Position numbers and translations under genes: made by a program | The notes under the pieces: generated by a model | The model's input: the letters and a program-made list of their open reading frames with translations, nothing else | The model's database searches: none | What the model was told of the DNA's origin: nothing | NCBI RefSeq assembly: GCF_964204645.1 | Contig: NC_134036.1 | Location: 10,085,859-10,149,858 of the forward strand | Length of the DNA: 64,000 bases | Direction: 5' to 3' | Source of the DNA: Tubulanus polymorphus | Taxonomy: Eukaryota > Animalia > Nemertea | In this document: one piece after another, positions 1 to 64,000 of the stretch | Position numbering within the stretch: position 1 is the first letter of the stretch | How the letters are laid out: each line of letters opens with the position of its first letter

Positions 1-47
1 ATAACATTAAAAACCTCATTTTCTAATGAGTAAATACAGGTTATTAA

Positions 48-84
48 CACGAACGTTTTCGGGATCATATCCCCTCATCAGGTG
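48..84 (-). ncRNA. Minimal type I hammerhead ribozyme in the PLE pseudo-LTR
   Basis: Minus strand reads CAC-CTGATGA-GGGGATATGATCCC-GAAA-ACGT-TC-GTG: CUGAnGA and GAAA cores, stem II, palindromic ACGT stem III and a CAC/GTG stem I. Confidence 0.8.
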
Positions 85-197
85 AAATACAAGTGAATCA
101 AATGATTAAACTACAGGTTTATATACAACATAAGTTACAAAATTACAAGTGCTAAATTCTAAGCTAATTACAAACCAAGTATTTAATTACAAACTAA

Positions 198-484
198 TTA
201 TTTGAATACATTTAGGATAAAGGATGAGCCGTTTTGAAATAATTGTTGATTTAAAGAGGGTCGTTGCGCTTTAATAAACAGGGCCTCCCTAATTTTACAG
301 TCGAGATCAGATGAACCTTTGTCTAGAATTTTGAATTTGTTGTTACTGAATTCCTGATCATAAGTGTGACAAATTGCGAGATGTTGTCCAATCGCAGAAG
401 TCTTTGATCTGTGTTCCTTAATCCTGATGGCCAAATGTCGTTTAGTTTTCCCAATATAGGAAGTGTTTATATCACATAAACAAT
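198..484 (-). pseudogene. PLE GIY-YIG endonuclease C-terminal fragment
   Basis: CLCD..SYIGKTKRHLAIRIKEH...SAIGQH...REALFIK...PSLN motifs. The first codons of the tracked ORF come from the Maverick TIR. Confidence 0.9.
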
Positions 485-896
485 AGTAGTTAGGAAATGT
501 CACTTCAGGACCTCAATGAGGAGGGGGGAGGGGGAGGAGTGAGGAGGGTGGAGGGGGAGGAGTTTCTTAAGATTTTTTTCTTAAGATTTTTTCCTCAAGA
601 TATTTTTCTTAAGATTTTTTTTTCCTCAAGATATTTTTCTTAAGATATTTTCCTTAAGATTTTTTTTCTTTTTTTCCTTTACGAATTTTCTTTTTGGCGG
701 CAAAATTCAAATCATTGACTATGTAAATTCCAAATCAATTTATTGATGTGATTAATTCCCTAGATGGCGCCACTATTACGAGATCCTATGCGTGTGTGTG
801 TGTGAGGAGGGGGAGGAGTAAATCCTAGATGGCGCTTTCTTTTCCAGCATTACCAATTTCGAGTGATACAAAGAAACCACAAAAAAAACAAATGTA
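485..896 (+). repeat. Left terminal inverted repeat of Maverick A
   Basis: Near-identical reverse complement of 16534-16991. Contains a G-rich tract, AAGATTTTTTTCTT-type tandem units and two CTAGATGGCG motifs. Confidence 0.95.
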
Positions 897-998
897 TAAC
901 AAATTAATGTCAACAATTAAAAAACATTTATTAACAATAAACGCGCAATAAATAGAATAGATAAATAAATAATCATATACACTGCGTTATTTCCTATA

Positions 999-3900
999 TC
1001 AATATCCGTACGGAAGCGTGTTATACCGATCTGCGGGGTCGAAAGCTCGTTTAGTATAAACCGCGCGATATATTTTTCGTTCGTCTCTATTGTAAATAGA
1101 ACAGTCCTTGATCTTTCTATTAATTTTGTCAGGGTTTAATATGTAAAGATGGTCGTACTTTTCTTCGACAATTATATCTACCATGGAACCAAAGTTTACA
1201 ATTTGTTTGTTTCGAAAATTCAAATTGATCCCTTTAACTTTACATTCCGTTGAAAATGTATTATCTCTAGGACTGAATACCCGATATGCATAATTTTTGG
1301 GTCCAGCCGAAACAAATTCTGAAATAAACGACCCCTCCCCGTATTTATCGACCAATTCATCGGTCATATCACCCAAAAAATTCCCGGTCGGCGGATCCCA
1401 TTCACCAGGTTTCACGCTATAAATAATGGAGTCGGTATCCGTGTATAGGGTTCGTTCCCCTAATTTCTCCATATAACTATAGAGAATAAGCCGCGCATGA
1501 GCCGTTGTGAAAGCTGCTAAAGCGACGCTGGTTTTGTTTGTCGATTCGACAAATTCTGCGCGTTTTTTGTAATGCACTCTTAGCACCTCGTCATTACACA
1601 ACAACAAATCGCTTATCTCTAAAGTTTCATCCAAAAGCATTCTATATAATTCCCCGGGGTCCAAAATATATTTAGCCGTCGTCTTATTTTCGTTTTGACC
1701 GAGTTTACCCCACATCGAATTTAAGCATAATTTCGTGACTGTTCGCATCCCCTTGGCTTTCTTAATCTTATCTTCTTCGAGTTGGATACCCTCTCTTTCT
1801 AAATAATCGGAAATGAATTTATCCTTCTCGTCGCGCGACATATCTTTACACGGCCAACCACTGGCTTCGGTTTTAACTTTGAGGAATTTTCCTATATAAT
1901 CCTCGAATAAACCCGTTTCATTAGTTTCCCAATTCCAAATTTCATATATATCTAATATCTTATAACCAAGTGTCACTGCTTTTTGTACCTCTAAAGTTAC
2001 CCAGGTACCCGTTATCGAACGCTCATTTGCCGAATGTTGACACTTTTCGCGCTGATTGCTTTCATTAGCGCACGTTCGACACAATGGAAAAGTCAATTTC
2101 CCACCCGATCTATACGGGAGCACGGGTAGATATAAACCCCGAGGCGGTAAAACCTTACACTTAATCAACCCGTAATAATTATCGATATGGCGGAAATTTT
2201 CAGTCACGATAGTCGGATGACCGATTGGATAACTGCAACGACTGTTGACGTACGGGTATAACGAGCATATGTCGATGTATTTGATTTTTTCTTCACCCTC
2301 GGCTTTGCGATAAATTTTTATCGCGTTCGTACGACCTCCAAAAAATGCGTCACGTGGTTGCAATGGATCGAGAATATCAGATTTTTTGACAAAATCTGCA
2401 AACGCGCGGTTTTCTTTAACCAAGTCACGATATTCGTGTTCCCAAAATTCCACCAAATTGTACCCCATAGCCCTAATTTTAGATGTTTTTTCTAATGTGG
2501 CCTGATATAATTCACCGAATTTACGATCGGGCCGTACAGGAGATATCAAATCCGGATTTTTGAAACACTTAGGGCATCCGTGATATAAACAACCGTGAAA
2601 TTCGTACACGGTATTGGATTCGGCGTGATAACCGTCTACTTTAAAGCGGTCAATCGATACTTCGCCGCCGTTCAACGCGTGTTGGACTCGTATGTCATTC
2701 GTTGTGGATACCCATTTCAACCAGTTAATTGCCATCTAGGAAAATTTTGCATTAGGTTTATAACCCCCCGGAGGGATTAGCCCTATTGTTGTCGGTTTCA
2801 AAAAGTTTGTTCGTAACGCCACATTGCACGCCGATGCTATAGTGATGCTGTTACGAAATGGATCAACAGCCGAAAGAGCAAAGAATTGATGTTGAAAATT
2901 TACGACGGATTGCATTAGAATATCCACATCCGAACGACAGTATTCGACCAACTCGCGTTGCATGTCAAAAATGAAATTTTCCGACTGACGATCGCTATGC
3001 CACTTTATTAAATCAGACCTTTCGCTCGAACTTAGACCGTCGGGATTGTAATATTCTATATCGGGAATAGGTCCGACGTAATCAATATTCTCGCGAGTGC
3101 AAAATTTATACGGAAAATAGCCCTTTTTCAACTCAGGAATACCTAGTGTTTCGGGTAATTTAGCGAGTTTCATCGGTAGAAAATTTAAAGTATCTAAAAA
3201 CTTTATATCCAAATGCTTGACGGTCATAGTCATTATTTTCCCACCGTTTGGTATAATATCCGGTAATATACCTTGTGAAACCAAATATTGCAGAATGAAA
3301 TAACCGTCGAAAGATTGAAAATTATGCGCGAAAACAGTGGCACCCCTATTCTCTTCCGTAAACAACCACTCGCAGAGTTCAGAGGCCGTTTTAAACACGT
3401 GTTCGTGTTTACCGCAATAATCGCAAACCGAGTCGGGGGTCCGTTTCGACCATTTACACATCTGACATACTCTATGTGCTATACCCAGTACTACAACGTG
3501 GTTCGATTCCACAGTCGTTGTTTCAAAATCGAATGCGATGAACTTTCTATATTTTAACTCATCGCCCGCATTTTCAGCGTCCAAATAAGGGTTGATTAGT
3601 GTATGAGGGTTACCCTGTTCCTCAGATACCACATGATCCCGACTTTTAGCGACCCCGATGTAACAAAGATGACCGCTAAGCTTTCGCTCTTTACAAGAAC
3701 TGCAATATTTTTGCCCGCAATCGTGAGATTTGGGGTCAAGTTTTTTTCTAGATACAATAGAACCGCATTGTAAACATCTAGCCTTTGAATCGCATAAGCT
3801 TGACCCATCTGGTCTTGGTCTGCAGTGTCTGGCTAAACACGCTTCCGATTTGAAATAGATATTGCATTTTATACACAAATAACTACCCCTTTGTTGTCCG

Positions 3901-6097
3901 CAATTACCTAAACAAAGTCTGCATTTATCTGTACAACTGTGTCGTTCTGTATTCGTATACCCTTTTTTACAAGAATAGCAAAAATATGTACGACACGTAA
4001 ATGCAGACATCGATGTAATAACGTCAAAATGTCCAGCCGTATATAAAAGTTCAATCTTTTTACCCCCAGCTCCTTTATTTTTTAGCACGGCGTTGTTTTT
4101 CTCGTAAATGATATGATACGCATTATCATCTCCAGTTGCGACTAATACGTAGTAATCGGATAATTGTTGCGCAAATACATCCAATTCGCGCAATCCACAC
4201 TTGCCTAGAGGTACACCGGCATTCGTGTGTAAGGCAATTGCCGCATTCTTCTGCAAAGGCCGGTCGCATCTACGTATGACATCATATCGGGGATCATTGT
4301 CCGCACGCGCTTTTGCAACCACTATTGACCTAGCGAGACACAAATCATCGTCATTATCAATTGAGACAACGCATTTTTTGTTCTGTCTAAACTGATTGAA
4401 GTTTACCTCGACGCGTTTACGACGTACACCACCTAGCGGCATTCGAATGAATGTACAATGGAAAATTAATCCATCCAAAGACAAATCCTCATTCGACTGT
4501 AGAACACGTATTAGCCTATCGAGTATATATTCGACCGTTAGTTCGTCCAACGATACGAATGGAAATTCAATGTTTCCATTGAGATCCGTGTGTTCGATAG
4601 ATATACGAATCATGTCACTCGAACGAGCGTCCAGCATTTCACTAATTGCCGCTAAAACGTCGGTTAGGTAATTTCGGACGATTGTCTGTGTATCCTGCGC
4701 GTCGAGTGTCTTGTTATTCTGGTCATCACGCGGAATTACGGTAACCTTGTACAACTCAGTTTTCATGTTGAATTTTTTGCTGTGTTGTACGCCGTTCTGT
4801 AAAATAATGGAAACATTCTTTTTAATCATTTTTGTTCGTCATTATGTTAAACGAATTTTGGTGTATTCGATTACTTACCCTGACCAGTTTAATATTGCCC
4901 CGTATTATCTCGTCGGGGTTTTCACAGTGAGGGCGCTTCGAACACGGCACTTCTTCCTCATCATCATCAATATCGTCAATAGGACGCTTCGATGTTGAGG
5001 GTCGTGGAGCGAATACCTCGCCGTGACGTTTTAACTCGGCGATCGAATGGAACGAATCCGAACATCGCGAGCATGTAAACTCCCGTACGGCTGGTGGTGG
5101 TGGTGGTGGAGGCTGTGGTAAGGCCGACGTCTTTTTAGGTTTACACGTTCTCATGTGCCTTACCAAGTTATCCTTACGAGATAGCGTTTTGCCGCATATG
5201 TCGCAAGAATGCTAGAAAATAGAAAAAAATACCCGGATTATATTAAAGATGAATAACAGTTTTTTTTAGCAATTCATGATTTCGATTACTTACAGAGTTA
5301 GACGTCCAGGGGTGAATGGGGTGACAATCAGGATGTGGCGGTGGGTTCACACGCGGAGGGTTTACGCGCGGTAGAGGGTTTACACGCGGTGGTTCAACGG
5401 ATCCTTTACACGTTTTGACGTGTCGGCGCATGTTGTCTACGCGTCCAAACACCTTGCCACATTTGCTGCACTCGGGTCCCTTCAATAGACAAATATATAG
5501 AATATAAATAACGGGTCTTTTTGTTTGTTTATTTGTTTTTCTTTCTTTAGTAACTCATAATTTCACTACTTACCGGTCTAGCTTCTGATGTGCCTGGTTG
5601 CGAGTGTAGTGATACGTGTTTGGCAACGTAGCCCTTACACGTTTTAGCATGCCGGGTCAAGTGATCTTTACGTGTAAACGACTTGCCGCATGTATCGCAT
5701 TGCCAACCATCGGTAGTTCCAAAGTGGGAACTCAGATGATGTGTCAGTGTTTGCTGGTCAGCAAAGTTAAGACCACATATTATGCAGTCCCATATTTGCT
5801 GAAAAAATAAATAAATAAATAAATAAACCGGGTATTTAAGAATACATTAAAATAATTAATTAATGAAATGAGCGATTGTAAGCTACTTACCGGATTGGCC
5901 GAAGCTACAGGCATCTGTTGTTGAACCGGTTGGGGTGTCATACATATAAACGTGTGCTGCGTTAAATCGCGCGCACACGCAAATGCTTTGCAACAGCTCA
6001 AGCACTTGAACCCCTTCTTACCAACGTGAAGTTGTTGGTGTTGTTCCAAACCCAGTTCATTGACAAAGGTCAACGGGCAGTATTGGCATGAATACAT
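999..6097 (-). CDS. polB: Protein-primed DNA polymerase B with spliced multi-zinc-finger N-terminus (exons 6097-5891, 5798-5574, 5479-5294, 5211-4879, 4796-999); one in-frame TAG at 2736-2738
   Basis: Exonuclease motifs (FDFET, HNFQSFDG, YCRSDV) and polymerase motifs (DICSLYP, KLCLNSMWGK, YTDTDS). Vsr-like insert (VDGY..YEFHGCLYHGC) and OTU-like Cys/His pair (DDLCLARS...HFDVI). Four GTAAGT...AG phase-0 introns join the ZnF exons in frame. Confidence 0.85.
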
Positions 6098-6168
6098 TTT
6101 CTGTGAGAAAAAAAGATTGAATATGTGTTATTTTTTAAAAGAGACTAATCTGTGTCTACAAGTCAATT

Positions 6169-6465
6169 ATGGGTCGACTATCGAGTACAATGGACGGACT
6201 ATTACGAAGGCTATTGTTCACGATTTTGGATTACACGCGAATACACCAAGTGTTACTCGGTCAAAAGCATTTAACAGATATTCAACGTTTAGCCAATGAT
6301 TTTGTAAATTGCGACGAACCAGATGGATTATGCATAGTTTTGAAAGAATTAAATATGACGGAGCGATTCCTTTATAAAATTGTTGGCGCTATATTTTGTT
6401 TAGACGTGATTGATCTTCAACCGGAGCGTAAATATTTCATACGAAGAACGTATATCGACGTGTGA
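6169..6465 (+). CDS. Hypothetical protein (98 aa)
   Basis: ATG-initiated ORF inside the element; no recognisable motif. Confidence 0.35.
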   Translation: MGRLSSTMDGLLRRLLFTILDYTRIHQVLLGQKHLTDIQRLANDFVNCDEPDGLCIVLKELNMTERFLYKIVGAIFCLDVIDLQPERKYFIRRTYIDV

Positions 6466-6768
6466 AAAAAGTCAAATAGCGTTTATGAAAACATATTCAA
6501 ACCTCGAATATCTAAAATCGAAAAATAGTCAAACCGTATTTTTAACTAATGTTATTTTGTCAAAACCGTATAGTATTTTCCTATTAAAAAAGTTCAAACC
6601 TCATTTTTTCAAAATTGAAAATTGTTAGAACCTCGTTTAGTGAAAATAAAGAATTTAGTAAACTATAAAATGCGTGTACTGTATTTTTAAAATATTGACA
6701 ACCCCCTTGTTTCTATTAAAAGTGTTTTTCATTCGTAGCTAAAACACTTAAAACACTAAAACACTAAG

Positions 6769-7418
6769 ATGGCAGAGTATAATGGCCCGAGATACTTATC
6801 CCACCCATTCACGATGATAGTCGCAGGACCGACGGGTTCCGGTAAAAGTGTGTTTGTCAAAAAGTTATAACGGAGAATCTTGTCGAAAAAAATCCCGATA
6901 AGATATATTGGTGTTACGCGGAGGCACAACCCGAAATGTTCAATGAATTGGAAAAGTTTGGAGTGCAGTTTGTAGAGGGTTTTTCCGGAGAACTCTACGA
7001 CAAAATAGATGGCAGTAAACGTACATTAATTATAGTCGACGATCTGATGAATGAAGTAGGGGGTAATAACGCGTTAGCTTCTTTGTATACACGAGGATCC
7101 CATCATCGCAACATCAGCGTTATTACGATTGTACAAAATATTTTCCCGAAAGGCAAAGAGTTTAGAACGATTAGTTTAAACTCGCATTATATTGTCGTTT
7201 TTAAAAATGCGCGAGATAGAAATCAAGTTCGCGTTCTCGCTCAACAAGCCGGTTTGAAAAACGAAATTGAAGCGGCCTTTAGAGACGCTACCATGGAACC
7301 CCACGGTTATCTTTTACTGGATTTTAAACCAAAAACTGTTGATAGATGGCGTTTGAGAACTAGAATTTTTCCTAGCGATAAATACCATATAATATACAAA
7401 ACAAAGAAAATTCATTAA
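6769..7418 (+). pseudogene. A32/FtsK-like packaging ATPase, frameshifted near 6868
   Basis: ATG 6769 gives HPFTMIVAGPTGSGKS (Walker A) and then a stop. Walker B (IIVDDLM) and RGSHHRNIS continue in another frame (ORF 6936-7418), consistent with a 1-nt deletion. Confidence 0.9.
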
Positions 7419-7456
7419 AAGTATAATTTTCGACTAATAACTAATAAAAGAAGACC

Positions 7457-7840
7457 ATGGCGCCGCGTAAAAACAACTCGTTACAAAGAGTGAAAAAATA
7501 TATACATCATTTACACGTGTTGGGTAAATGTAATAAGAAACAACGTCGAGCGTTGATAGAATCGGCTCCGTCAGACTTAATCAAGTACGTATGCGAGATA
7601 TCCAAAAACAGTTTAGCCGGGAATATAAAACATAGCGACAAAGATAAACGCGTGTTGAAACAACATAAGCGTTACATACGCATGTTGGCCAACAATTCGA
7701 TAGCCATTAAACATAAACGAGGAATAATTTCGCAAAAAGGTGGATTTCTGCCATTCATTTTACTACCACTTTTGAAACCTATACTGACGTCTGTTTTAAC
7801 GAACGCCGCAAACCGAATAGTAGATAAGGCAACAGCATGA
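7457..7840 (+). CDS. Basic Maverick virion/core protein with GG|F protease-type site
   Basis: Lys/Arg-rich; QKGGFLPFILLPLL resembles adenain cleavage sites followed by an amphipathic peptide. Confidence 0.7.
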   Translation: MAPRKNNSLQRVKKYIHHLHVLGKCNKKQRRALIESAPSDLIKYVCEISKNSLAGNIKHSDKDKRVLKQHKRYIRMLANNSIAIKHKRGIISQKGGFLPFILLPLLKPILTSVLTNAANRIVDKATA

Positions 7841-8517
7841 AGAACGTTGAAAAGTTAATCATTTTACCCGATTCCATGTTACCCTCGATACAAGCTTTTA
7901 TCGCGAGTCAGGAACGTCGACAAGAAAAAGAAACACCCGCTACCTACAACCCTCTAACGGATAACAAAATACCCGACGATCTCAAATACTTAAAGTATAA
8001 TCAGTTATTGCAGCAAGAAATACATAAATCGTCTACAGAAAAGGACATTAACCAAACGACACAAGATATTAAAGAAATCTCGGGCAAATATACTACGCAG
8101 AAAATTATTGATCGGTAACCGTTAAGATTTAGGAAAAAATGTAAATCCCTATTAGCATTTTTTGAAGATAATCCAGGAATTTTGAAATGGAATGATAAAG
8201 GCGAACTGATTTACAAGGACAATCTAATTCGTGGAAGCAACATTGACGATATTTTACACATGTCGTTAGTACAAACTAAAATGGATCAAGAATATATCGG
8301 CCTAGATAAATATATATCTGCATTTAACGAGTTGAACGTACCATTGAGTCTTATTTCGAATAAAACGTTAAAGAGAAGTATCAAAGGTGCACTTACCGTA
8401 GATTTAGATACGTCGTTGTCTCCAAAGAGGAAGAAACCAAAGTATGATCAGAGCGGATCCGGACTGCGTGGAGTGCGTGATGGCAATGTGAATTTCACAA
8501 ACTGGTTATCCTTTTAA
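7837..8517 (+). pseudogene. Conserved Maverick hypothetical protein (WNxxGE...GSNI motif), split by a stop at 8116-8118
   Basis: ORFs 7837-8118 and 8182-8517 share a frame; KWNDKGELIYKDNLIRGSNIDDIL is typical of Polinton accessory proteins. Confidence 0.7.
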
Positions 8518-8847
8518 CGACTAGAAAAACCTAATCGCGACTGTCAAAAAGCTTTGACCAATGACCTGGCTTCATTTGTGGCGGATTGATATGATATATG
8601 CGGGCTTCATTATTCGTGTTTGGCATGTCAACGGTCAGTGGGTTTTGCAATGATATCATTAGTGGAATGGATATAGCAGTTTCATTTTGTGACGCGATAT
8701 TAAGAGTTAATTGTGGAGTGCTGTGACCGAGTTGACGTAACACTAATAGTTAATTGGATGTACGGGTTTCATTTTTGGGTCAAGATAAATCGATATTAAT
8801 TGTCGATTGGATATGTGGGTCTCATTTGCGATCGAGTTGGTACATTA

Positions 8848-9372
8848 ATGATGATTGAAGTTGTAAACGTTGCGTCTACGGGTAATCTGAATTGCCGTCT
8901 AAATCTAGCCGATATTGCAGGAAAATTGTGTAATGTCGTCTATGACCCCCGAAAGTTTAGTGGATTAATATGGAAACACAGAAGTATACAGGGTAATTGT
9001 CTATTGTTCGTAAATGGTAAAATGGTCGTGACCGGATGTAAAAGCGAATTTAACAGTCGGCGTAGTACAAGACAATTCGCTCGTTTGTTGCAAAAGATGG
9101 GTTATATTGTGAGCTTGACTAATTTCAAAATACAAACTATGACTGGAGTTGTAAAAACTGATCGACGTGTGGACTTAATAGAACTTTCCAAAACAGTTCC
9201 CGGTGACTACAATCCCGAAATATTTCCCGGTTTTGTTTACAAGTGCGAAAACGGGATAAAATGTATAGTACATAACGGCGGTACTTTAATATTGTCGGGT
9301 GCCAGAAAACTCTACGATCTACGGGAAGCCTATGAAGAAGTTCTATTCTATACCATTCTTTGTTCCAAATAA
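8848..9372 (+). CDS. TATA-box-binding protein (TBP)-like
   Basis: Two-repeat TBP core: VVNVASTGNL...YDPRKFSGLIW...LLFVNGKMVVTGCKS and FKIQTMTG...YNPEIFPGFVY...GTLILSGAR. Confidence 0.9.
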   Translation: MMIEVVNVASTGNLNCRLNLADIAGKLCNVVYDPRKFSGLIWKHRSIQGNCLLFVNGKMVVTGCKSEFNSRRSTRQFARLLQKMGYIVSLTNFKIQTMTGVVKTDRRVDLIELSKTVPGDYNPEIFPGFVYKCENGIKCIVHNGGTLILSGARKLYDLREAYEEVLFYTILCSK

Positions 9373-9544
9373 AAAAGTCATTAAAAGCATATTGTTTTTT
9401 AAGTGTAAATAAAATTATGAGAAAAGATGAATTGGCGAAAGTTGTTTTGTTGTTGTTTAAAGCAGGAGGAGCCGAATTTCGAGTGTCGTTTCAATAGAGT
9501 TAATTGCGTATTAAGTACGTGTTGTGGTAGTACAACTGTAATTG

Positions 9545-10627
9545 ATGAAAGCCGAACAGAAAAGGTTCCTGGCGAATCAATATTATGGCGTCGACAAAGA
9601 AGGAAGTTTTTCAAACGCAAATACATTACTACGGATTTGTAAAAAAGAAAACAAAAATATCTCTTTACGTGAGATACGAGACTGGTTAACCGAACAAGAA
9701 GTTCACACTTTACACGCCAAAGTGCGAAAGAGATTTCCGAGAAACAAAACTATAGCCTATCGAGTGAACGAGCAATTTCAGGTCGACTCGTGCGACGTTT
9801 CGAATATTTCGAAACACAACGACGGTTACAAATTTCTATTGACGGCTATCGATGTATTGTCTAGATACGCGTTCGCTATACCGTTAAAGAATAAATTTAA
9901 TTCTACCGTTGTGGATGGTTTTAAAAAGATTTTCAAGATTAGGAAACCTAGCGTTATTCAATCGGATTCAGGCACAGAATTTGTCGGTTCAAAAACGCAG
10001 GCGTATCTGAAAAACGAGGGCGTACGTTTTTTCCAAAGTAAAAACGGAGTGAAATGCGCTTTAATCGTAAGATGGATACGTACTTTAAAATCGAAAATGT
10101 ATAAGATATTTTCGCATAGAAATTCATACAGATATATCGATTTGCTTAAAGATATAGTAGCGTCATACAATAAATCGTTTCATCGTAGTATAAAAATGGC
10201 TCCAAACGATGTCAACGAGTTAAACGCGCACAAAGTTTTCAAGAATTTATACGGTACAATCCGTAGTAAAAAACGCGTGAATTTTAAGTTTCGCGTTGGC
10301 GACACTGTTCGAATAAGCGAACTCAATGGTCAATTCCAAAAAGGCTATTTACCCGGTTGGAGTACTGAGTTGTTTGTCGTTACGAAAAGAATTATGCGTG
10401 AACCACCTGTATACAAGATTAAAGATTTACAAGACGTAACAATAGATGGCGTGTTTTATGGTTACGAGTTGATAAAATTCAATAAAAAGGATGAAACGTA
10501 TAAGATCGAGTCGATAATTAAAACTCGAGGTAAAGGCGCTCGAAAACAATACTTGGTAAAGTGGTATAACTATCCCGATAAATTCAATTCTTGGGTGAAC
10601 GCTCGAGATATCAAGAAATTACCATGA
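9545..10627 (+). CDS. int: Retroviral-like (rve) integrase with C-terminal chromodomain; catalytic Glu apparently lost
   Basis: QVD, IDVLSRYA and QSDSGTEF motifs; KCALIVRW where KxxxxERF is expected; YLVKWYNYPDKFNSWV chromodomain. Confidence 0.93.
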   Translation: MKAEQKRFLANQYYGVDKEGSFSNANTLLRICKKENKNISLREIRDWLTEQEVHTLHAKVRKRFPRNKTIAYRVNEQFQVDSCDVSNISKHNDGYKFLLTAIDVLSRYAFAIPLKNKFNSTVVDGFKKIFKIRKPSVIQSDSGTEFVGSKTQAYLKNEGVRFFQSKNGVKCALIVRWIRTLKSKMYKIFSHRNSYRYIDLLKDIVASYNKSFHRSIKMAPNDVNELNAHKVFKNLYGTIRSKKRVNFKFRVGDTVRISELNGQFQKGYLPGWSTELFVVTKRIMREPPVYKIKDLQDVTIDGVFYGYELIKFNKKDETYKIESIIKTRGKGARKQYLVKWYNYPDKFNSWVNARDIKKLP

Positions 10628-11450
10628 GTCAGGATTTTACGTGTATCTCAAAAGCGATGCTAGCACTGATATTTATCCCGATAATACGCGACATAGTTTT
10701 AAGGTCCGATTACGAACACCGATTTCACTTCAAGGCAAATGGTTTTGCGCTTTACATCAAATAAACTTTATGGCTGATTTCAATAACGTGAACAATGGAA
10801 GATTTCAATGTACGTCGTCTGAGCACGGAACTCATTATCTCGATATACCCACGGGTCGCTATTTGACAATTAACCAATTAATTGTCGCTATACAGGCAGA
10901 GTTAAACAAATGGTACGACGATAAGATAGTTCTTGCATTCGATGAACTAAGTCATAAAGTTAGTATCCGATTTAATGACGACTGTTCAATAACTTTTACG
11001 AACGATATTGCGTGGATCTTGGGTTTTAAAGAAAATATACCGATTAACGAAGATATATCAGATCGTCGTCAAGGTTCTAAAATACACGGTCCTGTACTGT
11101 CAGATTCATCCGATAGTAAAACAGTTTACAAATACATCGAGGTCACTGCAACCCGCAGTTCGGATATAAACGTCGATTATCATAATTTGATGGTATATAC
11201 AGATGTTATCGAACCACAGCTGGTCGGACATCAAAGCGCAAATCTCTTACGTCTGATCGATTTGAATCCGAGAAATTTTGGTAAAATTGTTGGTCGAGAA
11301 TTTACCAAGTTACAATATTTTCCGCTACAAAGACGGAATTTTCAAACTATAGAAGTCTTTATTAGGACCGAATACGGAAGAATCCCCGTTTTCAGAAAGG
11401 GCAAAGTTAACCTGGTTCTGCATTTCAAAAAGAAGAATTTATTGCTATGA
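10624..11450 (+). CDS. Minor capsid (penton) protein; 1-nt deletion in a T-run just after the ATG
   Basis: MSQDF(Y)VYLKSDASTDIYPDNT..F.VRL and VYTDVIEPQLVG...LLR...LVLHFK motifs. ATG 10624 is out of frame with ORF 10641 by one base. Confidence 0.85.
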
Positions 11451-11860
11451 GGGCTCTCTGCGAAATCGATCGGGATGCTTGTTGTAAATATTACATGAAC
11501 CAATGCGGTTCGGGTATTGACGTGTACACGGCATCCCCCGTACAAGGCGGTGCTGGATTTGCATCAGTCTTGGGCGGGTTGGCTCGTCCAGCTATTCCAC
11601 TACTAAAAAATATGGCCAAGCAAGCGGTTCCTCATTTACTGAGAACTGGTTTACACGTAGCCAGCGATGTGGTAGGCGGTAAGAATATCGCGACAGCCAT
11701 CAAAGATCGTGGCATCGAAACAATGGGTCGCATTATCAAACGAAGCTTAAAAAGACCATCTACCTCAAACCCAAAATCAATAAAAGGTCGTAAACGAAGT
11801 AGACGTATAACAACCGGAAAACGCGTTCGAAAAACCAAAGCATTCGCTGAAGCGTACTAA
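11447..11860 (+). CDS. Basic core protein (pVII-like)
   Basis: YYMNQCGSG and QGGAGF protease-type sites; Arg/Lys-rich C-terminus; located just upstream of the MCP. Confidence 0.75.
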   Translation: MRALCEIDRDACCKYYMNQCGSGIDVYTASPVQGGAGFASVLGGLARPAIPLLKNMAKQAVPHLLRTGLHVASDVVGGKNIATAIKDRGIETMGRIIKRSLKRPSTSNPKSIKGRKRSRRITTGKRVRKTKAFAEAY

Positions 11861-11862
11861 TT

Positions 11863-13173
11863 ATGTCGTTATTGGTACATAAGGATTCGCCACTGTGCGT
11901 CAAGTCCGAACTCGATTTGTTTACAGTTCCCGGAACACAGATAAATTTCAAAGAATGCCGATACGTTAGCTACGAACCCACTACGTCGATTAACGACATG
12001 GGGCCGATTGTATTCAGAGTGCCAAAAACTGAACAATATTTAGATTTAAACGTGACGTATCTAAAACTACAGTTCAAAATAGTTAACGCCGATGGAACTA
12101 ATGTAGGGCCCGAAAAGTCAGTCTCAATGATCAATGGCGCCTATAGTCTATTTAGCGATGTACAAATTACGCTTAACGACCGAGTGGTTACCCACGACGG
12201 GGGGTTATACCCGTTCAAATGTGAGCTGGAAAATATGGTTAATTACAACTCGGAAACTAAAAACAACAGCTGGCTACAATGCGATCTTTATGTCGAAGAC
12301 GAAGCTGGAAAAAAGTCAAATATCGATCCTACTTTACCAAACGCAAATTCCGGTTTGGTCAGAAGGAATAACTACACTAAAGGCAGTAAACTGGTTTGCG
12401 CTTATTCTCGGTTGTATAGCGATGTACTGAGAATGAATAAGATTTTCATCAACAATACAGATTTACAAATAAAACTAACTCGATCAAAGGAAAGTTTTGC
12501 TCTAGTTTCCCCTGTCGAAAACCCAGATTTCCGTATAAAGATTGAAAGCGCTCAACTATACATTCGTAAACTAGAACTGGATAGTTCTGTTTTAGTAGCG
12601 CATGCTAAAGCACTGGAAAAGAATGCAGCAAAATATTATTTTTCGAGAACTGAATTATTATCGTTAAATATTCCAAGAGGTCATAGAACAATTATCAAGG
12701 ATTCCGTTTTCGTCGGTGAGATACCAAAGGCTATTGTTTTAGCTTTAGTGGACGACGACGCGTTGAGCGGCAATTACAAGAAGAATCCGTTCGATTTCAA
12801 GGATTATTCATTGAATTATATAGGGGTTACCGTTGATAATGTCCATGCACAAAACTCGCCGTTAATTATAGACTCCCAGGGCGACGGCTGCGAGGTGTAT
12901 CACGGTTTATATTTAGCCCGGGGCTTATTGTATAAAAACGAAGGAATTGGGATAAAACGTGAGGATTTCAAAAAAGGCAATTTTATTTGTGGGTTTAACA
13001 TGTCGCCCGAGTACGGGGATCAGCCGCACCTGTCACTAATTAAAAAGGGCTCGCTTAAAATCGAAATGCGATTTGATGAAGCTTTACCGCATAACGTGAA
13101 TTTGATTGTTTACGCCGTTTTCGACGAATTACTACAAGTAACCAAAGAACGTCATATAGAAATCGATTATTAG
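11863..13173 (+). CDS. Double jelly-roll major capsid protein
   Basis: KSELDLFTVPGTQ, YLDLN.TYLKL and GNYKKNPFDF motifs of Maverick MCPs; 436 aa, intact. Confidence 0.93.
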   Translation: MSLLVHKDSPLCVKSELDLFTVPGTQINFKECRYVSYEPTTSINDMGPIVFRVPKTEQYLDLNVTYLKLQFKIVNADGTNVGPEKSVSMINGAYSLFSDVQITLNDRVVTHDGGLYPFKCELENMVNYNSETKNNSWLQCDLYVEDEAGKKSNIDPTLPNANSGLVRRNNYTKGSKLVCAYSRLYSDVLRMNKIFINNTDLQIKLTRSKESFALVSPVENPDFRIKIESAQLYIRKLELDSSVLVAHAKALEKNAAKYYFSRTELLSLNIPRGHRTIIKDSVFVGEIPKAIVLALVDDDALSGNYKKNPFDFKDYSLNYIGVTVDNVHAQNSPLIIDSQGDGCEVYHGLYLARGLLYKNEGIGIKREDFKKGNFICGFNMSPEYGDQPHLSLIKKGSLKIEMRFDEALPHNVNLIVYAVFDELLQVTKERHIEIDY

Positions 13174-13178
13174 CGATC

Positions 13179-13643
13179 ATGTTATACACCAACAAAATTT
13201 TAGAATTTATGAAAAAAGACGAATGTCTAAATACGTCTTTCTTTGGTGTTTTTCCATGCGATCGACTACCGGATATAACGAGCTATCCGGCTGGTTTTAT
13301 AGTAAACACTGATAATCACGACGAACCTGGCGAACATTGGCTAACTATATATATAAACGAATACGGCATCGGTTATTTTTTTGATTCCTTCGGGCAACAA
13401 CCCGGAACTTATGATAAAATGTTAGAAAAATACTTGGATGAAAATTGTATAGAATGGAAATATAATAATAAGATGTATCAAAACGTATTATCCGATGTAT
13501 GCGGTTATTACGCTATATTTGTACTATTACACCTATGTCACGGTAACGATGTACGCGATATTACTAAACTATTGTCAAACAAAACTAATGATAATGATTA
13601 TTTTGTAAAAAAATTTATCGTGAAATATTTTAAGCTTCTATAA
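13179..13643 (+). CDS. Adenain-like cysteine protease (capsid maturation)
   Basis: NTDNHDEPGEHW, FFDSFG and YQ...SDVCGYY catalytic His/Asp/Gln/Cys motifs. Confidence 0.95.
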   Translation: MLYTNKILEFMKKDECLNTSFFGVFPCDRLPDITSYPAGFIVNTDNHDEPGEHWLTIYINEYGIGYFFDSFGQQPGTYDKMLEKYLDENCIEWKYNNKMYQNVLSDVCGYYAIFVLLHLCHGNDVRDITKLLSNKTNDNDYFVKKFIVKYFKLL

Positions 13644-13650
13644 TAAACTA

Positions 13651-14212
13651 TTATGTATATGAATTTAGTCGTTTTTTAAATTCCACGAACCCACCAGAAG
13701 AGTTTTGTTTAAAACTCTTCAATATAAAAAAACACTGAAGCATAAAGCGAAGCGAGGCGTTTAAACACTGGCTCTTTCTTGGAAATTGAAGTAGTTCTGA
13801 AAAGAACTGTTTAAAGGGGGGTTTCACGTGGGCTTCGTCGTCGTCGTCGTCGTCGTCGTCATAATCATTGACGCTGCTGCTGCTTCGTCTTCTATTAGCT
13901 TTCGCTATTCGTTCACGGACGAGGCGACTATGGCGACGCATTACTCGGGCCCAATATATCGTGTTCCGACAGAACGGACACGATATAACATTTTCCGCAT
14001 TTGGGAGGCTGTTGTCTATGCCAGTACAAATCAACCTTGCTGTGCAATTATTGCACAGCGGATACTACGGATACTAGCGGATTGACGCTACGGTACTGGC
14101 ATAGACCGCACAGCATCCAGGCCCGCTGTCCTGAACACAGACAAATGTCACACACTAATACCGCTTCTGCATCGTCCGGGATCACCGTCCAACGAGCACC
14201 GTTGTTAGTCAT
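13651..14212 (-). pseudogene. RING/zinc-finger protein disrupted by a 19-nt insertion at ~14064-14082
   Basis: Removing 19 nt joins ATG 14212 (CDIC...CGLC) in frame with LCNNC...CPFC and the Ser/Asp-rich tail of ORF 13651-14034. Confidence 0.65.
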
Positions 14213-14363
14213 TTTCGTAATGGATTTTAGAGATCTTCTGACGAGTATTTTATACGCAGTAGCTACTTTGCGTGGCAGATGTTTTGCAATGGATGAATCA
14301 AGGGTCTTTAATTACCTAATTGTCTATTCGGTTTGGTTTCTAAACCATTCCGTCACATATCGA

Positions 14364-14552
14364 GGGTACTGACTAGATATTTTAGACGGCAGATGCTAAC
14401 AAACTGGTCAATGATTTTTGTTTCTCAATTACTTAATTGCGTAATTTTCATCCCGCATATTCCGGCACATATGGGGGTACTGACCAGCTATTTTAGATGG
14501 CAGATGCTAACAACGGGTCAATGGTATTTGTTTCTCGATTACTTAATTACGT
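14364..14552. repeat. Two-copy ~110 bp tandem duplication
   Basis: GGGTACTGAC.AG.TATTTTAGA.GGCAGATGCTAACAA...GTTTCTC.ATTACTTAATT occurs at ~14364 and ~14475. Confidence 0.75.
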
Positions 14553-14723
14553 TCTTTGATGATATATTGTATAGAAGGGGCCTAGGCAACGACGAAATGC
14601 TTGATTATTATAGAGCAAATAAAATGAGACAGATATGAAATATTATATCCAATGCAAGTTTATTATGTATTAAACATTTGAATAAGCTTTTATATAAATA
14701 ATATCTAATTATTATCTGTGAAA

Positions 14724-15530
14724 TTATACTTGGGTTATCATTATACCGTATTCAGGTGCTTTTCTAACCCCGCTTGTGTCTTTTGCGCAGTACGGGCACC
14801 TGTATTCCTGATTCGAGTGACTCGAATCGTACCAGCACGGTCTCATATTAGCCATTTCGGATATATCTTCTGTAAAATAAATGTCTTTCAATTTTTTCCA
14901 TTGTTCCAATGTTAGTTTTACGCCGCATCTAGTCGGATTTACATCGGACAGCTCATCGTGTAGATCGTATTTTCGGATATCTACGTAAATACGGTGATCG
15001 TGACTAGATCTATATATTTTGATAAAGTTTGAACGACCAACGGTCATCACGCCTACGTAATCGATATCTTCTTTAACGCGCGCAATTTCGTGTTCGATAT
15101 CGGCTTTACAATAATCTATATGTACCCACTCTTGGAGATCCAAAGCAATACCGTTTTTAGTGGGGTACAGTTGTTTTCTACGTTCACAGCATTCGAAAGA
15201 TCGTAAATCTATACGTTTTAACCCCTGCCACGTTTTCGCACTCGCGTACACAAGCGATCCTAGATAATGAGGCTCGGGGTCATTGTTCCAGGTATTCCGT
15301 TGAACTTTCGACGGAACAGCGTTGTCATTTACGATTGAACCTATAAAACAATAAAAAATATTCTATATAGGTATGCGTCTAAAAAATAATTACCGGTTTC
15401 GAATACGGAGAAGAAGTAGAAACTTACTAAAGTCGAGTTTGTGCGAAGGACGTTTTCTTTTTCTAGATTGAGTAGATGACTTTGGTGTACTACATATTTC
15501 TAAGGTAGTTTGTCCACTAGTCGAATCCAT
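14724..15530 (-). CDS. Tandem PC4-like ssDNA-binding/coactivator protein, 2 exons (15530-15428, 15340-14724)
   Basis: RIDLR..F...PTKNGIALDLQEW and VDIRKY...PTRCGVKLTLEQW repeats. An 87-nt GTAAGT...TAG phase-1 intron joins an ATG exon carrying an NLS-like RKRKRP. Confidence 0.8.
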
Positions 15531-15759
15531 CTGGGTGATACAGGTCGATGTTGACGGGTCAAAGTCTCTGAGCAGATTGATTAATTTATGGATTTACAAC
15601 GCGTTTTTATTGTCAGGAAATGACTTGCCCGAACACGATTTACGGTTTCACATGTTATTGCGAAATATTTTTCGCCCAAACTCGTTCATGATTTCGCAAT
15701 AGCCGTTAAAAGACGCCATCTTGGAATTATCTCCCACTTTCCCATCCTCCCCCTCCACA

Positions 15760-15760
<1 letters not shown>

Positions 15761-15828
<68 letters not shown>
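15761..15828. repeat. (CA)n microsatellite
   Basis: Uninterrupted CA dinucleotide run. Confidence 0.99.
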
Positions 15829-15831
<3 letters not shown>

Positions 15832-15954
15832 GCTCGCGCTTGCGCGCGCACGTGCACAAGAATACGTAATATTGAGCCCGGTTTTAACCGATAGCTCACT
15901 CACTCGCTTACACTCGCTCGCTAACGCACGCATAAACAAAACGTGATTTACAAA

Positions 15955-16506
15955 ATGTCTGGCAAATTTTTCACCGTTGATAATATTTTCCGCAAAGGAT
16001 CAGTTACCAGGGAACATATCGACTTTGAAGATATCGACTGGTCTACCGGATTTGCAATTTGCAAATATTGTAATACGTCAATTACATACGGTAGTTTTCA
16101 AGTAACGACCTGCTGTAGGAAACCGATTTGCGAAGATTGTTGGTTGGTAAACACTCGGTGGTTAAGCGTTCAGCATAATTTTAAATGCCCTATCGAGGAT
16201 TGCGTGGCACATTTTAGGATTATAAGACACATCGCGAAAAAAGACTGCTATCGATGTCGCGGACAGGAGGATTTGTTTCATTGTTGCGGTAAAACTATAT
16301 GTCGGACATGTTTAAACGACCTCAAAGCGTATGAAGGGTATAAAGAAAACTTTTGTTTTAACTGCGTAACTTTATTTTGTGGCGTAAACACGTGTTTAGT
16401 ATGTTTGGAGATAACTAAACAAAAGACGGACTGTTGCGGTACTTATGTTCACGCTTCGTGTGCGAAGGAATTCGGAGTTAAATCGTGTTTAAACTGTAAA
16501 TTTTAA
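15955..16506 (+). CDS. Cysteine-rich multi-RING-like protein
   Basis: Repeated CxxC...CC.K.IC..C units (three imperfect RING-like repeats). Confidence 0.7.
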   Translation: MSGKFFTVDNIFRKGSVTREHIDFEDIDWSTGFAICKYCNTSITYGSFQVTTCCRKPICEDCWLVNTRWLSVQHNFKCPIEDCVAHFRIIRHIAKKDCYRCRGQEDLFHCCGKTICRTCLNDLKAYEGYKENFCFNCVTLFCGVNTCLVCLEITKQKTDCCGTYVHASCAKEFGVKSCLNCKF

Positions 16507-16533
16507 CGGTCAATAAATGTTTTTTATTTGTTT

Positions 16534-16991
16534 TACATTTGTTTGTTTTTTGTGGTTTCTTTGTATCACTCGAAATTGGTAATGCTGGAAAAGAAAGCGC
16601 CATCTAGGATTTACTCCTCCCCCTCCTCACACACACACACGCATAGGATCTCGTAATAGTGGCGCCATCTAGGGAATTAATCACATCAATAAATTGATTT
16701 GGAATTTACATAGTCAATGATTTGAATTTTTCCGCCAAAAAGAAAATTTGTAAAGGAAAAAAAGAAAAAAAAAATCTTAAGGAAAATATCTTAAGAAAAA
16801 TATCTTGAGGAAAATAAAAATCTTAAGAAAAATATCTTGAGGAAAAAATCTTGAGAAAAAAATCTTAAGAAAAATATCTTAAGAAAAAAATCTTAAGAAA
16901 AGAATCTTAAGAAACTCCTCCCCCTCCCCCTCCTCACTCCTCCCCCTCCCCCCTCCTCATTGAGGTCCTGAAGTGACATTTCCTAACTACT
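16534..16991 (-). repeat. Right terminal inverted repeat of Maverick A
   Basis: Reverse complement of 485-896 with extra copies of the internal AAAAAATCTTAAG unit; ends in ACTACT. Confidence 0.95.
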
Positions 16992-18560
16992 GAGGTTCTG
17001 AGTTCTGTTTTGATTTCAAAAATCTATTAATACATTGATCGATGACATGAATAGGAAACGCATTAGATTTAAACAGATTTTTCAAGAAATTGATTTCTTC
17101 TGAAAAGATGGTCCAATCACTGCAAATATTGTAGGCACGAAAAAGCATGGTATTGATGAGTCCTATTTTCCATTTATACGGACACATGGCGTTGAAGTTC
17201 AACAGTAGGCCTGTGTTGGAAGCTTTCCTGTACACTCGAGATATAAAGTCACTACCGGTTTCTAACGGAATTTGTATTTCGGTATCGAGAAAAGGTAATA
17301 GATTAGGACCTAGTTCAAAAGTGAATTTAAGGTTAGAATGGAGGCGATTCAATTCTTCAAAAAATAGTCTATAACTGGATACATTTCGAAATATGCCGAA
17401 AATATCGTCCACGGATCTCAGGTATAATGTCGGTTTGTAATTAGTTTTGGAGAGGAGCAAGTTTTCAAAATGGGCAAGACAAAAGTTCGCTAAGGTTGGG
17501 CCTAAGGGGCTGCCCATGGTGACCCCATCAACTTGCTTAAAAATACGATCATTGTACATAAACAAACCCGAAGTTGCGATTTTAAGTAATTCTTTGAATG
17601 TAGCCTGATCATATGTAGGTTTAGAGTCGGAAGCATATATATAATCGGAAACTATATCAATGGTTTCTTTCAATGGAACATTAGTGAAAAGTGACTCTAC
17701 ATCAAAACTTATTAGAATATCAGAAGGTTTAAAAACGAATTGTTTCAGTTTTTTAAGGAACTCCCAAGTGCTATTTAACATGAATTTAGACGGTATATGT
17801 GGTTTAATGATTTTATCGAGATATTTGGCCAGGTTATATTCAGCAGTGTCGATCATTGATACAACGGGTCGAAATGGAAAGTTATCTTTATGCACTTTGC
17901 ACAAACCATATAATTTACCAGGTTGGCTACCGCTTGGGTAGATAGAATCAAATATTTCTGAACTTACATAGTGTTTCACATGTTTTCTCAGAAATCCGCA
18001 GATTTTGGTTTCATTAGATATGACAGGGTGATTCTTTCTCACATTTTTGATTTCAGTAAATTTACTTTTATCAAATACAATTTTATCTAATTTATCGAAA
18101 TATTCCTTAGAGTCCAAAATAACAATGCCGTTGCCTTTGTCAAATGAGCAGATCTTAATGTCCTTGTTTTTTCGAAGTTTTTCAATCGTACGGTAGAAAC
18201 GTCGGTTCCAGGTCGAGCCACATACTGATTTAGCGCTGTTGATAAATGAGATGGTCGCATGTCTAATACTTTCAAGGAAAGAGTTATTCACATTCGGTTC
18301 GCCGCCAGATATAGTCCTATTTTTGTGGTAAACAGTTTTTTCAATACGTGATTTAAGGTCGATTTCGTTGATATTTTTCGGAAGAATGTGATGCTTTAAG
18401 CCGTAACGTAGTATCTCAGTTTCTTCTAGGGATAGTTGATAATTTGATCTATTGATTAAGCAATCCGGTGCTGGGTGACGCTGATCTTTCCACAAGTTTA
18501 AAAGCTTGCGTTCATGACGTTGCTGTGTTTCCGAAGTTAGTTTCCTGCCTTTCTGGTTAA
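16992..18560 (-). pseudogene. Penelope-type reverse transcriptase, 5'-truncated
   Basis: DKGNGIV, LYGLCKVHK, RPVVS, SFDVESLFT, GVTMGSPLGP and LPFLD motifs; the YVDD motif reads SVDD. Confidence 0.93.
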
Positions 18561-18582
18561 GTCTAGTGAGCCACTAGTTTAG

Positions 18583-18753
18583 TTTAGCACTTGTAATTTT
18601 GTAACTTATGTTGTATATAAACCTGTAGTTTAATCATTTGATTCACTTGTATTTCACCTGATGAGGGGATATGATCCCGAAAACGTTCGTGTTAATGAAC
18701 TGTATTTACTCATTAGAAAATGAGGTTTTTAATGTTATCGCTTCTATGGTTAT
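18583..18753 (+). repeat. Inverted pseudo-LTR of PLE-1
   Basis: 18583-18738 is the reverse complement of 1-156; it abuts element B pPolB sequence at ~18754. Confidence 0.9.
18655..18691 (+). ncRNA. Hammerhead ribozyme, second copy
   Basis: CACCTGATGAGGGGATATGATCCCGAAAACGTTCGTG, identical to the minus-strand copy at 48-84. Confidence 0.8.
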
Positions 18754-21297
18754 TAGAAAAGAAATATATTATAAAAGAAAGAAATTAAATTCTAATGAAA
18801 ATGATTTTTCAGATGAACCACCAAAAACAAATACTATTAAAAAGATTCATCAATCAGCCGCAGCTTTCGGGTTATATATTAAATCTGATTATCCAGAACT
18901 AATTGAAAGTGAATATTATAATTATAGAAATGAAAATGTTATCAATCATTTTTGTGACTTATTAATTGAATATGAAATAAGATTTAGTAAATTATTGAAC
19001 ACAAATAAAGAAATAATTATGACAGAAGAAGATAAAGAAGAATTTGTGTTTTCAGGTAAATGTTATTATTGTGAAAAGATATTTAATTATAAAGATAAAA
19101 AAGTAAGAGACCATGATCATTTGAATGGAAAGTTTAGAGGCGCAGCGCATGAGAATTGTAATTTACAAGCCAAAAAAGTAAATTTTGTTCCAGTTATATT
19201 TCACAATTTATCGGGGTATGACGCACATTTATTCATCAAACAGTTATGCCATAAAATAGAAGAAATTAATAATGAAATAGAAAGATTAAATTCAAATTGG
19301 TCAAAACATAAAATACCAACTTATAAATTTAGAATGTTAGCTAAAACATCTGAGAATTATATATCTTTCCAATTTGGGTGTCTAAGATTTATAGATTCAT
19401 ATAGATTTTTAAATAGTTCATTAGATAACTTATCAAAATCATTAGTTGATGATGAATTAAAGATATTAAAAGAATATTAGAATAATGATGATTTTCAATT
19501 AATGAGATATAAAGGAGCAATTCCATATTCTTTCTATAAAAATCATAATGATTTTAAAATAACTGAATTATTGAAAGAACAATTCTATGATGAATTAAAA
19601 AACGAATATGTTAAAGATGAAGTATATAATAGAACATTGAATATTTGGAATCATTTCAAAATAGAAAATCATGGGCAATTAATAGATTTATATTTAAAAT
19701 CAGATGTATTATTATTAACCGATATATTCGAAAGGTTTAGAGATGTAAACCTAAAATATTTCAATATTGATCCATGTCATTGTTATTCATCACCAGGTTT
19801 AACATGGGATTGTGGATTAAAATTTACAGATATAAAAATGGATTTGTTAACAAATATAGATCAATTATTATTATTTGAAAAATCTATAAGAGGAGGTGTT
19901 TCAGGTGTATTAGGTGATAGATATTTCAATGTAAATGATAACCCTGGATATAAGTTAATATAGATGCAAATAATTTGTATGGTTGGGCAATGATGGAACC
20001 ACAACCTTATGGAGTATTTGAATTAACTGAAGTTTTACAGAATGAAAATAATGATAAATTTGATTGGAAGAAAAGAATCCTAGATATTGCAGATGATTCA
20101 GATACTGGTTACTTCTTTGTTGTAGATTTAGTATATCCTGAACATATTAAATTTAAATCTAGAAATCTAGCTTACTGCCCCGAACATAAAACTGTAACTC
20201 ATGAAGAATTATCAAGTTATCAAAAAAGAATTAAACCTGAAAATCATATTCATACAGAAAAGTTAATGGTAACTCAAGAAGAGAAATATAATTATGTAGT
20301 ACATTATAGAATGTTGAAGTTTTATCTAAATCAAGGAATGGTTCTAAAAAAAGTACATAGATATATTTCATTCAATCAATCTAAGTGGTTAGAAAAATAT
20401 ATAGATTTTAACACCAAACAGAGAACTAAAGCTAAAACTGATTTCGAAAAAGATTTCTTCAAGTTAATGAATAATGCATTCTATGGTAAGACATGTGAAA
20501 ATATTAGAAATAGAAATGATATTGAGTAAGTTAGTAATGGTAAAAGAATTAGACATTTACAATCATATCCTAAGTTTTTAGGTAACAGAATATTTGATGA
20601 AAATTTAGCCGCAGTTAAGATGAGAAGAACTTCTATGAAATTTAATAAACCAATCTATGTTGGCGCTTCAGTTTTAGAATTATCAAAATTACTAATGTAT
20701 GAATTCTATTATAATGTATTACAACCACTTTTTGGAGAAAAACATATAGAAATATTATATTTTGATACAGATTCTTACATATTAAAGATAAAAACTGATA
20801 ACATAACTGATGATTTAAAAACATTAAAACATCATTTTGATTTTAGTAATTATCCTAAAGCTCATGAATTGTTTAGCAATGATAATAAAAACGTTCCCGG
20901 TAAATTCAAAGATGAATTAGGTGGCGAAGAAATGATAGAGTTCATAGGTATTAGATCTAAAATGTATTCATATAAAACTAAAGAACATGAAGCTAAAAAG
21001 TTAAAAGGAATAACCAAAAATGTAGTAGAAAAGAATATTCATTTCAAAGATTACATCAATTGTATATTCAATGAAGAAGTTAGAAAACATAAGATGAGAT
21101 GTTTAAGAAGTGAAGATCATGAAATGTTTATTGAAGAAATTGAAAAGGTTAGTCTAAACCCATTTGATGATAAAAGATATATTTTCGATGATGGAATTCA
21201 TACCGTTGCTTATGGTTGTAATTTAGATGAATACTTAAAATTTAAAAGAGAAGAAACAAAAGAGAACGAGATACTGAAAAGAATTCTAACGTGTTAA
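18754..21297 (+). pseudogene. polB: pPolB (C-terminal two-thirds) with stops and frameshifts
   Basis: ORFs 18671, 19502, 19975 and 20620 are colinear with the intact 1342-aa pPolB at 48862-52890. Confidence 0.95.
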
Positions 21298-21326
21298 TCA
21301 AATTTTAATAAAAATATGTTATTAAA

Positions 21327-21680
21327 ATGGAGAGTAAACAAGCACACAGTGAGAACAACAAATTATTTCTAGATAGAATTAAAGATACTACAAATGTAAA
21401 ATCTGTAGATTATAAATTCAAAAAGTTAACAGAATTAATAATCCATAAGAAATATCTAATTACAAATATTGTTACAGTTACTAATAACTATGGAGATAAA
21501 TTAGTTATACACTTAGAATATGAAGGATTAAAAGGAAATACATATAAATTCAGAACATATTTACCTGATAGATTTCATAGATTATCAAGTGAAGATTTAG
21601 AAGAATTATGTTCTGGAGATTTCTATTTCGTATACAAAGGTAAAAATGAAAAAGGGCACCATGAAATAGATTTCGAATGA
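21327..21680 (+). CDS. Small conserved protein (117 aa), homolog of 52919-53260
   Basis: Near-identical to the element C copy. Confidence 0.8.
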   Translation: MESKQAHSENNKLFLDRIKDTTNVKSVDYKFKKLTELIIHKKYLITNIVTVTNNYGDKLVIHLEYEGLKGNTYKFRTYLPDRFHRLSSEDLEELCSGDFYFVYKGKNEKGHHEIDFE

Positions 21681-21697
21681 GAAAATATGTAAAATAA

Positions 21698-22453
21698 ATG
21701 GCGGAATTAAAAGAATACAGAATATTTGTTGATTCTAGAAGGCTTACAAATTATAAATCACATAATTTACTAGTACAATTAGATAGAGAATTCAAGAATT
21801 GTGTAGATTTAAAATTAGTTAATATAAGTTTATGTAATTCTTTTTACAATGTATCGGATAAAACTTTTGAACACAGAGGGTTTATGATTTATATGAGAAA
21901 TAAAGATAAATGGTTTCATATATTTTTAAAACCAGGATTATATAATTTAAAATCATTAGCGCAGGAAATTAATAGAACCGCTCGGTTGAAAATCGGGGGC
22001 ACTTCTGTATTTGAAATCAAATTTAATAAAATTGATAGTACTAATAAAATTAGAATAAAGATATCTAATGAACAACATAAATTTATGGTAAACAAACCAC
22101 TAGCTAAAATGTTAGGAATTAAACCGCTTACAGTTACTGGAAACGCAGAAGGCAGCTCAAATATAATACCTTTTACACACTTTTATATTTATTGCAATTT
22201 AATCGATCCTACAAAAACATTCGAAGCAACTAAAGAAACAATTTGTAGTTCTAGTATACTAAATATTTTACCGCTAAAAAATGTTAAACAATTTGGAACT
22301 CAAATAAATTATAATTTAACAGAATGTGATTTTAAACCTTGCATTCCTAAATTTAATAATTTTAAATTAGAAATAAGAAATCATAATGGATACTTAATTG
22401 ATTTAAATAATTTCCCTGTAATTTATTAATTAGTTATAAGATGTAGAGAGTAA
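21698..22453 (+). CDS. Probable minor capsid (penton) protein, premature stop 8 codons from the end
   Basis: IFVDSR...LDREFKN...L.NISLCNSFYN and IYCNLI...LIDLNNFP penton-like motifs; TAA at 22427 where element C has GAA. Confidence 0.75.
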
Positions 22454-22455
22454 TC

Positions 22456-22918
22456 TTTTTCAACTAATATATGAACAAGTTTTAAAATAATAAAGGTTAT
22501 TTATTATTACTGAGGTTTCAATATAAATTTAAAAAAGAAATATAATTTAAAACATTTTCAAATGATATATATTAAATACGTATTAGATACGTATTAGATA
22601 CGTATTAGATATGTATTAGATACCTTAATACTTAAAACCCTTTTTTAAAAAAATTATTATTCATATAATTTTCAACCAATTTATTTTTATTTTTTTCAAC
22701 TAATATATGAATAAGTTTTAAAATGATAAAGGTTATTTATTATTACTGAGGTTTCAATATAAATTTAAAAAAGAAATATAATTTAAAACATTTTCAAATA
22801 ATACGTATTAGATACGTATTAGATACGTATTAGATACGTATTAGATATGTATTAAATACCTTAATACTTAAAACCCCCTTTTTTATTTACTATTATTTTA
22901 TACAATTTTCAACTAATA
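22456..22918. repeat. ~236-bp tandem repeat (2 copies) with internal ATACGTATTAG 11-mers; partial inverted third copy at 29368-29465
   Basis: TTTTTCAACTAATATATGAA...CTGAGGTTTCAA...(ATACGTATTAG)n...CTTAAAACCC occurs twice; the reverse complement of its distal part lies at 29368-29465. Confidence 0.9.
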
Positions 22919-22930
22919 TTATTATTTGAG

Positions 22931-23821
22931 TTAAATATAATTACTTTCTAAATCACTTTCATCATCACTCTCCAATTCACTATCAGGCCCTAACAATTTA
23001 TTCAAATGCTCTACCGAATCTACATCAATAATTGGTTTATTGATATACTTATTAGTCATCTCATTTATATCATCAATAGTTGTTTCATTGTTAAACTTAT
23101 TCATCCAATCAAATTTATCATTATTTTCTACTTTATGTTTCATAGAATCTTTATTATCAATATGGCTATCTGTAACTATATCACCATGTGGGTGCCGTAT
23201 GGCACCATTTTCATTATTATCTTTATTAGTGTTTGACCTTAATATTGTATTTACAATGCTTGATTCTAGTATTTTTTTAGCAGCAGATAAATCTAATTCA
23301 TCATTACTAGGTTCCTTAGATAAAAATTCACCTAAAAAATCTTTATATAAATCTTTACCATCTACTTTTTTATTTGAAACAAACTTTGTAACATAATTAA
23401 ATGGGTGTTCTATAAATTCTTTTAAACCAACACGTTCTATTACATTAATAATATGTGAATTTGTATTCATATGATTATTCCAATTTGATGGAGCGTTTGA
23501 AAATTCACCTTTACAATAATCACAATAATTTCTATTTTTACTAACATCTAATATTATTTTATTATTAGATGTAGTAGGTATTATATTATTAGAAGTAGTA
23601 GGTATTACTGTAGTAGGTATTACATTATTATCAATTACATTACTTAAATTATCAAAAACTTCACTTTTATTATTATCGATTTCTATTAGTTTAGTTTTAT
23701 AAATTTTGAAAATAGGATCAAATATCAAAGCTATATTACAAGGTATTACATAATATAAACCATCATTATTTTCATGTGTATCGATGTATGGAATATGTTT
23801 ATATACTTTACCTCCTTCCAT
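22931..23821 (-). CDS. Variable-slot zinc-finger protein (296 aa)
   Basis: CDYC...HMNTNSH zinc finger. Occupies the same slot as 59835-60866 but shares only the MEGG start. Confidence 0.7.
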   Translation of the reverse strand: MEGGKVYKHIPYIDTHENNDGLYYVIPCNIALIFDPIFKIYKTKLIEIDNNKSEVFDNLSNVIDNNVIPTTVIPTTSNNIIPTTSNNKIILDVSKNRNYCDYCKGEFSNAPSNWNNHMNTNSHIINVIERVGLKEFIEHPFNYVTKFVSNKKVDGKDLYKDFLGEFLSKEPSNDELDLSAAKKILESSIVNTILRSNTNKDNNENGAIRHPHGDIVTDSHIDNKDSMKHKVENNDKFDWMNKFNNETTIDDINEMTNKYINKPIIDVDSVEHLNKLLGPDSELESDDESDLESNYI

Positions 23822-23853
23822 TTATTATATATATTTTTATTAAAGTTAAAATT

Positions 23854-25100
23854 TTAATACATAACACTATCTAATTGAGAATTTACAATATTTAATTGTG
23901 CGTCAGATATAATATAAATGTGCATTTTAAAATTTTTGATTCCTTTATTCTTTGTCATGAATAATTGTATTCCATCTTTAGTGTTTTGTAGTTTTTTTCC
24001 AGAACCATGTAATGAATTATCCTCTGTTGTTCTAAAATCTAACCATAATGCATATCTATTACCGGTATAATAATCAATTTGATTAATGTTACAATTTTCA
24101 AATGATTTTACTTTTTCATTCATAAAATGTTTTCTAATTTCTGGCCATTGATCAATCATTCTCATTCCTTGACAAAATATTTTATTTGCTATTCCTTCGA
24201 TAGTTATTTCTACTTTTGTTATTTCAGGATTATAATAATTATCAACATTTATTGCGCCATTAGTTTATGTTGCAATGGTAAAAAATATTAATATACCTTT
24301 AATAGATCTTCTTGGGAAGTTAATATTCTCATTAATAATTTCATCATTTGCATTAATAGTTACGGTTTTAAATTTATCAATATAATCATACAATAATGAA
24401 AATCCTTGATTGTATTTAGTTTGAATTATACTTGAAATATTTTCATCAGTTACTGTGTCATATTCTAAACATATATTCGATAATTTATAACTCATATCTT
24501 TAACAACGCTAGATAATACAATTTCATTTACAGGAGCAAAAGTTATCTCAAATATAATATCTTCTTGAATTGCCTATTTATATAAAGGTGCATTATTATT
24601 TATCAATTCAAAGTCTAATGGAATTTTATATTTGCTTCCATATATACTTTTTATCAATTTATCTACAGCGTTAGTTAATATTGCGCTATTAGCTTCTGAT
24701 CTTGATTTATTTTGGTTTTCTGATTGGATGCCTTGAAATATCATATTATTTCTATTTTCTTTAGTTAACCATAAATCTTTATAATGCATAAATAAATTAT
24801 AATCATCTAATGAGAAAACTGTTCAAGACCAATCTTTATTGTTAACTTTTTAATCAAATATCTTCCAACATTATCAACAACATAATTATTATTATTACCG
24901 ATTACTTTTATATCGGCTGATAAATAAATACTATTTGGAACATAAAAAGTATTTTGTGTTAATCTCGGAATTCTAACATATAAAGTTTCATCGGGATTAA
25001 TATTAGAAGGGTTATGAGTAATTATATGATGTGATCTTTCTGCTTTAATAGCATTAGATATTCTATGATTCTTAGAAGGATTGATATAACTCCCACTCAT
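23854..25100 (-). pseudogene. Major capsid protein, fragmented
   Basis: Four ORF fragments colinear with 58555-59802. Confidence 0.85.
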
Positions 25101-25112
25101 TTTTTATCATGG

Positions 25113-26521
25113 TTACTTGATATTTTTTGATATCATATTTACTAACCGAAAAATAATAGCACTTACAACGGTGATTAAAAATAAAATAATATGTTCAGCA
25201 GCAAAGTTAATAATGTTTCCTGCAGATTTCAATATAAAACCTACAATTGATGCGATAACTCCTGGCAATGCTGCAGCAGATTTTTTAGATAGTTCCCATA
25301 AATATTTGCTAATTTCTTTAAACCATCTTTAACTTTATCTTGTATAGAATTATTACTCGGTGGTTTATCCGGTTTATTGGGAGTGGGAGTAGGAGTAGAT
25401 TTCAAAGCATTTGATATAGCTAAACCAATTGTTGTAAATAACATAGTTACAGCTGTTAGAATTGAAAGAATTGTTATTCCTTCTAACTTAAATAATAATC
25501 TTATTCTGTCTTTTAATGATATTTCAGAATTTGGTTTAATCAACAAATCTTTAAAAATAACTTTTAATCTATTAATATTATAATCATATGATTTTAATGA
25601 TAATTTAATTTCTTCTTTTTGTACTTCTAAATTATCTTTTAAATTATTAATTTCTTTTTCTAAACGTAATTCTTTTTGCCTATATTCTATTTCATCAATT
25701 ACTTGACGATCTAAATCAGACTTTAATTGTTCTATTTCTTTATTTTTATCAGTTAATTCTTTTTCTAAAGTTCTAATTTTTTGATCTCTTATACTTTTAT
25801 TATGTGCAATTTTATCAGCTTCATTTTTATACTAATAATTTCTCTAATTGCTTCATCAGAAAATATATTTAAATCTTCTAATTGTTGATCTGTTGCATCA
25901 AGTAATCCATTCGGTAAAGGTTTTTCAGTTTGAACTTTATTTGATTTAAGTTTACTAGTTTTGGAATTAATAACTTCTTTAGTAATTGTTTCTGGTTCTA
26001 AATTTTCATTAATTATATTAAAAAATTTAGCATATATTTGTTTAAATTCTTTTAAATTATCAGATCTTTCTTTTTCTGTAACATCAGTTATAACATCATT
26101 ATTGATTTTCTTAATTCTAGATTGTTCTAATAAATTAGCAGTTGATTGTATTATTATTTTATCGCTACTTGATTTGAAATCTTAAAATAATAGTCGCCTT
26201 TCAATTTCCAATAATAAGCACCATTTAAATATTTTAAATCTTTTACTAAATAATTCATACCTTTATTTGTTATATTGAAACCAGATCTTTTTAATATTGG
26301 TTTAAATTCATGAATAATTTCATTATAATTGTATTCTTTTTCTGTTATTTCTGGTACTTCATTTTCAATACTTATCTTTGAACGTGTTTTTGAATATTAT
26401 ATGCTGATTCATCATCATTATCAATATTAGTTTCATTTAAATCAGGTTGTGGTTCATCACTTATACCGGGTTCATCACCAAAAGGACCCAATGGAATATC
26501 TTCTCCACCTTCTACATCCAT
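25113..26521 (-). pseudogene. Coiled-coil protein with C-terminal hydrophobic helices, fragmented
   Basis: MDVEGGED start and GITILSILTAVTMLFTTIGLAIS segment shared with 56939-58500. Confidence 0.75.
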
Positions 26522-26537
26522 TTACATAATAAAAAAA

Positions 26538-27863
26538 TTAAAATTTAAAATATAAAATTCCTCCGATTACAATTCCTATACAAGTTATAGCTAATTTAGT
26601 ATTTTCATGGGATTTATTATCATTATCAGTTTTAATTATATCATGTTGAATAATATCAGTTTTTATATCTTCTGATGTATTATAATCTTTTATTTTAGAA
26701 TCATTATTTAATTTAATATTCTTAGCTTTAGTTTCAGTTGATTGAATATGTTTTTTATTTTTTTCACCTTCCATTAATTTTGGAGCAGTAATAATCTTTT
26801 TATTTATATCATTCAATCCAAATGAATTATTTATTGTTGCAGTTTTAATTAGATTATTATAACCAATTATGTTTCCCATCTTTAATACTAAATCATTAGA
26901 AATAATTAATAGATTAGGGCCTATACAATAATTAAGCCTTACATGAGATTTATCTAAATAATTTTGATATCTTATAATGTTTTCTGGAATAGATCTATTT
27001 TTATCATTATGAATTGAATCTTCAAATAATACTTTGAATTGTTTCTGCGCATCGAATGAAGTGTTATCATTTCCAATTATTGGTGATCTTGTTTCAACTT
27101 GCGCACCTAAAATACATATCAAATAAGTTCTAATAGATTGATTTATTCTTTGTATTCCAGCTTTAGTAAAACCTTCACTATTTTCTAAAATGAAATTAAC
27201 CCAACCATCATTATTTTGTTGTTGTATATTATTATAATATTTTGGTAATTCATTCCAATTTAGTGTTTTTATATCTGAATTTGTCATTATTTTTCCAAAT
27301 TATTTAGTATATAATATTCCTAATCCACCCATTGTTCCAATTTTTGCTCTAAAATCTTTATTTGAATTAATATTAAATTCATTACATATTTTATAAAACT
27401 TAGAAAAATTAATATTATTATTCAATTCTTTGAAATATTTTGAACCTGGTAAAGGACATTCTAATTCATCTAATATTAATTTTATTTGAAAGTAAGTATG
27501 AAATCTAAAAAGTGATAACATCAATGGTAAACTTGGTTTGTTTAAATGATCATTCCAACTAATTCCACATCCTGTTGTTGCACAATAAACAGCAAAATTT
27601 AATTGGTTCTGCCAATACTTCATATTAGATTTTAATAACCATTGTTTTGCCTCATTTAAATTTTTGAAATTAATTGTATACACATGAAATATATTTTCCA
27701 TCTTTACATGAAAATTATTACTTTCAGTAACATAAATATATAAATCAATTAATGAATTTAAAACTTCATTTCTATATGTTATATCTTTATTAAAATCTAT
27801 TGCTGGAATATTATATTTAATTGATTTATTACATTGGAAAGCTTTTGGAATACTATCTACCAT
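26538..27863 (-). pseudogene. C-terminally anchored protein (homolog of 55534-56922), one in-frame stop
   Basis: ORFs 27300-27863 and 26538-27287 share a frame; WQNQLNFAVYCATTGCG motif and C-terminal TM segment. Confidence 0.8.
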
Positions 27864-27879
27864 TTATATAATTAAAAAA

Positions 27880-28314
27880 TTAATAATTTATTAATTCTTT
27901 TAATAATTTATCTTGTTCTTCAACCGTTATATGGCCATTTAAACTTATTATATAATCTAGTGTGTTCTTTAATTTATTAATTTCTTTTATATTAGTTTTA
28001 ATTTTTTCTTTATTACTTTTTATATTTAATTTTGAACTTATACCGGTTAAAACAAATGAACTTAATCCTAACACACCAATTGATATAGCTAAAGGTGTTA
28101 ATGGACTGAATATTGCTAGAAATGTTATTACAGAACTAATTGTAACCGAACCACTTATAATCAAATAATATATAATTTTAGAATTTAGATATTTTTTCTT
28201 TTTTATCTTTAAGTCACTTTCAAATTCTAATATTTGTTTTTCTAAATATGTTTTTAATTTAGTTTTATTTATATCATGAGGAATGATATCAATACTATCA
28301 ACTTTATTTTCCAT
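27880..28314 (-). CDS. Two-TM membrane protein (144 aa)
   Basis: Hydrophobic hairpin IIYYLIISGSVTISSVITFLAIF-SPLTP-LAISIGVLGLSSFVLTGI; homolog at 55083. Confidence 0.8.
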   Translation of the reverse strand: MENKVDSIDIIPHDINKTKLKTYLEKQILEFESDLKIKKKKYLNSKIIYYLIISGSVTISSVITFLAIFSPLTPLAISIGVLGLSSFVLTGISSKLNIKSNKEKIKTNIKEINKLKNTLDYIISLNGHITVEEQDKLLKELINY

Positions 28315-28333
28315 TTATTTAGAATAAAAATTA

Positions 28334-28756
28334 CTAATTAGTAAATTTATAAGCAACAAATATAACAATAACTGTTCCACCTAAAATCCAAATTATTTCA
28401 TATTTCTGTTGTCCTTTACTTGGGGTATAATAATCTGATAATTTAGGTTTGTATAGATGTAATTTTTCTTTATTGGTTACCGCGTTATATAAACTCATAG
28501 CTTCATCAACTGATTGAAAATCTCTATGTGAAGTCTTCTGATCATATAATTCTTTGTTAATATAATCCATATAGTTTTGCCTCTTTTCTCTATATTCTTC
28601 TGCTGCTTTATTATATTTCTCTAATGCTAAGTTATGTCTTCTTTGTTCTCCTAATGAACTATTTTTATCAATATGCTTAAATAAATATCCACCTCCAGTA
28701 AATGCTAAAGCGTTAACACTTGCCGATCCTATAATAGTTATAATTGCAGAAGCCAT
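28334..28756 (-). CDS. Membrane protein (140 aa)
   Basis: Hydrophobic N-terminus, coiled coil (EQRRHNLALEKY) and C-terminal TM; homolog at 54640. Confidence 0.8.
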   Translation of the reverse strand: MASAIITIIGSASVNALAFTGGGYLFKHIDKNSSLGEQRRHNLALEKYNKAAEEYREKRQNYMDYINKELYDQKTSHRDFQSVDEAMSLYNAVTNKEKLHLYKPKLSDYYTPSKGQQKYEIIWILGGTVIVIFVAYKFTN

Positions 28757-28780
28757 TTATTTAGTTAAAAAATTATGCAT

Positions 28781-29002
28781 TTATATGGGAGGAATACATT
28801 TTTGTTTTTCCAAATAATCAATTGTTAAATTAGATAAAGTAACTGCTAATGTTAATTTTAAAATATCATTTATATCAAATCTATCAACATTAACACTTCC
28901 CATTTTGAATACTTTTTTTAATACCATTGAATAACCAACTGTTCCAACTGATAGTAATGCACCATTATATAATCCAGTTATTATCCACTTATTATCACTC
29001 AT
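28781..29002 (-). CDS. Small hydrophobic protein (73 aa)
   Basis: 72 of 73 residues identical to 54394-54615. Confidence 0.8.
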   Translation of the reverse strand: MSDNKWIITGLYNGALLSVGTVGYSMVLKKVFKMGSVNVDRFDINDILKLTLAVTLSNLTIDYLEKQKCIPPI

Positions 29003-29359
29003 TTATTTATCAAAAAAATTACTATCATCAAAATATTTAGTTATCTTATTTATGATTATTTCAACATTTATTTCATTACTAGTTTCATTTGTATATATTT
29101 CAATTATTATTTTTTTAATATCATCGATGATAAAATCTTCATCTAATTCATAAAATCTTAAAGATTCTCTAATTAAATTAGTAATCTTTTCTACATTTAA
29201 AGTTTCTTTATCTATTGTTTTTTCAAACTCAAATGTTGTTTCATTAGAAAATGTGATATTTTTGATATGTGTAATTACATCATTAACGTTAAATTTCATT
29301 TCTTTCTCAAGTTTAAAATCAAACCCAAAACATATACTCGGCCCAACAGTTATATTCAT
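29003..29359 (-). CDS. Hypothetical protein (118 aa)
   Basis: Homolog of 54052-54393 with conserved ends and a divergent middle. Confidence 0.75.
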   Translation of the reverse strand: MNITVGPSICFGFDFKLEKEMKFNVNDVITHIKNITFSNETTFEFEKTIDKETLNVEKITNLIRESLRFYELDEDFIIDDIKKIIIEIYTNETSNEINVEIIINKITKYFDDSNFFDK

Positions 29360-29483
29360 TTATATAGTGAAAAAAAATAAAAATAAATTGGTTGAAAATT
29401 ATATGAATAATATTTATTTTAAAAAAGGGGGTTTTAAGTATTAAATACATTAATACGTATTAGATAGATAGATATACAAATAG

Positions 29484-30095
29484 TTATTTTATAAATTTAT
29501 ATTCATATGGAAATCGTAATCTCAGTAATAATTTTGAACCTTTATTATTCTTTAATTTATTCATATATTCATCATGTAATTCAGTAGGTATAATTTGATT
29601 TTCTTCCAATGATTGTTGCATAGATTTTTTATCTTTGTTATAAAATAAAACTAGAAATCTTATATTCTCCCTAAAGTCTTTAACAATTGAATTATATTTT
29701 TGATTTAAAACCCATGTTGTTATCCCAAAATGTCTCCCAGAGAAAGCCAAATAACATAACTCACTTTCTCTAACTTTTGAATCATGTAAATTTGCGCAAT
29801 CATCTATAATGAATAATGTATTTGATCCTTTATAAGTATCAATTGCTATTTTAATACAATTATCTAAATTTTCTTTTACTGTTTTAGGATTAAATATAAT
29901 AAACTTTTTCATCTTAACTATATCTCTATTATATGTTTTATTCATTTCATAAGTAGGGCAGAATAATATTATATTATCAAAATGATTCTTATAAATAGTT
30001 TCTAACAAGTCTAATATGAAATGTGTTTTACCACAATTGGTTACTCCAGTTATTAACATATTATGCGGTTCAAATATAAATAAATCTTTATTCAT
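29484..30095 (-). CDS. A32/FtsK-like packaging ATPase
   Basis: GVTNCGKT Walker A, FIIDD Walker B and GRHFGI motifs. Confidence 0.93.
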   Translation of the reverse strand: MNKDLFIFEPHNMLITGVTNCGKTHFILDLLETIYKNHFDNIILFCPTYEMNKTYNRDIVKMKKFIIFNPKTVKENLDNCIKIAIDTYKGSNTLFIIDDCANLHDSKVRESELCYLAFSGRHFGITTWVLNQKYNSIVKDFRENIRFLVLFYNKDKKSMQQSLEENQIIPTELHDEYMNKLKNNKGSKLLLRLRFPYEYKFIK

Positions 30096-31179
30096 TTATT
30101 CTTTTAATTTTACTAGATAAAATCCATTCATTAAATTTATCATCGTATCCTTTATATTTCACCAAAGAATACTTTTTTCCTTTAAGAGTTTTTGTTTTCA
30201 ATACTTTTTCTATTTTGTATTCTATTTCATCTGGATTTGGTACAAGTGATAATTCTTGTTCATAGAAATAACCTAATATTTCTTCATCTTTTAGATCTTC
30301 TAATTTATAAACAAAAGGTTTAGTTAATATTATCTTTTTAATCTTGAATATTTCTTCTGTAAAATTTGGGGTATAACCTTTATAAAATGTTTTTCGATAT
30401 TTAGATATTCTTACGTGTTGTCCTATTTTAAATTTAGGTTCACCGAAATCGTGTGTAACAAACGCTCCATATAAATTATTCCAAACTATTTCCGAATTAT
30501 CTTCTTTTCTAGCTTGTATAGGTTTCATATTTATAGAACTATGTTTAGAATTATTATAACCTTTCACTAAATCATCTAATACATCTATATATGTATATGT
30601 TTCATTAGCAGTAAAATATTTCCACATTCTAGTTTTCAATGTTTTATTAAATCTTTCTATAATAGATGCCTTTTTATCTGAATGTGTTGAAAAATAATCT
30701 ACATCGTTATCAGATAATAGTTTTTTAAAATGTTTGTTATAAAATTCCTTACCTTCATCAAATTGTATCTTATCTGGAATAGCTTCTTTAAATATTGATT
30801 TAAAAGCATTTGTCACTTCTATACCAGTTTTATTTTTGATTGGAATTGACCACGCGTATCGACTGAATATGTCTATAACATTCAGTATCCAGAAATATCC
30901 TTTGTTGTATTCCTCTAAGTTCTTCATATCAATTAAATCAAATTGCCATTGTTGATCGATATATGAAACCATAACTTTTCTTGTTAAATAAGTTTTATCC
31001 ATTTTCTTGTGGATTTGATATGTTGGTTGATTTTGTAACCATAATCTTAATTCACTATATTTTATATCACCATTTTCATTATCAGATTTAATTTTATTCC
31101 ATAATTCTGAAACGTTAGAATATGATACTTCACTTTCTGGGTTATAATATAAATCTCTTAAATATTGTTCTTTTTTCAT
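30088..31179 (-). CDS. int: rve integrase with chromodomain
   Basis: QWQFDLIDM, IDIFSRYAW, QFDEGKEF, IERFNKTLK and LVKYKGYDDKFNEW motifs. Confidence 0.95.
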   Translation of the reverse strand: MKKEQYLRDLYYNPESEVSYSNVSELWNKIKSDNENGDIKYSELRLWLQNQPTYQIHKKMDKTYLTRKVMVSYIDQQWQFDLIDMKNLEEYNKGYFWILNVIDIFSRYAWSIPIKNKTGIEVTNAFKSIFKEAIPDKIQFDEGKEFYNKHFKKLLSDNDVDYFSTHSDKKASIIERFNKTLKTRMWKYFTANETYTYIDVLDDLVKGYNNSKHSSINMKPIQARKEDNSEIVWNNLYGAFVTHDFGEPKFKIGQHVRISKYRKTFYKGYTPNFTEEIFKIKKIILTKPFVYKLEDLKDEEILGYFYEQELSLVPNPDEIEYKIEKVLKTKTLKGKKYSLVKYKGYDDKFNEWILSSKIKRINE

Positions 31180-31185
31180 CTTATT

Positions 31186-31557
31186 TTAATCCATTAATAA
31201 TAATTTAGATTTAGTTTCAATGGCTTTATGATTTGACTTATTTTCTGGTATAATATGTTTCCGATTGTCATTGGAAACATATTTATCATCAGATTTGAAC
31301 TTTGATTTATATATTACACCGGATAATATAATAACTGTTACTAATCCAATTGTAATATATAATTTATAATTACTTCCAGCATTAGAAGAATCAGATGGAT
31401 TATTATTTGAATCAATATCAGATAAAGTCTGTGATTCATTTATATCAGTTAATTTCTTTTTCTTAACTTTTTTAAATTCTGAAGATCTTTTACCTAATTC
31501 TCTTGCCCATATAATTTGTTTCTCGGATCTAGCCTTTTTCTTAACTCCATCACTCAT
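31186..31557 (-). CDS. Basic single-TM protein (123 aa)
   Basis: Lys-rich N-terminus and LYITIGLVTVIILSGVIY TM segment; homolog at 62963. Confidence 0.8.
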   Translation of the reverse strand: MSDGVKKKARSEKQIIWARELGKRSSEFKKVKKKKLTDINESQTLSDIDSNNNPSDSSNAGSNYKLYITIGLVTVIILSGVIYKSKFKSDDKYVSNDNRKHIIPENKSNHKAIETKSKLLLMD

Positions 31558-32152
31558 TTATTTTAGTTAATTTTTGTTCTGATTCATTTTCTGTTTCGAC
31601 GTTTGGTTGTAGTACATCTGTTTCGTTCTTACCTGATTTATATTCCATAGGTTTGATGTTCGAAAATGGTATGACGCCAGTAGAATTTAATGTCATAACC
31701 GATCCTAATTGAAATGAAGCATAACCAACCCATTTTTGTAATTCAGTCATAACTAAATAGTCATTTTTCAAATCACTATATAATTTATTTTCATCATCAA
31801 TTGGTATTAACTGGTTACATAACTTAGAATAACATTTGACAATACCATTCGAAATAGAATCATTTATTTTAGATAATCTTGCCTCTTCATAAATCTTAAA
31901 ATATTTTATTACTTTATCTGGTTTCATAGAGTCTAGTTCTTGAAAAGTAATGATTCTATTTAAAAACTCCTTAGTTTTTCCACCGGCAATCAATAATTCA
32001 AGATGATGCTTACAATATAAATAGTATTCATAATCTATATTGTTATTAACTTGAATAGAATTAGAAACAACTGTATCTTTATTATCACTTATACCCAAAT
32101 CATCTAATGTCTTTTCAATATCAATACTATTCTTATTAGATTTCTTTGACAT
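31550..32152 (-). CDS. Hypothetical protein (200 aa)
   Basis: Highly similar to 63351-63953. Confidence 0.8.
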   Translation of the reverse strand: MSKKSNKNSIDIEKTLDDLGISDNKDTVVSNSIQVNNNIDYEYYLYCKHHLELLIAGGKTKEFLNRIITFQELDSMKPDKVIKYFKIYEEARLSKINDSISNGIVKCYSKLCNQLIPIDDENKLYSDLKNDYLVMTELQKWVGYASFQLGSVMTLNSTGVIPFSNIKPMEYKSGKNETDVLQPNVETENESEQKLTKINE

Positions 32153-32229
32153 TTATATTAGAGGAAACAAGCAAAAAAAAATATTATAAGTATTATAAAA
32201 TGATACTAGCTAGTTAAAGCTAAAGAATT

Positions 32230-32324
32230 CTAGTATTAGTTATTGTTTTTTTAGTATTTTTTATTTGTGATATAAAGTATTCTTTTTGAAAAGAAAGTAT
32301 TAAAAAAACAATAACTAATACTAG
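32230..32324. repeat. AT-rich hairpin (~33-bp arms)
   Basis: CTAGTATTAGTTATTGTTTTTTTA ... TAAAAAAACAATAACTAATACTAG. Confidence 0.85.
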
Positions 32325-32430
32325 CTTGTTGAAGATATGTAATTTTTAATATATTTTATTTGAATTCTATTTGATATCTCACTACTTTTGTTTATCTATT
32401 AGGAGCAGTAGTTATAACTGTCCAGATAAG

Positions 32431-33105
32431 TCATTTCGGATCCTTGATATCAAATTCCTCAACATATTGTTCATTATTTGGATTATTGTTCCATAATTCA
32501 ACAAATGTCTTTGCTTTATCCAGTTGATCTAAATATAATTTCATATCTAGTTTATTAGATTTAATTATGTTTTCCTTCTTTTCTAAAGGTCTTAAATTTT
32601 TCCAACCCCAAATAAGTTTTTTATTGTATTCATCATTCACGTTAAATTTAGATATTGGTAACACGTGATCAATATGGTAATAATCCCCATAATTATCTAT
32701 ATTCATTTTATCATCGAATTGAAATATAATCCATGATTTGAGAAATTCATCTATACAACCCAACAAATTAGATTGTGTTTCTGAATGTGTTTCTTTGTTG
32801 AATAATTGTGTTAATCTAGACCTTAAGCATTGTTTCAATCTAAAATTAAGATCTGTTTGATATCTTCCTCTCATATATTCTGTCATATAATAATTATAAT
32901 GTTCTATATTATCTTCTCGATATTGTTTGGTATATAGTTTAGTACAAGTTTTACAACAATATTGAAAACCATCTTTGCTAATCTTACGCTTACTAAATTC
33001 TGTTAATGATTTATCTAATTCACACTTAGAACACTTCTTGTAGTATATGTTTATAACACCAGTGTTATTTGTAATATTGATAGTTTGTGGTTGTTCTGGT
33101 TCCAT
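32431..33105 (-). CDS. HNH endonuclease of the type common in large DNA viruses
   Basis: KKCSKC...CKTC zinc module, LRSRL, MNIDNYG.YYHIDHVLP and NLRPL...EN..KSNK. Confidence 0.85.
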   Translation of the reverse strand: MEPEQPQTINITNNTGVINIYYKKCSKCELDKSLTEFSKRKISKDGFQYCCKTCTKLYTKQYREDNIEHYNYYMTEYMRGRYQTDLNFRLKQCLRSRLTQLFNKETHSETQSNLLGCIDEFLKSWIIFQFDDKMNIDNYGDYYHIDHVLPISKFNVNDEYNKKLIWGWKNLRPLEKKENIIKSNKLDMKLYLDQLDKAKTFVELWNNNPNNEQYVEEFDIKDPK

Positions 33106-33239
33106 TTATTATACGTATTTTTTTACTAAATTGGTTAATATTTTAGAATCCTCTTCCATTTTTTCAACCAACGTCATCCTTTTTTCATTCTTCGTTGCTT
33201 TTGATAAGTTGTTTCGATTCCTTGATATCTAAATCATAC

Positions 33240-33545
33240 CGCGTCACATGCGGACATACAGGAGCGTTTTTGCTTAATGCGCATGCGTTAATCATAATTA
33301 TATATTCATTCTATAAATTCTGTAAAATAGAAACAACACATGCGTTACATGTGTCACATGCGGCCATTTATGACCGGTTTTGCTTAATGCGCATGCGCTA
33401 ATCCTAATTATATATTCATTCTGTAAAATAGAAACAACTGAACATAGAAAATTCAAACGCGTTCATGTCTGCGTCACATGCGTTACATGTGTCACATGCG
33501 GCCATTTATGACCGGTTTTGCTTAATGCGCATGCGCGAATCATAA
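33240..33545. repeat. Three imperfect tandem units containing GTCACATGCGG...TTTTGCTTAATGCGCATGCG
   Basis: Motif recurs at ~33241, ~33352 and ~33490; GC-richer than the rest of element B. Confidence 0.85.
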
Positions 33546-36500
33546 TAGAGACGACTGAATATAAAAAAATTCACAAATCAGATTTACACAATACATTATA
33601 CAAGTTGTTCAGTCATTTCTTCCAATACATCATTTGATTTCTATAAATACAATTTATAATTACAAACATTTTTTCAATTGCTGGTAAATATTTAACTATA
33701 TCAACAAATGTTAAACTTAATCATTGGAGTCTTAATGTTTTTGAAATTCTTATATTTCTTCTTCGATCTTTTGGTGATTCTATTGGTTTGATATCCATTG
33801 CTGTTGATTCCTCAGTCAGAAAGAGTATCTTGAGTTTCTCTATCACTTCTTGATTCGTATGGCGTTTTATTAATCTAAAAGATATTAGCGGCAACTCTAG
33901 CTATCTAAAAGATATACTAAATACACTTATATATATAAAGGTTTCATATTTAATAGCCTTAATAACTACAACAAACAGTACTTACATTTAGATTTATAAT
34001 TGTAAACTATAAACTCCTAATTTCGTTTCGAAAGATAGAATATCCTGAGCACAATATTACGGCGTATATTCATTTCCGGGGCGATTTCTAGAATGACACG
34101 TCGTTGATTATGCCACGTCATCTGGTTCCGGCGCGCCTTTTCTAAAATATATATGTGCGGACCCTTACCACATATGGCTGGAATTCTTGGATTTTCGCGT
34201 ATTTATTTGCACAGGTTTTCCTACGTAGACACATACGTCACATCAAGACGTGTTCTTCACATTAAAGACGTGTTTATTCCTGCAAACGGTTTAAAATGCC
34301 GTCTGATTTTATCAAAAAGAAACGGTTCGTTTAACCCAAGTATTTTACTATTATTTTCACTTTTCCCATTTCCAGTCTACGAAAATGGTTGATCGCGCGG
34401 TAAGGCTACGGGGAATCCTAGGTTTTCACGTTTGGTGATGTGGCAAAACCTATGACAGATGCATAATTTCCCTAACAAAGATACATCTTGTTCTGGACGT
34501 TCCTTTTGGACGGCGATACTAAAAGAGGAATTCGTTGTTTTGCATGGACTTGTAATAAACATTGTAATTGCACCGTATCATCAGTTGCGCGACAAAATCA
34601 AACTTAAGGACAGGTCGTTTGGTAATAATTTGTCTTTATTTCATAATTGTAAACACATTTTCGTGCTCTTTACTTCGTATTTTTAAATGCATTTTTGTAT
34701 GTTAATTGACCATATGCATGTTTTCAGATATTCGAGAGCAACGACATTATTTAAACACATCTATCATATCAATCTTTATCTATCATCAATTCAGAAAACT
34801 TGTCTTAAGCACGTGTTCTAATTGCGAATGCCCAGATTTCACAAACTGTTTTTTAGTGTCTTCGTGATCTGAAAAATGTAGATGCTCGTTTAAAACGTAG
34901 TGGTTGGGAGGCTTGTACAAGAATAAACGAGATTTGAATCAATGATTGAAAAATACATACACCCACTTAACACAAATTTTAAAGATTTAGTATTCAATCA
35001 GACCAATCAAAAACAATTGTTGTTTACTGGTAATTGAGTTTCTGATTCATATCCAAAACATGCTATAAAATCTAGCGTATTAATCTGCTACCATTAATAA
35101 CCCTCAGCAAACGACGCGATACCGACCACAATCAGACCTTTAGCAAATACGAAAATAAGTGAATATTTTCTTGTAACATTTTATCAATTTGAAGTCAATT
35201 TAATGGCATAGACAGTACTTTTTGTAGTCACGTAACTTAATAGCCGTTAGTGTTAGGGGGTCAAATTGCTTGTGATTGGCATCAGATAAACAGGAAAAAT
35301 CGTCGGTCTCTCTTTCCTGTGTCTGCTGGGAATTATTAGAAACGGTAAATAGTTCATTGTTTTGTGAACACGAAGGTCGTTTAATTGATATAAGTTGACA
35401 GATTCCGTTATTTGTCGAGAATCTTTTGAATGAAATAAAGTCTGCGCCATACTTACAAAATGAATTTAAGGCTATGAAATTCATAAAAATTGAATTTTGA
35501 AATCATCTAAAAACACGATACGATCATCGCGGCCACTTTGTTATCACACTACGTTATCTACTTACGGTTCTGCCTTCTAGTTAAAGTTCGGTTGCGGCAT
35601 TTAGTATTAGAACCTTTAGGCTGAAAATTCGCTCATGAATTTTATGCTTCATACGTTAAATATAGTATTTGATTTTCTATTCAATGCTCTTAACACAACA
35701 GGTGCTAATTTCAGTACTCAAAACCTGAGTGGAAGCGGGTGAAATATGAAACTTTTTCGTCTGGAATATTTAGGGTTTTCTGACTTTCGTCGAAAACACT
35801 CTTGAAATTCTGTTGATTATTATTATTATTATATATTTTCCGCCGATTTCGTCAAATAAAATTCATCTGCATTCAGATTCGGCAACTGACAGCTTCGAAA
35901 CGAAATGTATAAATTGATACTGTAATAACGGTCTCTCTGAACCAACAGATTGTCTGAATGTACTTTCCATCCTATTTGAAACTTAAAATTACTTATTAGG
36001 TTACTGTAAATAAAGAATTGAATTGAATTGTTAGACAACAAGCACCGGCGAAATAGCAGCTAGTTTTCTAATTTTTCCTTTCGATCACATGCATCCAGAA
36101 AACCCGTTATCGCTGCTTTGCAGCTATATTTTTTCCTAAAATTCAGGATTCGATATTATTAAACTAATTAACGTTTTCAAACTTGTCATGTCAAATAGAC
36201 CTAATATGTATGAGACTGGATGCAAAGTCAAATTAGTCCCTAATGACCGTGATTATAGGCGGATGAAACTGACTAAACGGTGGAACTGGATAACAAGTCA
36301 AAGCAAACAAGACTGTAAAACTTGATTCAGGGACACGTGGAACAAAATTACTGTAAAACTGGGTCCTTTATAGAAACCATATATTTGTTGAACTGGGTGC
36401 AGCTTCAAACCCTCAAGATTGTGAAATTGGATTTATTGACTGATAAAATCGAGTCAATTTTAATCTATGTTACTTTAGAGTTACGATTGACGACTGCATT

Positions 36501-37684
36501 AACTCTTTTGGCTGAAGAATATTGGGTCTTACAATTGATTCAATGTGAATGATTGTGTGTTCAAAGAAAAAAAAAAGAAATATAGGCTGAATTGATATAT
36601 ACTAATATAGGCTGAATTGGTAATGCTAAAAGTAAAATAGTCTTAAGATTGAAATATATTATCACTGAGTTGGTTCAGACATTTCCAAGTAGGTTGCCTT
36701 GAGAACACACATCTTTAGTATGAATGAAATTTTTTTGTATTTCTTTTTGGCGGGAGGTGGGTTACGGGGCCTTCCGCTGAGGATGCATAACTCAAGATGT
36801 GCCTTACATTCACTCGCACATATGGCTTATTAATTGCTAAAGGTTAATCTTTCGGGCTGAGTACGCATGGCAAATGAAATGCAAATGAATACCAACATAC
36901 GCGTGGCTCTAACATTAGATATAAAAACGGGTGACGTGTTATTGTACAGGAATTCAACGGGCTGTTACAGAAAAATACTTGGCACACATTTTAGAAAAAG
37001 TTTTCTAAAAAAATCTCCAAACACAATTCACATGTCAGAATATTGGAATATTGTTGCGAAGCGGCAATTAGTTTCTACAAATATCGGTTTTTGGTCATAT
37101 TCCATTAAGAATATGACCAATATGGAATATGACCAATTGATTACTGATTATCATTTCATTATCCCTACTGTTAAAAGGGTAACGAAAATAGCAAATGACA
37201 CTTCAAACAGCCTATTGTAGGTTTCAGTTAGCAAAATGTTCATTAATTATAGCACGTCATTAGAGTCACAAGTCGTTCTTTTAGAACCTTTGTTATTGTC
37301 GTCCACTCCATGAAGAATTTCGCCAAATTAAAACAATCCAACATTTTTCAACTGGATTTCATCCGCTTTTTTGCTTGGGCGAAATTCGTTGCATTATACG
37401 CATCATGTGGGGCTATGGAGAAGGGTCGATTCATTGGGGATATATTTCCGAACTCCTTTTGTGCTCATTGAAAGCATAAACAGTAAAACAACCCGATCGT
37501 CGATTTTTCTACTCGCAGTTTTATTGAATATAATCATTAACACGAGATTTCACGATATAGTGACAAATAGAAATCGTATTCGAGCTATTTCATAGTCAGT
37601 TACCTGACAGCGGTTCAGTTTCGTAATCGAATATTTCCCAAATCACCACAAGTATATCCGAATATAAAGCCTTATTACCGACGT

Positions 37685-37989
37685 TTAGCAACAAGATAAG
37701 CCTTTACAGTTGCCACTGCAACACTCACCATCATGGCCACACATTCCGGCTTTTAATTGGCAACCTATATTTCAAAAACATTATGCAATCAAAAAAGGAG
37801 TTTTGAAGTAAATTGATATCTTATTCAAATTGTTGAAAAATCTAACCCCTACGCAATATTATCTTTAAAGGACCATTCATCAAATTGTGTAATTAATTTT
37901 TCCAGTCGTCACTCACCTTCTGCAAATGACGCGACACTGACCACTATCACAACAGCAGCACATACGCGACTTATTAGATAAGCGAGCAT
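37685..37989 (-). CDS. Secreted knottin (ICK)-like peptide, 2 coding exons (37989-37917, 37764-37685), 50 aa
   Basis: MLAYLISRVCAAVVIVVSVASFAE|GCQLKAGMCGHDGECCSGNCKGLSCC; GTGAGT...TAG phase-1 intron; paralog of 43784-44281. Confidence 0.85.
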
Positions 37990-39317
37990 TTTCAAATTTG
38001 CCTAGAATTTGAATTGATTATATGAGCAAATTGGCATTTTAGGAAATCCCATAGTCTGGTCATTCAATAGCTTTCAATTGGCTCTCAGCGATTAACCATT
38101 TCTCAGAATCGTTCTTGCAACCCGAATGAAGTTCGATGAAGCCCAAAACTACGTTGCATATCCAAATGAAAGGTCCAGACCGTATAGCATCGATTAAACC
38201 GTAGATGACTGCAACTCCCTCCCCCTCCCCCAAAAGATTTAGATTTTCTTCATCATTTTTCTTGTCAAAGTTTTACACACAAATAATCATTGATCACAGT
38301 CATCAAAATGAAAAAGTGTAATGCAGGTTTCGATAAAGCAAAGCGTATTGAGCTGTATAGATTTGAATTGTCGGGTAACGATATTTCCATTTCATCCCGC
38401 TTATCGTTTAGGCTACAAAGACAGGCGTTATTGGCAAAGTTAGCGCTACCACTACTTTAGACCTTGCAGTAATCATTGTCAAATGATTACTCCAAGTTTA
38501 GACGCGCGTTCGCTGAAAACTCATGTTTTCTCAGTTTCAATAAAAGTGCTTATTCGACGGTTCACCAGAAAGCCATGATGAAATCATGTTCGATTGTTTA
38601 TCCATACACAGGCTCTTTCTAATAACTTGGAAAACGGTTTTTTTCAAGAAAGAAAATGGCAGGGCAAAGGAAATAAAATTAAAAAGAATTTATTACAGGC
38701 GTTTCACAATGGATGGGAATAAGAAAAACAATTATAATGTTTTTATTTGGCAGAAAACTACAGAAAACGATAAAGTGGGTGAAAATAATGAAAATAATGA
38801 TCGATTTGATGGGAGAAATGAAGATGAAAACTTTTTGCAAATTTCGAGTTTGAAAAAAGAATTCTGGAAGGCGTGTTCCAAGTATTCAAAAAGGTGCCAA
38901 AATAAACGTTTAATTGCGAATAATATAGATTTGGCTATCTCATCACTTACCTTGGTCGCTTCTTCCGAAGTATTCAACTTTCGAAATGAAAATGTCTCGT
39001 TTTCTCGAGTCAGACCTTGTCGATGAATGAATAAAACGTATTGCTTGCGATAATATATACGTTTGAGATAGAAATTGAAATTATAGCAATGATTGCACAG
39101 CATGATGTTGATTGGAACTGATATCGAGGTCTTTTTCAATTTCTATCAATACGCACCTGGCACTTGAATCGATCTACGCGCATCGCCACTTTACTTAGGC
39201 AAAGTATAAACTTGTTCAGTGTCACAGGCAATTATTATATTCAAATTTCATAAATTATTGGAAATTTACTTTTAAATGCCATTTCAATATTTTCCCTGAT
39301 GTATTGGTACGTAAACG

Positions 39318-39783
39318 CCTAGCCTACATCGATACTGTGTTGGAGACATCTAGTTTCAAGGCAGTTTTCGGCACATGAGAGCAACTGGCTTGATACATTC
39401 AGTTGCTCGAACGTTTCGATGTGAGCTAGCTTATGACTGGTTACCATACATCTATCTCCAGTTCCACACAGTTGCCCATGATCTACTTTTAAGCAACTAG
39501 TTGTACTCAGTTGCTGTCATATATGTCGATGTGAGCGCTCCACAATCAACAACACATGGTTGTAACTGACAAAAAACAAAGCAATTTGTCACGTGACTTG
39601 TGATGCCCTCAAATAAATTTGCTAAAACACATTTCAGTTGCAGTTGCTGATGTACGCGCTAAGGACCTAGCGACCGACATGAGCCACGCAGTTGCTGGCT
39701 TTCATGAGCTTTTCGATGTGCGCGGGGTACTCGCTCACTAGCAACTAGTTGTCTCCATTTGCTTTGTCGATGTATGCTAAGCT
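39318..39783. mobile_element. MITE-like non-autonomous DNA transposon (degenerate)
   Basis: Imperfect TIRs GCCTAGCCTACATCGA / TCGATGTATGCTAAGC, subterminal GGAGACA.CTAGTT, and internal GCAAC/TCGATGTG repeats. Confidence 0.5.
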
Positions 39784-39801
39784 TAACGCGTCATTCTGAA
39801 T

Positions 39802-39907
39802 CCAGTTCCACAGTTGTGAGTTAGAGTTAAGTTAGCTCCGAGTTAAAATCAATTCATTTTCAATGTTAACTCTGAGTCAAATCTTAACGCAGAACTGTGG
39901 AACTGGG
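39802..39907. mobile_element. Short palindromic MITE-like element
   Basis: CCAGTTCCACAGTT...AACTGTGGAACTGG arms; related CCAGTTCCAC units recur at ~41780-42010. Confidence 0.55.
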
Positions 39908-42900
39908 TCCTGGCTAGTAACGTACCGGGCTTACATCTGCGATCATAAGTGACCACATATTCACTGTCAGCTGGTCATCAAATAACGGTGACTATAACTT
40001 CGCCCAGAAACAATGGTCCATCAAATCTTACAGAAATTATTCCGTCAGATTGTCCAACAATAGAATTTCATTTGATAGAATGTATGAAAACGAAACCACA
40101 AAGTTTCGGCTGTTGACTAACAGCCATTATCAGTTGGAGACGGAAGTAATGAAGCATAAAACCTCGTTGAATGTTTGAATTTTTTTGGGCAAATATAGAC
40201 TAATATGAAATCGACGAAATGGCATATGCTGTACATTTTAAAGCAACCTGCCTTTCTTTTGTTGAGTAATTCTCTGGCCCGGAGAGTGGGGGTGGACACG
40301 TTGCTTGCGTTTGGCATTACGTGAACACAGAAACACGTTTCAACATTAGTTTATTGGGGCCCGAAACTTAAGGGGCAGACAGTGAAATCAAAGTTAAACA
40401 ACGCGCTGATATTCGTAACCGTTTTTACATTAAAAACAACGTATATCATAGTCACAAAATTCAAACTAAAAGTAAAATAGATATCACAAAGAAACGATAG
40501 ATTATCAAATGAGGGATATGATTGACTAGAAGGGTAAAACTTTTACAACTTATACCCCGCCCTTGTTTTCACCATAACCCAAATACCACCCTAGCGAAAT
40601 TAACAAAACAATGACAATTAATCTATTTTACTTATACATTTTGTATACTGGCATTTCTTATAATAACGTTTGATAATGAAAAATATAGATTTGAATATTA
40701 CATCACTGCGCTTACCTTGGTCGCTCGTTTTAACGTATTCGGCTCTCGAAAAAAAAATTCGTTATCTCGAGTCAGAACCTGTCGATGAATGAATAATAAA
40801 TATTGCGTGCGTTTATACAATACCACTGAAATTATACCAATGATTGCACAGCTTGATATTGATTGAAATTTGCGTCGATGTTGAATCGATCCGCGCGCAT
40901 CCTAGAGCTTTAAGTATATATAACTTTTCGATCTCACAGGAATTTATCATATTTGATTAGCTGTCGTTTTTCAAAATTTCTGAATATTAATTTGTCATAT
41001 GCTACTTCAATATTTTCGCTGATGTACTGTGTGTGTATAGAACGTATTATTCTGTCCGGCCTTATATCTGCGATTGTAAGTGACCATGGAATCCGATGGT
41101 TGTGTGGATTGTAAATTTCCAGTGCGTGTTTTTGTCGACCACTGGGAACGACATGCACAGTTGTCACACCTTGTTTTAGCCGCCATCTGGTGATCATTAA
41201 CAGTGCTTTTAATTATGCCAAAAATTAGTGGACTGTCAAATTTTTTATTTTTTCATTTGTCTTACTAATTTGCAAATAATCTTTTTTTTCTTAAACACGA
41301 TAATCTTCAATTTCTACGTCAATTCGTTACCGATCTCCTTGAGCAATGAACCAAAATGAAACTGAAACATATCCAAGCGACGGATGAGGTCAATTAGGTG
41401 AAGGTAAAACTATAGTAAGATAGTTATACGTTATAATGAGAATCATGATTTCTAAAATCGTAGTCGTATAATCAAAGGTAACCTCTTGGATGAGCGATGA
41501 AGTTCAGGGAAAGACTAGTGGGACTGCGGTTTCTATAAATAAATGAAGGCGACGAAAATAGAAAACTGCTCATGAACCAAGTTCCACTTAATACTTGAGC
41601 AATTACTCATTGGTTCGAAGAATACGCAAGTGGAAAAAAAATCATTTACCTCGTATGATGGAGTACGTATTTATCGATCTGCATATCATAGTCTATTAAT
41701 CAAGGGGTTTTGCAGATGAGGTTCCTACAATTACTTAAACAATTGACCATGAACCAAATCCTTTATTTGATTCAATCTCCAGTTCCAGGGTTATGTGGGT
41801 GTTAAATTTCTCTGAATCCAGTATCCACAGTTATGTAGGTTTCATTATTATTTGTTGAACCATTTTTGTTTTGATTTGTTCATTCTATTTGTCGCTGATT
41901 CCACTTCCATAGTGTGGGTTTGATTTGACTGTAGAACCAGTTCCACGGTTTGGATGGTCTAATATGTCCATTAATCCAGTTCCACAGTTGTGTGTGATAA
42001 GATTTGATTGAGTTCAACAGTTTTGATAATTTTTGTCTTAGTGAAAACATGAAAACTGGATTCGGAATCCAATAATTTGATATGGCTGAATACTTCTCTT
42101 AGTTAACTATATAATTTTGGGTCCGGAATTTTCAGTAGAATATAACGGACGAAATAGTTTCATATTTCACGCGTTTCCACTCGGGATTCAAGTACTGAAA
42201 TTACCGCCTGACTACTTTAGAGAATTGATTAGAAAAGTAAATAGTGTATACGTGAGCGAATTTTCTATATAAGCGTTTCTACATTGAATGCAGCAACCGA
42301 ACTCTAACACGAAGGCAAAACTGTAAGTAGATAACATGCGCACCGTGATGGCAACTGGGTGATATAATTGTTCGTCGACGTGGCATATCGTTTAGGAATA
42401 TGTAGTAAGTAATATGTATCAGTATGCCTGGATTTTATTACATAGAAATGTTTATTTTTGGCTGAATTTATTTTATTTCTCTCGTAATTCATCATACACG
42501 GATACTGTGTTTCTTCTCGACGTAATCACATTTTCTCGCTATGGTTTGCAACTAGGCACAGGTAATGTGAAATGAAGAGAACAAAAAACTATAGAATATT
42601 GTTACGTACATCGATTGAAGAAATTATGACGAGTAGGAGAAAAAAAAACGTTTTTATTTCTTTCTAAACTGGGTGGTCACTGTGCTAACCTTTGGTCACT
42701 GGTGTGACGAAAGGGCTGAGAAGTGGCCTCTGTCCTGGAAAGTTTTTAGCGGCATGACTAGCTGTTCAGTGGTCGGAAAGTTACTAATGACCATTGCTAA
42801 GGCAGTGTGCCCAAATGAATCTCCAACGATCACAACCCGTTTTCGGTCAACTGCATATGGAAACGTTACTGCTACAATGTTGTAACGCGCTATTCTCCAT

Positions 42901-43783
42901 TATGAAATTTGCCGTGTTTTGCACCTAAATCTACTTCACTACTTTTATTTATTGTTAAATCCTCGCAAAAATATAATTAATGTTCCCCAGGTTGTCTGCT
43001 TTCGTTGGATACTTAACTTCAATTGATAATGAAAATAATGGCGCTGCTTTCTGCTTATAAACTCAGAGCCATTTTACTATGTATCGGAGGCAAAAGTGCA
43101 TTTGGGGAGCTGGTTTTTACAAGCTTGACAGCTTATATAAGGATGATTAGGATAGAACACCAATGAAAACAGTTTTTAACGGAAAAGACAAGTGGCTTTT
43201 ATATGATATAAGTTTGGTGGCTGTATCTTAAATAGCCAGTTTGTGCCAATTCTTAAAGGAGTTTTATCACTACGGCTGCACTCAGTTACTGTTACTGCTG
43301 CGCACAACGCGACTGAAAGGTATGTCTGTTGTGTGGTGAACCATGCTTCCATTGATAGCAGAAACGTTTCTATATGAGTTGTCAAACGTCGAATACCGGT
43401 ACCACTGGACATGTAATGGTTTAACTGACCACAGTTCACGCATGACCACTGACAGACCAATAGTCAATATTATCCCTGTCACATTATTAGGCCCCGGCCT
43501 AGTGTACCAACAAACGTGTTCTAGTGAACCTCCGGACTAGTGGTCCATCGGACAAGTGGACCCGTAGACTAGTGGTACGCTTCCGACTTTGTATATCACA
43601 TATAAAGCCCAGCACGCGCGAGATCTAAAGGCACTGTTTTTTTCTCAAGCCTCATCATTCTAAACTAGTAAATTTTCTGAAAACAGGTTTATTTTATGAT
43701 AGCCTTTTGAAAACTGTTGAATAACCAGAATTTGGGATTGCCCACAATGCTAATATATTTAATTGATATTCTAGGCATCGAAA

Positions 43784-44281
43784 ATGCTTGCTTATTTAAT
43801 GACTCGTGTATCTGCTATCGTTGTGATAGTGATCAGCGCCGCGTCATTTGCAGAAAGTGAGTAACGAACGACCTGGAACATAATACCTAATTTCATATGA
43901 TTCAATGAATTGAAATTACACTTATCAATAAACATTCAGCAGCTGTTTATAGATTTAACGAAGTAATTTGACGAATTACATTTCGAAGATAATATTACAT
44001 ATCAATAATTATATGCTGACAAAAATTTACTTCATTGACGTGTAATATGTTTCATACGTAAATGTATTTCCTAAACTCATGTATTGATTTGTTTGTCATA
44101 CATCCGGGAGTGGGGGTTCAATTATACCTACAATGTAAATGAAAAATTGCCTTACCTCGAAATTCCGTGTTTGATTGCATACTCTTTTTTACGAAATATA
44201 GGTTGCAAGATACGAGGCGTAGTTTGTACGGGTGATACTGATTGTTGCACTGGCAATTGTACCATCGGAACGTGTTCGTAA
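43784..44281 (+). CDS. Secreted knottin (ICK)-like peptide, 2 coding exons (43784-43856, 44202-44281), 50 aa
   Basis: MLAYLMTRVSAIVVIVISAASFAE|SCKIRGVVCTGDTDCCTGNCTIGTCS; C-C-CC-C-C framework; TATA-like TATAAA at ~43601 and AATAAA at ~44462. Confidence 0.88.
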
Positions 44282-45320
44282 TCGTTGGCGATAAGAGTTT
44301 CTAATGGGATATAGTTGTGATGGTTTGGGAAATCCGATTATGAAACTGAACCACAGTCAGGTAACTGACTGACTAGATCGCGTACGCTAAAAAAACGAAA
44401 ATAATGTAAATTTTTAGACGTAAAATCGTGTGTTATATTAACATTCAATACATCTGTGAGCAAATAAACAAATGATTGTTTATCTTTCGAGGGTTAATGA
44501 GGATTGTAAAGTGATCCATAGGATGCACCGATCCATTAGCGACAAGGAACATCAATCGTCTTACGAATTTTCTCAAATCAATTTGTCATCCCTGATTTAC
44601 ACCATCTCTCGTTTTTTAACTGTTATTCACATATTTTAGTCATTTTCTTGAAAAAACCGATTGATTCATGTTCATGTGCGAGTATTCCTATTAAAGATGA
44701 CGAAAGAATCACACGATAAGCGTGGTTTAGAAAAAAAAACGATCACTTACTCTATCCATGTGGTGGATTCTAAATGAGATTCTAATTTGCCGTTCCCGGG
44801 TAAGAAACGTTTGACAATATCATAACTAAACTATGTGAATGTTATTCCAATCTTGTTTATCACGGTTTATGTCGAAACACTGTCCGCTTTGATTACAAAT
44901 ACAACTCTTGGCCCAACAACATTTGAAACCAGTTTTGTGTTTGAAACTTCAACCAGCGTTTTATGTGGTTGAAACTAAGTTAAATGAAAAACTCATAGGC
45001 CTAAACGAATCATTGTCATCGAATAGTTTTCTAATACGTATAAAACCGTAATTGAATTATAAAACTTGAACCATAATGTATATACCACCTCCCGATTAAC
45101 CACTACCCTCGCCTGACATGAGCAACATCAGCGCTAAATTTTAACTGTTAATAAATTCAAATTGTTTTTTATCCGCTATAAGGTTCCGATAAACAATCGG
45201 TCGTTAAGGGTCATTATTAGGCGGTCGCGACGCCTTAATACACAACAGTAAAAAGGTTTAAACTGCTATGCTTTTTCCTGTGACCATATTGATGCGGCGA
45301 AACCCACTGCGCGTGTGCAG

Positions 45321-46290
45321 CTTATTCCGAGCACTAAGGATAATCAGACAAAAACAAAAGGCAAGAACATCAACGGGATAATCAAGGAATGAGTGAGGGA
45401 GCGAGTGAGTGGAAGTGTCAAACGTAGGAAAACAAGCTAACGGGATTAGAATAATGGGGGTACAAGTGAAATTTAGAGATCAAAATATTGTAAGGAGAAA
45501 AACCGTTATTCAAATTAACACATTTATCCATATTTTCAATAATAAGGGCAGATTCCATAATGTGACGTTTGGTTTTATCGGGACAGGGAAAGATTATAGC
45601 GGCATTATCATAATCAAAATTGTGACTAGTTTCATAACGAGATTAGCTACTCCACTCTCGGGTTTGAAATTTTGACGTCATTTTTATGTTCTCTGAGGCG
45701 CTTGTTCAAATCACGTCCAGTTTCACTAATATATATTTTATTACATACTTTACAAAGTATTTTGTATACACCAATGTTCAAAATTTCCGTTTTGCAGTTA
45801 ATTTGAATAACGGATCTTCTCCTCACAATATTTTGATCTCTAAATGTTACGCTTCAATTGTACCCCAATTATTCTAGTCCCGTTAGCTTGTTTTCCTCCG
45901 TTTGAAACGTCCACTCACTCCCTCACTCATTCCTTGATTATCCCTCTGATGTTCTTGCCTTTTGTTTTTTGTCTGATTACTCCTTAGTTTGTCTGCCTTC
46001 GATCCCTCTGGTCTTTGTTTTTAGATTACTTTAATCTCGCACTACATCCCCTTAGTTTGTCGTTTGCCTTCTTTGTTTTTTTCCTTAGTGTTCCGGTTTT
46101 TGTTGTTTAATTACTTTAATCATGATCCTTTAATCTAAATCATTTGTCATATTCTTGTATAAATATCCTGTTATTTGATTTTGTTCTCAGTTCGCCCGGT
46201 GATGGCTAACCGAAACGTCGTTAGCCGAAACGTCGCTCCTCAAATACAATCATTCTGATATAGAATTTTTCAATCTTGGCTTCGTTATTG
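45321..46290 (-). mobile_element. Second Penelope-like remnant (degenerate GIY-YIG plus inverted pseudo-LTR)
   Basis: Minus strand encodes GVYKILCKVCNKIYISETGRDLNKRLREHK. ~45330-45520 is inverted relative to ~45797-45990. A degenerate hammerhead-like motif (TGA-TGGCTAAC...GTTAGCC-GAAACGTC) lies at ~46195-46235. Confidence 0.75.
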
Positions 46291-48571
46291 TGGGATTTTT
46301 CTCGCCATGCTCATATTTACGTATGAATATTTATTCTTAGAACGATAGGACTTTATGCTCCTCGTGTTCAATCTAAAATTAAAACTTATTTTATAGACAC
46401 TAATTACTAGTGATATGACAGTTATATATCCTATAATTCCATCGGACTGTGTGACAATATCAATTTGTAAAATGTGTTTAGTAATATATCAAAAAGGTAC
46501 TTGACGAAGTGTGAGCGTATAGGAAACACTTTACAGGTGTTGAGACAAAACACTAGGTCACACGACGGATCCGGACTAATTGTAATTCTAAATCCGTGAT
46601 TTACGATTCAGTTTGACGCTGGAGGTCGTCCATTTCTTGGCTTTTCGGGATGTATATTCATCAATGGATGACAATGCTTCGGGTTATTCTTGTCGCTGTT
46701 TAGACCCGGTAATTACTCGGGATTAATTCATAATAAATTAATATACGCAAATTCGGAATGGTCAGACGCTGAGTTATATTTCTGTCAGAATTGAAAATTA
46801 TGTGTATAAGCTGTTGGTCGTCGAATCTGAGAGGAGTTACATTTTATGAAAAACATTTGTTTGGAAAGTGGAAAAGATAATAATCACGAGAATTACAATA
46901 CGGTTTCTGCGAAGCAGTAGAAACGCTAATAATACCAATGATTGTACGGTTAGATATTGATTGAAACTCATATCAGCATTTTGTTAAACCAAAAATCAAT
47001 ACACACCCGGCATCACTATGTACATTCACGGAGCCATAAGTACACCTGAGCCATTCGCTTTGACAGTAAATCATTATATTTAAAGAGCTGTCGCTTATCA
47101 GTGTTTCTGAATATTACTTTTTCATATGTTATTTTTGGTATTCTCCCTGATGTACTGCGCATGTTTAATATAGATCATTTTGACTAGTAACACAGCGATC
47201 TTACACCTGAGATTATCAGTGACAACGGAATCAGATAACTTTGTCGAACAATTTCCTGTGCGTATTTGCTTCGAATTCTTAGTGCAGCCCCGAGCGCCGA
47301 ATAAATTCGGTACTTGATAAATTGAAATTCAAACTCACTTGTGACGTTGTTTTAAAAGGCTGCAACGACTTATTTTCTTATGTTCCTTATTTGAAAAGAT
47401 TTTCTAATTCTTTTAGCTTTTACGAAATTATAGCTGCATTCTGATCCATGCATTCATAGCTTAAAAGAAACTTGAAATTAAATCGCGAATTTGTTTTCCA
47501 ATTTTTTTCATCAGCAAACATAGAACATGACTAAGATACAATGTAGTCTGCATATGAATAAACATGCTGCTTTTAAAGAGCTGTCGCTTTTCTCTGTTCA
47601 ACAACAATTCAATTCAACTATTCAGACCAAAAAATTAAACAGAAATAAGAAAATAAAAAAGACACTGATTGGACTATGTTTGGCTACGATTCACATGTTA
47701 TGAGGACTCTGGCCTTAAACGTTTTTGAAATAACAAATGAACAAAAAACACCAGCAATTAAACATATTATCAGTGGACTCTAAAAACGCATTGTTCACTG
47801 TTTAAATTTTGCATATGAACATATGAAAAATTACTGCAATTTCAAAAACGGCTCAAAAGATCGCATACACGAGTGATGTCGATTGCATGAAACATGTGTC
47901 CTTATAGCAAACTTTGTCAAGGATTTTTGGCACTTGATTCAAGCAAACATTTTACAAGTGCAGTTTTCCAGACCGGTTTTATCAATAAAATGGTAAGTGA
48001 GTCCTGGATATTTATTCAATCATGTTATATTCTCCGGAAAAAAATAATGGAACATTTTTCATATATTTGATTTTTCTTACTGTTGAATAAGCCGGTTATT
48101 TATTATATATAACGAGAAAGCGAGCATTTAACGGCGGGAACTGATCTTAATTTTTCCACATGTAACACGTTTTTACCGATTTCAAGTATACAACGATAGT
48201 GCTTTATATTTTAATCGGTTTATCTGACGCTCGAGCCTTCGCATCTAATGTAAAGAAGCTTCATCTGGTGTATGAGCATACCATTTATATTAACAACAAA
48301 GATCTCAAGACGGGACAGTATAGATTTCTATGTCGATAAACGGCTTTTACAGATTGCTATCACCAAATAGAATATTCTAGTGCTAGATTACAGTCCAGGA
48401 ACAAGTTCGGTTACATTTGACTCTAGAATTAATATGACTCGTTACGTTGTGTATGTGAATGTGAGCATGGAGTTCATATTTTAGTCCTGTTCACGGAATG
48501 GATTCATTTATATGAATATAAATCAGTATCATGCACAAACTATCTGAAATAGATGAAATTGTGTAGATACT

Positions 48572-48779
48572 AGTAATAGGGGTAATGGGCTTTCATACCA
48601 AAGGTCGAAAGGTCGAGCCCGAGAAATTTTCCAAAATGTTAAAATAACAACAATTTCTACTTGAATTAGTCGCGTACACTCCTAATTCAAGTAGAAATTA
48701 TTATTATTTTAACATTTTGGAAAATTTATCAACCTCAACCTTTCAACCTTTGATATGAAAGCCCATTACCCCTATTACT
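48572..48779. repeat. 208-bp imperfect palindrome at the left end of element C
   Basis: AGTAATAGGGGTAATGGGCTTTCATA ... TATGAAAGCCCATTACCCCTATTACT; ~98-bp arms with a 12-nt loop. Confidence 0.95.
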
Positions 48780-48861
48780 CTTAAAATATTCATATATATA
48801 TGAATAACATTTAAATCATTGAACTTCTAAAATCAATTTTAATAAAAAATATAGTATTAAA

Positions 48862-51800
48862 ATGGAAGCAAATAAGTACTACTGCCCAACATGTAATATC
48901 GATATAGACAAGTCTCAAAAAGCAAGACACAATAAAACTAGAACACATTTAGAGAATAAATTGAAATTAGAATATGAAGATGATATATTAGAAAATAAAT
49001 TAGAAGAATTAAAGGATGAAAAAGAAACATACAAATGTGATACATGTAATCAATCATTCAGTGATAAAAGATATTATAAAGAACATTTAAAATCTATAAG
49101 TCATATTAGAAATAAGAATAATGATATTTTAGGTGAAGATTATTTTGATAATGATAACGATAAGAAACAGAAGACAATTAAAAGAATAAAAAATAAATTA
49201 AACAATAAAAGACCATATATGGAAGATGTAAGAAATTATATTAATTCATTAGATAATAAAAAAGATATAGAGATAACCGAAGCATTTAAAAGTGATATTG
49301 GTCCAGCAGCTATCGAGTTTAAATTTCATAAAGGTAAAACATTAGAAGAAAATAAAAAACATTTAGAAAATATGAAAGAAATAATAAAAATAATTACAAA
49401 CGTAGAATATCCTAAAATAAGTATATCTTCTAAAGTAAAGTTTATAAAATCTGAAGATAAACCAATATATAATATAAATTCTCATTCACAACATATTATA
49501 TCTAAACAACATATAGATGATAAATTAGATAAATGTTATAATGAAATAAAAACTAAAATAGAAGAGAAATATTTTGAAGGATCTGGTTTAATATTTGATG
49601 AGATAATATTTATAACTTTACATGTTTATAACACAAAATATAATAAGTTAACTAAATCAAAACCAATTGATGAAAATAATTTATCATATTATAAAGATGA
49701 TAGTATAAATGGAACAAGTTATATTAAACTACCATTTAAAACTAATGGTGTAATAAATATACAAAATTTTGATAATAAATGTTTTCTATGGGCTATAATA
49801 AGTTGTTTACATCCAACAGAAGATATTACACATAGTTTTAGATTAACTCATTATAAACAATTTGAAAATAATTATAAGATAGATAAGTATCCTGTTAGAA
49901 TTAAAAATATTCCAAAAATAGAAAGAGATAATAATCTAAAAATAAATGTATTTGATTTAATCAAATTACCAAATACAAAAGGAAATAATATTAAACATTA
50001 TACATTAGAACCTTTATACCTATCAAAAGATTATGATTCAAATGATGTTATAGATATACTATATTATGAGAATCATTACATGTGGATTAAACAAATAGAT
50101 TTATTTTTCAAATCAGAAAATGATCACCATAAAATATATCTATGTAGAAAATGTTTACATAGATTCAGTAATGAAAGTACATTATTAAATCATAAACAAC
50201 TATGTGATAATCATGATTATTGTAAATTAGTTTTACCAAATGAAAAGGATAAAATATTAGAATTCAAAAAATATGATTACAAAAATAAAGTACCATTTGT
50301 AATATATGGAGATTTTGAATCATTAAATAAAGAATTAACAGATAAAGATAGAAAAGATATATATTATAAAAGAAAGAAATTAAATTCTAATGAAAGTGAT
50401 TATTCAGAAGACCCACCAAAAACAAATACAATTAAAAAGATTCATCAATCAGCTGCAGCTTTCGGGTTATATATTAAATCTAATTATCCAGAACTAATCG
50501 AAAGTGAATATTATAATTATAGAAATGAAAATGTTATCAATCATTTTTGTGACTTATTAATTGAATATGAAATAAGATTTAGTAAATTATTGAATACAAA
50601 TAAAGAAATAATTATGACAGAAGAAGATAAAGAAGAATTTGAGTTTGCAGATAAATGTTATTATTGTGAAAAGATATTTAATTATAAAGATAAAAAAGTA
50701 AGAGACCATAATCATTTGAATGGAAAGTTTAGAGGCGCTGCACATGAGAATTGTAACTTACAAGCTAAGAAAATTAACTTTGTACCAGTTATATTTCATA
50801 ATCTATCAGGATATGATGCACATTTATTCATCAAACAGTTATGTCATAAAATAGAAGAAATCAATAATGAAATAGAAATATTAAATTCAAATAGATCAAA
50901 AGATAAAATACCAACTTATAAATTTAGAATGTTAGCTAAAACATCTGAGAATTATATATCTTTCCAATTTGGATGCTTAAGATTTATAGATTCATATAGA
51001 TTTTTAAGTAGTTCATTAGATAACTTATCAAAATCATTAGTTGATGATGAATTAAAGATATTAAAAGAATATTACCCAAATAATGATGATTTTCAATTAA
51101 TGAGATATAAAGGAGCAATTCCATATTCTTTCTATAAAAATCATAATGATTTTAAAATAACTGAATTATTAAAAGAACAATTTTATGATGAATTAAAAAA
51201 TGAATATGTTAAAGATGAAGTATATAATAGAACATTGAATATTTGGAATCATTTCAAAATAGAAAATCATGGTCAATTAGTAGATTTATATTTAAAATCA
51301 GATGTATTATTATTAACCGATATATTCGAAAGGTTTAGAGATGTAAACCTAAAATATTTTAACATTGATCCTTGTCATTGTTATTCATCACCAGGATTAA
51401 CATGGGATTGTGGATTAAAATTTACAGATATAAAAATGGATTTGTTAACAAATATAGATCAATTACTATTATTTGAAAAATCTATAAGAGGAGGTGTTTC
51501 AGGTGTATTGGGTGATAGATATTTTAATGTAAATGATAATCCTGGATATGAATTATTATACATAGATGCAAATAATCTTTATGGTTGGGCAATGATGGAA
51601 CCACAACCTTATGGGATGTTTGAAATAACTGAAGTTTTACAAATTGATAAATTTGATTGGAAGAAAAGAATCCTAGATATTGCAGATGATTCAGATACTG
51701 GTTACTTCTTTGTTGTAGATTTAGAATACCCTGAAAATATAAAATTCAAATCTAGAAATCTAGCATATTGTCCCGAACATAAAACTGTTAAACATGAAGA

Positions 51801-52890
51801 ATTATCAAATTATCAAAAAAGAATTAAACCCGATAATCATATTCATACAGAAAAGTTAATGGTAACTCAAGAAGATAAATATAATTATGTAGTACATTAT
51901 AGAATGTTAAAATTCTATTTGAATCAAGGAATGATATTAAAAAAAGTACATAGATATATTTCATTTAATCAATCTAAGTGGTTAGAAAAATATATAGATT
52001 TTAATACTACACAGAGAACTGAAGCTAAAACTGATTTTGAGAAGGATTTTTTTAAGTTAATGAACAATGCGTTCTATGGAAAAACATGTGAAAACATAAG
52101 AAATAGAAGTGATATTGAGTTAGTTAGTAATGGTAAAAGGATAAGGCATTTACAATCGTATCCGAAATTCATAGGTAATAGAATATTCGATGAAAATTTA
52201 GCTGCAGTTAAGATGAGGAGAACTTCTATGAAGTTCAATAAACCAATCTATGTTGGTGCATCAGTTCTAGAAATTTCAAAATTATTAATGTATCAATTTT
52301 ACTATAACATATTACAACCCCATTTTGGAGAAAAAAATATAGAAATATTATATCTAGATACTGACAGTTATATATTAAAGATAAAAAGTGATAATATAAA
52401 TGATGATTTAAAAATATTAAATCATCATTTTGATTTCAGCAATTATCCCAAAGATCATGAACTATTTAGCAATGATAATAAAAAAGTTCCTGGGAAGTTT
52501 AAGGATGAATTAGGTGGTGAAGAAATGATAGAGTTCATAGGTATTAGATCTAAAATGTATTCATATAAAACTAAAGAACATGAAGCTAAAAAGTTAAAAG
52601 GAATTACTAAAAGTGTAGTAGAAAAGAATATTCATTTCAAAGATTACATCAATTGTATATTTAATGAAGAAGTTAGAAAACATAAGATGAAATGTTTAAG
52701 ATCTGAAGATCATGAAATGTATATTGAAGAGATAGAGAAGATAAGTCTAAACCCATTTGATGATAAAAGATATATTTTAGATGATGGAATCCACACAGTC
52801 GCCTATGGTTGCAATTTAGATGAATATATAAAATTCAAAAGAGAAGAAACAAAAGAAAATGAAATTATGAAAAGGATTCTAACGTGTTAA
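48862..52890 (+). CDS. polB: Protein-primed DNA polymerase B (1342 aa) with N-terminal zinc fingers, OTU-like domain and HNH/EndoVII-like insert
   Basis: YGDFES, FHNLSGYD, DANNLYG, KLMNNAFYGK and DTDS motifs; NKCFLWAI...HYMWI; CYYC...RDHNHLNGKFRGAAHENCN. Confidence 0.97.
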   Translation: MEANKYYCPTCNIDIDKSQKARHNKTRTHLENKLKLEYEDDILENKLEELKDEKETYKCDTCNQSFSDKRYYKEHLKSISHIRNKNNDILGEDYFDNDNDKKQKTIKRIKNKLNNKRPYMEDVRNYINSLDNKKDIEITEAFKSDIGPAAIEFKFHKGKTLEENKKHLENMKEIIKIITNVEYPKISISSKVKFIKSEDKPIYNINSHSQHIISKQHIDDKLDKCYNEIKTKIEEKYFEGSGLIFDEIIFITLHVYNTKYNKLTKSKPIDENNLSYYKDDSINGTSYIKLPFKTNGVINIQNFDNKCFLWAIISCLHPTEDITHSFRLTHYKQFENNYKIDKYPVRIKNIPKIERDNNLKINVFDLIKLPNTKGNNIKHYTLEPLYLSKDYDSNDVIDILYYENHYMWIKQIDLFFKSENDHHKIYLCRKCLHRFSNESTLLNHKQLCDNHDYCKLVLPNEKDKILEFKKYDYKNKVPFVIYGDFESLNKELTDKDRKDIYYKRKKLNSNESDYSEDPPKTNTIKKIHQSAAAFGLYIKSNYPELIESEYYNYRNENVINHFCDLLIEYEIRFSKLLNTNKEIIMTEEDKEEFEFADKCYYCEKIFNYKDKKVRDHNHLNGKFRGAAHENCNLQAKKINFVPVIFHNLSGYDAHLFIKQLCHKIEEINNEIEILNSNRSKDKIPTYKFRMLAKTSENYISFQFGCLRFIDSYRFLSSSLDNLSKSLVDDELKILKEYYPNNDDFQLMRYKGAIPYSFYKNHNDFKITELLKEQFYDELKNEYVKDEVYNRTLNIWNHFKIENHGQLVDLYLKSDVLLLTDIFERFRDVNLKYFNIDPCHCYSSPGLTWDCGLKFTDIKMDLLTNIDQLLLFEKSIRGGVSGVLGDRYFNVNDNPGYELLYIDANNLYGWAMMEPQPYGMFEITEVLQIDKFDWKKRILDIADDSDTGYFFVVDLEYPENIKFKSRNLAYCPEHKTVKHEELSNYQKRIKPDNHIHTEKLMVTQEDKYNYVVHYRMLKFYLNQGMILKKVHRYISFNQSKWLEKYIDFNTTQRTEAKTDFEKDFFKLMNNAFYGKTCENIRNRSDIELVSNGKRIRHLQSYPKFIGNRIFDENLAAVKMRRTSMKFNKPIYVGASVLEISKLLMYQFYYNILQPHFGEKNIEILYLDTDSYILKIKSDNINDDLKILNHHFDFSNYPKDHELFSNDNKKVPGKFKDELGGEEMIEFIGIRSKMYSYKTKEHEAKKLKGITKSVVEKNIHFKDYINCIFNEEVRKHKMKCLRSEDHEMYIEEIEKISLNPFDDKRYILDDGIHTVAYGCNLDEYIKFKREETKENEIMKRILTC

Positions 52891-52918
52891 TAAATTTCAA
52901 TAAAAATTTGTATAATAA

Positions 52919-53260
52919 ATGGAGAGTAAACAAGTACACAGTGAATTCTTAGATAGAATTAAAGATACCACAAATGTAAAATCTGTAGATTATAAATTCA
53001 AAAAGTTAACAGAATTAACAATTCACAAGAAATATCTAATTACTAACATTGAAACAATTACTAATAAATATGGAGATAAATTAGTTATACACTTAGAATA
53101 TGAAGGATTAAAAGGAAATACATATAAATTCAGAACTTATTTACCAGATAGATTTCATAGATTATCAAGTGAAGATCTAGAAGAATTATGTTCTGGAGAT
53201 TTCTATTTCGTATACAAAGGTAAGAATGAAAAAGGGCACCATGAAATAGATTTCGAATGA
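52919..53260 (+). CDS. Small conserved protein (113 aa)
   Basis: Conserved in element B; follows pPolB. Confidence 0.8.
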   Translation: MESKQVHSEFLDRIKDTTNVKSVDYKFKKLTELTIHKKYLITNIETITNKYGDKLVIHLEYEGLKGNTYKFRTYLPDRFHRLSSEDLEELCSGDFYFVYKGKNEKGHHEIDFE

Positions 53261-53275
53261 AAATATGTAAAATAA

Positions 53276-54034
53276 ATGGTAGAATTAAAAGAATACAGAA
53301 TATTTGTTGATTCTAGAAAACTTACAAATTATAAATCACATAATTTATTAGTACAATTAGATAGAGAATTCAAGAATTGTGTAGATTTAAAATTAGTAAA
53401 TATAAGTTTATGTAATTCTTTTTACAATATATCAAATAAAACTATTGAACATAATACTTTTTTAATTCATATTAGAAATATAAATAAATGGTTTCATCTA
53501 TTTCTAAGACCAGGATTATATAATTTAGAAACATTATCTCAAGAAATTAATCGTAGAGCACGGTTGAAAATTAGAAAAGATGATAAATTTTTAATAAGAT
53601 TTATAAAAAGTGATAGCTCAAATAGAATTAAAATAAAGGTATTTGATGAAAGTCAACATGCATTTATGGTAAAAAAACCTATAGCTAAATTGCTAGGAAT
53701 TGAACCAGATGTTGTTACAGTAAACGTAGAAGGTATTTCAAATATAATACCTTTTACACATTTTTATATTTATTGCAATTTAATTGACCCAACAAAAACA
53801 TTTGAAGCAACTAAAGATACAACATGTAATTCTAGTATATTAAATATTTTACCATTAAAAAATTTTAAAGAATTTGGAACGCAAATAAATTATAATTTAA
53901 CAGAATGTGATTTCAAACCATGCATTCCTAGTTTTAATAATTTTAGATTAGAAATTAGAAATCATAATGGATACTTAATTGATTTAAATAATTTCCCTGT
54001 AATTTATGAATTATTTATAAGATGTAAAGAGTAA
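53276..54034 (+). CDS. Probable minor capsid (penton) protein
   Basis: Penton-like N- and C-terminal motifs; central region diverged from element B. Confidence 0.75.
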   Translation: MVELKEYRIFVDSRKLTNYKSHNLLVQLDREFKNCVDLKLVNISLCNSFYNISNKTIEHNTFLIHIRNINKWFHLFLRPGLYNLETLSQEINRRARLKIRKDDKFLIRFIKSDSSNRIKIKVFDESQHAFMVKKPIAKLLGIEPDVVTVNVEGISNIIPFTHFYIYCNLIDPTKTFEATKDTTCNSSILNILPLKNFKEFGTQINYNLTECDFKPCIPSFNNFRLEIRNHNGYLIDLNNFPVIYELFIRCKE

Positions 54035-54051
54035 TTTTTTTCACTATATAA

Positions 54052-54393
54052 ATGAATATAACTGTTGGACCGAGTATATGTTTTGGGTTTGATTTTAAAC
54101 ATGGTAAAGAAATGAGAATTAAACTAAATGATGTAATTACTGATATAAAAAGTAAATCATTTAACAATGCATCAATGATTGATAAAGAAAAGTATAATAT
54201 AGAAAAAGTAATTGATTTAATTAAATCACCTTTAGAATATTATGAATTAAATGAAGATGGAATTATTGAAGATATTAAAAACATATTATCCAAAATATAT
54301 GATAATCATAAAACTAGTAATGAAATAAATGTTGAATTAATCATAAATAAGTTAACTAAATATTTTGAAGATAGTAATTTTTTTGATAAATAA
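54052..54393 (+). CDS. Hypothetical protein (113 aa)
   Basis: Homolog of 29003-29359. Confidence 0.75.
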   Translation: MNITVGPSICFGFDFKHGKEMRIKLNDVITDIKSKSFNNASMIDKEKYNIEKVIDLIKSPLEYYELNEDGIIEDIKNILSKIYDNHKTSNEINVELIINKLTKYFEDSNFFDK

Positions 54394-54615
54394 ATGAGTG
54401 ATAATAAGTGGATAATAACTGGATTATATAATGGCGCATTACTATCAGTTGGAACGGTTGGTTATTCAATGGTATTAAAAAAAGTATTCAAAATGGGAAG
54501 TGTTAATGTTGATAGATTTGATATAAATGATATTTTGAAATTAACGTTAGCAGTTACTTTATCTAATTTAACAATTGATTATTTGGAAAAACAAAAATAT
54601 ATTCCTCCCATATAA
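54394..54615 (+). CDS. Small hydrophobic protein (73 aa)
   Basis: Homolog of 28781-29002. Confidence 0.8.
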   Translation: MSDNKWIITGLYNGALLSVGTVGYSMVLKKVFKMGSVNVDRFDINDILKLTLAVTLSNLTIDYLEKQKYIPPI

Positions 54616-54639
54616 ATGCATAATTTTTTTGCTAAATAA

Positions 54640-55057
54640 ATGGCTTCTGCAATTATAACTATTATAGGATCGGCAATTGTTAACGCTTTAGCATTCACTG
54701 GTGGTGGTTATTTATTTAAACATATTGATAAAAATAGTTCATTAGGAGAACAAAGAAGACATAACGTTAGAGAAATACAATAAAGCTGCAGAAGAATATA
54801 GAGAAAAGAGACAAAACTATATGGATTACATCAATAAAGAATTATATGATCAGAAGATTTCACATAGAGATTTTCAATCAGTTGATGATGCAATGAGTTT
54901 ATATAACACAGTAACAAATAAAGAAAAATTACATCTATACAAACCCAAATTATCAGATTATTATACCCCAAGTAAAGAACAACAGAAATATGAAATAATA
55001 TGGATTTTAGGTGGAACTGTTATTGTTATATTTGTTGCTTATAAGTTTACTAATTAA
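54640..55057 (+). pseudogene. Membrane protein, frameshifted near 54765
   Basis: MASAIITIIGS start at 54640; small deletion relative to the intact B copy (28334-28756). Confidence 0.8.
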
Positions 55058-55082
55058 TTATTTATTATTTTTTGTTAAATAA

Positions 55083-55517
55083 ATGGAAGATAAAGTTGAT
55101 AATATTGATATTATTCCTCATGATATAAATAAAACTAAATTAAAAACATATTTAGAAAAACAAATATTAGAATTTGAAAGTGACTTAAAGATAAAAAAGA
55201 AAAAATATTTAAAAAGTAAAATTATATATTATTTGATTATAAGTGGTTCGGTTACAATTAGTTCTGTAATAACATTTCTAGCAATATTCAGCCCATTAAC
55301 ACCTTTAGCTATATCAATTGGTGTATTAGGATTAAGTTCAAGTGTTTTAACCGGTATAAGTTCAAAATTAAATATAAAAAGTAATAAAGAAAAAATCAAA
55401 ACTAATATAAAAGAAATTAATAAATTAAAGAATACACTAGATTATATAATAAGTTTAAATGGTCATAAAACAGTTGAAGAACAAGATAAATTATTAAAAG
55501 AATTAATAAATTATTAA
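55083..55517 (+). CDS. Two-TM membrane protein (144 aa)
   Basis: Homolog of 27880-28314. Confidence 0.8.
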   Translation: MEDKVDNIDIIPHDINKTKLKTYLEKQILEFESDLKIKKKKYLKSKIIYYLIISGSVTISSVITFLAIFSPLTPLAISIGVLGLSSSVLTGISSKLNIKSNKEKIKTNIKEINKLKNTLDYIISLNGHKTVEEQDKLLKELINY

Positions 55518-55533
55518 TTTTTTAATTATATAA

Positions 55534-56922
55534 ATGGTAGATAGTTTTCCAAAAGCTTTCCGATATAATAAATCAATTAAATATAATATTCCAGCAATAG
55601 ATTTTAATAAAGATATTACATATAGAAATGAAGTTTTAGATTCATTAACTAATTTAGAAATTTATGTTACTGAAACTAATAATTTTAATGCAAAGATGGA
55701 AAATATATTTCATGTATATTTAATTAATTTTAAAAAATTGAAAGATGAAAAACAATGGTTATTAAAATCTAATATGAAGTATTGGCAGAATCAATTAAAT
55801 TTTGCTGTTTATTGTGCAACAACAGGATGTGGAATTAGTTGGAATGATCATTTGAATAATTCTAAATATAAATTAATTCAAAGTTTATTTAGATTTCATA
55901 CATACTTTCAAATCAGAATAATATTAAATGAATTAGAGTGCGCTTTACCAGGATCTAGATATTTTAAAGAATTAGATAATAATATTAATTTATCTAAGTT
56001 TTATAAGATTTGCAATGAATTTAATATAGATATAAATAATTCTGATTTTAGAACAAAAATTGGAACAATAAGATCACTTCCTTGCCCTAAAAAGATTGCA
56101 GAATATTGTGCACTTCCCATACCATCTAATAGTTTTTATAATATCTATAATAAAAAATTAGGTTATGGTAAAATAGAAACAAATGATTTAGAAACATTAA
56201 ATTTCAATAAAACACCGAAATTTTATGATAATTTAAAACAAGAAAACAATAATGGTTGGGTTTATTTTATTTTAGAAAATAGTGAAGGTTTTACAAAATC
56301 AGGTATAGAAAGAATAAATCAATCTATTAGAACTTATTTGATTTGTATTCTAGGATCACAAGTTGAAACAAGATCACCGATAATTGGAAATTTGAATACA
56401 TCATTTGATACACAAAAACAATTTAAAGTTTTATTTGAAGATTCCATACATAATGATAAAAATAGATCGATTCCAGAAAACATTATAAGATATCAAAATT
56501 ATTTAGATAAATCTCATGTAAGACTAAATTATTGTATAGGCCCTAATCTATTAATTATTTCTAATGATTTAGTATTAAAGATGGGAAACATAATTGGTTA
56601 TAATAATCTAATTAAAACTGCAACAATAAATAATTCATTTGGATTGAATGATATAAATAAAAAGATTATTACTGCTCCAAAATTAATGGAAGGTGAAAAA
56701 AATAAAAAACATATTCAATCAACTGAAACTAAAACTAAAAATATTAAATTGGATAATGATTCTAAAATAAAAGATTACAGTACATCAGAAAATAATAGAA
56801 CTGATAAAATTCAACATGATATAATTAAACTAAATGATGATAATAAATCCCATGAAAATACTAAATTAGCTATAACTTGTATAGGAATTGTAATCGGAGG
56901 AATATTATATTTTAAATTTTAA
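55534..56922 (+). CDS. 462-aa protein with C-terminal membrane anchor
   Basis: Intact ORF; LAITCIGIVIGGILYFKF tail; conserved in element B. Confidence 0.85.
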   Translation: MVDSFPKAFRYNKSIKYNIPAIDFNKDITYRNEVLDSLTNLEIYVTETNNFNAKMENIFHVYLINFKKLKDEKQWLLKSNMKYWQNQLNFAVYCATTGCGISWNDHLNNSKYKLIQSLFRFHTYFQIRIILNELECALPGSRYFKELDNNINLSKFYKICNEFNIDINNSDFRTKIGTIRSLPCPKKIAEYCALPIPSNSFYNIYNKKLGYGKIETNDLETLNFNKTPKFYDNLKQENNNGWVYFILENSEGFTKSGIERINQSIRTYLICILGSQVETRSPIIGNLNTSFDTQKQFKVLFEDSIHNDKNRSIPENIIRYQNYLDKSHVRLNYCIGPNLLIISNDLVLKMGNIIGYNNLIKTATINNSFGLNDINKKIITAPKLMEGEKNKKHIQSTETKTKNIKLDNDSKIKDYSTSENNRTDKIQHDIIKLNDDNKSHENTKLAITCIGIVIGGILYFKF

Positions 56923-56938
56923 TTTTTTTATTATGTAA

Positions 56939-58500
56939 ATGGATGTAGAAGGTGGAGAAGATTATGAAATGGGAGAAATGGGAAATAATAATGAAGGATA
57001 TATTGATGATGAACCACAACCAGATTTTAATGAAACTAATATTGATAATGATGATGAATCAGCATATAATTCTAATTTAGCAGATAGTGGTTCTAAAGTC
57101 CCATCAACAGATGAATTTGATAGAAGAACTAGATCGAGAATAAATCCTGAAAATGAAAATCAAGGTTTATAAAGACAAAATTTAGAAAATATTGAATATA
57201 TTTATAAGTTTCAAGATGTATTTAAAAAATCTGGATATAATATAAATTACAGAGGCGCCAGACTTTTAGTAAAAGATTTAAAATATTTAGATGGTGAATA
57301 TTATTATAAATTGAAAGATGATTATTATATTAACATCTCTTATAAAACTCAAAATATAATATTAGCAGAATCAACTTTGCTTAAGTTAGAACCAGATAGA
57401 ATTAAGAGAATAAGTAATAGAAATGAAATAACTGATGTTACACAAGAAGAAAGAGATAATAATAGAAAAGAATTTAAACAAAGAATTAATGAATTATTTG
57501 AAATAATCGATAATAATCCAGAAACGGAAATGGAAGAGAATAGAGATAAATTAAGATCTTCAACACCCGAAACATCGAGAAGAGACACTCAACAAATTGA
57601 TAATGATTCAAGTCAATTACAATTAGTATTAGAAAAACAAATTGATAGATTAAGAGATTCATTTGACGAAGAGATGAATAGTGCTGGAATAAATCGAATA
57701 CAATCTTTACTAGAAAAAGGATTACTTGATTTATCAGCTGATGAATTAGAATCATTTCCTGAACAAGCACGTACAGAAATTAAAGGTATGCAAGAATCAG
57801 CTGATAAAATTGCACATGATAAAAGTAAAAGAGATATTAAAATTAGATTTTTAGAAAAAGATAGAACTGATAAAAATAAAGAAATAGAACAATTAAAATT
57901 AGATAGAGATAATAAAGTTATTGAAGAAATTGAATTTAAAAAAAGAAATGCATATTTAGAAAAAGAAATTGATGATTTAGAATATAACATAGAATTACAA
58001 AAAGAAGAAATTAAATTATTGTTAAAATCATATGATTATAATATAAATAGATTAAAAGTTATTTTTAAAGATTTGTTGATTAAACCAAATTCTGAAATAT
58101 CATTAAAAGATAGAATAAAGTTATTATTTAAATTAGAAGGAATAACAATTCTTTCAATTCTAACAGCTGTAACTATGTTATTTACAACAATAGGTTTAGC
58201 TATATCAAATGCTTTAAAATCTACTCCTACTCCCAATAAACCAGATAAACCTCCAGGTAATAATTCTATACAAGATAAAGTTAAAGATGGTTTGAGAAAT
58301 TAGCAAAATATTTATGGGAACTATCTAAAAAATCTGCTGCAGCTTTACCAGGAATTATTGCATCAATTGTTGGTTTCATATTGAAATCTGCAGGAAACAT
58401 TATTAACTTTGCTGCTGAACATATTATTTTATTTTTAATCACAGTTGTAAGTGCTATTATTTTTGGTTTAGTAAATATGATATCAAAAAATATCAAGTAA
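56939..58500 (+). pseudogene. Acidic/coiled-coil protein with C-terminal hydrophobic helices; stop at 57170 and frameshift near 58295
   Basis: ORFs 56939 and 57311 share a frame; the tail LPGIIASIVGFILKSAG...IILFLITVVSAIIFGLV lies in a shifted frame. Confidence 0.75.
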
Positions 58501-58554
58501 ACCATGATATCAAAAAATATCAAAAAATAAATAATTAATTTTTTTGTTAAATAA

Positions 58555-59802
58555 ATGAGTGGGAGTTATATCAGTCCTTCTAAGATTTCTAGAATATCTA
58601 ATGCTATTAAAGCAGAAAGATCACATCATATAATTACTCATAACCCTTCAAATATTAATCCCGATGAAACTTTATATGTTAGAATTCCGAGATTAACACA
58701 AAATACTTTTTATGTTCCAAATAGTATTTATTTATCAGCTGATATAAAAGTAATCGGTAATAATAATAATTATGTTGTTGATAATGTTGGAAGATATTTG
58801 AGTAAAAAGTTAACAATAAAGATTGGTCCGGAAACAGTTTTCTCATTAGATGATTATAATTTATTTTCACATTATAAAGATTTATGGTTAACTAAAGAAA
58901 ACAGAAATAATATGATATTTCAAGGCATCCAATCAGAAAACCAAAATAAATTAAGATCAGAAGCTAATAGCGCAATATTAACAAATGATGTAGATAAATT
59001 GATAAAAAGTATATATGGAAACAAATATAAAATTCCATTAGACTTTGAATTGATAAATAATAATGCACCTTTATATAAATACGCAATTCAAGAAGATGTT
59101 ATATTTGAGATAACATTTGCTCCTGTAAATGAAATTGTAATATCTAGTGTTAATAAAGATATGAGTTATAAATTATCGAATATATGTTTAGAATATGATA
59201 CAGTAACTGATGAAAATATTGCTAGAACAATTCAAACTCAATACAACCAAGGGTTTTCATTATTATATGATTATATTGATAAATTTAAAACTGTAACTAT
59301 TAATGCAAATGATGAAATAATAAATGAGAATATTAACTTCCCAAGAAGATCTATTAAAGGTATATTAATATTTTTTACTATTGGAACATATACTAATGGC
59401 GCAATAAATGTTGACAATTATTATAATCCTGAAATAACAAAAGTAGAAATAACTATCGAAGGTATAGCGAATAAAATATTTTGTCAAGGAATGAGAATGA
59501 TAGATCAATGGGTAGAAATTAAAAAACATTTTATGAATGAAAAAGTAAAATCATTTGAAAATTGTAACATTAATCAAATTGATTATTATACTGGTAATAA
59601 ATATGCATTATGGTTAGATTTTAGAACAACTGAAGATAACTTATTACATGGTTCTGGAAAAAAACTACAAAACACTAAAGATGGAATACAATTATTCATG
59701 ACAAAGAAAAAGGGAATCAAAAATTTTAAAATGCATATTTATATTATATCTGACGCGCAATTAAATATTGTAAATTCACAATTAGATAGTGTTATGTATT
59801 AA
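58555..59802 (+). CDS. Probable double jelly-roll major capsid protein (415 aa)
   Basis: Size, beta-rich pattern (ITHNPSNINPDETLYVRIPRL...LEYD...NINFPRRSIKGILIFF...LWLDFR), high B/C conservation and genomic context. Confidence 0.75.
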   Translation: MSGSYISPSKISRISNAIKAERSHHIITHNPSNINPDETLYVRIPRLTQNTFYVPNSIYLSADIKVIGNNNNYVVDNVGRYLSKKLTIKIGPETVFSLDDYNLFSHYKDLWLTKENRNNMIFQGIQSENQNKLRSEANSAILTNDVDKLIKSIYGNKYKIPLDFELINNNAPLYKYAIQEDVIFEITFAPVNEIVISSVNKDMSYKLSNICLEYDTVTDENIARTIQTQYNQGFSLLYDYIDKFKTVTINANDEIINENINFPRRSIKGILIFFTIGTYTNGAINVDNYYNPEITKVEITIEGIANKIFCQGMRMIDQWVEIKKHFMNEKVKSFENCNINQIDYYTGNKYALWLDFRTTEDNLLHGSGKKLQNTKDGIQLFMTKKKGIKNFKMHIYIISDAQLNIVNSQLDSVMY

Positions 59803-59834
59803 AATTTTAACTTTAATAAAAATATATATAATAA

Positions 59835-60866
59835 ATGGAAGGTGGAATATATGAAATACAAACTCCAAGTGAAATGATATCAGATATATATTATATATTA
59901 CCTTATGATGAATACAGTAAGTATTTTGGAGATTACTTTAATCAATTCAAATATAGAATAAGTAAAATAGATAAGAATATTGATATAAAAATAGAAGATA
60001 ATATTGAAACAAAAATAGAAGATAAGAATGATATTGAATATAAAATAGAAGATAATGTTATACCTTCTACATCGAATGATGATAAGATTGAAACAAAAAT
60101 AGAATATAATATTGAACCTAAAATAGAAAAATCAAATGTTCAACCAAAAGATAACATCAGATGTATGTATTGTGAAGAAGATTTTGATAATTATAATGAT
60201 TATTTATTACACATCAAAAAAGATGAACATATTTTACAATTAGTAAAAACATATGCCAATATGTATAAAAATAAATGCAAAGAGGATCAGAATTATTGTG
60301 CTTTCTGTAATGAATGTATAACAAAGGCTAATTGGGCAAAACATTATAAATTAAAAACAAAAAGTGGAAATGATTCAGCCCATGCAATACAAGTATTTAA
60401 ATCTTGGTGTGAAAAATGTAAAGAATATGTAATATATGATAAACAATTGAATCATAAATACTCAATTAAACATATTGGTACAGATAATGTAATAGAAGAT
60501 CCAACAGTTATAAATCCAAAATTTAATAATAATAATATATTAGATTATCGGTGGTATAGAAAAACATTTATAGATTATTTATTGAGTAATGATATAGTTA
60601 CCATATTGAAAAAGTTAGATAACTTTAAACCAAATGTAAGTTATGCAATGAACTTATTTGAACTTAAATATGATGATTTTAGAGAATTTTTAAATAAACA
60701 TCCATCTAAAACTGAAATCGAAAATTATATTCCAAAAATATTTTCAAGAAAAACATTCAATAAATATAAATTTGGGAATCATTTAGGACTTATATCAAAG
60801 ATAATGCAAAGGGATATATATTTAGAATACAATAAGCTTAAAGAAAAATATGAAAATGAAAATTAA
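59835..60866 (+). CDS. Variable-slot multi-zinc-finger protein (343 aa)
   Basis: CMYC...H...H, CAFC...H and CEKC...H...H fingers; KIED repeats. Confidence 0.75.
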   Translation: MEGGIYEIQTPSEMISDIYYILPYDEYSKYFGDYFNQFKYRISKIDKNIDIKIEDNIETKIEDKNDIEYKIEDNVIPSTSNDDKIETKIEYNIEPKIEKSNVQPKDNIRCMYCEEDFDNYNDYLLHIKKDEHILQLVKTYANMYKNKCKEDQNYCAFCNECITKANWAKHYKLKTKSGNDSAHAIQVFKSWCEKCKEYVIYDKQLNHKYSIKHIGTDNVIEDPTVINPKFNNNNILDYRWYRKTFIDYLLSNDIVTILKKLDNFKPNVSYAMNLFELKYDDFREFLNKHPSKTEIENYIPKIFSRKTFNKYKFGNHLGLISKIMQRDIYLEYNKLKEKYENEN

Positions 60867-60870
60867 AAAG

Positions 60871-61250
60871 ATTATAGAATTCACTGTATATTGATGGATG
60901 AATGGATGAGTTGGAAGAGTTGGATGAGTTGGATGAGTGGAAGAGTGGATGAGTATAATAATATATATATATTTTACTTTTTAACACATAAATTGGAAGA
61001 ATAGTATGAGTATAAATATAATATTTATATTCTTTATTAAATTTAACACAATATATATATATTATTAAAATAATATTTAAATATAGTATAAAATTGATAA
61101 AATAACTTCAAATCAAACTCTTACTGTTTTAAAAATAAAAAACATATGTAAATTATATATTATTACACTCATCCATTCATCCACTCATCCAATTCATCCA
61201 ATTCATCCAATTCATCCACTCATCCATTAGTATACAGTGAATTCTATAAT
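60871..61250. repeat. Inverted repeat (~95-bp arms of GGATGA(A/G)T units) between convergent gene blocks
   Basis: ATTATAGAATTCACTGTATA...(TGGATGAG)n versus (CTCATCCA)n...TATACAGTGAATTCTATAAT. Confidence 0.92.
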
Positions 61251-61266
61251 ATTTTGAATTAGGATT

Positions 61267-61878
61267 TTATTTTATAAATTTATATTCATAAGGAAATTGT
61301 AATCTCATAAGTAATTTGGAACCTTTATTATTTTTTAATTTATTCATATATTCATCATGTAATTCAGTAGGTATAATTTGATTTTCTTCCAATGATTGTT
61401 GCATAGATTTTCTATCTTTGTTATAAAATAAAACTAGAAATCTTATATTCTCTCTAAAATCTTTAACAATTGAATTATATTTTTGATTTAAAACCCATGT
61501 TGTTATCCCAAAATGTCTACCAGAGAAAGCTAAATAACATAACTCACTTTCTCTAATTTTAGAATCATGTAAATTTGCGCAATCATCGATAATAAATAAT
61601 GTATTAGATCCTTTATAAATATCTAATGCAATTTTTATACAATTATCTAAATTTTCTTTTACTGTTTTAGGGTCTAATATAATAAACTTTTTTATCTTAA
61701 CTATATCTCTATTATATGTTTTATTCATTTCATATGTAGGACAGAATAATATTATATTATCAAAATGATTTTTATAAATAGTTTCTAACAAATCTAATAT
61801 GAAATGTGTTTTACCACAATTTGTAACTCCAGTAACTAACATATTATGTGGTTCAAATATAAATAAATCTTTATTCAT
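61267..61878 (-). CDS. A32/FtsK-like packaging ATPase
   Basis: GVTNCGKT, FIIDD and GRHFGI motifs. Confidence 0.93.
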   Translation of the reverse strand: MNKDLFIFEPHNMLVTGVTNCGKTHFILDLLETIYKNHFDNIILFCPTYEMNKTYNRDIVKIKKFIILDPKTVKENLDNCIKIALDIYKGSNTLFIIDDCANLHDSKIRESELCYLAFSGRHFGITTWVLNQKYNSIVKDFRENIRFLVLFYNKDRKSMQQSLEENQIIPTELHDEYMNKLKNNKGSKLLMRLQFPYEYKFIK

Positions 61879-62956
61879 TTATTCTTTTAATTTTACTAGA
61901 TAAAATCCATTCATTAAATTTATCATCATATCCTTTATATTTCACCAAAGAATACTTTTTTCCTTTAAGAGTTTTTGTTTTCAATACCTTTTCTATTTTG
62001 TATTCTATTTCATCTGGATTTGGTACTAATGATAATTCTTGTTCATAAAAATAACCTAATATTTCTTCATCTTTTAAATCAAACAATTTATAAACAAATG
62101 GTTTAGTTAATATTATCTTTTTAATTTTAAATATTTCTTCAGTAAAATTAGGGGTATAACCTTTATAAAATGTTTTTCGATATTTAGAAATTCTAACATG
62201 TTGTCCTATTTTAAATTTAGGTTCTCCAAAATCATGTGTAACAAACGCGCCATATAAATTATTCCAAACTATTTCTGAATTTTCTTCTTTTCTAGCTTGT
62301 ATAGGTTTCATATTTATAGAACTATGGTTAGAATTATTATAACCTTTCACTAAATCATTTAACACATCGATATATTTATATGTTTCATTAGCGGTGAAAT
62401 ATTTCCACATTCTAGTTTTCAATGTTTTATTAAATCTTTCTATAACAGATGCTTTTATATCTGAATGTGTTGAAAAATATTCTACATCGTTATCAGTTAA
62501 TAGTTTTTTAAAATGTTTGTTATAAAATTCTTTACCTTCATCAAATTGTATTTTATCTGGGATAGCTTCTTTAAATATTAATTTGAAAGAATTTGTAACT
62601 TCTATACCAGTTTTATTTTTGATTGGAATTGACCATGCGTATCTACTGAATATATCTATAACATTTAGTATCCAAAAATATCCTTTGTTATATTCTTCTA
62701 AGTTTTTCATATCAATTAAATCAGCTTGCCACTGTTGGTCAATATATGAAACCATTACTTTTCTTGTTAAATATTTTTTATCCATCTTTTTATGAATTTG
62801 ATATGTTGGTTGATTTTGTAACCATGATTTTAATTCACTATATTTTATATTGCTATTATCAGATTTAATTTTATTCCATAATTCTGAAACGTTAGAATAT
62901 GATACTTCACTTTCTGGGTTGTAATATAAATCTCTCAAATATTGTTCTTTTTTCAT
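61871..62956 (-). CDS. int: rve integrase with chromodomain
   Basis: QWQADLIDM, QFDEGKEF and IERFNKTLK (DDE triad intact); C-terminal chromodomain. Confidence 0.95.
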   Translation of the reverse strand: MKKEQYLRDLYYNPESEVSYSNVSELWNKIKSDNSNIKYSELKSWLQNQPTYQIHKKMDKKYLTRKVMVSYIDQQWQADLIDMKNLEEYNKGYFWILNVIDIFSRYAWSIPIKNKTGIEVTNSFKLIFKEAIPDKIQFDEGKEFYNKHFKKLLTDNDVEYFSTHSDIKASVIERFNKTLKTRMWKYFTANETYKYIDVLNDLVKGYNNSNHSSINMKPIQARKEENSEIVWNNLYGAFVTHDFGEPKFKIGQHVRISKYRKTFYKGYTPNFTEEIFKIKKIILTKPFVYKLFDLKDEEILGYFYEQELSLVPNPDEIEYKIEKVLKTKTLKGKKYSLVKYKGYDDKFNEWILSSKIKRINE

Positions 62957-62962
62957 CTTATT

Positions 62963-63358
62963 TTAATCCATTAATAATAATCTTGGTTTATTTTCAATGA
63001 CTTTATCATTTGACTTATTTTCTGGTATGATAGGTTTATTGTCATTGGAATCATCTTTATCATCAGATTTGAATTTTGATTTATATATTACACCAGATAA
63101 TATAATAACTGTTACTAATCCAATTGTAATATATAATTTATAATTACTTCCAGCATTAGAAGAATTAGATGGATTATTATTTGAATCAATACCACCGTGT
63201 GGGTGCCGTACGGCACCATCAGATAATTTCTGTGATTCATTTATATCAGTTAATTTCTTTTTCTTAGCTTTTTTTAATTCTGATGATCTTTTACCTAATT
63301 CTCTTGCCCATTTAATTTGTTTCTCGGATCTAGGCTTTTTCTTAACGCTATCACTCAT
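62963..63358 (-). CDS. Basic single-TM protein (131 aa) with a 9-aa insertion
   Basis: Homolog of 31186-31557 plus GAVRHPHGG. Confidence 0.8.
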   Translation of the reverse strand: MSDSVKKKPRSEKQIKWARELGKRSSELKKAKKKKLTDINESQKLSDGAVRHPHGGIDSNNNPSNSSNAGSNYKLYITIGLVTVIILSGVIYKSKFKSDDKDDSNDNKPIIPENKSNDKVIENKPRLLLMD

Positions 63359-63953
63359 TTATTTTAGTTAATTTTTGTTCTGATTCATTTTCTGTTTCAC
63401 TGTTTGGTTGTAGTACATCTGTTTCGTTCTTACCTGATTTATATTCCATAGGTTTGATGTTCGAAAATGTTATGACACCAGTAGAAATTAATGTCATAAC
63501 CGATCCTAATTGAAATGAAGCATAACCGACCCATTTTTGTAATTCAGTCATAACTAAATAGTCATTTTTCAAATCATTATATAATTTATTTTCATCATCA
63601 ATTGGTATTAACTGGTTACATAATTTTGAATAACATTTGACAATACCATTCGAAATAGAATCATTTATTTTAGATAATCTTGCCTCTTCATAAATCTTAA
63701 AATATTTTATTACTTTTTCTTTATTCATATTATCTAATTCTTGAAAAGTTATTGTTTTACCAATAAACTCTTTAGTTTTTCCACTCGCAATCAATAGTTC
63801 TAGATGATGCTTACAATATAAATAGTATTCATAATCTATATTGTTATTAACTTGAATAGAATTAGAAACAACTGTATCCTTATTATCACTAATACCTAAA
63901 TCATCTAATGTTTTTTCAATATCAATACTATTCTTATTAGATTTCTTTGACAT
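63351..63953 (-). CDS. Hypothetical protein (200 aa)
   Basis: Homolog of 31550-32152. Confidence 0.8.
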   Translation of the reverse strand: MSKKSNKNSIDIEKTLDDLGISDNKDTVVSNSIQVNNNIDYEYYLYCKHHLELLIASGKTKEFIGKTITFQELDNMNKEKVIKYFKIYEEARLSKINDSISNGIVKCYSKLCNQLIPIDDENKLYNDLKNDYLVMTELQKWVGYASFQLGSVMTLISTGVITFSNIKPMEYKSGKNETDVLQPNSETENESEQKLTKINE

Positions 63954-64000
63954 TTATATTAGAGAAATTTAATAAGAATAGTATTATAAGTATTATAAAA

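Follow-up and report, generated by a model that had tools for sequence, protein, structure and literature searches.

The window analyzed here, a 64,000-nt stretch of Tubulanus polymorphus DNA, holds a Maverick/Polinton element of ~16.5 kb (486-16990), bounded by terminal inverted repeats (TIRs) whose main arm is 97% complementary (Table 1). In the left TIR we observed ~7 tandem 14-nt units (TTTCTTAAGATTTT, 563-666) and two occurrences of CTAGATGGCGC (760-770 and 825-835). The six bases outside each element end differ and a 5-6-bp target-site duplication was not found there; a recombinant or rearranged flank possibly lies behind the differing bases. The two halves of pPolB score 77.7 and 95.7 bits in Pfam (cut-off 25.8), as expected of a Maverick/Polinton. 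The ORF at 9545-10627 encodes a retrovirus-like integrase (rve, 40.9 bits, cut-off 32.6; chromodomain, 34.6 bits, cut-off 25.1), a putative protease of the adenovirus cysteine type matches Peptidase_C5 at 19.8 bits (under the cut-off of 21.3; E 6.6e-4), and a 436-aa ORF at 11863-13173 is at an expected position for a Maverick/Polinton gene and has no Pfam family. In the putative A32/FtsK-type packaging ATPase gene a Walker A motif (GPTGSGKS) and LIIVDDL are readable; its 160-aa piece has no Pfam family.

Table 1. Coordinates of the pPolB gene, its leader and the terminal repeats of the element in the window.
Feature	Position	Strand	Description
Left terminal inverted repeat	486..899	.	G-rich run, tandem 14-nt units, two CTAGATGGCGC copies
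pPolB segment within exon 5	999..3350	-	From ORF list, Pfam and strand reading
In-frame TAG	2736..2738	-	Cuts pPolB short; sense codon in sister-copy contigs
vOTU-like cysteine protease domain D2	3984..4415	-	Residues 128-271; Cys153 (4338-4340), His256 (4029-4031)
Linker	4407..4433	-	Residues 122-130, low-confidence, follows P-L-G-G
TP-like domain D1	4437..4796	-	Start of exon 5, residues 1-120; order beta-beta-alpha-beta-alpha-beta
Intron 4	4797..4878	-	82 nt, GTAAGT...ACAG, phase 0; predicted leader-pPolB join
Leader exon 4	4879..5211	-	111 codons; finger 6 (C2HC), poly-Pro stretch, finger 7
Intron 3	5212..5293	-	82 nt, GTAAGT...TAG, phase 0
Leader exon 3	5294..5479	-	62 codons; finger 5 (C2HC), Pro-rich PRVNP repeat linker
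Intron 2	5480..5573	-	94 nt, GTAAGT...AAG, 23% G+C, phase 0
Leader exon 2	5574..5798	-	75 codons; finger 3 (C2H2), finger 4 (C2HC)
Intron 1	5799..5890	-	92 nt, GTAAGT...CAG, 21% G+C, phase 0
Leader exon 1	5891..6097	-	69 codons, ATG at 6097; finger 1 (C2H2), finger 2 (C2HC)
Right terminal inverted repeat	16533..16990	.	Pairs with 486-899

A preliminary description of this DNA had proposed four introns that join four short zinc-finger exons in frame to pPolB at NGVQHSKK. Reading of the minus strand together with a script check confirmed this gene structure exactly, including intron lengths and coordinates, GTAAGT and AG ends, phase 0 and the codon counts of the exons; exon 5 begins at 4796 in the pPolB frame. 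Exons 1-4 are free of stops, and all four introns lie between codons, carry a T-rich tract before the AG and lead to a stop if retained. With GT...AG ends, a pyrimidine tract and a single frame restored upon removal, they have the properties of U2-type introns. The leader exons are 47-56% G+C vs. 21-26% for the introns, and the internal exons 2, 3 and 4 (225, 186 and 333 nt) are each a multiple of three. The GTAAGT pattern exceeds chance in the 1301-nt leader, where four occurrences on one strand compare with 0.24 expected (Poisson P 1.2e-4); in the 64-kb window as a whole there are 24 on both strands and 28.6 expected from shuffles. The only clear similarity among the four introns lies in their splice signals and in the first 13 bases, which introns 3 and 4 share. 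The ORF list, which required a start codon and a length of 50 aa or more, indeed lacks exon 2.

C2H2 families are matched in all four leader exons. PF00096 (Pfam curated cut-off 25.2 bits) scores above the cut-off in exon 2 (39.6 bits) and exon 4 (35.9 bits) and below it in exon 1 (20.0 bits) and exon 3 (22.9 bits). The count of seven C2H2/C2HC fingers given earlier stands for six of them, which have four ligands with C-x2-4-C-x12-H-x3-5-H/C spacing; the seventh (5023-5073) has only C-C-H, the fourth zinc ligand being missing in the window copy. Fingers 1 and 2 are linked via HVGKKGFKC. The leader fingers likely bind nucleic acid; a point against this is that most of them are single units with long Pro-rich linkers between them, unlike a classical tandem DNA-reading array. 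Exon 4 also contains a basic/acidic patch (KRP...DDDEEE...KRP) and a conserved tail, ...IIRGNIKLVR, which runs up to the donor. No LxCxE motif was found in the translations of the four leader exons.

Behind the junction, the product has the layout of the TP-vOTU-pPolB polyprotein of Polintons/Mavericks described in the portions of Krupovic et al. (2024; PMC11161782) drawn on here, in which D1 is the N-terminal domain and a Ser or Tyr in the alpha2-beta4 loop is its linking residue. The order of domains is the same, with a Ser of D1 in the alpha2-beta4 loop, a D2 of OTU fold that has the catalytic Cys and His, and PF03175 downstream of the TP-like and OTU-fold domains. Ser101 of D1 (4494-4496) is predicted to be the linking residue from its invariance and its position at the end of alpha2 (helix 88-101) before beta4 (strand 111-117). 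Fold search for the PRD1-like TP / little-finger fold expected of D1, which was taken within a larger model, gave only weak Foldseek rows to Y-family polymerases (E 0.014-0.05) and none at E <= 0.001. The OTU-like region named in the preliminary description is borne out by the fold comparison, which used an AF2 model (mean pLDDT 86.2): 49 of the 50 entries listed for D2 are OTU-fold proteins (Z 7.4-9.3, 98-131 residues aligned). Cys153 and His256 are, like Ser101, invariant in 41/41 aligned sequences. The linker after P-L-G-G is the predicted vOTU cleavage site that would separate the TP from the remaining protein; the PLGG is common to the window pPolB and a relative, L001. What differs from the published polyprotein, as far as the cited portions describe it, is the ~317 residues with seven finger motifs, on four separate exons, ahead of D1; the word 'zinc' has 0 occurrences in the main text of PMC11161782.

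The ~1582-codon product once proposed for this gene does not hold for the window copy, since it reads through the in-frame TAG at 2736-2738; as written, the spliced frame stops after 317+686 codons. With this TAG, the incomplete seventh finger and the neighbouring ATPase gene frameshifted at ~6868, the window copy is decayed and the full product cannot be made from it. These three defects (TAG, finger 7, ATPase frameshift) had been overlooked in the preliminary description.

We compared the leader with relatives of the element. L001, a relative with 46% identity, has an intron with a GTAAGT donor at exactly the same codon boundary as window intron 4. Residues 3-111 of exon 4 align to residues 32-128 of the L001 exon (E 4e-12), both sides ending at the last residue before the donor, and residues 4-292 of exon 5 match residues 4-290 of L001, numbered from the L001 acceptor (46% identity, E 7e-95). 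The intron itself is 336 nt in L001 vs. 82 nt in the window. Exon 1 is homologous to the L001 leader (residues 1-66 to residues 1-66, E 1e-19) and to the first residues of P0019 (XP_074661123.1), a computed RefSeq model of T. polymorphus that is collinear with exons 1, 4 and 5. In P0019 exon 4 ends at residue 151 and exon 5 residue 4 lies at residue 155, so the model is gapless across the junction. In a second computed model, P0168 (XP_074651572.1), a finger is fused to GTQHSRKFNMNT, the equivalent of the same acceptor; this model is without finger 7 and the conserved tail. Both models, as well as P0018 (XP_074648785.1), are T. polymorphus RefSeq entries named 'uncharacterized protein'. P0019 and P0168 have 3 and 1 finger motifs, respectively, compared with seven in the window leader; like the predicted window product, these computed models carry fingers and pPolB in a single product.

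Fingers and pPolB also occur together in one uninterrupted ORF in L008 (3 fingers) and in L002 and L007 (1 each), and in the 1387-aa predicted protein P0001, which joins three fingers to pPolB and belongs to a 90%-identity cluster of 33. The finger number thus runs from one (L002, L007) through two (L001) and three (P0019, L008, P0001) to seven in the window. Finger motifs lie ahead of the aligned part in 8 of 152 relatives, and 7 of these 8 match Pfam C2H2 families at E <= 0.01. On the pPolB tree the finger label requires six changes among 110 rows, which means either repeated gain or many leaders hidden in uncalled exons.

The sister copies were read from DNA contigs; all sequencing runs found to contain the region look like DNA, since their contigs cover the introns. 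Variable exon places fall at third codon positions in 22 of 30 cases (P 8.8e-6), and in 18 of 25 within exon 4. Both exon indels are 3 nt long, and all five intron indels are of 1 or 2 nt. The pattern of change between copies is coding in the exons and non-coding in the introns; at the level of sequence, exon 4 is shown to be under purifying selection, and the leader appears to be so in many sister copies. In a sister copy intron 3 has 1+2+2-nt deletions, and in a sister copy intron 4 has two 1-nt deletions and an altered stop of the unspliced frame; both splice sites of each intron are unaltered. Among the sister copies, the GTAAGT and AG of introns 3 and 4 have no listed change; the splice-site conservation that the preliminary description had named as a check is found for these two introns.

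It could be asked whether the finger exons belong to the element at all. They might be a fragment derived from a host zinc-finger gene or a different repeat, joined in frame by coincidence: animal genomes abound in C2H2 fingers, a GT...AG pair has a one-in-three chance of preserving the frame, and introns are confined to the leader, none being present in the other genes read in the element. We consider this extremely improbable, since the leader sits within the TIRs and, as in L001, has pPolB on one side and the ATPase gene on the other, since homologs of both its initial 66 residues and its final ones exist in L001 and P0019, and since many sister copies carry it under apparent purifying selection. 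These observations contradict a chance neighbour.

The second question is whether the leader and pPolB form one gene. Within intron 4 the unspliced frame closes at a stop (4822-4824), and an ATG in frame with pPolB lies at 4827-4829, so the exons could form a small accessory or regulatory gene that closes 18 codons past exon 4, with pPolB opening at 4829, where the ATG has a good context. A sister copy retains this ATG in the intron, and the L001 intron has an in-frame one too (4977). Nor is the spliced form preferred by a profile built from 36 distant relatives, against which the spliced N-terminus scores 35.9 bits, the unspliced one 37.5 and exon 5 alone 36.5. There is also a precedent in position: in the parts of Starrett et al. 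(2021; PMC8502044) cited here, alpha-type adintovirus PolB consists of OTU plus pfam03175, and 'Oncoid' ORFs with paired CXXC and LXCXE/CK2 motifs lie upstream of it as separate ORFs. The PolB type and a zinc-motif coding region immediately upstream of PolB are shared with the window. The window fingers, in contrast, are classical C-x2-C-x12-H-x3-H/C fingers, LXCXE is absent from the four exon translations, and splicing is predicted to make the region part of PolB, to which it is joined in relatives; the leader does not match the Oncoid description. Against two genes we further note that L001 has its donor and acceptor at exactly the same codons despite a different intron length and sequence, that the exon 4 tail is conserved as far as the donor in P0019 and L001, that the read-through tail is frameshifted and its stop altered in a sister copy, and that relatives carry fingers and pPolB in a single uninterrupted ORF. 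With the stop and the ATG overlapping, a terminator and a promoter would have no space. A pair of separate genes is quite unlikely on this evidence.

A third arrangement would produce both forms from one locus: splicing of intron 4 would yield the polyprotein, and its retention, skipping of exons 2-4 or an internal promoter would yield a finger-only protein and/or a leaderless pPolB, with splicing as the switch. The internal exons, all multiples of three, would permit skipping without loss of frame, the computed model P0168 joins an upstream finger straight to the same acceptor, and the ATG inside intron 4 of the window copy, the sister copy and L001 suggests that leaderless pPolB may be an additional mode. 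On the other hand, P0168 could owe its form simply to a deletion in its own copy, chance alone is not a very unlikely source of an ATG within 5-14 open AT-rich codons, and skipping of exon 4 loses the conserved tail. We regard such a switch as improbable.

The explanation that fits best is that the four exons, with six complete fingers and an incomplete seventh, are predicted to be spliced to pPolB, which would give a ZnF-TP-vOTU-pPolB polyprotein whose fingers likely bring the polymerase to DNA; we consider this probable. The multi-exon leader joined in frame to pPolB, the central claim of the preliminary description, is thus supported by L001, P0019, the one-ORF relatives and the sister copies, all by sequence comparison. 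Transcription would likely take place in the nucleus from the ~670-nt divergent region common to the pPolB-leader and ATPase genes, after which the host spliceosome would likely remove the introns and translation start from the ATG at 6097. The basic/acidic patch of exon 4 likely aids nuclear import. In our preferred reading, the fingers would bind the terminal repeats of the element itself and put the TP domain, in which Ser101 is the predicted linking residue, at the ends, where it would allow protein-primed initiation; a vOTU cut in the P-L-G-G linker would leave ZnF-TP on the 5' ends. Given relatives with one, two or three fingers, the array likely grew to seven via added finger-plus-linker modules, each placed after an intron.

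A further proposal is that the finger array is an origin-recognition module that reads the TIRs (the 14-nt units or CTAGATGGCGC), that ZnF-TP remains covalently on the ends once the vOTU has cut, and that the specificity shifts over evolutionary time by finger-plus-intron duplication and within a cell by skipping of the symmetric exons. We offer it tentatively and hold it to be rather doubtful as a whole. In adenovirus, a protein-primed replicon of the same virus kingdom, a sequence-reading protein is needed to direct primer protein and polymerase to their terminal repeat, the host factors NFI and Oct-1 recruiting the pTP-Pol complex to the ITR. The DNA readers of adenovirus are separate host proteins, whereas in the window element the reader would sit within the primer protein.

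We found no published description of this leader. Intact vertebrate Mavericks, elements of the same type (TIRs, pPolB, integrase, ATPase, protease and capsid genes), are described in the cited portion of Barreat and Katzourakis (2021; PMC8097293) as having intronless ORFs; the window pPolB gene differs, since four spliceosomal introns are predicted in it and L001 shares the position of one. Spliceosomal introns within integrated Polinton-like elements are shared with dinoflagellate Maverick-Polinton-like proviruses, in which, according to the part of that preprint cited here, mobile introner copies were inserted after integration (bioRxiv 10.1101/2025.03.18.643946). The window introns, unlike introner copies, have no clear mutual similarity, and one is old enough to be common to two elements with 46% protein identity. 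The finding shows that, in an animal, a Maverick core gene can carry what are predicted to be old spliceosomal introns, which implies nuclear transcription and long coexistence with the host splicing machinery. ORF-based annotation overlooks the true start of such a polymerase, exon 2 being invisible to an ORF finder, and the one-to-seven finger series is a small natural series for the multiplication of exon-intron modules. For the question of how Mavericks/Polintons find their ends for protein-primed replication, a primer protein with its own zinc fingers gives a concrete, testable hypothesis. If true, the origin-recognition fingers would serve, built-in and tunable by splicing, in the role for which adenovirus borrows host factors.

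On the minus strand of the window, an ATG opens a leader of four short exons (69, 75, 62, and 111 codons) that contain no stops and are separated by four predicted phase-0 introns, each beginning with GTAAGT and ending in a T-rich tract followed by AG. When spliced, the exons would join in frame to exon 5, which begins with NGVQHSKK in the same frame as the pPolB ORF; the introns, exon lengths, and reading frame given in the preliminary description were all reproduced. Exon 2, described there as missing from the ORF track, is indeed omitted by an ORF finder that requires a start codon. The G+C content is 47-56% in the leader exons vs. 21-26% in the introns, and retention of any leader intron leads to a stop after 8-36 codons. 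The GTAAGT hexamer is not frequent in the window (24 observed on both strands vs. 28.6 expected from shuffles); one strand of the 1301-nt leader has four copies vs. 0.24 expected (Poisson P 1.2e-4). The leader ATG (cagaaaATGTA) is preceded, at a distance of three bases, by a CAG with a pyrimidine tract, as at 4255-4271 (+) of the related metagenome locus L001, where cagaaa also precedes the leader ATG. This CAG is acceptor-like, which suggests that in both the window and L001 the gene may have a further 5' exon that is not translated.

The three read sets that contain the region behave as DNA, since their contigs cover the introns and show no joints at them. Comparison with sister copies (other copies of the same Maverick family, seen as DNA contigs) shows that 18 of the 25 variable places in exon 4 are third codon positions, as are 22 of 30 over all exon sequence covered (P 8.8e-6). 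Two indels were observed in exons, both of 3 nt, and five in introns (1, 1, 1, 2, and 2 nt). No change of GTAAGT or AG in introns 3 and 4 is listed among the sister-copy differences; the splice-site conservation that the preliminary description had proposed as a check is thus found for these two introns. In one sister copy the stop that would end an unspliced finger gene is altered, and the read-through tail is frameshifted.

L001 has the same layout as the window, with 46% identity in the TP-OTU part (terminal-protein-like and OTU-like domains) and an intact divergent ATPase gene (216 aa) on the other strand. Its leader is a single exon of 128 codons containing two fingers, a Ser/Pro linker, a basic/acidic patch, and the ending ...LIKGNVKITR, followed by a GTAAGT donor, a 336-nt intron, and an acceptor before the TP domain. 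Window exon 1 aligns with the L001 leader from residue 1 to residue 1 (E 1e-19), the alignment of exon 4 with the L001 leader exon reaches the last residue of both (E 4e-12), and exon 5 aligns with the second L001 exon at equal offset, 4 to 4 (E 7e-95). Because the exon 4 and exon 5 alignments meet at the same codon boundary, the position of the predicted intron 4 is conserved codon for codon in L001, while its length (82 vs. 336 nt) and sequence are not. Two further relatives are RefSeq computed models from Tubulanus polymorphus. XP_074661123.1 (P0019), with 49% identity over the pPolB half, is gap-free across the junction: exon 4 runs to its residue 151, and residue 4 of exon 5 falls on residue 155. 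In XP_074651572.1 a finger is joined to the same acceptor. A third RefSeq model, XP_074648785.1, represents a sister copy with 88% identity in which an exon-1-like tail passes straight into exon-2-like sequence, with no intron between them, and then jumps to the OTU domain; the model reflects either a deletion or the wrong modelling of a decayed copy.

A metagenome scan with a four-row alignment gave 15 loci, of which 10 were examined (L005, L010, L012, L013, and L014 were left out, as their matches begin at query residue 138 or later). In four of the 10, finger motifs precede pPolB in its frame, and in three of those four (L008, L002, and L007) the fingers and pPolB form an uninterrupted ORF. 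At L002 1067-1600 (+) and L007 816-1301 (+), the pPolB ORF opens with a Rho_N/HeH-type domain followed by one finger; the domain match is 28.8 bits in L002 against a cut-off of 24.9 and weak in L007. Among 152 protein relatives (the best 150 of 7660 matches plus P0001 and P0002), eight carry finger motifs N-terminal to the aligned part. Pfam C2H2 families match seven of these eight at E <= 0.01, just three of them above the cut-off. P0001, with three fingers and 35% identity, stands for a 33-member cluster in which several proteins are exactly 1387 aa long. A protein search with exon 4 alone in the "longer" and "near" length ranges gave zero matches, and no relative was found in a scan of viral contigs.

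A profile of 36 distant relatives does not prefer the spliced N-terminus in the junction region (35.9 bits vs. 37.5 for the unspliced form and 36.5 for exon 5 alone); support for the spliced form comes from close relatives only. A leaderless pPolB may also be translated from unspliced RNA, for which an in-frame ATG is present inside intron 4 of the window, a sister copy, and L001. A quick tree was built from 110 rows, the window and those 109 of the 152 relatives whose coverage was good. It groups the window with P0019 (support 100) and requires six changes of the finger label, five of which are imposed by branches with good support. The explanation is either repeated acquisition of leaders or a large number of leaders lying in exons that are invisible to ORF callers.

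The preliminary description counted seven fingers with Pro-rich linkers. Seven C-x2-C-x12-H motifs and the Pro-rich stretches were observed; the fourth ligand is at the usual distance in six of them (two C2H2 and four C2HC), and finger 7 of the window copy has a non-ligand residue at this place, where P0019 retains the ligand. Pfam C2H2 families match all four exons, with exons 2 and 4 above the curated cut-off and exons 1 and 3 under it. Fingers 1 and 2 are linked by HVGKKGFKC, a classical tandem-finger linker; the remaining fingers are single units with Pro-rich stretches between them. The last part of exon 4 encodes a basic/acidic patch, and its tail reads ...IIRGNIKLVR. The window has seven fingers, against one in L002 and L007, two in L001, and three in P0019, L008, and P0001. 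Since fingers 4-6 share 51-64% identity (all resemble the second finger of L001) and introns 1-3 each sit 2-4 codons 5' of the first Cys of a finger, it is plausible that the array grew by duplication of intron-finger-linker modules. When the four introns were aligned no clear common origin was apparent (they share the splice signals, and introns 3 and 4 the first 13 bases), so module duplication is inferred from the finger similarity.

Downstream of the leader, S101, C153, H256, and four Cys (residues counted from the start of exon 5) are invariant in an alignment of 41 sequences. AlphaFold modelled exon-5 residues 1-300 with a mean pLDDT of 86.2, as two domains joined by a disordered linker. 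Foldseek against PDB gave zero matches at E <= 0.001 and only weak rows (Y-family polymerases for the first domain, OTUs for the second), and the OTU assignment is therefore based on the Z scores of VIA-align, in which residues 128-271 matched OTU-fold proteins in 49 of the 50 entries shown (Z 7.4-9.3). With this fold and the invariant C153 and H256, the region called OTU-like in the preliminary description was borne out. PMC11161782 describes a TP-vOTU-pPolB architecture in which the linking residue lies after alpha2 and before beta4; the domains predicted in the window follow the same order, and Ser101 would fit the linking residue in the predicted model. The P-x-G-G linker is common to L001 and visible in other relatives, and is a candidate vOTU cut site.

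Features of the leader, the Maverick element, and the rest of the window
Feature	Position	Strand	Details
Leader ATG (exon 1)	6097	-	
Pyrimidine tract and CAG	6098-6116	-	
Intron 1	5890-5799	-	92 nt
Intron 2	5573-5480	-	94 nt
Intron 3	5293-5212	-	82 nt
Intron 4	4878-4797	-	82 nt
Finger 7	5023-5073		
Exon 5, start	4796	-	
First domain	exon-5 residues 1-120		beta-beta-alpha-beta-alpha-beta (AlphaFold)
Disordered linker	exon-5 residues 122-130		directly after P-L-G-G (AlphaFold)
Second domain	exon-5 residues 133-266		AlphaFold
In-frame TAG	2736-2738		
Putative packaging ATPase gene	6769-7418	+	MAEYNG..., Walker A GPTGSGKS
Terminal inverted repeats	486-899, 16533-16990		
Tandem 14-nt units (~7)	563-666		
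CTAGATGGCGC	760-770, 825-835, 16597-16607, 16662-16672		two exact copies per terminal repeat
rve integrase with chromodomain			encoded in element (Pfam)
Adenain-like protease			encoded in element (weak Pfam match)
TATA-binding-protein homologue	8848-9372	+	PF00352, 113 bits
PC4-like transcriptional coactivator	14724-15047	-	PF02229, 31.6 bits
GIY-YIG ORF	198-503	-	
Reverse-transcriptase ORF	16987-17856	-	
Additional inverted repeat	1-156, 18583-18738		99%
Second virus-like region (AT-rich)	18671-30095		
Polymerase-like ORF pieces, Endonuclease_7 domain	18671-19480		
GTAAGT	20526-20531		where one polymerase piece ends
Polymerase-like ORF pieces, DTDS motif	20620-21297		
Pox_A32 ATPase	29484-30095	-	
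Inverted repeats of several kb	23789-29379, 54032-59867		89-97% alike, ~25-34 kb apart

The terminal inverted repeats bound an element of ~16.5 kb, and no target-site duplication was seen at its ends. The TATA-binding-protein homologue and the PC4-like protein are transcription factors borne by the Maverick itself. The flanking reverse-transcriptase and GIY-YIG ORFs lie on the same strand in Penelope-like order, and the Maverick is thus probably inserted within a Penelope-like element. Each terminal repeat carries ~7 tandem 14-nt units and the 11-mer CTAGATGGCGC (4 observed in the window vs. 0.17 expected), which may resemble a CTCF-type core motif. The window also contains a second virus-like region, AT-rich and accompanied by inverted repeats.

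A product of ~1582 codons was proposed in the preliminary description. The predicted in-frame join holds; the full length requires that the TAG within pPolB be ignored, as the spliced frame as written stops after 317+686 codons, ahead of the second polymerase half. Sister-copy contigs read a sense codon in place of this TAG, which is therefore private to the window copy or to a minority. The putative packaging ATPase gene on the other strand is frameshifted and stops after 33 codons; it continues in a different frame at ~6867, where sister-copy contigs vary in length. From the TAG and the ATPase frameshift we concluded that the window element is a decayed member of a family with many copies in the same genome.

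Intact family members probably make a ZnF-TP-vOTU-pPolB polyprotein, which would be translated from a spliced mRNA of nuclear origin; the underlying gene structure is very probably correct. The leader is a predicted nucleic-acid-binding module with a probable role in nuclear targeting, and the target we favour would be the terminal repeats of the element, with their tandem 14-nt units and the two CTAGATGGCGC copies per arm. Other pPolB leaders with other DNA-binding modules, such as the Rho_N/HeH domain of L002, fit a general scheme in which the primer protein is preceded by a DNA-reading module. Intact vertebrate Mavericks are reported to lack introns (PMC8097293), introner-type introns are known in dinoflagellate Polinton-like proviruses (bioRxiv 10.1101/2025.03.18.643946), and separate zinc-motif "Oncoid" ORFs are placed upstream of PolB (Starrett et al., PMC8502044). 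In the literature searched, C2H2 fingers on Polinton/Maverick PolB were not found described. Although the window locus is a dead copy, the leader is a real and testable trait at the level of the family.

What the first reader, a model, noticed from the sequence alone, without database searches (positions are those of the whole stretch)
8848..9372. Maverick-encoded TBP-like protein
Seen: an intact, intronless, divergent two-repeat TBP core inside the structural gene cluster. Known: TBP homologs are typical of giant viruses and are not a core Polinton gene. Inference: with PC4 and the ZnF leader, it may redirect host Pol II to element promoters or act as a dominant-negative. The second repeat lacks the usual IFxSGK Phe (it reads VHNGGT), hinting at altered DNA specificity.
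Basis: partly seen in the sequence, partly recalled or inferred. Interest (0 to 1): 0.7.

Follow-up and report, generated by a model that had tools for sequence, protein, structure and literature searches.

The report
Maverick element's own minimal TBP gene
An integrated Maverick (Polinton) virus-like element in this window carries an intact 174-residue TATA-binding protein that belongs to a conserved branch of the TBP family found next to Maverick integrase genes, and it likely guides the host's RNA polymerase II to TATA-like boxes in front of the element's packaging, integrase and capsid genes.

Summary
Window 8848-9372 (+) is an intact 174-aa ORF made of two TBP repeats (Pfam PF00352, E 4.6e-33). 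The AlphaFold2 model (pLDDT 97.8) overlays the human TBP core at TM 0.97.

It lies inside a 16.5-kb Maverick bounded by ~400-nt terminal inverted repeats (about 484-899 and 16533-16992). Its neighbours are the packaging ATPase and the integrase/capsid genes.

It is not a recent host retrocopy:
- It falls in a well-supported clade of ~170-aa core-only "mini-TBPs" (32 rows against 38 canonical rows, UFBoot 100 / SH-aLRT 95).
- Three metagenome contigs carry the same gene order. A distant 60%-GC lineage and a TBP-integrase fusion protein also put the TBP next to the integrase.
- dN/dS between two relatives is 0.165.

The clade keeps both stirrups and most intercalating Phe. It changes DNA-contact positions of the second repeat: N159T in 28 of 30 rows, V161T/S in 30 of 30. 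F207H occurs in the query and its closest kin.

A TTAAAAG-type box sits 30-95 nt before the ATPase, ORF127, Cys-ORF/integrase and capsid genes in the window and its relatives, but not before TBP. The TBP-less Maverick family in the same window has similar boxes, so a private TBP-box pairing remains inference.

This copy is decaying, with three broken genes. Interest is moderate to high.

The parts
484..899 (.). Left terminal inverted repeat of Maverick element 1. It contains 14-nt tandem units (TTTCTTAAGATTTT).
999..4829 (-). [quoted passage not shown] It reads as two ORFs in one frame, separated by an in-frame stop at 2736-2738.
   Evidence: DNA_pol_B_2 E 4e-27 and 1e-21
4822..6097 (-). C2H2 zinc-finger ORFs (4822-5154, 5780-6097) and zinc-finger-like repeats between them.
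   Evidence: homologues in L001 and L003
6714..6722 (+). TATTAAAAG box, about 53 nt before the ATPase ATG.
6769..7418 (+). Packaging ATPase. The Walker-A part is in one frame and the rest in another (frameshift near 6865).
   Evidence: orthologue in L003 matches Adeno_IVa2 at 27.9 bits
7413..7421 (+). CATTAAAAG box, 42 nt before ORF127. It overlaps the ATPase stop codon.
7457..7840 (+). ORF127, a conserved gene of unknown function.
   Evidence: 61-63% identical to L001/L003/L004
7837..8517 (+). Homologue of the 255-257-aa ORF of the relatives, interrupted by an in-frame stop at 8119-8121.
8660..8828 (+). Three degenerate direct repeats before TBP. Two carry ATTGG (CCAAT-box) pentamers. Repeat number varies among copies.
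   Evidence: (loose end at 8687)
8848..9372 (+). Mini-TBP, 174 aa, two TBP repeats, intact.
9368..9373 (+). AATAAA overlapping the TBP stop codon. The same arrangement occurs in L001 and L003.
9379..9387 (+). CATTAAAAG box, 46 nt before the Cys-rich ORF and 164 nt before the integrase ATG.
9427..9642 (+). Small Cys-rich ORF overlapping the integrase start. It is conserved in L001, L003 and L004.
9545..10627 (+). rve integrase with a C-terminal chromodomain.
10770..11860 (+). ORF226 and ORF137, conserved genes with no family match. They may be minor capsid or core proteins; this is an inference from position only.
11778..11786 (+). CAATAAAAG box, 83 nt before the capsid gene and inside ORF137.
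11863..13173 (+). Double jelly-roll major capsid protein.
   Evidence: structure TM 0.96 to an F54H12.2-like cluster; PF21738 clusters
13179..13643 (+). Adenain/Ulp1-like cysteine protease. The Pfam matches are below their cut-offs.
14724..15047 (-). PC4-domain ORF.
   Evidence: E 1.2e-7, 31.6 bits against cut-off 25
16533..16992 (.). Right terminal inverted repeat.

Best explanation
The ORF is a Maverick-borne minimal TATA-binding protein that is likely the element's own promoter-recognition factor. It is predicted to bind TATA-like boxes of the type (C/T)ATTAAAAG that lie 30-95 nt before the packaging ATPase, ORF127, Cys-ORF/integrase and capsid genes, and to recruit host TFIIB and RNA polymerase II through its conserved C-terminal stirrup.

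Shown directly:
- It is an intact TBP saddle.
- It belongs to a separate clade of core-only TBPs.
- It keeps one place in the gene order across diverged Mavericks, under purifying selection.
- DNA-contact positions of the second repeat are changed.
- A box is shared at orthologous places.

Inferred:
- This protein reads that box.
- It works with host Pol II.
- The TBP gene is an early gene driven by host factors. It has ATTGG/CCAAT clusters and its own AATAAA, but no such box.
For: (1) Family and fold. Pfam TBP E 4.6e-33 with two repeats. AF2 pLDDT 97.8. Foldseek gives 1cdw_A at TM 0.97, rmsd 1.0 A, 35% identity.

(2) A separate lineage.
- The HMMER scan of 1.84 billion representatives gave 3622 hits at E <= 1e-3.
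- Of the best 150, 136 covered at least 140 query positions.
- In the quick tree of 137 rows, the query sits in a set of 30 short rows with SH-aLRT 99.
- In the careful tree of 70 rows, 32 mini rows separate from 38 canonical rows at UFBoot 100 / SH-aLRT 95.

(3) Linkage to Mavericks.
- L001, L003 and L004 have the order PolB(-), ZnF(-), ATPase, ORF127, ORF255, TBP, Cys-ORF, integrase, ORF226, ORF137, MCP, protease. TBP is 43-46% identical to the window's, and integrase and MCP are 60-62% identical.
- L006/L007 (60% GC) show TBP, then integrase, then MCP-like.
- P0075 is a TBP plus rve read-through protein.
- L007 and P0075 both nest inside the clade.

(4) Selection. TBP dN/dS for L001 against L003 is 0.165 (dN 0.075, dS 0.453). 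Other element genes range from 0.056 to 0.255.

(5) Kept surfaces, counted in 30 clade rows:
- N69 in 30
- F99 in 25
- F116 in 30
- F190 in 26
- P187 in 30
- E188 in 28
- L/I189 in 28
- Y94 in 27
- P96 in 27

(6) Changed DNA-contact positions:
- N159T in 28 of 30
- V161T/S in 30 of 30
- L205 to T, S or I
- F207: H in 4, T in 2 and Y in 2 of 30
KCIVH(N/T)GGT is shared by the window, L001 and L003.

(7) The box.
- TTAAAAG is the top 7-mer in the 110-nt upstream windows, present in 10 of 26 windows from the window, L001 and L003.
- In the window plus L001 it is in 7 of 18 windows. Any 7-mer reached that count in 12 of 1000 dinucleotide shuffles.
- No box lies before TBP in any of the 3 lineages.
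- In L007, ATAAAAG occurs twice on the gene strand and never on the other strand. One of these lies 128 nt before the MCP-like gene.

(8) ATTGG/CCAAT pentamers occur 3, 4 and 4 times in the 300 nt before TBP in the window, L001 and L003. That is 4-7 times the density of each whole sequence.
Against: - The box is not significant in the window alone. Three upstream windows hold it, and 973 of 1000 shuffles reach 3.
- CATTAAAAG with up to 1 mismatch is not over-represented in the window: 56 found against 50.5 expected.
- The two TBP-less family-B Mavericks in the same window also have TTAAAAG/TTATAAG 36-44 nt before some genes. The box may therefore simply be a host-type TATA box.
- Two of the boxes overlap coding sequence or a stop codon, which could explain part of their conservation.
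- L001 and L003 are close kin, so they do not count as independent.
- Read depth over TBP is 14-32, against 39-70 for the neighbouring genes at 85% likeness or more. One contig joins 8552 to 9544 and skips the gene. So not every copy keeps a similar TBP.
- This copy has three broken genes, so the ORF here may no longer be in use.
- There are no expression, DNA-binding or partner-binding data.
Confidence: 0.55

Rival explanations
1. Host-directed competitor. The mini-TBP would occupy host TATA boxes, or sequester TFIIA/TFIIB or regulators, and so damp or re-programme host transcription instead of activating element genes.
For: - There is no N-terminal domain.
- Several positions conserved in canonical TBP are changed clade-wide, among them E93 to I/V, I106 to H, P109 to I and S135 in place of A. 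Host regulators may therefore no longer control it.
- The stirrup residues needed to hold TFIIB are kept.
Against: - DNA-contact residues are conserved or changed coherently across the clade. They are not relaxed, as would be expected for a pure protein-sequestering decoy.
- The box sits at orthologous places before element genes.
Confidence: 0.15
2. Architectural DNA bender. The saddle would bend AT-rich DNA at the termini or elsewhere to assist protein-primed replication, integration or packaging, with no role in transcription.
For: - The gene lies between the packaging ATPase and the integrase, and abuts the integrase in three lineages.
- The TIRs hold 7-10 AT-rich 14-nt tandem units.
Against: - The TFIIB-facing stirrup motif (P187, E188, L/I189, F190) is nearly invariant. 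A pure bender would not need it.
- The gene has its own AATAAA signal.
Confidence: 0.1
3. Factor for another polymerase. The mini-TBP would pair with Brf-type factors (Pol III) or SL1-type factors (Pol I), for example to make small element RNAs.
For: The same C-terminal stirrup binds Brf1/Brf2 in solved complexes that rank among the fold matches (4roc, 4rod, 6cnb).
Against: - No tRNA-like or other Pol III-type gene was sought or seen in the element.
- The boxes precede protein-coding genes.
Confidence: 0.05
4. Neutral passenger. The ORF would be a captured host TBP copy with no function for the element, open only by chance.
For: - This copy of the element is decaying, with three broken genes.
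- At least one copy lacks the gene.
Against: - The clade is separate from canonical TBPs.
- Synteny holds across lineages whose synonymous sites are saturated.
- dN/dS is 0.165.
- Clade-specific residues are invariant.
Confidence: 0.03

Closest known systems
Cellular eukaryotic TBP core (Pfam PF00352; human 1cdw, yeast 1ytb)
   Same: Two-repeat saddle with TM 0.97 and rmsd 1.0 A, and 35-38% identity. It keeps N69, three of the four intercalating Phe, both stirrup motifs and the Gly turns.
   Different: There is no N-terminal domain. N159 is Thr, V161 is Thr, F207 is His and T215 is Ser in the second repeat, and M104 is Trp. It forms a clade apart from canonical TBPs. It is encoded by a mobile virus-like element.
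'TBP' gene label in MELD viruses with adintovirus-like PolB (Starrett et al. 2021, PMC8502044, and preprint 10.1101/697771). I saw only the figure-legend passages.
   Same: A TBP homologue drawn in small linear dsDNA virus/Polinton-like genomes.
   Different: The papers give only the label ('similar to TATA binding proteins', 'homologs of host proteins'), in a section on non-animal eukaryotes. The passages I saw contain no clade, residue, synteny or promoter analysis. I could not compare sequences.
Giant-virus (Nucleocytoviricota) TBP-like proteins, e.g. Heterosigma akashiwo virus, Terrestrivirus, asfarvirus B263R homologue
   Same: Virus-encoded TBP fold.
   Different: They are far more remote: best TM 0.80, identity 18% or less. 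By recall, those viruses bring their own RNA polymerase. A Maverick encodes none, so this TBP would have to work with host polymerases.
TBP-related factors (TRF2/TBPL1 type)
   Same: Diverged TBP paralogues with changed DNA-contact residues.
   Different: Two animal rows (P0007 from a rotifer, P0040 from a moth) have Trp at 116 and His at 190. By recall that is the TRF2 signature. They group with the canonical side and not with the mini-TBP clade. The mini-TBPs keep F99, F116 and F190.

Membership tests
TBP family (PF00352) | Two tandem TBP repeats above the Pfam gathering score | tested here: met
   113.4 bits against cut-off 22.9, two stretches
TBP family (PF00352) | Saddle fold (ten-stranded sheet with four helices on top) | tested here: met
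   AF2 pLDDT 97.8; TM 0.97 to 1cdw_A
Canonical TATA-binding TBP | Four intercalating Phe (yeast F99, F116, F190, F207; roles recalled) | tested here: not met
   F37, F54 and F126 are kept. Position 207 is His142.
Canonical TATA-binding TBP | Pair of central minor-groove Asn (yeast N69, N159; roles recalled) | tested here: not met
   N7 is kept. Position 159 is Thr97, as in 28 of 30 clade rows. Canonical rows have Asn in 98%.
Canonical TATA-binding TBP | C-terminal stirrup E-P-E-L-F that contacts TFIIB (role recalled) | tested here: met
   The query reads N-P-E-I-F. In the clade, P187 is kept in 30, E188 in 28, L/I189 in 28 and F190 in 26 of 30 rows. Binding itself was not tested.
Canonical TATA-binding TBP | Binds TATAAA DNA and nucleates a pre-initiation complex | not testable with these tools
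   Needs EMSA or reporter assays.
Maverick/Polinton element (context of the gene) | Protein-primed PolB plus rve integrase between terminal inverted repeats | tested here: met
   The PolB carries an in-frame stop.
Maverick/Polinton element (context of the gene) | Morphogenesis module: DJR capsid protein, packaging ATPase, cysteine protease | tested here: met
   MCP by the Atlas. ATPase by homology to the L003 protein, which has an Adeno_IVa2 hit, and by a Walker A motif. The protease matches are only below their cut-offs.
Mini-TBP clade (defined in this report, not a published family) | Core-only length of about 170 aa, Trp at 104, Thr at 159, Thr/Ser at 161; one side of a supported branch | tested here: met
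Giant-virus TBP-like proteins | Closest sequence or structure relatives among NCLDV TBPs | tested here: not met
   Best BFVD match has TM 0.80 and 18% identity, against TM 0.97 and 35% for cellular TBP.

The most novel reading that the evidence does not exclude
Mavericks of this lineage run a two-step, virus-like transcription programme with a private general transcription factor. Host CCAAT-binding factors switch on the mini-TBP gene. The mini-TBP's re-tooled second repeat (Thr159, Thr/Ser161, His/Phe207) reads an ATTAAAAG-type box that differs from TATAAAAG only at the first base step. It then drives the packaging, integrase and capsid genes with host Pol II, free of the host's TBP regulators. 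TBP-less Mavericks in the same genome that carry the same box could be trans-activated by it.
Probability: 0.25. Interest if true: 0.8.

Novelty: new variant of a known kind. Interest (0 to 1): 0.6.

Why it matters
How Mavericks/Polintons express their genes from a chromosomal copy, and whether they still behave as viruses, is largely unknown.

A conserved, element-encoded general transcription factor would bear on both questions. The element has no RNA polymerase of its own, so it would have to use host Pol II. Such a factor would give these elements a minimal self-contained regulatory switch.

It would also supply a natural altered-specificity TBP for studying how the saddle reads DNA. Finally, it offers a simple marker gene for one Maverick lineage.

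In the papers I could search, this gene appears only as a figure label.

Tried and rejected
Searches and tools that gave nothing:
- No whole genome is held for the window. Copy counts and a comparison with the host's own TBP were therefore impossible.
- The word-indexed protein search found nothing. That was a sensitivity limit, because the full HMMER scan found 3622 hits.
- Three IMG/VR scans found no relative.
- The 30-row alignment was too diverse for locus search. A 3-row alignment worked.
- Sequencing runs: no RNA holder is listed. The run guessed to be RNA laid nothing. There is thus no evidence on expression either way.
- Earlier-findings look-ups by place and by sequence were blank.
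- The Atlas search with the TBP added nothing beyond the family name.
- No target-site duplication was evident at the TIR ends.

Motif tests that failed:
- The whole-window count of CATTAAAAG with up to 1 mismatch is not enriched: 56 against 50.5 expected.
- The window-alone 7-mer test is not significant.

Readings considered and rejected:
- A recent host retrocopy.
- Giant-virus origin.
- A TRF2-type paralogue.

Other points:
- p53-like half-sites before TBP occur in L001 and L003 but not in the window.
- I did not use complex prediction. No eukaryotic TFIIB/TFIIA sequence was at hand, and I claim no binding between two element proteins.

Full report
**What is there.** Window 8848-9372 (+) is an uninterrupted ATG-to-TAA ORF of 174 codons.
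- Pfam assigns it to TBP (PF00352) at E 4.6e-33 and 113.4 bits, against a cut-off of 22.9, with two matched stretches.
- phmmer against PDB sequences aligns residues 4-165 to the human TBP core 1cdw (E 7e-31) and to yeast TBP.
- An AlphaFold2 model built on a 30-row alignment has mean pLDDT 97.8. It superposes on 1cdw_A at TM 0.97, rmsd 1.0 A and 35% identity.
- The core starts at residue 3, so there is no N-terminal domain.
- tblastn finds no second TBP in the window.

**Context.** The gene lies inside a 16.5-kb Maverick/Polinton. Its inverted terminal repeats run from about 484-899 and 16533-16992. Gene by gene:
- On the minus strand: a protein-primed PolB (999-4829) and C2H2 zinc-finger ORFs.
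- On the plus strand, in order:
  - a packaging ATPase (6769-7418) with a Walker A motif; its L003 orthologue matches Adeno_IVa2
  - ORF127
  - a 255-aa-type ORF
  - the TBP
  - a small Cys-rich ORF
  - an rve-chromodomain integrase
  - two ORFs without family matches
  - a 436-aa double jelly-roll capsid protein
  - a protease-like ORF
- A PC4-domain ORF (14724-15047, minus strand) also lies within the TIRs.

This copy is decaying. PolB has an in-frame stop at 2736-2738. The ATPase is frameshifted near 6865. The 255-aa-type ORF has an in-frame stop at 8119-8121.

Two copies of a different Maverick family fill about 18583-33105 and 48862-63953. They are 79-98% identical to each other in protein over most ORFs, and they have no TBP.

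**Not a host retrocopy.** A full HMMER scan of 1.84 billion representative proteins gave 3622 hits at E <= 1e-3. Many of the best were core-only proteins of 169-176 aa, 35-47% identical to the query.

Of the 150 listed, I kept the 136 that cover at least 140 query positions and dropped 14.
- In a quick ML tree of those 136 plus the query, the query falls in a set of 30 short rows with SH-aLRT 99.
- In a careful tree of 70 rows, the two groups are split by a branch with UFBoot 100 / SH-aLRT 95. The rows were all 30 short ones, the TBPs of L003 and L007, and 38 of the 107 canonical rows, which I picked to include the divergent ones. The bootstrap had not fully settled, with a correlation of 0.957.
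- Named anchors on the canonical side include a fish TBP, a moth protein and a rotifer protein.
- Giant-virus TBPs are far more remote, with best TM 0.80 and identity of 18% or less.

**Linked to Mavericks and under selection.** One metagenome scan returned seven loci.
- L001, L003 and L004 have the same gene order as element 1. Identities to the window are listed below.
- L006/L007, at 60% GC, show TBP, then a 32%-identical integrase, then a capsid-like gene.
- P0075 is a TBP that reads through into an rve integrase.
- L007 and P0075 both nest inside the mini-TBP clade.

Protein identities of L001/L003/L004 to the window:

| Gene | Identity to window |
|---|---|
| ATPase | 69-72% |
| ORF127 | 61-63% |
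| TBP | 43-46% |
| Integrase | 60-61% |
| Capsid | 61-62% |
| Protease | 49-56% |

Between L001 and L003 the TBP has dN 0.075, dS 0.453 and dN/dS 0.165. That is within the range of the other element genes, 0.056-0.255. Against the window, synonymous sites are saturated.

**What is kept and what is changed.** Yeast numbering and residue roles are recalled. The mapping comes and the counts.

Kept in the clade (30 rows):
- N69 (30)
- V71 (26)
- Y94 (27)
- P96 (27)
- F99 (25)
- F116 (30)
- P187 (30)
- E188 (28)
- L/I189 (28)
- F190 (26)
- the Gly turns

Changed clade-wide:
- M104 to W (27 of 30)
- N159 to T (28)
- V161 to T or S (30)
- I106 to H (24)
- P109 to I (27)
- E93 to I or V
- L205 to T, S or I

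It is shared, as KCIVH(N/T)GGT, by the window, L001 and L003. It is therefore a conserved feature of this subgroup and not decay. The first repeat and both stirrups look canonical, while the DNA face of the second repeat is re-tooled.

**A candidate target.** I ranked all 7-mers without prior choice in the 110 nt before nine genes of the window and L001 and eight of L003.
- TTAAAAG comes first, in 10 of 26 upstream windows. It lies before the ATPase in 3 of 3 lineages, ORF127 in 3 of 3, the Cys-ORF in 2 of 3 and the capsid gene in 2 of 3. In each of the two misses, a one-base variant stands at the orthologous place: TTATAAG before the L003 Cys-ORF and ATAAAAG before the window's capsid gene.
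- It never lies before TBP.
- In the window plus L001 it is in 7 of 18 upstream windows. Any 7-mer reached that count in 12 of 1000 dinucleotide shuffles.
- In the window the boxes lie 53, 42, 46 and 83 nt before the four ATGs.
- In the GC-rich L007, ATAAAAG occurs twice on the gene strand and not on the other strand. One occurrence is 128 nt before the capsid-like gene.

The box, ATTAAAAG, differs from the adenovirus-type TATAAAAG at the first two bases. By recall, that is the step contacted by the second repeat's Phe pair.

**The TBP gene's own signals.**
- It is followed by an AATAAA that overlaps its stop codon, in the window and in L001 and L003.
- It is preceded by clusters of ATTGG/CCAAT pentamers: 3, 4 and 4 in 300 nt, which is 4-7 times the density of each whole sequence.

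**Evidence against, and limits.**
- In the window alone the box is not significant (973 of 1000 shuffles reach 3), and its overall count is as expected.
- The TBP-less family in the same window also has TTAAAAG/TTATAAG 36-44 nt before some genes. The box may be an ordinary host-type TATA box.
- Two boxes overlap coding sequence or a stop codon.
- L001 and L003 are close kin.
- Raw DNA reads of the same species label show a multi-copy, diverged family. Of 2710 reads laid, 429 were at least 99% alike, 1016 were 95-99%, 847 were 90-95% and 418 were below 90%.
- Depth over TBP is 14-32, against 39-70 over its neighbours. One contig joins 8552 to 9544 without the gene, and 23 reads skip about 150 nt of the repeats before TBP. 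TBP is therefore more diverged or absent in some copies.
- No RNA data, DNA-binding data or partner data exist here.

**Literature.** Searches for Polinton, Maverick or adintovirus together with TBP or TATA found only figure-legend labels in Starrett et al. 2021 and its preprint. I saw those passages only.
- One paper on a green alga mentions TATA-binding proteins in mirusvirus-like elements, which is a different case (passage).
- Three further papers had no relevant mention in term searches.
- Earlier AI notes of this scan report similar Maverick TBPs in at least three other genomes. I used them as leads only.

**Verdict.** This is a real, selected, Maverick-lineage minimal TBP. It most likely serves as the element's own promoter-recognition factor working with host Pol II (confidence 0.55). 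Rival readings are host interference, an architectural role in replication or packaging, or use of another polymerase.

Noticed in passing
window 18583-33105 and 48862-63953; also 1-156: Two copies of a second Maverick family, 79-98% identical in protein over most ORFs. In the intact copy, a 1342-aa ORF carries an Endonuclease VII domain ahead of the polymerase part. Both copies have an A32-type ATPase and an rve-chromo integrase, and neither has a TBP. Bases 1-156 are a 99% inverted copy of 18583-18738, so a third copy probably starts left of the window.
   Followed up: partly
window 9427-9642; L001 3142-3501; L003 4456-4809: A conserved small Cys-rich ORF (motif W.CC...R(I/V)NC..S.CC) starts about 46 nt after a box and overlaps the integrase start. 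It may be a separate small protein or an upstream part of the integrase gene.
   Followed up: partly
window 8660-8828: Three degenerate 29-50-nt direct repeats lie before TBP. Reads from the same species show copies that jump from 8687 to about 8835, so the repeat number is polymorphic.
   Followed up: partly
L001 about 2435-2455; L003 about 3813-3822: p53-type half-sites (RRRCWWGYYY with at most 1 mismatch) lie 50-110 nt before the TBP gene in the metagenome relatives. L001 has two adjacent half-sites. The window has none.
   Followed up: partly
P0075 (283 aa): This protein is a mini-TBP that continues into the N-terminal part of an rve integrase. It may be a natural fusion or a read-through gene call.
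   Followed up: partly
window 16987-17856 (-): A reverse-transcriptase fragment (RVT_1, E 8e-8) abuts the right TIR. The Maverick therefore sits in or beside a retroelement.
   Followed up: no
window 14347-14552 and 15756-15828: A 110-nt tandem duplication (1.9 copies) and a (CA)37 microsatellite lie in the gene-poor right part of element 1.
   Followed up: no
window 27880-28314 and 55083-55517: The family-B 144-aa ORF has weak membrane-protein matches (DUF2207_C; SLATT_fungal E 0.003). SLATT is among the gene labels in the preprint of Starrett et al. (10.1101/697771, legend passage).
   Followed up: no
window 8517, L001 2300, L003 3637 (minus strand): A (C/T)(G/A)TTAAAAG match on the opposite strand overlaps the stop codon of the 255-aa-type ORF in all three lineages. 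This is probably a coding coincidence (…F-stop).
   Followed up: no

Follow-up and report, generated by a model that had tools for sequence, protein, structure and literature searches.

Pox-type start motifs in an integrated Polinton of Tubulanus polymorphus: a candidate endogenous virophage of a pox-like helper

Helper-matched promoters and the start motif of element C

To our knowledge, promoters that match those of a helper have been established only for the virophages of protists. Endogenous virophages provide the precedent for such matching (10.1101/2025.10.09.676808), and PLVs are reported to accompany entomopoxviruses (PMC11296320), in each case according to the accessible part of the source. 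The promoters of vaccinia virus are described in the available text of PMC11980589: Late promoters place TAAAT(G) over the start codon and have a conserved T at the 10th nucleotide upstream, and intermediate promoters carry TAAA, which is only sometimes followed by TG, together with an AT-rich stretch 15–19 nt upstream. In the excerpts available of three further sources, TAAATG is annotated as far out as salmon gill poxvirus (PMC4542343), the late promoters of asfarvirus-like viruses are TATATA (PMC11788076), and yeast pGKL elements use TAAAN initiators (PMC6211774); the motif is therefore not restricted to Poxviridae.

The stretch of DNA analyzed here (the window, 64 000 nt) contains at 48572..64000 an integrated Polinton, element C, which encodes a pPolB, an rve integrase, an A32 ATPase, and a double-jelly-roll capsid protein. 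As the preliminary description had stated, 13 of its 15 gene starts read TAAATG, the exceptions being pPolB (TAAAATG), whose extra A fits the description of intermediate promoters, and the integrase (TAAGATG). Likewise borne out were the pattern T6–7, N6–7, TAAATG before all seven genes starting at 54052, 54394, 54640, 55083, 55534, 56939, and 58555 (MCP), and the presence of AATAAAAA 9 nt upstream in pPolB, 52919, and 59835; by the patterns we used, five genes (53276, ATPase, integrase, 63358, 63953) fall into neither upstream class. The chance expectation of about 6% per gene given earlier proved slightly low but harmless: Upstream composition predicts 8–9%, and 6.1% (38/621) is found at ATGs that are not gene starts. 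The observed frequency has a binomial p of ~1e-12 and a Fisher p of 1e-13, and 100 000 resamplings reached at most seven starts.

We then turn to the relatives of element C. In 16 close loci, TAAATG occupies 54 of 65 ORF starts, where 4.3 would be expected; the corresponding figures are 5/320 for 56 relatives that are more distant by capsid and 1/43 for the 12 AT-rich ones among them. The close clade has an SH-aLRT support of 98 in the MCP tree, and in that of pPolB element C falls together with L007 at a support of 99; no relative turned up when viral contigs were scanned for MCPs. The start motif is thus lineage-specific and clade-wide, and a distant lineage, L092, has it at 7/7 starts. These counts bear on the explanation that TAAATG follows from AT richness and stop–start coupling in a compact genome. 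Element C indeed has a GC content of 20–26%, and its start at 54394 adjoins the preceding stop. However, only one of the 54 TAAATG starts in the close loci is coupled in this way, the AT-rich relatives lack the motif almost entirely, and it is kept at 35–44% GC (7/9 starts in L006–L008). AT drift and coupling, a vanishingly improbable source of the pattern, are ruled out by these counts together with the statistics of element C and the position of an upstream T.

In 62/67 starts, this T is found 10 nt upstream of the first A of TAAAT, versus 39/120 control TAAATG sites that are not starts. The count is 24/27 for the starts in the ten more distant loci, and the T is not significant in a second TAAATG subclade (5/9); A peaks at −16/−15. 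TAAAT(G) over the start codon (13/15 in element C, 54/65 in the clade) thus goes with the upstream features given in the available text of PMC11980589, namely a T-rich core whose conserved T is some 10 nt away or, alternatively, an A-rich core at a distance of 15–19 nt; the comparison is with that text, and the published "10th nucleotide" agrees only within one base of counting convention. The proposed pox-type promoter grammar is thus supported, and more strongly than the preliminary description could show, in being clade-wide, independent of GC content and of coupling, and in agreement with the T position published for late promoters. Its division into late and intermediate classes is not conserved for individual genes in L003, the closest long relative: There, a T-run precedes the SSB homologue and an A-core that of the penton. 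In the literature searched, we found no report of a pox-type start motif in Polintons.

Since nearly every gene start matches poxvirus late or intermediate promoters, a pox-like virus that infects the same cell probably supplies the enzyme that reads the element, which is the part of the earlier proposal that we infer. Alternatively, the helper could be another cytoplasmic virus or element with a related TAAAT-initiating polymerase, for example an undescribed lineage of Pokkesviricetes. The TAAAN initiators described in part for pGKL and the TAAATG starts of the distant L092 are compatible with this, and the egovirus preprint gives no account of promoters. We nevertheless consider a non-pox helper unlikely, because TAAATG over the start codon, when combined with T at −10 and an A-rich core at −15, corresponds to the pattern published for poxviruses and asfarvirus-like late promoters differ from it, as far as the cited excerpts go.

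Genes, copies, and termini

Judged from sequencing reads, the depth of element C is ~250x that of single-copy sequence, which places the genome copies of its family in the hundreds; most reads are 90–99% identical to element C. Only the left end is located within the 64-kb window, and the right end lies beyond the window end. Three hallmarks of Mavericks/Polintons (Polintoviricetes) are present: a pPolB with the catalytic motifs in order and thousands of homologues, a retroviral-type integrase (rve plus chromodomain), and a double-jelly-roll MCP alongside an A32 ATPase. As for the terminal inverted repeats with AG...CT ends and the target-site duplication of this group, the left terminus, the one within the window, starts with AGTA and has many flanks that differ among copies. 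A match to the adenain protease (Peptidase_C5) was absent from the part of element C within the window, from the extra genes of element B, and from 11 L019 ORFs, while the protease of element A was detected.

The forward strand begins with pPolB (48862..52890, 1342 aa), which has N-terminal zinc fingers, a Cys/His region that we take to be OTU-like by its motif, an endonuclease VII insert, and an A-rich core before its TAAAATG start. It does not itself match PF03175 but aligns at 35% over 1140 aa to polymerases of loci that do. The adjacent gene (52919..53260; A-rich core plus TAAATG) encodes an OB-fold protein (model pLDDT 83), probably a single-stranded DNA-binding protein judging from the model: The top viral match is a phage SSB (E 2e-5, TM 0.51), and the OB-fold matches have middling Z values of 4–5.6. 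The TAAATG-started ORF at 53276..54034 (252 aa) is a probable minor capsid (penton) protein, a label that we presume from its motifs; it is 44% identical to an L003 ORF and weakly matches (E 8e-4) an L104 ORF taken for a penton. Six small or membrane-associated genes with T6–7-N6–7-TAAATG starts follow (54052..58530); compared with their L003 homologues, two of them (starts 54640 and 56939) have suffered interruptions in the present copy. The MCP (58555..59802, 415 aa; T7-N6-TAAATG) is assigned to the double-jelly-roll fold by a model with pLDDT 88.5, a match to the PBCV-1 capsid protein (E 8e-17), and the tree. Downstream lies a zinc-finger-like protein (59835..60866, 343 aa; A-rich core plus TAAATG), for which Atlas gave only weak zinc-finger leads, all scoring below 0.9. 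On the minus strand are the A32-type packaging ATPase (61267..61878; TAAATG; Pfam Pox_A32, E 1e-11), which is no sign of a pox origin because the A32 family is common to all Polintons, the integrase with chromodomain (61871..62956; TAAGATG; rve E 8.5e-9, Chromo E 8e-5), and two conserved genes of no assigned function (62963..63953; 131 and 200 aa; both TAAATG), after which the element continues past the window end.

The left terminus is a palindrome of 208 nt (48572..48779) with 98-nt arms and a 12-nt loop, beginning with AGTA and ending with TACT. Its arms are 91% complementary (DNA fold −79 kcal/mol, z −20), and 1357 + 480 reads leave the element at 48572/48571 into mixed flanks. The hairpin is common to the left ends of the copies, some of which have shorter or different self-complementary interiors. 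We rejected terminal palindromes as a pox-specific mark, as they are also present in protist PLVs and virophages; by eye, no concatemer-resolution-like motif was seen beside the hairpin. A further inverted repeat (60853..61268; 115-nt arms, 87%) marks the junction of the two converging gene blocks; L001, L002, and L005 have comparable repeats there, and in L003 such a repeat directly follows the ATPase.

Element B (18739..33145) is a degraded copy of the same family, 85–92% identical, with its structural block inverted relative to element C. A Penelope-like retroelement interrupts its left part, a terminal repeat on the right was not found, and a homologue search with its extra nuclease-like gene returned eight unnamed proteins. 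TAAATG is present at 11 of 14 listed starts, which owing to the ~90% identity to element C is not independent evidence for the motif. The decay of element B, the two interrupted genes in element C, and the 90–99% identity of most reads would fit promoters that are a relic of a former helper-dependent life, the copies in the host being dead or mobile only as transposons. We regard this as very unlikely: The five core ORFs of element C are full length, and promoters are intact in B, C, and relatives down to 52% MCP identity, which would require recent purifying selection.

Candidate polymerases for element C

One candidate for transcription is host nuclear polymerase II, with TAAATG and the T-run serving as a lineage-specific initiator or translation-start context and no helper involved. 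Nuclear expression would be the simplest route to germline amplification to hundreds of copies, and hundreds of germline insertions need nuclear integrase activity, so that a cytoplasmic helper alone is an insufficient explanation. Furthermore, element A in the same window encodes its own TBP, and private nuclear promoter codes among Polintons therefore exist. On the other hand, Pfam recognized neither TBP nor TFIIB among the products of B and C, the 0–32 nt spacers between element C genes could hardly accommodate polyadenylation sites and promoters for polymerase II, the fixed T at −10 is not predicted by translation context, and the motif is missing from element A (0/13 hand-picked and 0/17 automatic starts). 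The preliminary description of element A as intron-containing and lacking the motif is thus correct as to the motif; introns are only plausible, since its minus strand carries four GTAAGT donors (4878–5890) but B and C hold three and five such hexamers, and what disrupts its ATPase is a frameshift rather than an intron.

Termination signals do not decide the matter. Sense AATAAA occurs in 10/10 element C genes checked, with 18 in pPolB, and this would fit poorly with nuclear polyadenylation. Element C shows no depletion of AATAAA (60 vs. 59 expected), but as the same is true of AT-rich relatives without the motif (68 vs. 72), the test does not discriminate and to this extent favors polymerase II. 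The close loci are depleted of TTTTTNT (16 vs. 49), element C alone not significantly so (6 vs. 10); we discarded this as evidence because AAAAAA is affected in the same direction (152 vs. 228). On balance, transcription by polymerase II seems quite unlikely to us.

From its promoter sequences, we consider it somewhat probable that element C is transcribed by a pox-type helper RNA polymerase in the cytoplasm; no RNA polymerase gene is encoded in the part of it within the window. In such a cycle, integrated copies would stay silent in the nucleus until element DNA reaches the cytoplasmic factory of the helper. There, A-rich-core (intermediate-like) promoters would drive pPolB and the SSB-like protein and T-run (late-like) promoters the particle genes, and initiation inside TAAAT would yield leaderless mRNAs that bear a non-templated poly(A) at the 5′ end. 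Replication or excision may depend on the terminal hairpin, and the integrase would make new insertions. A promoter-pattern scan of viral contigs for a pox-like helper genome (50 loci, 39/368 TAAATG starts) gave none by this measure; L144 (4/5 starts) resembles a bacteriophage tail block, the one promising giant-virus bin had no genome-wide excess (60 vs. 62 in the control), and among 83 proteins scanned with Pfam neither a subunit of RNA polymerase nor any other pox-specific product was recovered.

With a pox-type motif that is clade-wide and position-exact, the expression and helper dependence of animal Polintons become testable; the motif also offers a sequence test for telling nuclear from helper-dependent types and predicts that hosts without any pox-like virus on record harbor one. 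More tentatively, a widespread animal Polinton clade might comprise true poxvirus virophages: silent germline copies switched on by the intermediate and late machinery of an undiscovered invertebrate poxvirus, replicating from hairpin ends in its factories, perhaps as an inherited anti-poxvirus defence, with a motif that arose more than once (L092). If so, the motif would mark unknown poxvirus–host pairs.

Comparison with known systems

With vaccinia promoters, as given in the accessible parts of PMC11980589 and PMC5294985, element C shares the TAAAT(G) start with a T-rich core 5–7 nt upstream and a T near −10, as well as the A-rich core near −15 with TAAA; unlike those of vaccinia, its predicted promoters reside in a chromosomally integrated element without its own polymerase. 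By gene content, it resembles the Beta-PolB "adintoviruses" (Starrett et al., PMC8502044, as far as the available text describes them) in the OTU-like N-terminal region of a pPolB without PF03175 match, rve, A32 ATPase, double-jelly-roll MCP, probable penton, AG-starting terminus, and many genomic copies. It differs in having no recognized adenain protease in the part within the window, pox-type starts on nearly all genes, and a long terminal hairpin; the word "promoter" is absent from the main text of PMC8502044. Entomopoxvirus-associated PLVs (AHEV_PLV1/2, CBEV_PLV1, Ca_PLV1; Barth 2024, PMC11296320) are small capsid-encoding elements proposed, as here for element C, to be poxvirus hyperparasites. 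Compared by gene content, they carry a tyrosine recombinase or no known integrase, plus a protease, in contrast to the rve of element C, and the accessible text mentions neither "promoter" nor "TAAAT". The yeast pGKL elements combine pPolB with TAAAN initiators from which 5′ poly(A) leaders arise, comparable to the pPolB and TAAATG starts of element C; unlike it, they encode their own RNA polymerase, lack both capsid and integrase, and have an upstream element with a relationship to early promoters of poxviruses (PMC6211774, in part). By analogy, element C would most likely work like the Mavirus/EMALE endogenous virophages of Cafeteria, with similar ones in Halocafeteria and Tetraselmis, which the sources at hand describe as integrated pPolB/rve elements copying the late motif of their helper: These have giant-virus (CroV-type) motifs, protist hosts, and virophage capsids, whereas element C has a pox-type motif and a capsid of another lineage.

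Identity, left end and copies of element C

By its predicted gene content, element C, which starts at 48572 and runs up to the edge of the window, is a Polinton. Its 415-aa ORF, the major capsid protein (MCP) at 58555, is predicted to adopt a double jelly roll (pLDDT 88.5) and matches the PBCV-1 capsid (E 8e-17), and Pfam hits mark an A32 ATPase as well as an integrase of the rve type that carries a chromodomain. The 1342-aa protein-primed DNA polymerase (pPolB) combines family-B motifs with an endonuclease VII insert and gave no PF03175 match in the Pfam scan; it thereby fits the Beta class, whose features as described in the available part of PMC8502044 agree with it. ORF 52919 has an OB fold, at middling match scores, and probably encodes a single-stranded DNA-binding protein. 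The core ORFs are full length and two accessory genes are interrupted; no protease gene was recognized in the portion of element C inside the window, and no pox-specific gene among 83 proteins scanned with Pfam. Capsid relatives are present in a bivalve and on contigs of megabase length; together with the retroelement and the intron-like signals of element A, this context points to an animal host. Other capsid and polymerase relatives (the P0046 cluster; loci L103–L118) are filed under bacterial genome records and bins and are probably contaminating eukaryotic or viral DNA. A close pPolB homologue (P0173, 1693 aa) bears Pfam PF14528 and PF14890, which we take to be LAGLIDADG and intein families, and possibly contains an intein.

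Element C opens with a 208-nt palindrome. Reads leave the element at 48572 (1357) and 48571 (480) into flanks that agree only 34–35%, which identifies this position as a genuine end of the element, inserted at numerous places. Individual reads also join the two outer hairpin arms across shorter interiors (three joints; 52, 45, and 26 reads), some of them carrying a different self-complementary insert, so that the hairpin belongs to the family as a whole while its interior varies. As terminal palindromes are described in protist virophages and PLVs, chiefly in those without pPolB (10.64898/2026.07.28.741278, accessible text), it is not pox-specific. DNA-read depth in run X6 (same species label, different individual, ~12% of reads used) is ~2 in the unique flank and 260–730 in most element bins, which gives, as a rough figure, a family in the region of 250 copies with ≥90% identity.

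Element B (18739–33145) is a degraded copy of this family, 85–92% identical, with the structural block inverted (22453–29569 versus 54032–59845 in C). Related repeats flank this block (22453–22927 and 29353–29569), and gene order varies also in the metagenomic relatives L001, L003, and L007. The truncated pPolB of B adjoins a Penelope-like retroelement (1–18738; RT 16987–17856; inverted ends 1–166 and 18575–18738), in which the Maverick element A (~487–16990) is nested. Element A has intron-like signals and encodes a TBP homologue (8848–9372; Pfam E 4.6e-33), which makes it a natural nuclear-type contrast to B and C.

The TAAATG start motif in the window and in relatives

The preliminary description had noted that gene starts of element C read TAAATG except in pPolB (TAAAATG) and the integrase (TAAGATG). 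This holds under the standard code: The motif occupies 13 of 15 starts (per-gene expectation 8–9%, p ~1e-12) and 38 of 621 other ATGs of this element of 20–26% GC, and none of 100,000 resamplings gave more than 7. Equally upheld were the T6–7-N6–7-TAAATG pattern (T-run) at all seven starts between 54052 and the MCP, an alternative motif, AATAAAAA, lying 9 nt upstream at pPolB, 52919, and 59835, and the lack of TAAATG in element A (0/17 starts). The pattern T5-N5–8-TAAATG has 26 overlapping matches in the window versus 2.8 expected, all within B and C.

A search with a 44-capsid alignment yielded 156 metagenomic loci, and the 80 best ones were carried forward. A quick MCP tree with 88 rows, 71 of them from the window or from loci matching over ≥300 aa and 17 of them proteins, puts element C inside a clade with support 98. 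Starts were taken as the first ATG of ORFs ≥90 aa, a rule by which some starts of relatives are miscalled, and the locus groups were defined after motif counts and tree had been seen, with L031, L068, and L080, too short for the tree, assigned by identity and some near duplicates counted; on this basis TAAATG stands at 54 of 65 starts in 16 close loci (4.3 expected; a stop–start junction in only one of the 54), at 9/12 in a second subclade (5 loci), at 0/16 in a third (L015, L017, L033), and at 5/320 in the other 56 loci, 12 of which lie below 38% GC (1/43). The motif is kept in L006–L008 at 35–44% GC (7/9 starts). The TAAATG start is a trait of the clade of element C. The third subclade sits beside the two TAAATG subclades at a fork unresolved in the MCP tree, and the motif would have been either lost once or gained twice in the larger MCP group.

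Among 38 further loci from a polymerase search, TAAATG occurs at 27/334 starts, concentrated in L092 (7/7) and L104 (5/14). L092 (1–9034), a distant Polinton of 38% GC with an internal 184-nt palindrome and a 503-aa integrase whose N-terminal extension is protease-like by eye, possibly represents an independent origin of the motif. Divergent gene pairs with overlapping back-to-back promoters of ~25–35 nt and TAAATG on both strands are found in L009, L010, L011, L012, L013, L050, and L092. L003, a close relative of C, carries behind a T-run TAAATG start a deoxynucleoside kinase (10340–10981; E 1.7e-31) that would suit cytoplasmic replication.

Poxvirus promoters and a putative helper

In a profile of 67 distinct TAAATG starts from C and 14 loci (L002 and L014 omitted), the upstream position that varies least is −10 from the first A, which is T at 62/67 starts versus 39/120 non-start TAAATG, and A peaks at −16 and −15. 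Within this set, the −10 T stands at 24/27 starts of the ten more distant loci; it is weak in the second subclade (5/9). Vaccinia late promoters, according to the accessible text of PMC11980589, contain TAAAT, usually extended by a G where it overlaps the start codon, and a conserved T at the tenth nucleotide upstream; intermediate promoters combine TAAA with an AT-rich stretch 15–19 nt upstream. A T-containing core 5–7 bp from TAAAT is given in the available part of PMC5294985. Since the observed T is the ninth base before the T of the motif, the match to vaccinia holds within one base. In the literature searched, largely journals open without subscription, we found no description of pox-type promoters in Polintons; word searches found neither "promoter" nor "TAAAT" in the accessible text of PMC11296320, nor "promoter" in the main texts of two 2026 classification preprints.

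The poxvirus-type start motif proposed at the outset is confirmed and strengthened, as a clade trait and by the −10 T; its interpretation through a pox helper is partly supported. Against this interpretation stand a promoter-pattern scan of viral contigs that found no helper virus, the negative Pfam scan for pox-specific genes, the differing promoter class of a given gene in L003, a polyadenylation-signal test that did not separate the C clade from AT-rich relatives, and the weak −10 T of the second subclade. No RNA polymerase gene was recognized in the portion of element C inside the window, its spacers measure 0–32 nt, and AATAAA is present in 10/10 genes checked; together these features make a pox-type helper polymerase the best explanation. 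Judged from sequence, transcription of C by such a polymerase is slightly favored, and helper dependence of whatever kind is distinctly more probable. Under a pox-type helper polymerase, promoters with an A-rich core upstream of TAAA would serve replication genes and T-run promoters particle genes.

By analogy, the working of element C most likely resembles that of a virophage with a pox-type virus as its helper; the proposed parallel is with endogenous mavirus relatives, which, in the source text available, use the transcription of their giant-virus helper. Asfarvirus-like late promoters, as far as the accessible text describes them, read TATATA, unlike the TAAATG of the C clade, whereas the TAAAN reported in the available text for pGKL elements is akin to it.

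Follow-up and report, generated by a model that had tools for sequence, protein, structure and literature searches.

The window (the whole stretch of DNA that was analysed, 64,000 nucleotides in length) contains at positions 54052..59802 a block of seven genes belonging to a multi-copy, AT-rich endogenous virus-like element in a eukaryotic genome, here called element C. Element C runs from about 48572 to the end of the window and encodes a polymerase, a penton-like protein, six further proteins, a capsid protein, a packaging ATPase and an rve integrase. The same block occurs in copy B, inverted relative to C and with several genes broken; the GC content is approximately 23%. All seven genes of the block start with a late-type motif, i.e., a run of 6-7 T, a spacer of 6-7 nt and TAAATG. 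The features are as follows.

23811..29379, minus strand: the same block in copy B
48862..52890, plus strand: polymerase of 1342 aa in which family-B exonuclease and polymerase motifs were read by eye; C2H2 fingers at the N-terminus and an insert resembling endonuclease VII
53276..54034, plus strand: penton-like protein, 252 aa, weakly supported; promoter-like motif of the A-run class
54052..54393, plus strand: 113-aa protein without a hydrophobic segment; late-type motif (54032..54054) ending on the start codon
54394..54615, plus strand: small, moderately hydrophobic 73-aa protein; late-type motif at start
54640..55057, plus strand: gene of the 140-aa family, frameshifted in C; late-type motif at start
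55083..55517, plus strand: 144-aa protein with a two-helix hairpin (residues 51-93); late-type motif at start
55534..56922, plus strand: 462-aa tail-anchored protein; late-type motif at start
56939..58500, plus strand: gene of a large protein, broken in C; late-type motif at start
58555..59802, plus strand: major capsid protein, 415 aa, predicted double jelly roll; late-type motif at start
59835..60866, plus strand: 343-aa protein with Cys/His finger-like motifs; variable cargo
61267..61878, minus strand: A32-type packaging ATPase (Pfam PF04665, E 1.3e-11)
61871..62956, minus strand: rve integrase (PF00665, E 8.5e-9) with a C-terminal chromodomain-like stretch (Chromo below cut-off)
62963..63358, minus strand: 131-aa single-pass membrane protein, weakly constrained, found in the close clade only
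63351..63953, minus strand: protein of a 200-aa family that adjoins the ATPase across the lineage

Six genes separate the penton-like gene from the capsid gene, coding for proteins of 113, 73, 140, 144 and 462 aa and a large helical protein. An earlier note on this DNA had counted five genes with hydrophobic or transmembrane segments here; the ORFs are at the places it gave, and anchors were recovered in the 140-aa, 144-aa, 462-aa and large proteins (Kyte-Doolittle, 19-residue windows), but the genes number six and the 73-aa protein is only moderately hydrophobic, with a peak of 1.16 that is below the transmembrane threshold. Four of the 13 members of the 73-aa family reach 1.5, and this family adjoins the 140-aa family throughout the lineage. 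In the 113-aa protein the N-terminus alone is conserved, in the close clade only (L002-L004), and dN/dS between B and C is 0.67. The 140-aa gene is intact in B (28334-28756, minus strand) but frameshifted in C by a 5-nt indel relative to B, and the 78-aa remnant in C has a single C-terminal hydrophobic segment (residues 59-77). In the family, a Gly/Ala-rich hydrophobic N-terminal segment is present in all 13 members and a C-terminal transmembrane helix in 12 of the 13. Judging by reads that carry the same species label, the number of diverged copies would be roughly 60-540, and the majority of reads over the frameshift site are without the five extra bases present in copy B. Given those reads and the two disrupted genes in the block of C, much of the family in the host genome may be defective.

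The 144-aa protein is confined to the close clade. Its 4 members all match SLATT (PF18142) with E values from 2.5e-4 to 0.023, all below the 26.5-bit cut-off, and one also weakly matches DUF4231; this apparent resemblance is treated as a lead. The 462-aa protein comprises a conserved helical globular domain (about residues 1-375), a variable disordered linker and a C-terminal tail anchor (residues 444-462) that is present in 30 of 39 family members. Its predicted structure, of moderate confidence (pLDDT 66.5), gave no Foldseek match at E ≤ 0.001 in PDB or BFVD (best VIA Z 4.2), and neither a Pfam family nor a solved fold matched the globular domain. With this architecture the modelled protein is not a soluble capsid cement protein, the outcome that the earlier note had set against its own reading. 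No fusogen or pore-former fold was found among the two modelled proteins (capsid and 462-aa). In C the large gene carries an in-frame stop (57170-57172) and, near 58285-58303, a frameshift; the breaks in the B copy lie elsewhere. A protein of about 520 aa is obtained in C only by reading through both lesions, but intact natural homologues of 485 aa (L002) and 448 aa (L001) do exist. The protein has an acidic N-terminus, a long charged helical region with few Pro and Gly, and, at its C-terminus, about three hydrophobic helices that form a conserved block; a strong first helix and more hydrophobic segments are found in 16 of 16 family members, and in C the hydrophobic segment lies at residues 207-225 of the 257-aa ATG ORF. 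The composition of the helical region agrees with the coiled coil proposed earlier, but no window exceeded the threshold in a crude heptad test. Searches with the 462-aa, large-protein and 140-aa family profiles against PDB sequences found nothing, and none of the membrane proteins of the block matches a known virion membrane protein.

As judged from dN/dS, the 73-aa (0.06-0.29), 140-aa (0.16-0.30), 144-aa (0.21-0.27) and 462-aa (0.22-0.27) genes are under purifying selection; for comparison, the capsid protein has a value of 0.23 and the ATPase 0.09-0.16. Every gene of the block also has homologues, and these ORFs are more than chance. The 73-aa, 140-aa, 462-aa and large-protein families recur throughout a very large lineage with about 2000-3300 protein clusters per core family, which is without Pfam annotation and absent from IMG/VR scans. 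Homologues in loci of 20% to 59% GC keep the same hydrophobic segments. In distant GC-rich relatives the 462-aa and large-protein genes are placed between the penton-like and capsid genes, and the 73-aa and 140-aa genes come after the ATPase and the gene of the 200-aa family. The 144-aa and 131-aa proteins are not part of the core, since both are restricted to the close clade.

The capsid protein was modelled with 15 homologues (AlphaFold, pLDDT 76), and the model shows a double jelly roll with PBCV-1 as its best match (8h2i; E 9e-17, TM 0.60-0.63); iridovirus SGIV and EhV-201 were also matched, whereas the match to mavirus was weaker (E 2e-11). Sub-threshold Capsid_N matches occur in 13 of the 15 family members. 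The viruses with the best-matching capsids (PBCV-1, iridovirus and EhV) carry internal membranes. In the penton-like family, DUF5901 was matched below threshold by 6 of 23 members, and the match to PBCV-1 P1 (E 0.38) is not significant. The 1342-aa ORF carries a YxDTDS-type motif, read by eye against the family-B motif definitions; it is 35% identical across 1194 aa to a polymerase-sized ORF of locus L041, and no match was found to PF03175 or any other Pfam polymerase, nor in NCBIfam or PDB. The position of the 343-aa gene is occupied in B by a 296-aa gene, and the 343-aa gene is at low depth among the copies. The integrase scored 36 bits against a PF00665 cut-off of 32.6. The transmembrane protein that the earlier note placed after the integrase was confirmed as the 131-aa protein, with a hydrophobic segment at residues 73-91 by the same Kyte-Doolittle procedure; the membrane-spanning character of the 200-aa protein of the window is not clear-cut.

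The earlier failure to recognise an adenain-like protease also held. Pfam identified no protease among all 16 proteins of C, a set of 8 long related loci (66 ORFs) yielded no peptidase, and phmmer (--max) with the adenain-like 154-aa protein of element A as query against 4781 stop-to-stop ORFs from B, C and 80 related metagenome loci gave a best E of 0.12. Element A, a canonical Maverick 30 kb away, carries the gene of this query (Peptidase_C5, E 6.6e-4, below cut-off). No Cys or His is conserved in the alignment of the 200-aa family, which is thus not a cysteine protease. The absence of a maturation protease is a hallmark of polinton-like viruses (PMC4642659), and the sequences indicate that B and C show this known condition and are not odd Mavericks. 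The framing of the element as a Maverick with an anomaly had to be given up: its polymerase and capsid have no significant similarity to those of A (the motif C region alone of the polymerases aligns, E 0.34, and the capsid proteins give E 0.30, in BLASTP), its capsid is closest to those of PBCV-1, iridovirus and EhV, and the protease is missing.

B and C share with polinton-like viruses the double-jelly-roll capsid of giant-virus/PLV type, a penton-like protein (weakly supported here), the A32 ATPase, the lack of a protease and a size of about 15-20 kb (PMC4642659). They differ by an rve-chromodomain integrase, a putative protein-primed-type polymerase and a copy number in the hundreds in a host genome that is likely an animal's. 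An rve integrase is reported in only one integrated algal element in that paper (PMC4642659), and no description of the conserved set of membrane proteins was found there. Among the features of Mavericks/Polintons (Polintoviricetes), the rve integrase is found in C, and an adenain-like protease, which most members have, and a Maverick-type capsid are not. Canonical Mavericks, Polintons and adintoviruses, as represented by element A, also have a polymerase with family-B motifs, an integrase with chromodomain, penton, capsid and ATPase genes, and are integrated in multiple copies.

The late-type motif is a further feature of the whole block. Its start codons are at 54052, 54394, 54640, 55083, 55534, 56939 and 58555, and these account for 7 of the 9 T-run/spacer/TAAATG sites in element C, all on seven consecutive genes (shuffles: mean 1.2, maximum 5). 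All 6 such sites of copy B belong to the same genes, and the rest of the window (32.5 kb) has one. TAAATG is found at 13 of 15 gene starts in C and at 0 of 10 in element A; the form that precedes the polymerase, penton and accessory genes is of an A-run/TAAATG class. Vaccinia late promoters have a T-containing core, a spacer of 5-7 bp and TAAAT(G/A), and drive genes for virion membranes and morphogenesis (PMC5294985); as a sequence pattern, the block motif fits this poxvirus layout. Its occurrence on every gene of the block is a new observation, and the block is likely a late gene set.

The earlier note had also suggested an engagement of helper-virus membranes. The motif speaks for transcription by a helper, but not specifically for the use of its membranes, and a dependence of the element on a giant-virus helper is possible. 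It may further be proposed, tentatively and with more doubt than confidence, that B/C and their AT-rich relatives are virophage-like viruses resident in animal genomes, with poxvirus-type promoters of both classes, which would stay silent until the host is infected by an AT-rich, poxvirus-like giant virus. Their transcription would then take place in the cytoplasmic factory of that virus, and their membrane-containing particles would be formed from the same membrane supply. Mavirus acts as an inducible defence in Cafeteria; if the proposal were true, the hundreds of integrated copies could be such a defence, the first in an animal. Helper dependence would extend virophage-type biology from protists to animals with integrated copies, and the promoter motif would provide a search image for the missing helper virus. 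Virophages (mavirus, Sputnik) are likewise integrated, multi-copy, small double-jelly-roll viruses with genes under the late-promoter motif of the helper (PMC6723459). A protein-primed polymerase and an rve integrase are further features of mavirus. Unlike B/C, virophages encode a cysteine protease and have protist hosts, and the B/C motif is poxvirus-like, not that of mimivirus or CroV. The entomopoxvirus-associated PLVs are also small and PLV-like and depend for their name on an association with an animal poxvirus that is AT-rich; one is integrated in a beetle genome, and they were proposed to be hyperparasites of poxviruses; in contrast to B/C, 4 of 4 have an adenovirus-type protease and no rve integrase is detectable (PMC11296320). 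Promoters are not discussed in the main text of that paper.

Based on these results, the reading we regard as somewhat probable is that the block is the late virion-building set of a protease-less endogenous polinton-like virus whose particle has a predicted internal lipid membrane. Such a membrane, as postulated earlier, is better supported than before and is likely, though still deduced from the gene set. In this model four proteins, namely the 462-aa one with its tail anchor, the bitopic 140-aa one, the small 73-aa one and the large one with its three-helix membrane block, would insert into host endomembranes and draw the capsid protein and penton to a vesicle in the way known from PRD1, PBCV-1 and iridoviruses. 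The extended helical stretch of the large protein would be a scaffold or ruler from shell to membrane, and DNA packaging by the ATPase would proceed through a vertex lined by membrane. Such a virus would have no need of a maturation protease, as there are no core proteins of adenovirus type to be processed; tectiviruses are not known to encode an adenain-type protease. Internal-membrane double-jelly-roll viruses encode small integral membrane proteins together with their capsid genes. The likeness of B/C to these viruses lies in the capsid fold; no homology of membrane proteins was found, and the comparison concerns the working principle only.

The hydrophobic proteins could instead serve entry, egress or factory formation. 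It seems unlikely, yet deserves weight, that they are membrane-lytic or pore-forming products, either set free by a membrane-less capsid for passage out of the endosome or produced late for lysis of the cell, the role proposed for the PLA2, gasdermin-like and cupiennin-like proteins of adintoviruses. The sub-threshold matches of all 4 members of the 144-aa family to SLATT, a two-helix pore effector, would agree with this, as would the strictly conserved Gly/Ala-rich N-terminus of the 140-aa family, which recalls the membrane-active peptides of non-enveloped viruses. The report of three classes of membrane-active proteins in adintoviruses offers a precedent (PMC8502044); those proteins, of the PLA2, gasdermin and cupiennin kinds, are not integral as here. 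Tail anchors, a three-helix block and a bitopic topology point to stably integrated proteins rather than released lytic peptides, the capsid gene and four distinct families have been conserved together across a lineage of thousands of clusters, and the closest capsid folds are those of viruses with an internal membrane.

A protease could also have been overlooked, being too divergent or located elsewhere in full-length copies, or a canonical Maverick resident in the same genome, such as element A, could provide it in trans; the particle would then be a membrane-less Maverick-type capsid with accessory proteins. In favour of this, the window ends after 63953 before C is complete, the left part of B is missing, A has its adenain-like gene 30 kb off, and several small ORFs are unassigned (the 113-aa genes and a 154-167-aa gene of GC-rich relatives). 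Nevertheless, B and C together span polymerase to HNH, L002 provides 11.5 kb of an intact close relative, and neither Pfam nor phmmer found a peptidase; conserved catalytic Cys and His are lacking in the 200-aa family, the sole alignment examined, the capsid and polymerase are unrelated to those of A at the sequence level, and the absence of a protease is the rule in polinton-like viruses (PMC4642659). We consider this explanation improbable. Least credible of all is that the block is decayed junk with hydrophobic ORFs as a by-product of its composition. A GC content of ~23% does enrich Ile, Phe, Leu and Lys codons, and two genes are broken in C and more in B, but judging from the sequences this is already contradicted by the hydrophobic segments kept by homologues from 20% to 59% GC, dN/dS well under 1 in the 73-aa, 140-aa, 144-aa and 462-aa genes, and families of thousands of clusters.

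If the internal-membrane reading is correct, it bears on both the membrane and the expression mode of animal Maverick/polinton-type viruses, for which no particle of such a kind is described in the literature surveyed. The lineage provides defined candidates for virion membrane proteins, including the 462-aa family without a known fold. Nematode Mavericks with a herpesvirus gB-like fusogen are Maverick-type elements for which membrane-bearing particles were also proposed; what they captured is one class III fusogen, which has a signal peptide, and their envelope would be external (10.1101/2022.07.12.499685), whereas no fusogen-like fold or signal peptide was found in B/C, and the several small integral proteins of B/C suggest an internal membrane. 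A precedent comes from mriyaviruses and related small viruses, which share an envelope-protein homologue and a two-helix membrane protein with giant viruses (PMC11253617; 10.64898/2026.06.19.733378). Likened by description, these and the NCLDV-like small viruses with Mriya_48 and the two-helix Mriya_50 have, as do B/C, a small genome, a capsid module like that of giant viruses and membrane or envelope proteins that are conserved (PMC11253617), and some related clusters have rve integrases (10.64898/2026.06.19.733378); B/C are without HUH, VLTF2 and VLTF3. No description of the B/C gene set was found in the text of that preprint. The animal-derived PLV-like ATPases outside the main Maverick groups and the 'group 2' Maverick-Polintons, also likened by description, show the same swap between SF1 helicase and polymerase (10.64898/2026.06.19.733378) that is seen among the relatives of B/C, where L022 and L025 encode the helicase and L041 a polymerase. 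The source names of the homologues point to molluscs and include a sea slug as well as bivalve-symbiont bins.

Three virus-like elements, designated A, B and C, were found in the window. Their extents and the gene order of C are as follows, the late block being the seven consecutive genes of C at 54052-59802 from the second 113-aa gene to the capsid gene.

about 1-14 kb: element A, GC 36-43%, a canonical Maverick
18.7-33.1 kb: element B, with polymerase, capsid gene, 462-aa gene and large-protein gene all broken
from about 48572 to the window end: element C, nearly intact
element C, plus strand, in order: 1342-aa polymerase with family-B motifs; 113-aa gene; penton-like 252-aa gene; 113-aa gene; 73-aa gene; 140-aa gene; 144-aa gene; 462-aa gene; large-protein gene; 415-aa capsid protein gene; gene of a 343-aa zinc-finger-like protein
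element C, minus strand: A32 ATPase; rve integrase; 131-aa membrane protein; 200-aa protein

Element A carries a polymerase matching PF03175, an rve-chromodomain integrase, a TATA-binding-protein gene and an adenain-like protease, the last matched below the threshold (Peptidase_C5 in Pfam, E 6.6e-4). The TATA-binding-protein gene is full (8848-9372, plus strand; PF00352, E 4.6e-33). B and C are copies of a family different from A. The GC content of both is 22-25%, against 34-38% in the DNA separating them, and neither the capsid proteins nor the polymerases of A and C showed significant similarity to each other. Copy B supplies an additional HNH gene, which alone received a name when 13 proteins were searched against PHROGs; an NCBIfam search with six proteins gave nothing relevant. 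The C polymerase (48862-52890) did not match the Pfam protein-primed polymerase model. It has N-terminal C2H2-type fingers, and inside it residues 586-634 resemble endonuclease VII/HNH (PF02945, E 1.7e-4, short of the cut-off). A reverse-transcriptase fragment lies between A and B (16987-17856, minus strand; PF00078, E 8.1e-8), and the region is a nest of mobile elements.

The hydrophobic segments that the earlier note had described in the proteins of C were seen as described, with reservations for the 73-aa, 140-aa and large proteins, and the membrane proteins of the block are real and old. A metagenome scan matched 595 stretches, of which 343 encode a relative, and 80 loci were kept; across related loci ranging in GC from 20% to 59% the hydrophobic segments persist. 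In BLASTP comparisons with the ORFs of these 80 mostly short loci, the 73-aa family was represented by 13 ORFs, the 140-aa family by 14, the large protein's C-terminal membrane block by 23-25 and the 200-aa family by 18. By tblastn, 32 loci matched the capsid protein and 24 matched the ATPase. A close AT-rich clade of three loci (L002-L004) was alone in having the 144-aa, 131-aa and both 113-aa proteins. For the 462-aa protein, 150 of the 7996 candidates scored matched at E <= 0.001, and its profile gathered 3278 clusters at 50% identity (575 at E <= 1e-30), compared with 2392 for the 140 family and 2025 for the capsid. No Pfam family fitted the 462-aa protein, and IMG/VR, scanned with alignments of the 462, 140 and capsid families, yielded no confirmed relatives. 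The names that sources attach to homologues, those of Elysia marginata (a sea slug) and of bivalve-symbiont bins, may point to mollusc genomes. Between B and C, dN/dS was 0.06-0.09 for the 73-aa gene, the ATPase and the integrase, and therefore the two copies diverged mostly under selection rather than by decay in place.

Intact natural homologues of the large protein are 423-485 aa long and share a common plan, in which an acidic variable N-terminus and a charged helical stretch precede a conserved C-terminal block with one strong transmembrane helix, a Pro-rich linker, an amphipathic helix and one or two further hydrophobic helices. A crude heptad test for a coiled coil found no window above the threshold in this protein. 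In the 144-aa protein (55083-55517) and its homologues, the Ser/Lys/Asn-rich C-terminal part scored above the Pfam cut-off for PulA_N1 in three of four members (up to 33.9 bits), which is probably an artefact of composition. Among the literature matches listed for "polinton-like" paired with "transmembrane", such proteins were not a topic of the titles or abstract openings. An internal membrane would account most economically for four integral-protein families that are conserved together beside a giant-virus-type capsid gene.

The 415-aa capsid protein, modelled from an alignment of 15 natural homologues (pLDDT 76, pTM 0.80), is a double jelly roll in the predicted structure. Foldseek returned 280 matches to the PDB at E <= 0.001, with PBCV-1 (E 9e-17), the iridovirus SGIV and EhV-201 at the top and Faustovirus, mavirus (E 2e-11) and vaccinia D13 ranked lower. 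Sub-threshold matches to Capsid_N were obtained for 13 of the 15 homologues, and the 252-aa protein may tentatively be regarded as penton-like. Profile searches of PDB sequences with the capsid, penton, 462, large-protein and 140 alignments returned nothing significant. The block is likely to be the late structural module of a PLV-type virus (PLV, polinton-like virus) whose Maverick-style module for replication and integration was either acquired or retained. The PLVs associated with entomopoxviruses were considered as members of the same lineage and rejected on gene content, as they have a protease and have no rve integrase.

The claim that no protease is recognisable in B and C was borne out within the searches made. 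Pfam detected none in the 16 proteins of C, nor at E <= 0.001 in 66 ORFs of eight long related loci. When the protease of A was compared by phmmer with --max to the 4781 stop-to-stop ORFs taken from B, C and the whole set of 80 loci, the lowest E was 0.12, for two fragments at contig edges. Two families were considered as the possible missing enzyme. The 200-aa family, the one conserved unassigned family aligned, was rejected since conserved Cys and His residues are absent from it. The 462-aa protein was considered as a papain-like protease from its family alignment, which contains a conserved Gln and has Cys99 and His122 among the invariant positions, with Cys94 and Cys160 nearly invariant. 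This assignment is not supported. The model places the conserved His inside a long helix, a position in which papain-like proteases are not known to carry it. A metal or disulfide site formed by Cys and His residues would be just as likely. In the model, built on 39 sequences (pLDDT 66.5, pTM 0.67; confident core at residues 1-170 and 240-375), a globular domain made of helices precedes a disordered linker, and a terminal helix ends the chain; the possibility that this is the true capsid protein was also rejected because the model is helical and contains no jelly roll. Foldseek searches of the PDB and of BFVD found no structure matching it at E <= 0.001, and among 48161 chains VIA-align reached a Z of 4.2 at most (over a 37-residue helical hairpin), below the threshold of 5. 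No protease fold came up in either, and the ESM Atlas gave no usable match. The 462-aa protein stays a member of a family without a known fold match. According to Yutin et al. (2015; PMC4642659), none of the polinton-like viruses has a protease gene, and on that account "protease-less" is the known state of PLVs.

The starts of all seven genes of the late block share a motif (T-class) consisting of a run of 6-7 T, a spacer of 6-7 nt and TAAATG, in which ATG is the start codon. Nine such sites occur on both strands of the 15.4 kb of C, seven of them at the gene starts of the block; shuffles averaged 1.2 and reached 5 at most. All six sites in B are at the same genes as in C, and the remaining 32.5 kb of the window contains one. 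When the start of the 140-aa gene is correctly placed at 54640, TAAATG is present on 13 of 15 gene starts in C, versus none of ten in element A. The polymerase, first 113-aa, penton-like, 343/296-aa and HNH genes are preceded by sites of a second class, in which (T/A)AAATG follows an A-run at a distance of about 10-12 nt. The AT-rich relatives L001-L004 have 21 T-class sites, 16 of which stand at the head of an ORF at least 60 codons long, whereas twelve GC-richer relatives share a single T-class site among them and show other short upstream motifs. By eye, four of the GC-richer loci (L022, L025, L041 and L030) were without TAAATG and had their own short motifs 10-20 nt before the start codons, namely GTTCAATA or its complement in L022, L025 and L041, and TTTAAAAATAATCT in L030. 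In L002, an intact close relative, a deoxynucleoside kinase gene (10340-10981, minus strand; PF01712, E 1.7e-31) has the late-type motif on its start.

Two explanations of TAAATG based on translation were weighed. Termination-reinitiation, in which TAA would end the reading frame of the preceding gene, holds only at the junction of the 113-aa and 73-aa genes, the previous stop elsewhere being 16-25 nt or more away. A translation context is disfavoured by the finding that TAA precedes only 8% of the 636 ATGs in C, and eukaryotic start codons do not usually have T at -3. The layout of the vaccinia late promoter, as set out in a passage of a review (PMC5294985), is identical to that of the T-class motif, and virophages carry the late promoter of their helper according to a passage of another paper (PMC6723459). 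TAAAT was absent from the matches listed for the polinton, virophage, maverick and late-promoter literature. Dependence on a helper would be the boldest reading that the promoter data permit.

The segment of C at 54032-59845 is inverted in B (29379-23811), where it lies between inverted repeats at 22466-22885 and 29365-29569 (41-68 nt, 75-94% complementary), suggesting recombination between intergenic repeats. The whole late block was inverted together and is therefore a discrete cassette, and in L002 the genes are arranged in a third way. No terminal inverted repeats were found by blastn between the left end of C and the right end of B. GC-richer tandem repeats of about 100 nt, which follow the HNH gene of B (33250-33560), may be terminal repeats of that element.

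Copy number was estimated from raw DNA reads filed under the same species label (X6, with about 12% of the run covered). Summed depth was about 1.8 in the single-copy flank (47201-48400) and about 107 to 977 in the element, i.e., roughly 60-540 fold, with only about 29-67 in the region of the 343-aa gene. The copies are diverged, because only 4% of the placed reads were 99% or more alike. About 1570 reads stop at 48571/48572 with continuations that agree poorly; the element's left end lies here, and its insertion sites are many. Small indels were present in other copies at both frameshift sites of C. At the site in the 140-aa gene (about 54764), the five extra bases of copy B were absent from the majority of covering reads, and the variant with the broken gene seems to have multiplied, for which trans-complementation and segmental amplification are both possible causes. 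Furthermore, 83 reads link 48839 to 59818, a junction that represents an internal-deletion derivative.

Follow-up and report, generated by a model that had tools for sequence, protein, structure and literature searches.

The window, by which we mean the whole stretch of 64,000 nucleotides that was analyzed, alternates between DNA of 34–43% GC and two islands of 21–28% GC, at ~18–34 kb and ~48–64 kb. Comparing the window with itself identifies the islands as two copies of one AT-rich (23% GC), Maverick/Polinton-like element, which we call B and A and which are ~90% identical. The stretch 18754–22475 of B corresponds to 50349–54056 of A (90.6% identity) and 29484–32200 of B to 61267–64000 of A (92.4% identity), while 23811–29379 of B matches 59845–54032 of A in reverse (85–90.5% identity). 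The two elements are otherwise collinear, so that a single internal gene block of 5.6 kb (B 23811–29379, A 54032–59845) is inverted between them; one edge of this inversion is the location of the 296-aa gene of B discussed below. The positions of the genes and sites are collected in Table 1.

Element A holds an uninterrupted, polymerase-like ORF of 1342 aa, an A32-like ATPase (61267–61878) and an integrase. Two of the features that mark Mavericks and Polintons are clear in the carrier elements, namely the rve integrase core (PF00665, E 8.5e-9, above the cut-off) and an FtsK/A32-like packaging ATPase (PF04665 Pox_A32, E 1.3e-11). The Chromo match at the end of the integrase reaches 22.9 bits in A, just under the cut-off, and is above the cut-off in a third element, C. 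The 1342-aa ORF does not match DNA_pol_B_2 at E 0.01, and its homologous fragment in B scores 20.1 bits, which is below the cut-off. The ORF contains ...NNAFYGK... and ...YLDTDS..., which we take to be polymerase B motifs, and it also has a weak Endonuclease VII-like Pfam match (E 1.7e-4, below the Pfam cut-off). No Pfam match to a double jelly-roll capsid protein or an adenain-like protease was obtained in A or B; a single-sequence fold of a 462-aa ORF, made as a check for a capsid fold, had a pLDDT of 32, too low to use. About 75 nt upstream of the polymerase ORF of A lies a long, near-perfect inverted repeat with arms of ~100 nt (48568–48785), possibly a foldback insertion or else a terminal structure of the hairpin type. 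At the right boundary of B (33230–33550) there is a tandem array of GC-richer sequence with units of ~110–140 nt, each of which contains GCGCATGCGC, either perfectly (as at 33389 and 33527) or as a near copy. One ORF of B, of 224 aa (32431–33105, minus strand), is presumably HNH-nuclease-like, judging by its Cys-rich pairs and its H-x-D-H...N...N pattern; it has no Pfam match at E 0.01.

The third Maverick-like element, C (1–16500), is GC-richer (~39%). It has clear DNA_pol_B_2 matches, an integrase with rve and chromo domains, TBP, PC4 and a weak adenain-like match, and its polymerase is split over two adjoining ORFs (999–2735 and 2736–4829). The observed/expected ratio of CpG is 1.58 in C versus 0.43 and 0.60 in the A/B family. 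Element C is flanked by inverted copies of one sequence (1–907 and 16523–18738, 97% and 89% identical); an ORF bearing a reverse transcriptase (RT) lies inside one flanking copy (16987–18495), and the truncated left end of B abuts a flanking copy. There are no long ORFs at 33.6–48.8 kb and no tRNA or Rfam matches within the window. Given the elements A, B and C and the repeats, the window is eukaryote-type repetitive DNA that holds Maverick/Polinton-like elements.

Table 1. Elements, genes and sites of the 27-nt insert in the window
Feature	Position	Strand	Description
Element A	48862–64000		AT-rich, Maverick/Polinton-like; runs off the window, right end outside
Element B	18754–33100		5'-truncated; polymerase ORF in pieces; 23811–29379 inverted relative to A
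Integrase of A (carrier gene 3)	61871–62956	-	rve core, chromodomain-like C-terminus
Integrase of B	30088–31179	-	Homolog of the integrase of A
Carrier gene 1 (A)	62963–63358	-	131-aa ORF, small membrane protein
Carrier gene 1 homolog (B)	31186–31557	-	Site 1 empty, between 31417 and 31418
Carrier gene 2 (B)	22931–23821	-	296-aa ORF, C2H2-like motif
TBP of element C	8800–9372
PC4-like gene of element C	14724–15251
Palindrome	63202–63217		Perfect, 16 nt, GGTGCCGTACGGCACC; as a single strand 6-bp stem and 4-nt loop
Site 1, filled in A	63193–63219		In frame, adds GAVRHPHGG; block equally drawable at 63192–63218
Site 2, filled in B	23182–23208		CACCATGTGGGTGCCGTATGGCACCAT, 25/27 identical, in frame, GAIRHPHG
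Site 3, empty in A	62851–62854		Integrase codons ~34–36, SDNSN-IKY; 27-mer here in other copies
Site 3 in B	31068–31073		Remnant of 6 nt (CACCAT), adding codons for G and D
Site 4, empty in B	32377–32378		Intergenic, between 224-aa ORF (stop 32431) and 200-aa ORF (start 32152)
Possible site 5	63349–63350		Junction of 200-aa and 131-aa genes; reads join the 27-mer end to 63350

A small gene of element A carries a 27-nt block, CACCGTGTGGGTGCCGTACGGCACCAT (the 27-mer), which a preliminary description of this DNA had singled out as containing a perfect 16-bp palindrome and as standing out, by its GC content, from very AT-rich surroundings. Both points hold. The palindrome is internal to the block, with 9 bases before it and 2 after, and the 27-mer is the only 27-nt window of element A with at least 60% GC (70%, versus a mean of 22.7% and a standard deviation of 8.3%). 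The difference between the two elements is equally distinctive: among the 30 indels that separate A from B, nine are at least 9 nt long, and of these just the 27-mer has more than 40% GC. To assess how rare the motif is, we searched the window with the 16-mer, allowing up to three mismatches. It matches only the A place and a second place in B, which gives four strand-matches where 0.05 are expected, and none of 100 shuffles reached four. The same description had reported this second place, in a different gene of B, as a 25/27 match in the same orientation and frame that reads GAIRHPHG, and we find exactly this.

For this block we found no target-site duplication, filled and empty sites differing by exactly 27 nt; no terminal inverted repeats, the 9-nt arm being on one side alone; and no transposase linked to the 27-mer, nor an autonomous transposon in the window. 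The predicted hairpin has a free energy of -6.0 to -7.5 kcal/mol, which at z -0.9 to -3.0 relative to shuffles is modest rather than exceptional, and for the B copy a drawing with two alternative small hairpins that have GGTG in common is possible as well. The block contains no stop codon in any of the six frames, and its length corresponds to nine codons. At all four sites described below the unit boundaries, CACC...CACCAT, can be drawn alike to within one base, and the left flank ends in ATA(T/C). The orientation is the same at four of four sites (a chance of 1 in 8) and the frame is the same at the three coding sites, which all read GA(V/I)RHPHG (at site 3 by read joints); the shared orientation and coding frame are not significant on their own. 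We also considered whether the 27-mer derives from the ends of the elements, and rejected this, as the alignments score below shuffled controls: shuffles aligned locally as well in 998 of 1000 cases for the right-end array of B and in 1000 of 1000 for the left inverted repeat of A.

To look at other copies of the element family, reads and contigs of the same organism were aligned to two stretches of the window. They comprise a raw Illumina run of a second study, of which ~12% was sampled (X5), and Logan contigs of three further runs (X1–X3); the counts of split alignments are rough and are undercounts. The family is highly repeated, with a depth of ~700–980 near the integrase and its neighbours versus ~85–110 at carrier gene 2 of B.

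At site 1, aligning the 131-aa gene of A with its homolog in B leaves one clean 27-nt gap in DNA that is 93% identical. The clean, in-frame insertion of GAVRHPHGG relative to B that had been described earlier therefore stands, but the empty site is at 31417/31418 and not at ~31411. The encoded protein has a basic N-terminus, an N/S-rich linker in which the insert lies, and then one hydrophobic helix; it belongs to no Pfam family, and none of 21 candidate homologs scored. Empty forms of site 1 are found in the reads as well, where six empty-type joints together account for 94 split reads of X5 (depth 206 at 63223). Most of these empty forms also lack nine neighbouring bases, and 45 reads lack both the 27-mer and the 9 nt. 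The 9 nt alone are absent at 63223 in 19 of 206 reads, which probably still span the 27-mer. Taking the reads together with A and B, all four combinations of the two indels, which are four bases apart, seem to exist, and this would point to repeated gain or loss or else to very short conversion tracts. Behind 63415, in the 200-aa gene, six GC-rich bases are added in frame in two variants (106/738 and 44/738 X5 reads).

The copy at site 2 differs from that of A at two positions, both of them CpG-to-TpG/CpA transitions. Such decay is general in the family: transition differences between A and B affect 78 of 330 CpG positions versus 452 of 5155 other C/G positions. The B copy therefore looks like an older, once perfect palindrome in which both CpGs have decayed. 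The carrier gene is a diverged positional counterpart of A 59835–60866, with 25% identity over 150 aa (E 2e-4). The reads include variants of this site: 15 reads have 12 other bases in place of 23162–23206, and from another 10 the 72 nt that lie between 10-nt direct repeats are missing. A variant of the gene without the 27-mer still carries the right flank. The 27-mer itself is covered to a depth of 178 (at 23194), roughly double the 85 (at 23161) and 90 (at 23250) on either side of it, and we therefore attribute the excess to a pile-up from other loci.

The third site is in the integrase gene, where three states coexist: empty (A), a 6-nt remnant (B and reads) and filled (other copies). In the reads, the left joint leads from 62850 to 63193, the first base of the 27-mer (11 X5 reads), and the right joint leads from 63219, its last base, through four bases to 62855 (15 X5 reads and an X3 contig). 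Independent support comes from contigs that run from the 27-mer via TTTCATTAT into the sequence of A 62860–62874. At the same place A reads TATAT-TGCT-ATTATC and B reads TATAT-CACCAT-TTTC-ATTATC; loss of the 21 nt between the two CACC repeats of the 27-mer would leave exactly the remnant CACCAT. A form with 6 nt put in was seen in 27 and in 21 of ~340–400 reads. The corresponding protein states are SDNSN-IKY in A, SDNENGDIKY in B and, by the joints, SDNENGAVRHPHGDIKY in filled copies. X5 reads also diverge abruptly from A in this region, ~160–170 of them at each of 62703, 62737, 62909 and 62950; a sizeable subfamily therefore has a different sequence in the N-terminal region of the integrase, and the family is mosaic.

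The identity of sites 2 and 3 extends beyond the 27-mer, to five bases on its left (TATAT) and nine on its right (TTTCATTAT), and the empty site 3 of A has TGCT where the filled and remnant copies have TTTC. Because of these common flanks, the two sites are not two independent, precise insertions. The pattern fits a patch that went from a site-2-like donor into the integrase gene via A/T microhomology and does not fit a transposase with fixed ends. Judged from the flanks, at least one event of spread looks like a short ectopic conversion patch.

Filled copies of site 4 have the 27-mer joined directly to a flank that corresponds to B 32378–32407 in 27 of 30 bases (expected 0.00), where B itself reads ...GATAT^CTCAC.... 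The support is one-sided and consists of 43 X5 reads and one X3 contig. A fifth site at 63349/63350 is possible: the joint from 63220 to 63350 occurs in 14 X5 reads and one X1 contig, one-sided and reaching over no more than 28 letters on the side of the 27-mer.

The polarity of these differences can be read from more distant elements. At site 3 the integrase of element C (39% identical) and those of L025 and L028 (85–86%) are gap-free as in A. L025 and L028, the closest relatives in the metagenomes, also have site 1 without the 27-mer. Because these outgroups show the unfilled state, the 27-mer insertions, at least two of them, are derived.

In all, no fewer than four sites of one element family show the 27-mer as present, absent or reduced to a 6-base remnant, and it appears in four contexts in one orientation, with boundaries that differ by one base at most. 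The preliminary description had offered a tiny mobile palindrome as one of its readings, and had named as evidence against it the existence of only two occurrences explicable by a single ectopic conversion event. The integrase and intergenic sites in the reads and contigs bring the number of sites beyond two; between sites 2 and 3, spread does look like a short conversion. A tabulation of filled and empty sites, which had also been suggested, shows both forms coexisting at sites 1 and 2 and the frame kept at the three coding sites. As there are more than two sites, with coexisting filled, empty and remnant states and derived insertions, a mobile palindrome is favoured. The reading we prefer, to which we give a probability of roughly 60%, is that the 27-mer is a tiny, non-autonomous mobile palindrome that reaches new A/T-rich sites when it is copied in the course of templated break repair or of short-patch ectopic conversion, and not by means of a transposase. 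That the 27-mer itself moves, and by which mechanism, is what we infer from these patterns.

Under this reading, templated break repair or short-patch ectopic conversion would operate among the many copies of the element. The palindrome might itself promote the copying, for instance if its hairpin or cruciform attracted breaks or stalled replication. Its survival within genes would be eased by its exactly nine stop-free codons and by its landing in low-complexity or loop regions. In B, slippage between the CACC repeats on either side of the hairpin, or a deletion between them, could have left the six bases of the remnant. All sites of the 27-mer are in one family and mostly in the two stretches to which reads were aligned, so that the ascertainment is biased.

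A bolder version of this reading, which we put forward tentatively, would make the 27-mer a self-propagating hairpin of 27 nucleotides, smaller than any mobile element so far seen in a eukaryotic virus-like element, which invades the genes of its own host family in frame and spreads by break-induced copying that is perhaps triggered by an element-encoded nuclease, with sister families in relatives. Such a nuclease might be encoded by the HNH-like ORF of 224 aa or by the Endonuclease VII-like stretch within the polymerase ORF, and other GC-rich in-frame stretches in relatives would be the sister families.

Among the alternatives, a relocatable cis-acting signal survives best, although we regard it as unlikely. 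The 27-mer would then be a protein-binding or structural site, used in packaging or replication or by a structure-specific nuclease, of which each element keeps one and whose position drifts under selection. This accords with the copy numbers in the window, as the part of A within it has exactly one copy and B has one full and one destroyed copy. Terminal palindromes are described, in the account of bioRxiv 10.64898/2026.07.28.741278, for endogenous virophages and polinton-like viruses, and the Endonuclease VII-like match in the polymerase-like ORF of A, weak and below the cut-off at E 1.7e-4, also speaks for such a signal. However, the motif is absent from L025–L028, whose integrases are 83–86% identical, and from the metagenome scan; it is therefore not a conserved requirement of such elements. 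Its positions, moreover, are mostly within ORFs (site 4 is intergenic) and away from the element ends, it is unrelated to the terminal arrays in the window, and the rough depths suggest that some copies of the element are without it.

Movement by cut-and-paste strikes us as rather improbable. Here the 27-mer would be a MITE-like element mobilized by a nuclease or transposase encoded elsewhere, and CACCAT in B would be an excision footprint. That B itself combines the remnant at site 3 with a full copy at site 2 agrees with this, as do the discrete boundaries, which coincide to within one base at all sites, and the account of yeast GC42 includes footprints (PMC4478555). The remnant, however, is explained equally by slippage between the CACC repeats, and target-site duplications, terminal inverted repeats and a linked transposase are all lacking. 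The flanking bases common to sites 2 and 3 also speak against it, since cut-and-paste does not move flanks.

The insert might instead have been selected as a peptide module, GA(V/I)RHPHG(G), gained by several proteins, for example for metal binding by its histidines. We reject this explanation as very improbable. It would account for the single reading frame at the three coding sites, and in relatives G-A-H-A-H is likewise encoded, by another GC-rich stretch; but site 4 is intergenic, the carriers are unrelated proteins with the insert in low-complexity linkers, and sites 2 and 3 are not independent. The nucleotide identity of 25/27, with CpG transitions as the only differences, is also far above what a constraint on the peptide would maintain. 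Finally, chance similarity is refuted by the expectation of 0.05 matches and the 0/100 shuffles, and an assembly or sequencing artefact by the motif's presence in contigs from three runs and in a second study's raw reads.

Mobile palindromes that are short and rich in GC are known to occur in the organelles of yeast, other fungi and sponges and in bacteria (Rickettsia palindromic elements, or RPEs, and REPs). The double-hairpin elements of Allomyces mtDNA, which Paquin et al. reportedly described in 2000, are likewise said to be very short mobile hairpin repeats, and organellar. For Mavericks, Polintons and polinton-like viruses, we found no report of a dispersed, in-frame palindromic mini-insert in the literature searched, as judged by title and abstract.

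The GC clusters of yeast mtDNA offer a close parallel, and for them too a spread by copying during DNA repair is proposed. As presented by Wu and Hao 2015 (PMC4478555), these clusters, such as GC42, resemble the 27-mer in being short, GC-rich, hairpin-forming palindromes that encode nothing and are dispersed in very AT-rich DNA, with presence/absence polymorphism at homologous positions and occasional footprints. The same account leaves their mechanism open, with cut-and-paste alone insufficient. The differences are nonetheless plain (PMC4478555): GC42 has 42 nt and no sequence similarity to the 27 nt studied here; the clusters are in fungal mtDNA, whereas the 27-mer is in a virus-like element in nuclear-type repetitive DNA; they have an AG target duplication, which the 27-mer lacks; and GC42 is mostly intergenic while the 27-mer is coding at three of four sites. 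RPEs, according to PMC10969869, share with the 27-mer the in-frame insertion into unrelated genes, the addition of a conserved peptide and the maintenance of an open ORF, but they are bacterial, are ~100–150 bp long and fall into ten families, whereas the 27-mer is 27 nt long, sits in a eukaryotic virus-like element and forms one sequence family. The repetitive hairpin-forming elements of sponge mtDNA (PMC2800124) are very short mobile hairpin repeats like the 27-mer, but organellar.

MITEs, including those of Pandoravirus (PMC4495683), are also non-autonomous short repeats that colonize a viral genome; in contrast to the 27-mer, for which we saw none of these, they are described there as having terminal inverted repeats, target-site duplications and a known parent transposon. 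The palindromes of endogenous virophages and polinton-like viruses occur in the same broad class of integrated viruses, but as reported in bioRxiv 10.64898/2026.07.28.741278 they are 52 nt long and terminal, next to the TIRs, with a proposed role in replication priming, whereas the 27-mer is internal, dispersed and polymorphic. The 27-mer thus works like the yeast GC clusters or the RPEs, yet it is a member of neither family, nor of the MITEs.

If the preferred reading is true, such genomic parasites can arise in AT-rich nuclear or viral DNA too, and they would make the proteins encoded by endogenous viruses, the integrase included, vary slightly in length. The hundreds of paralogous target copies in one genome would then be a natural system for studying movement. 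The 27-mer is also a practical marker of recombination among copies of the element.

We extended the search to other collections. A scan with a 22-mer gave 0 matches in the metagenome collection and 0 in the prokaryote genome collection. Matches to the 16-mer in viral contigs (24 loci) all lie in phage-like DNA of 44–72% GC, and we rejected them as chance; the best of these contigs agrees with the 27-mer at 22 of 27 positions, of which 16 are forced by the 16-mer query. Integrase relatives sought in the viral contigs yielded seven pattern matches, none of them confirmed. In the databases, 1899 integrases matched at E <= 1e-10, the best with 83–85% identity.

Similar inserts may exist in relatives of the element, and we claim no wider family for them. 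In 36 integrase relatives the extra residues cluster in a few loops, among them the loop of site 3. Of the 179 residues in inserts 49 are Gly, Ala, Arg or Pro (GARP residues), versus 1841 of 12918 in the core, a comparison that is confounded by loops being Gly/Pro-rich anyway. For the nucleotide level we used a metagenome DNA set of 80 related loci (316,438 bases), from which 59 clean coding sequences, together with those of A, B and C, made a test set of 62. Five lineage-specific integrase inserts qualified, and all five are GC-richer than their own gene (Wilcoxon p = 0.06). Strong GC spikes are few, with only seven in related loci of at most 32% GC. The core GTGCC-loop-GGCAC occurs once in the 316,438 bases, in a 30-nt in-frame insert of 63% GC in L032; as a member of the same hairpin family this locus was rejected as not significant, since 41 of 200 shuffles gave at least one match.

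In L025 and L028, the variable N-terminus of the 200-aa gene holds an in-frame stretch of 25 nt and 68% GC with the palindrome GCGCATGCGC, which a MAFFT alignment does not resolve into a single clean block. This 10-nt palindrome is at position 294 in L025 and 3009 in L028; the rest of the 80 related loci do not have it. The homolog of the same gene in L026 (128–330) has an insert of 25 aa in the variable N-terminal region, and this insert includes a direct repeat of 18 nt whose sequence is moderately GC-rich. In L066, a related locus of 27% GC, two tandem, hairpin-like copies of 32 nt with 67–69% GC lie at 1531–1615.
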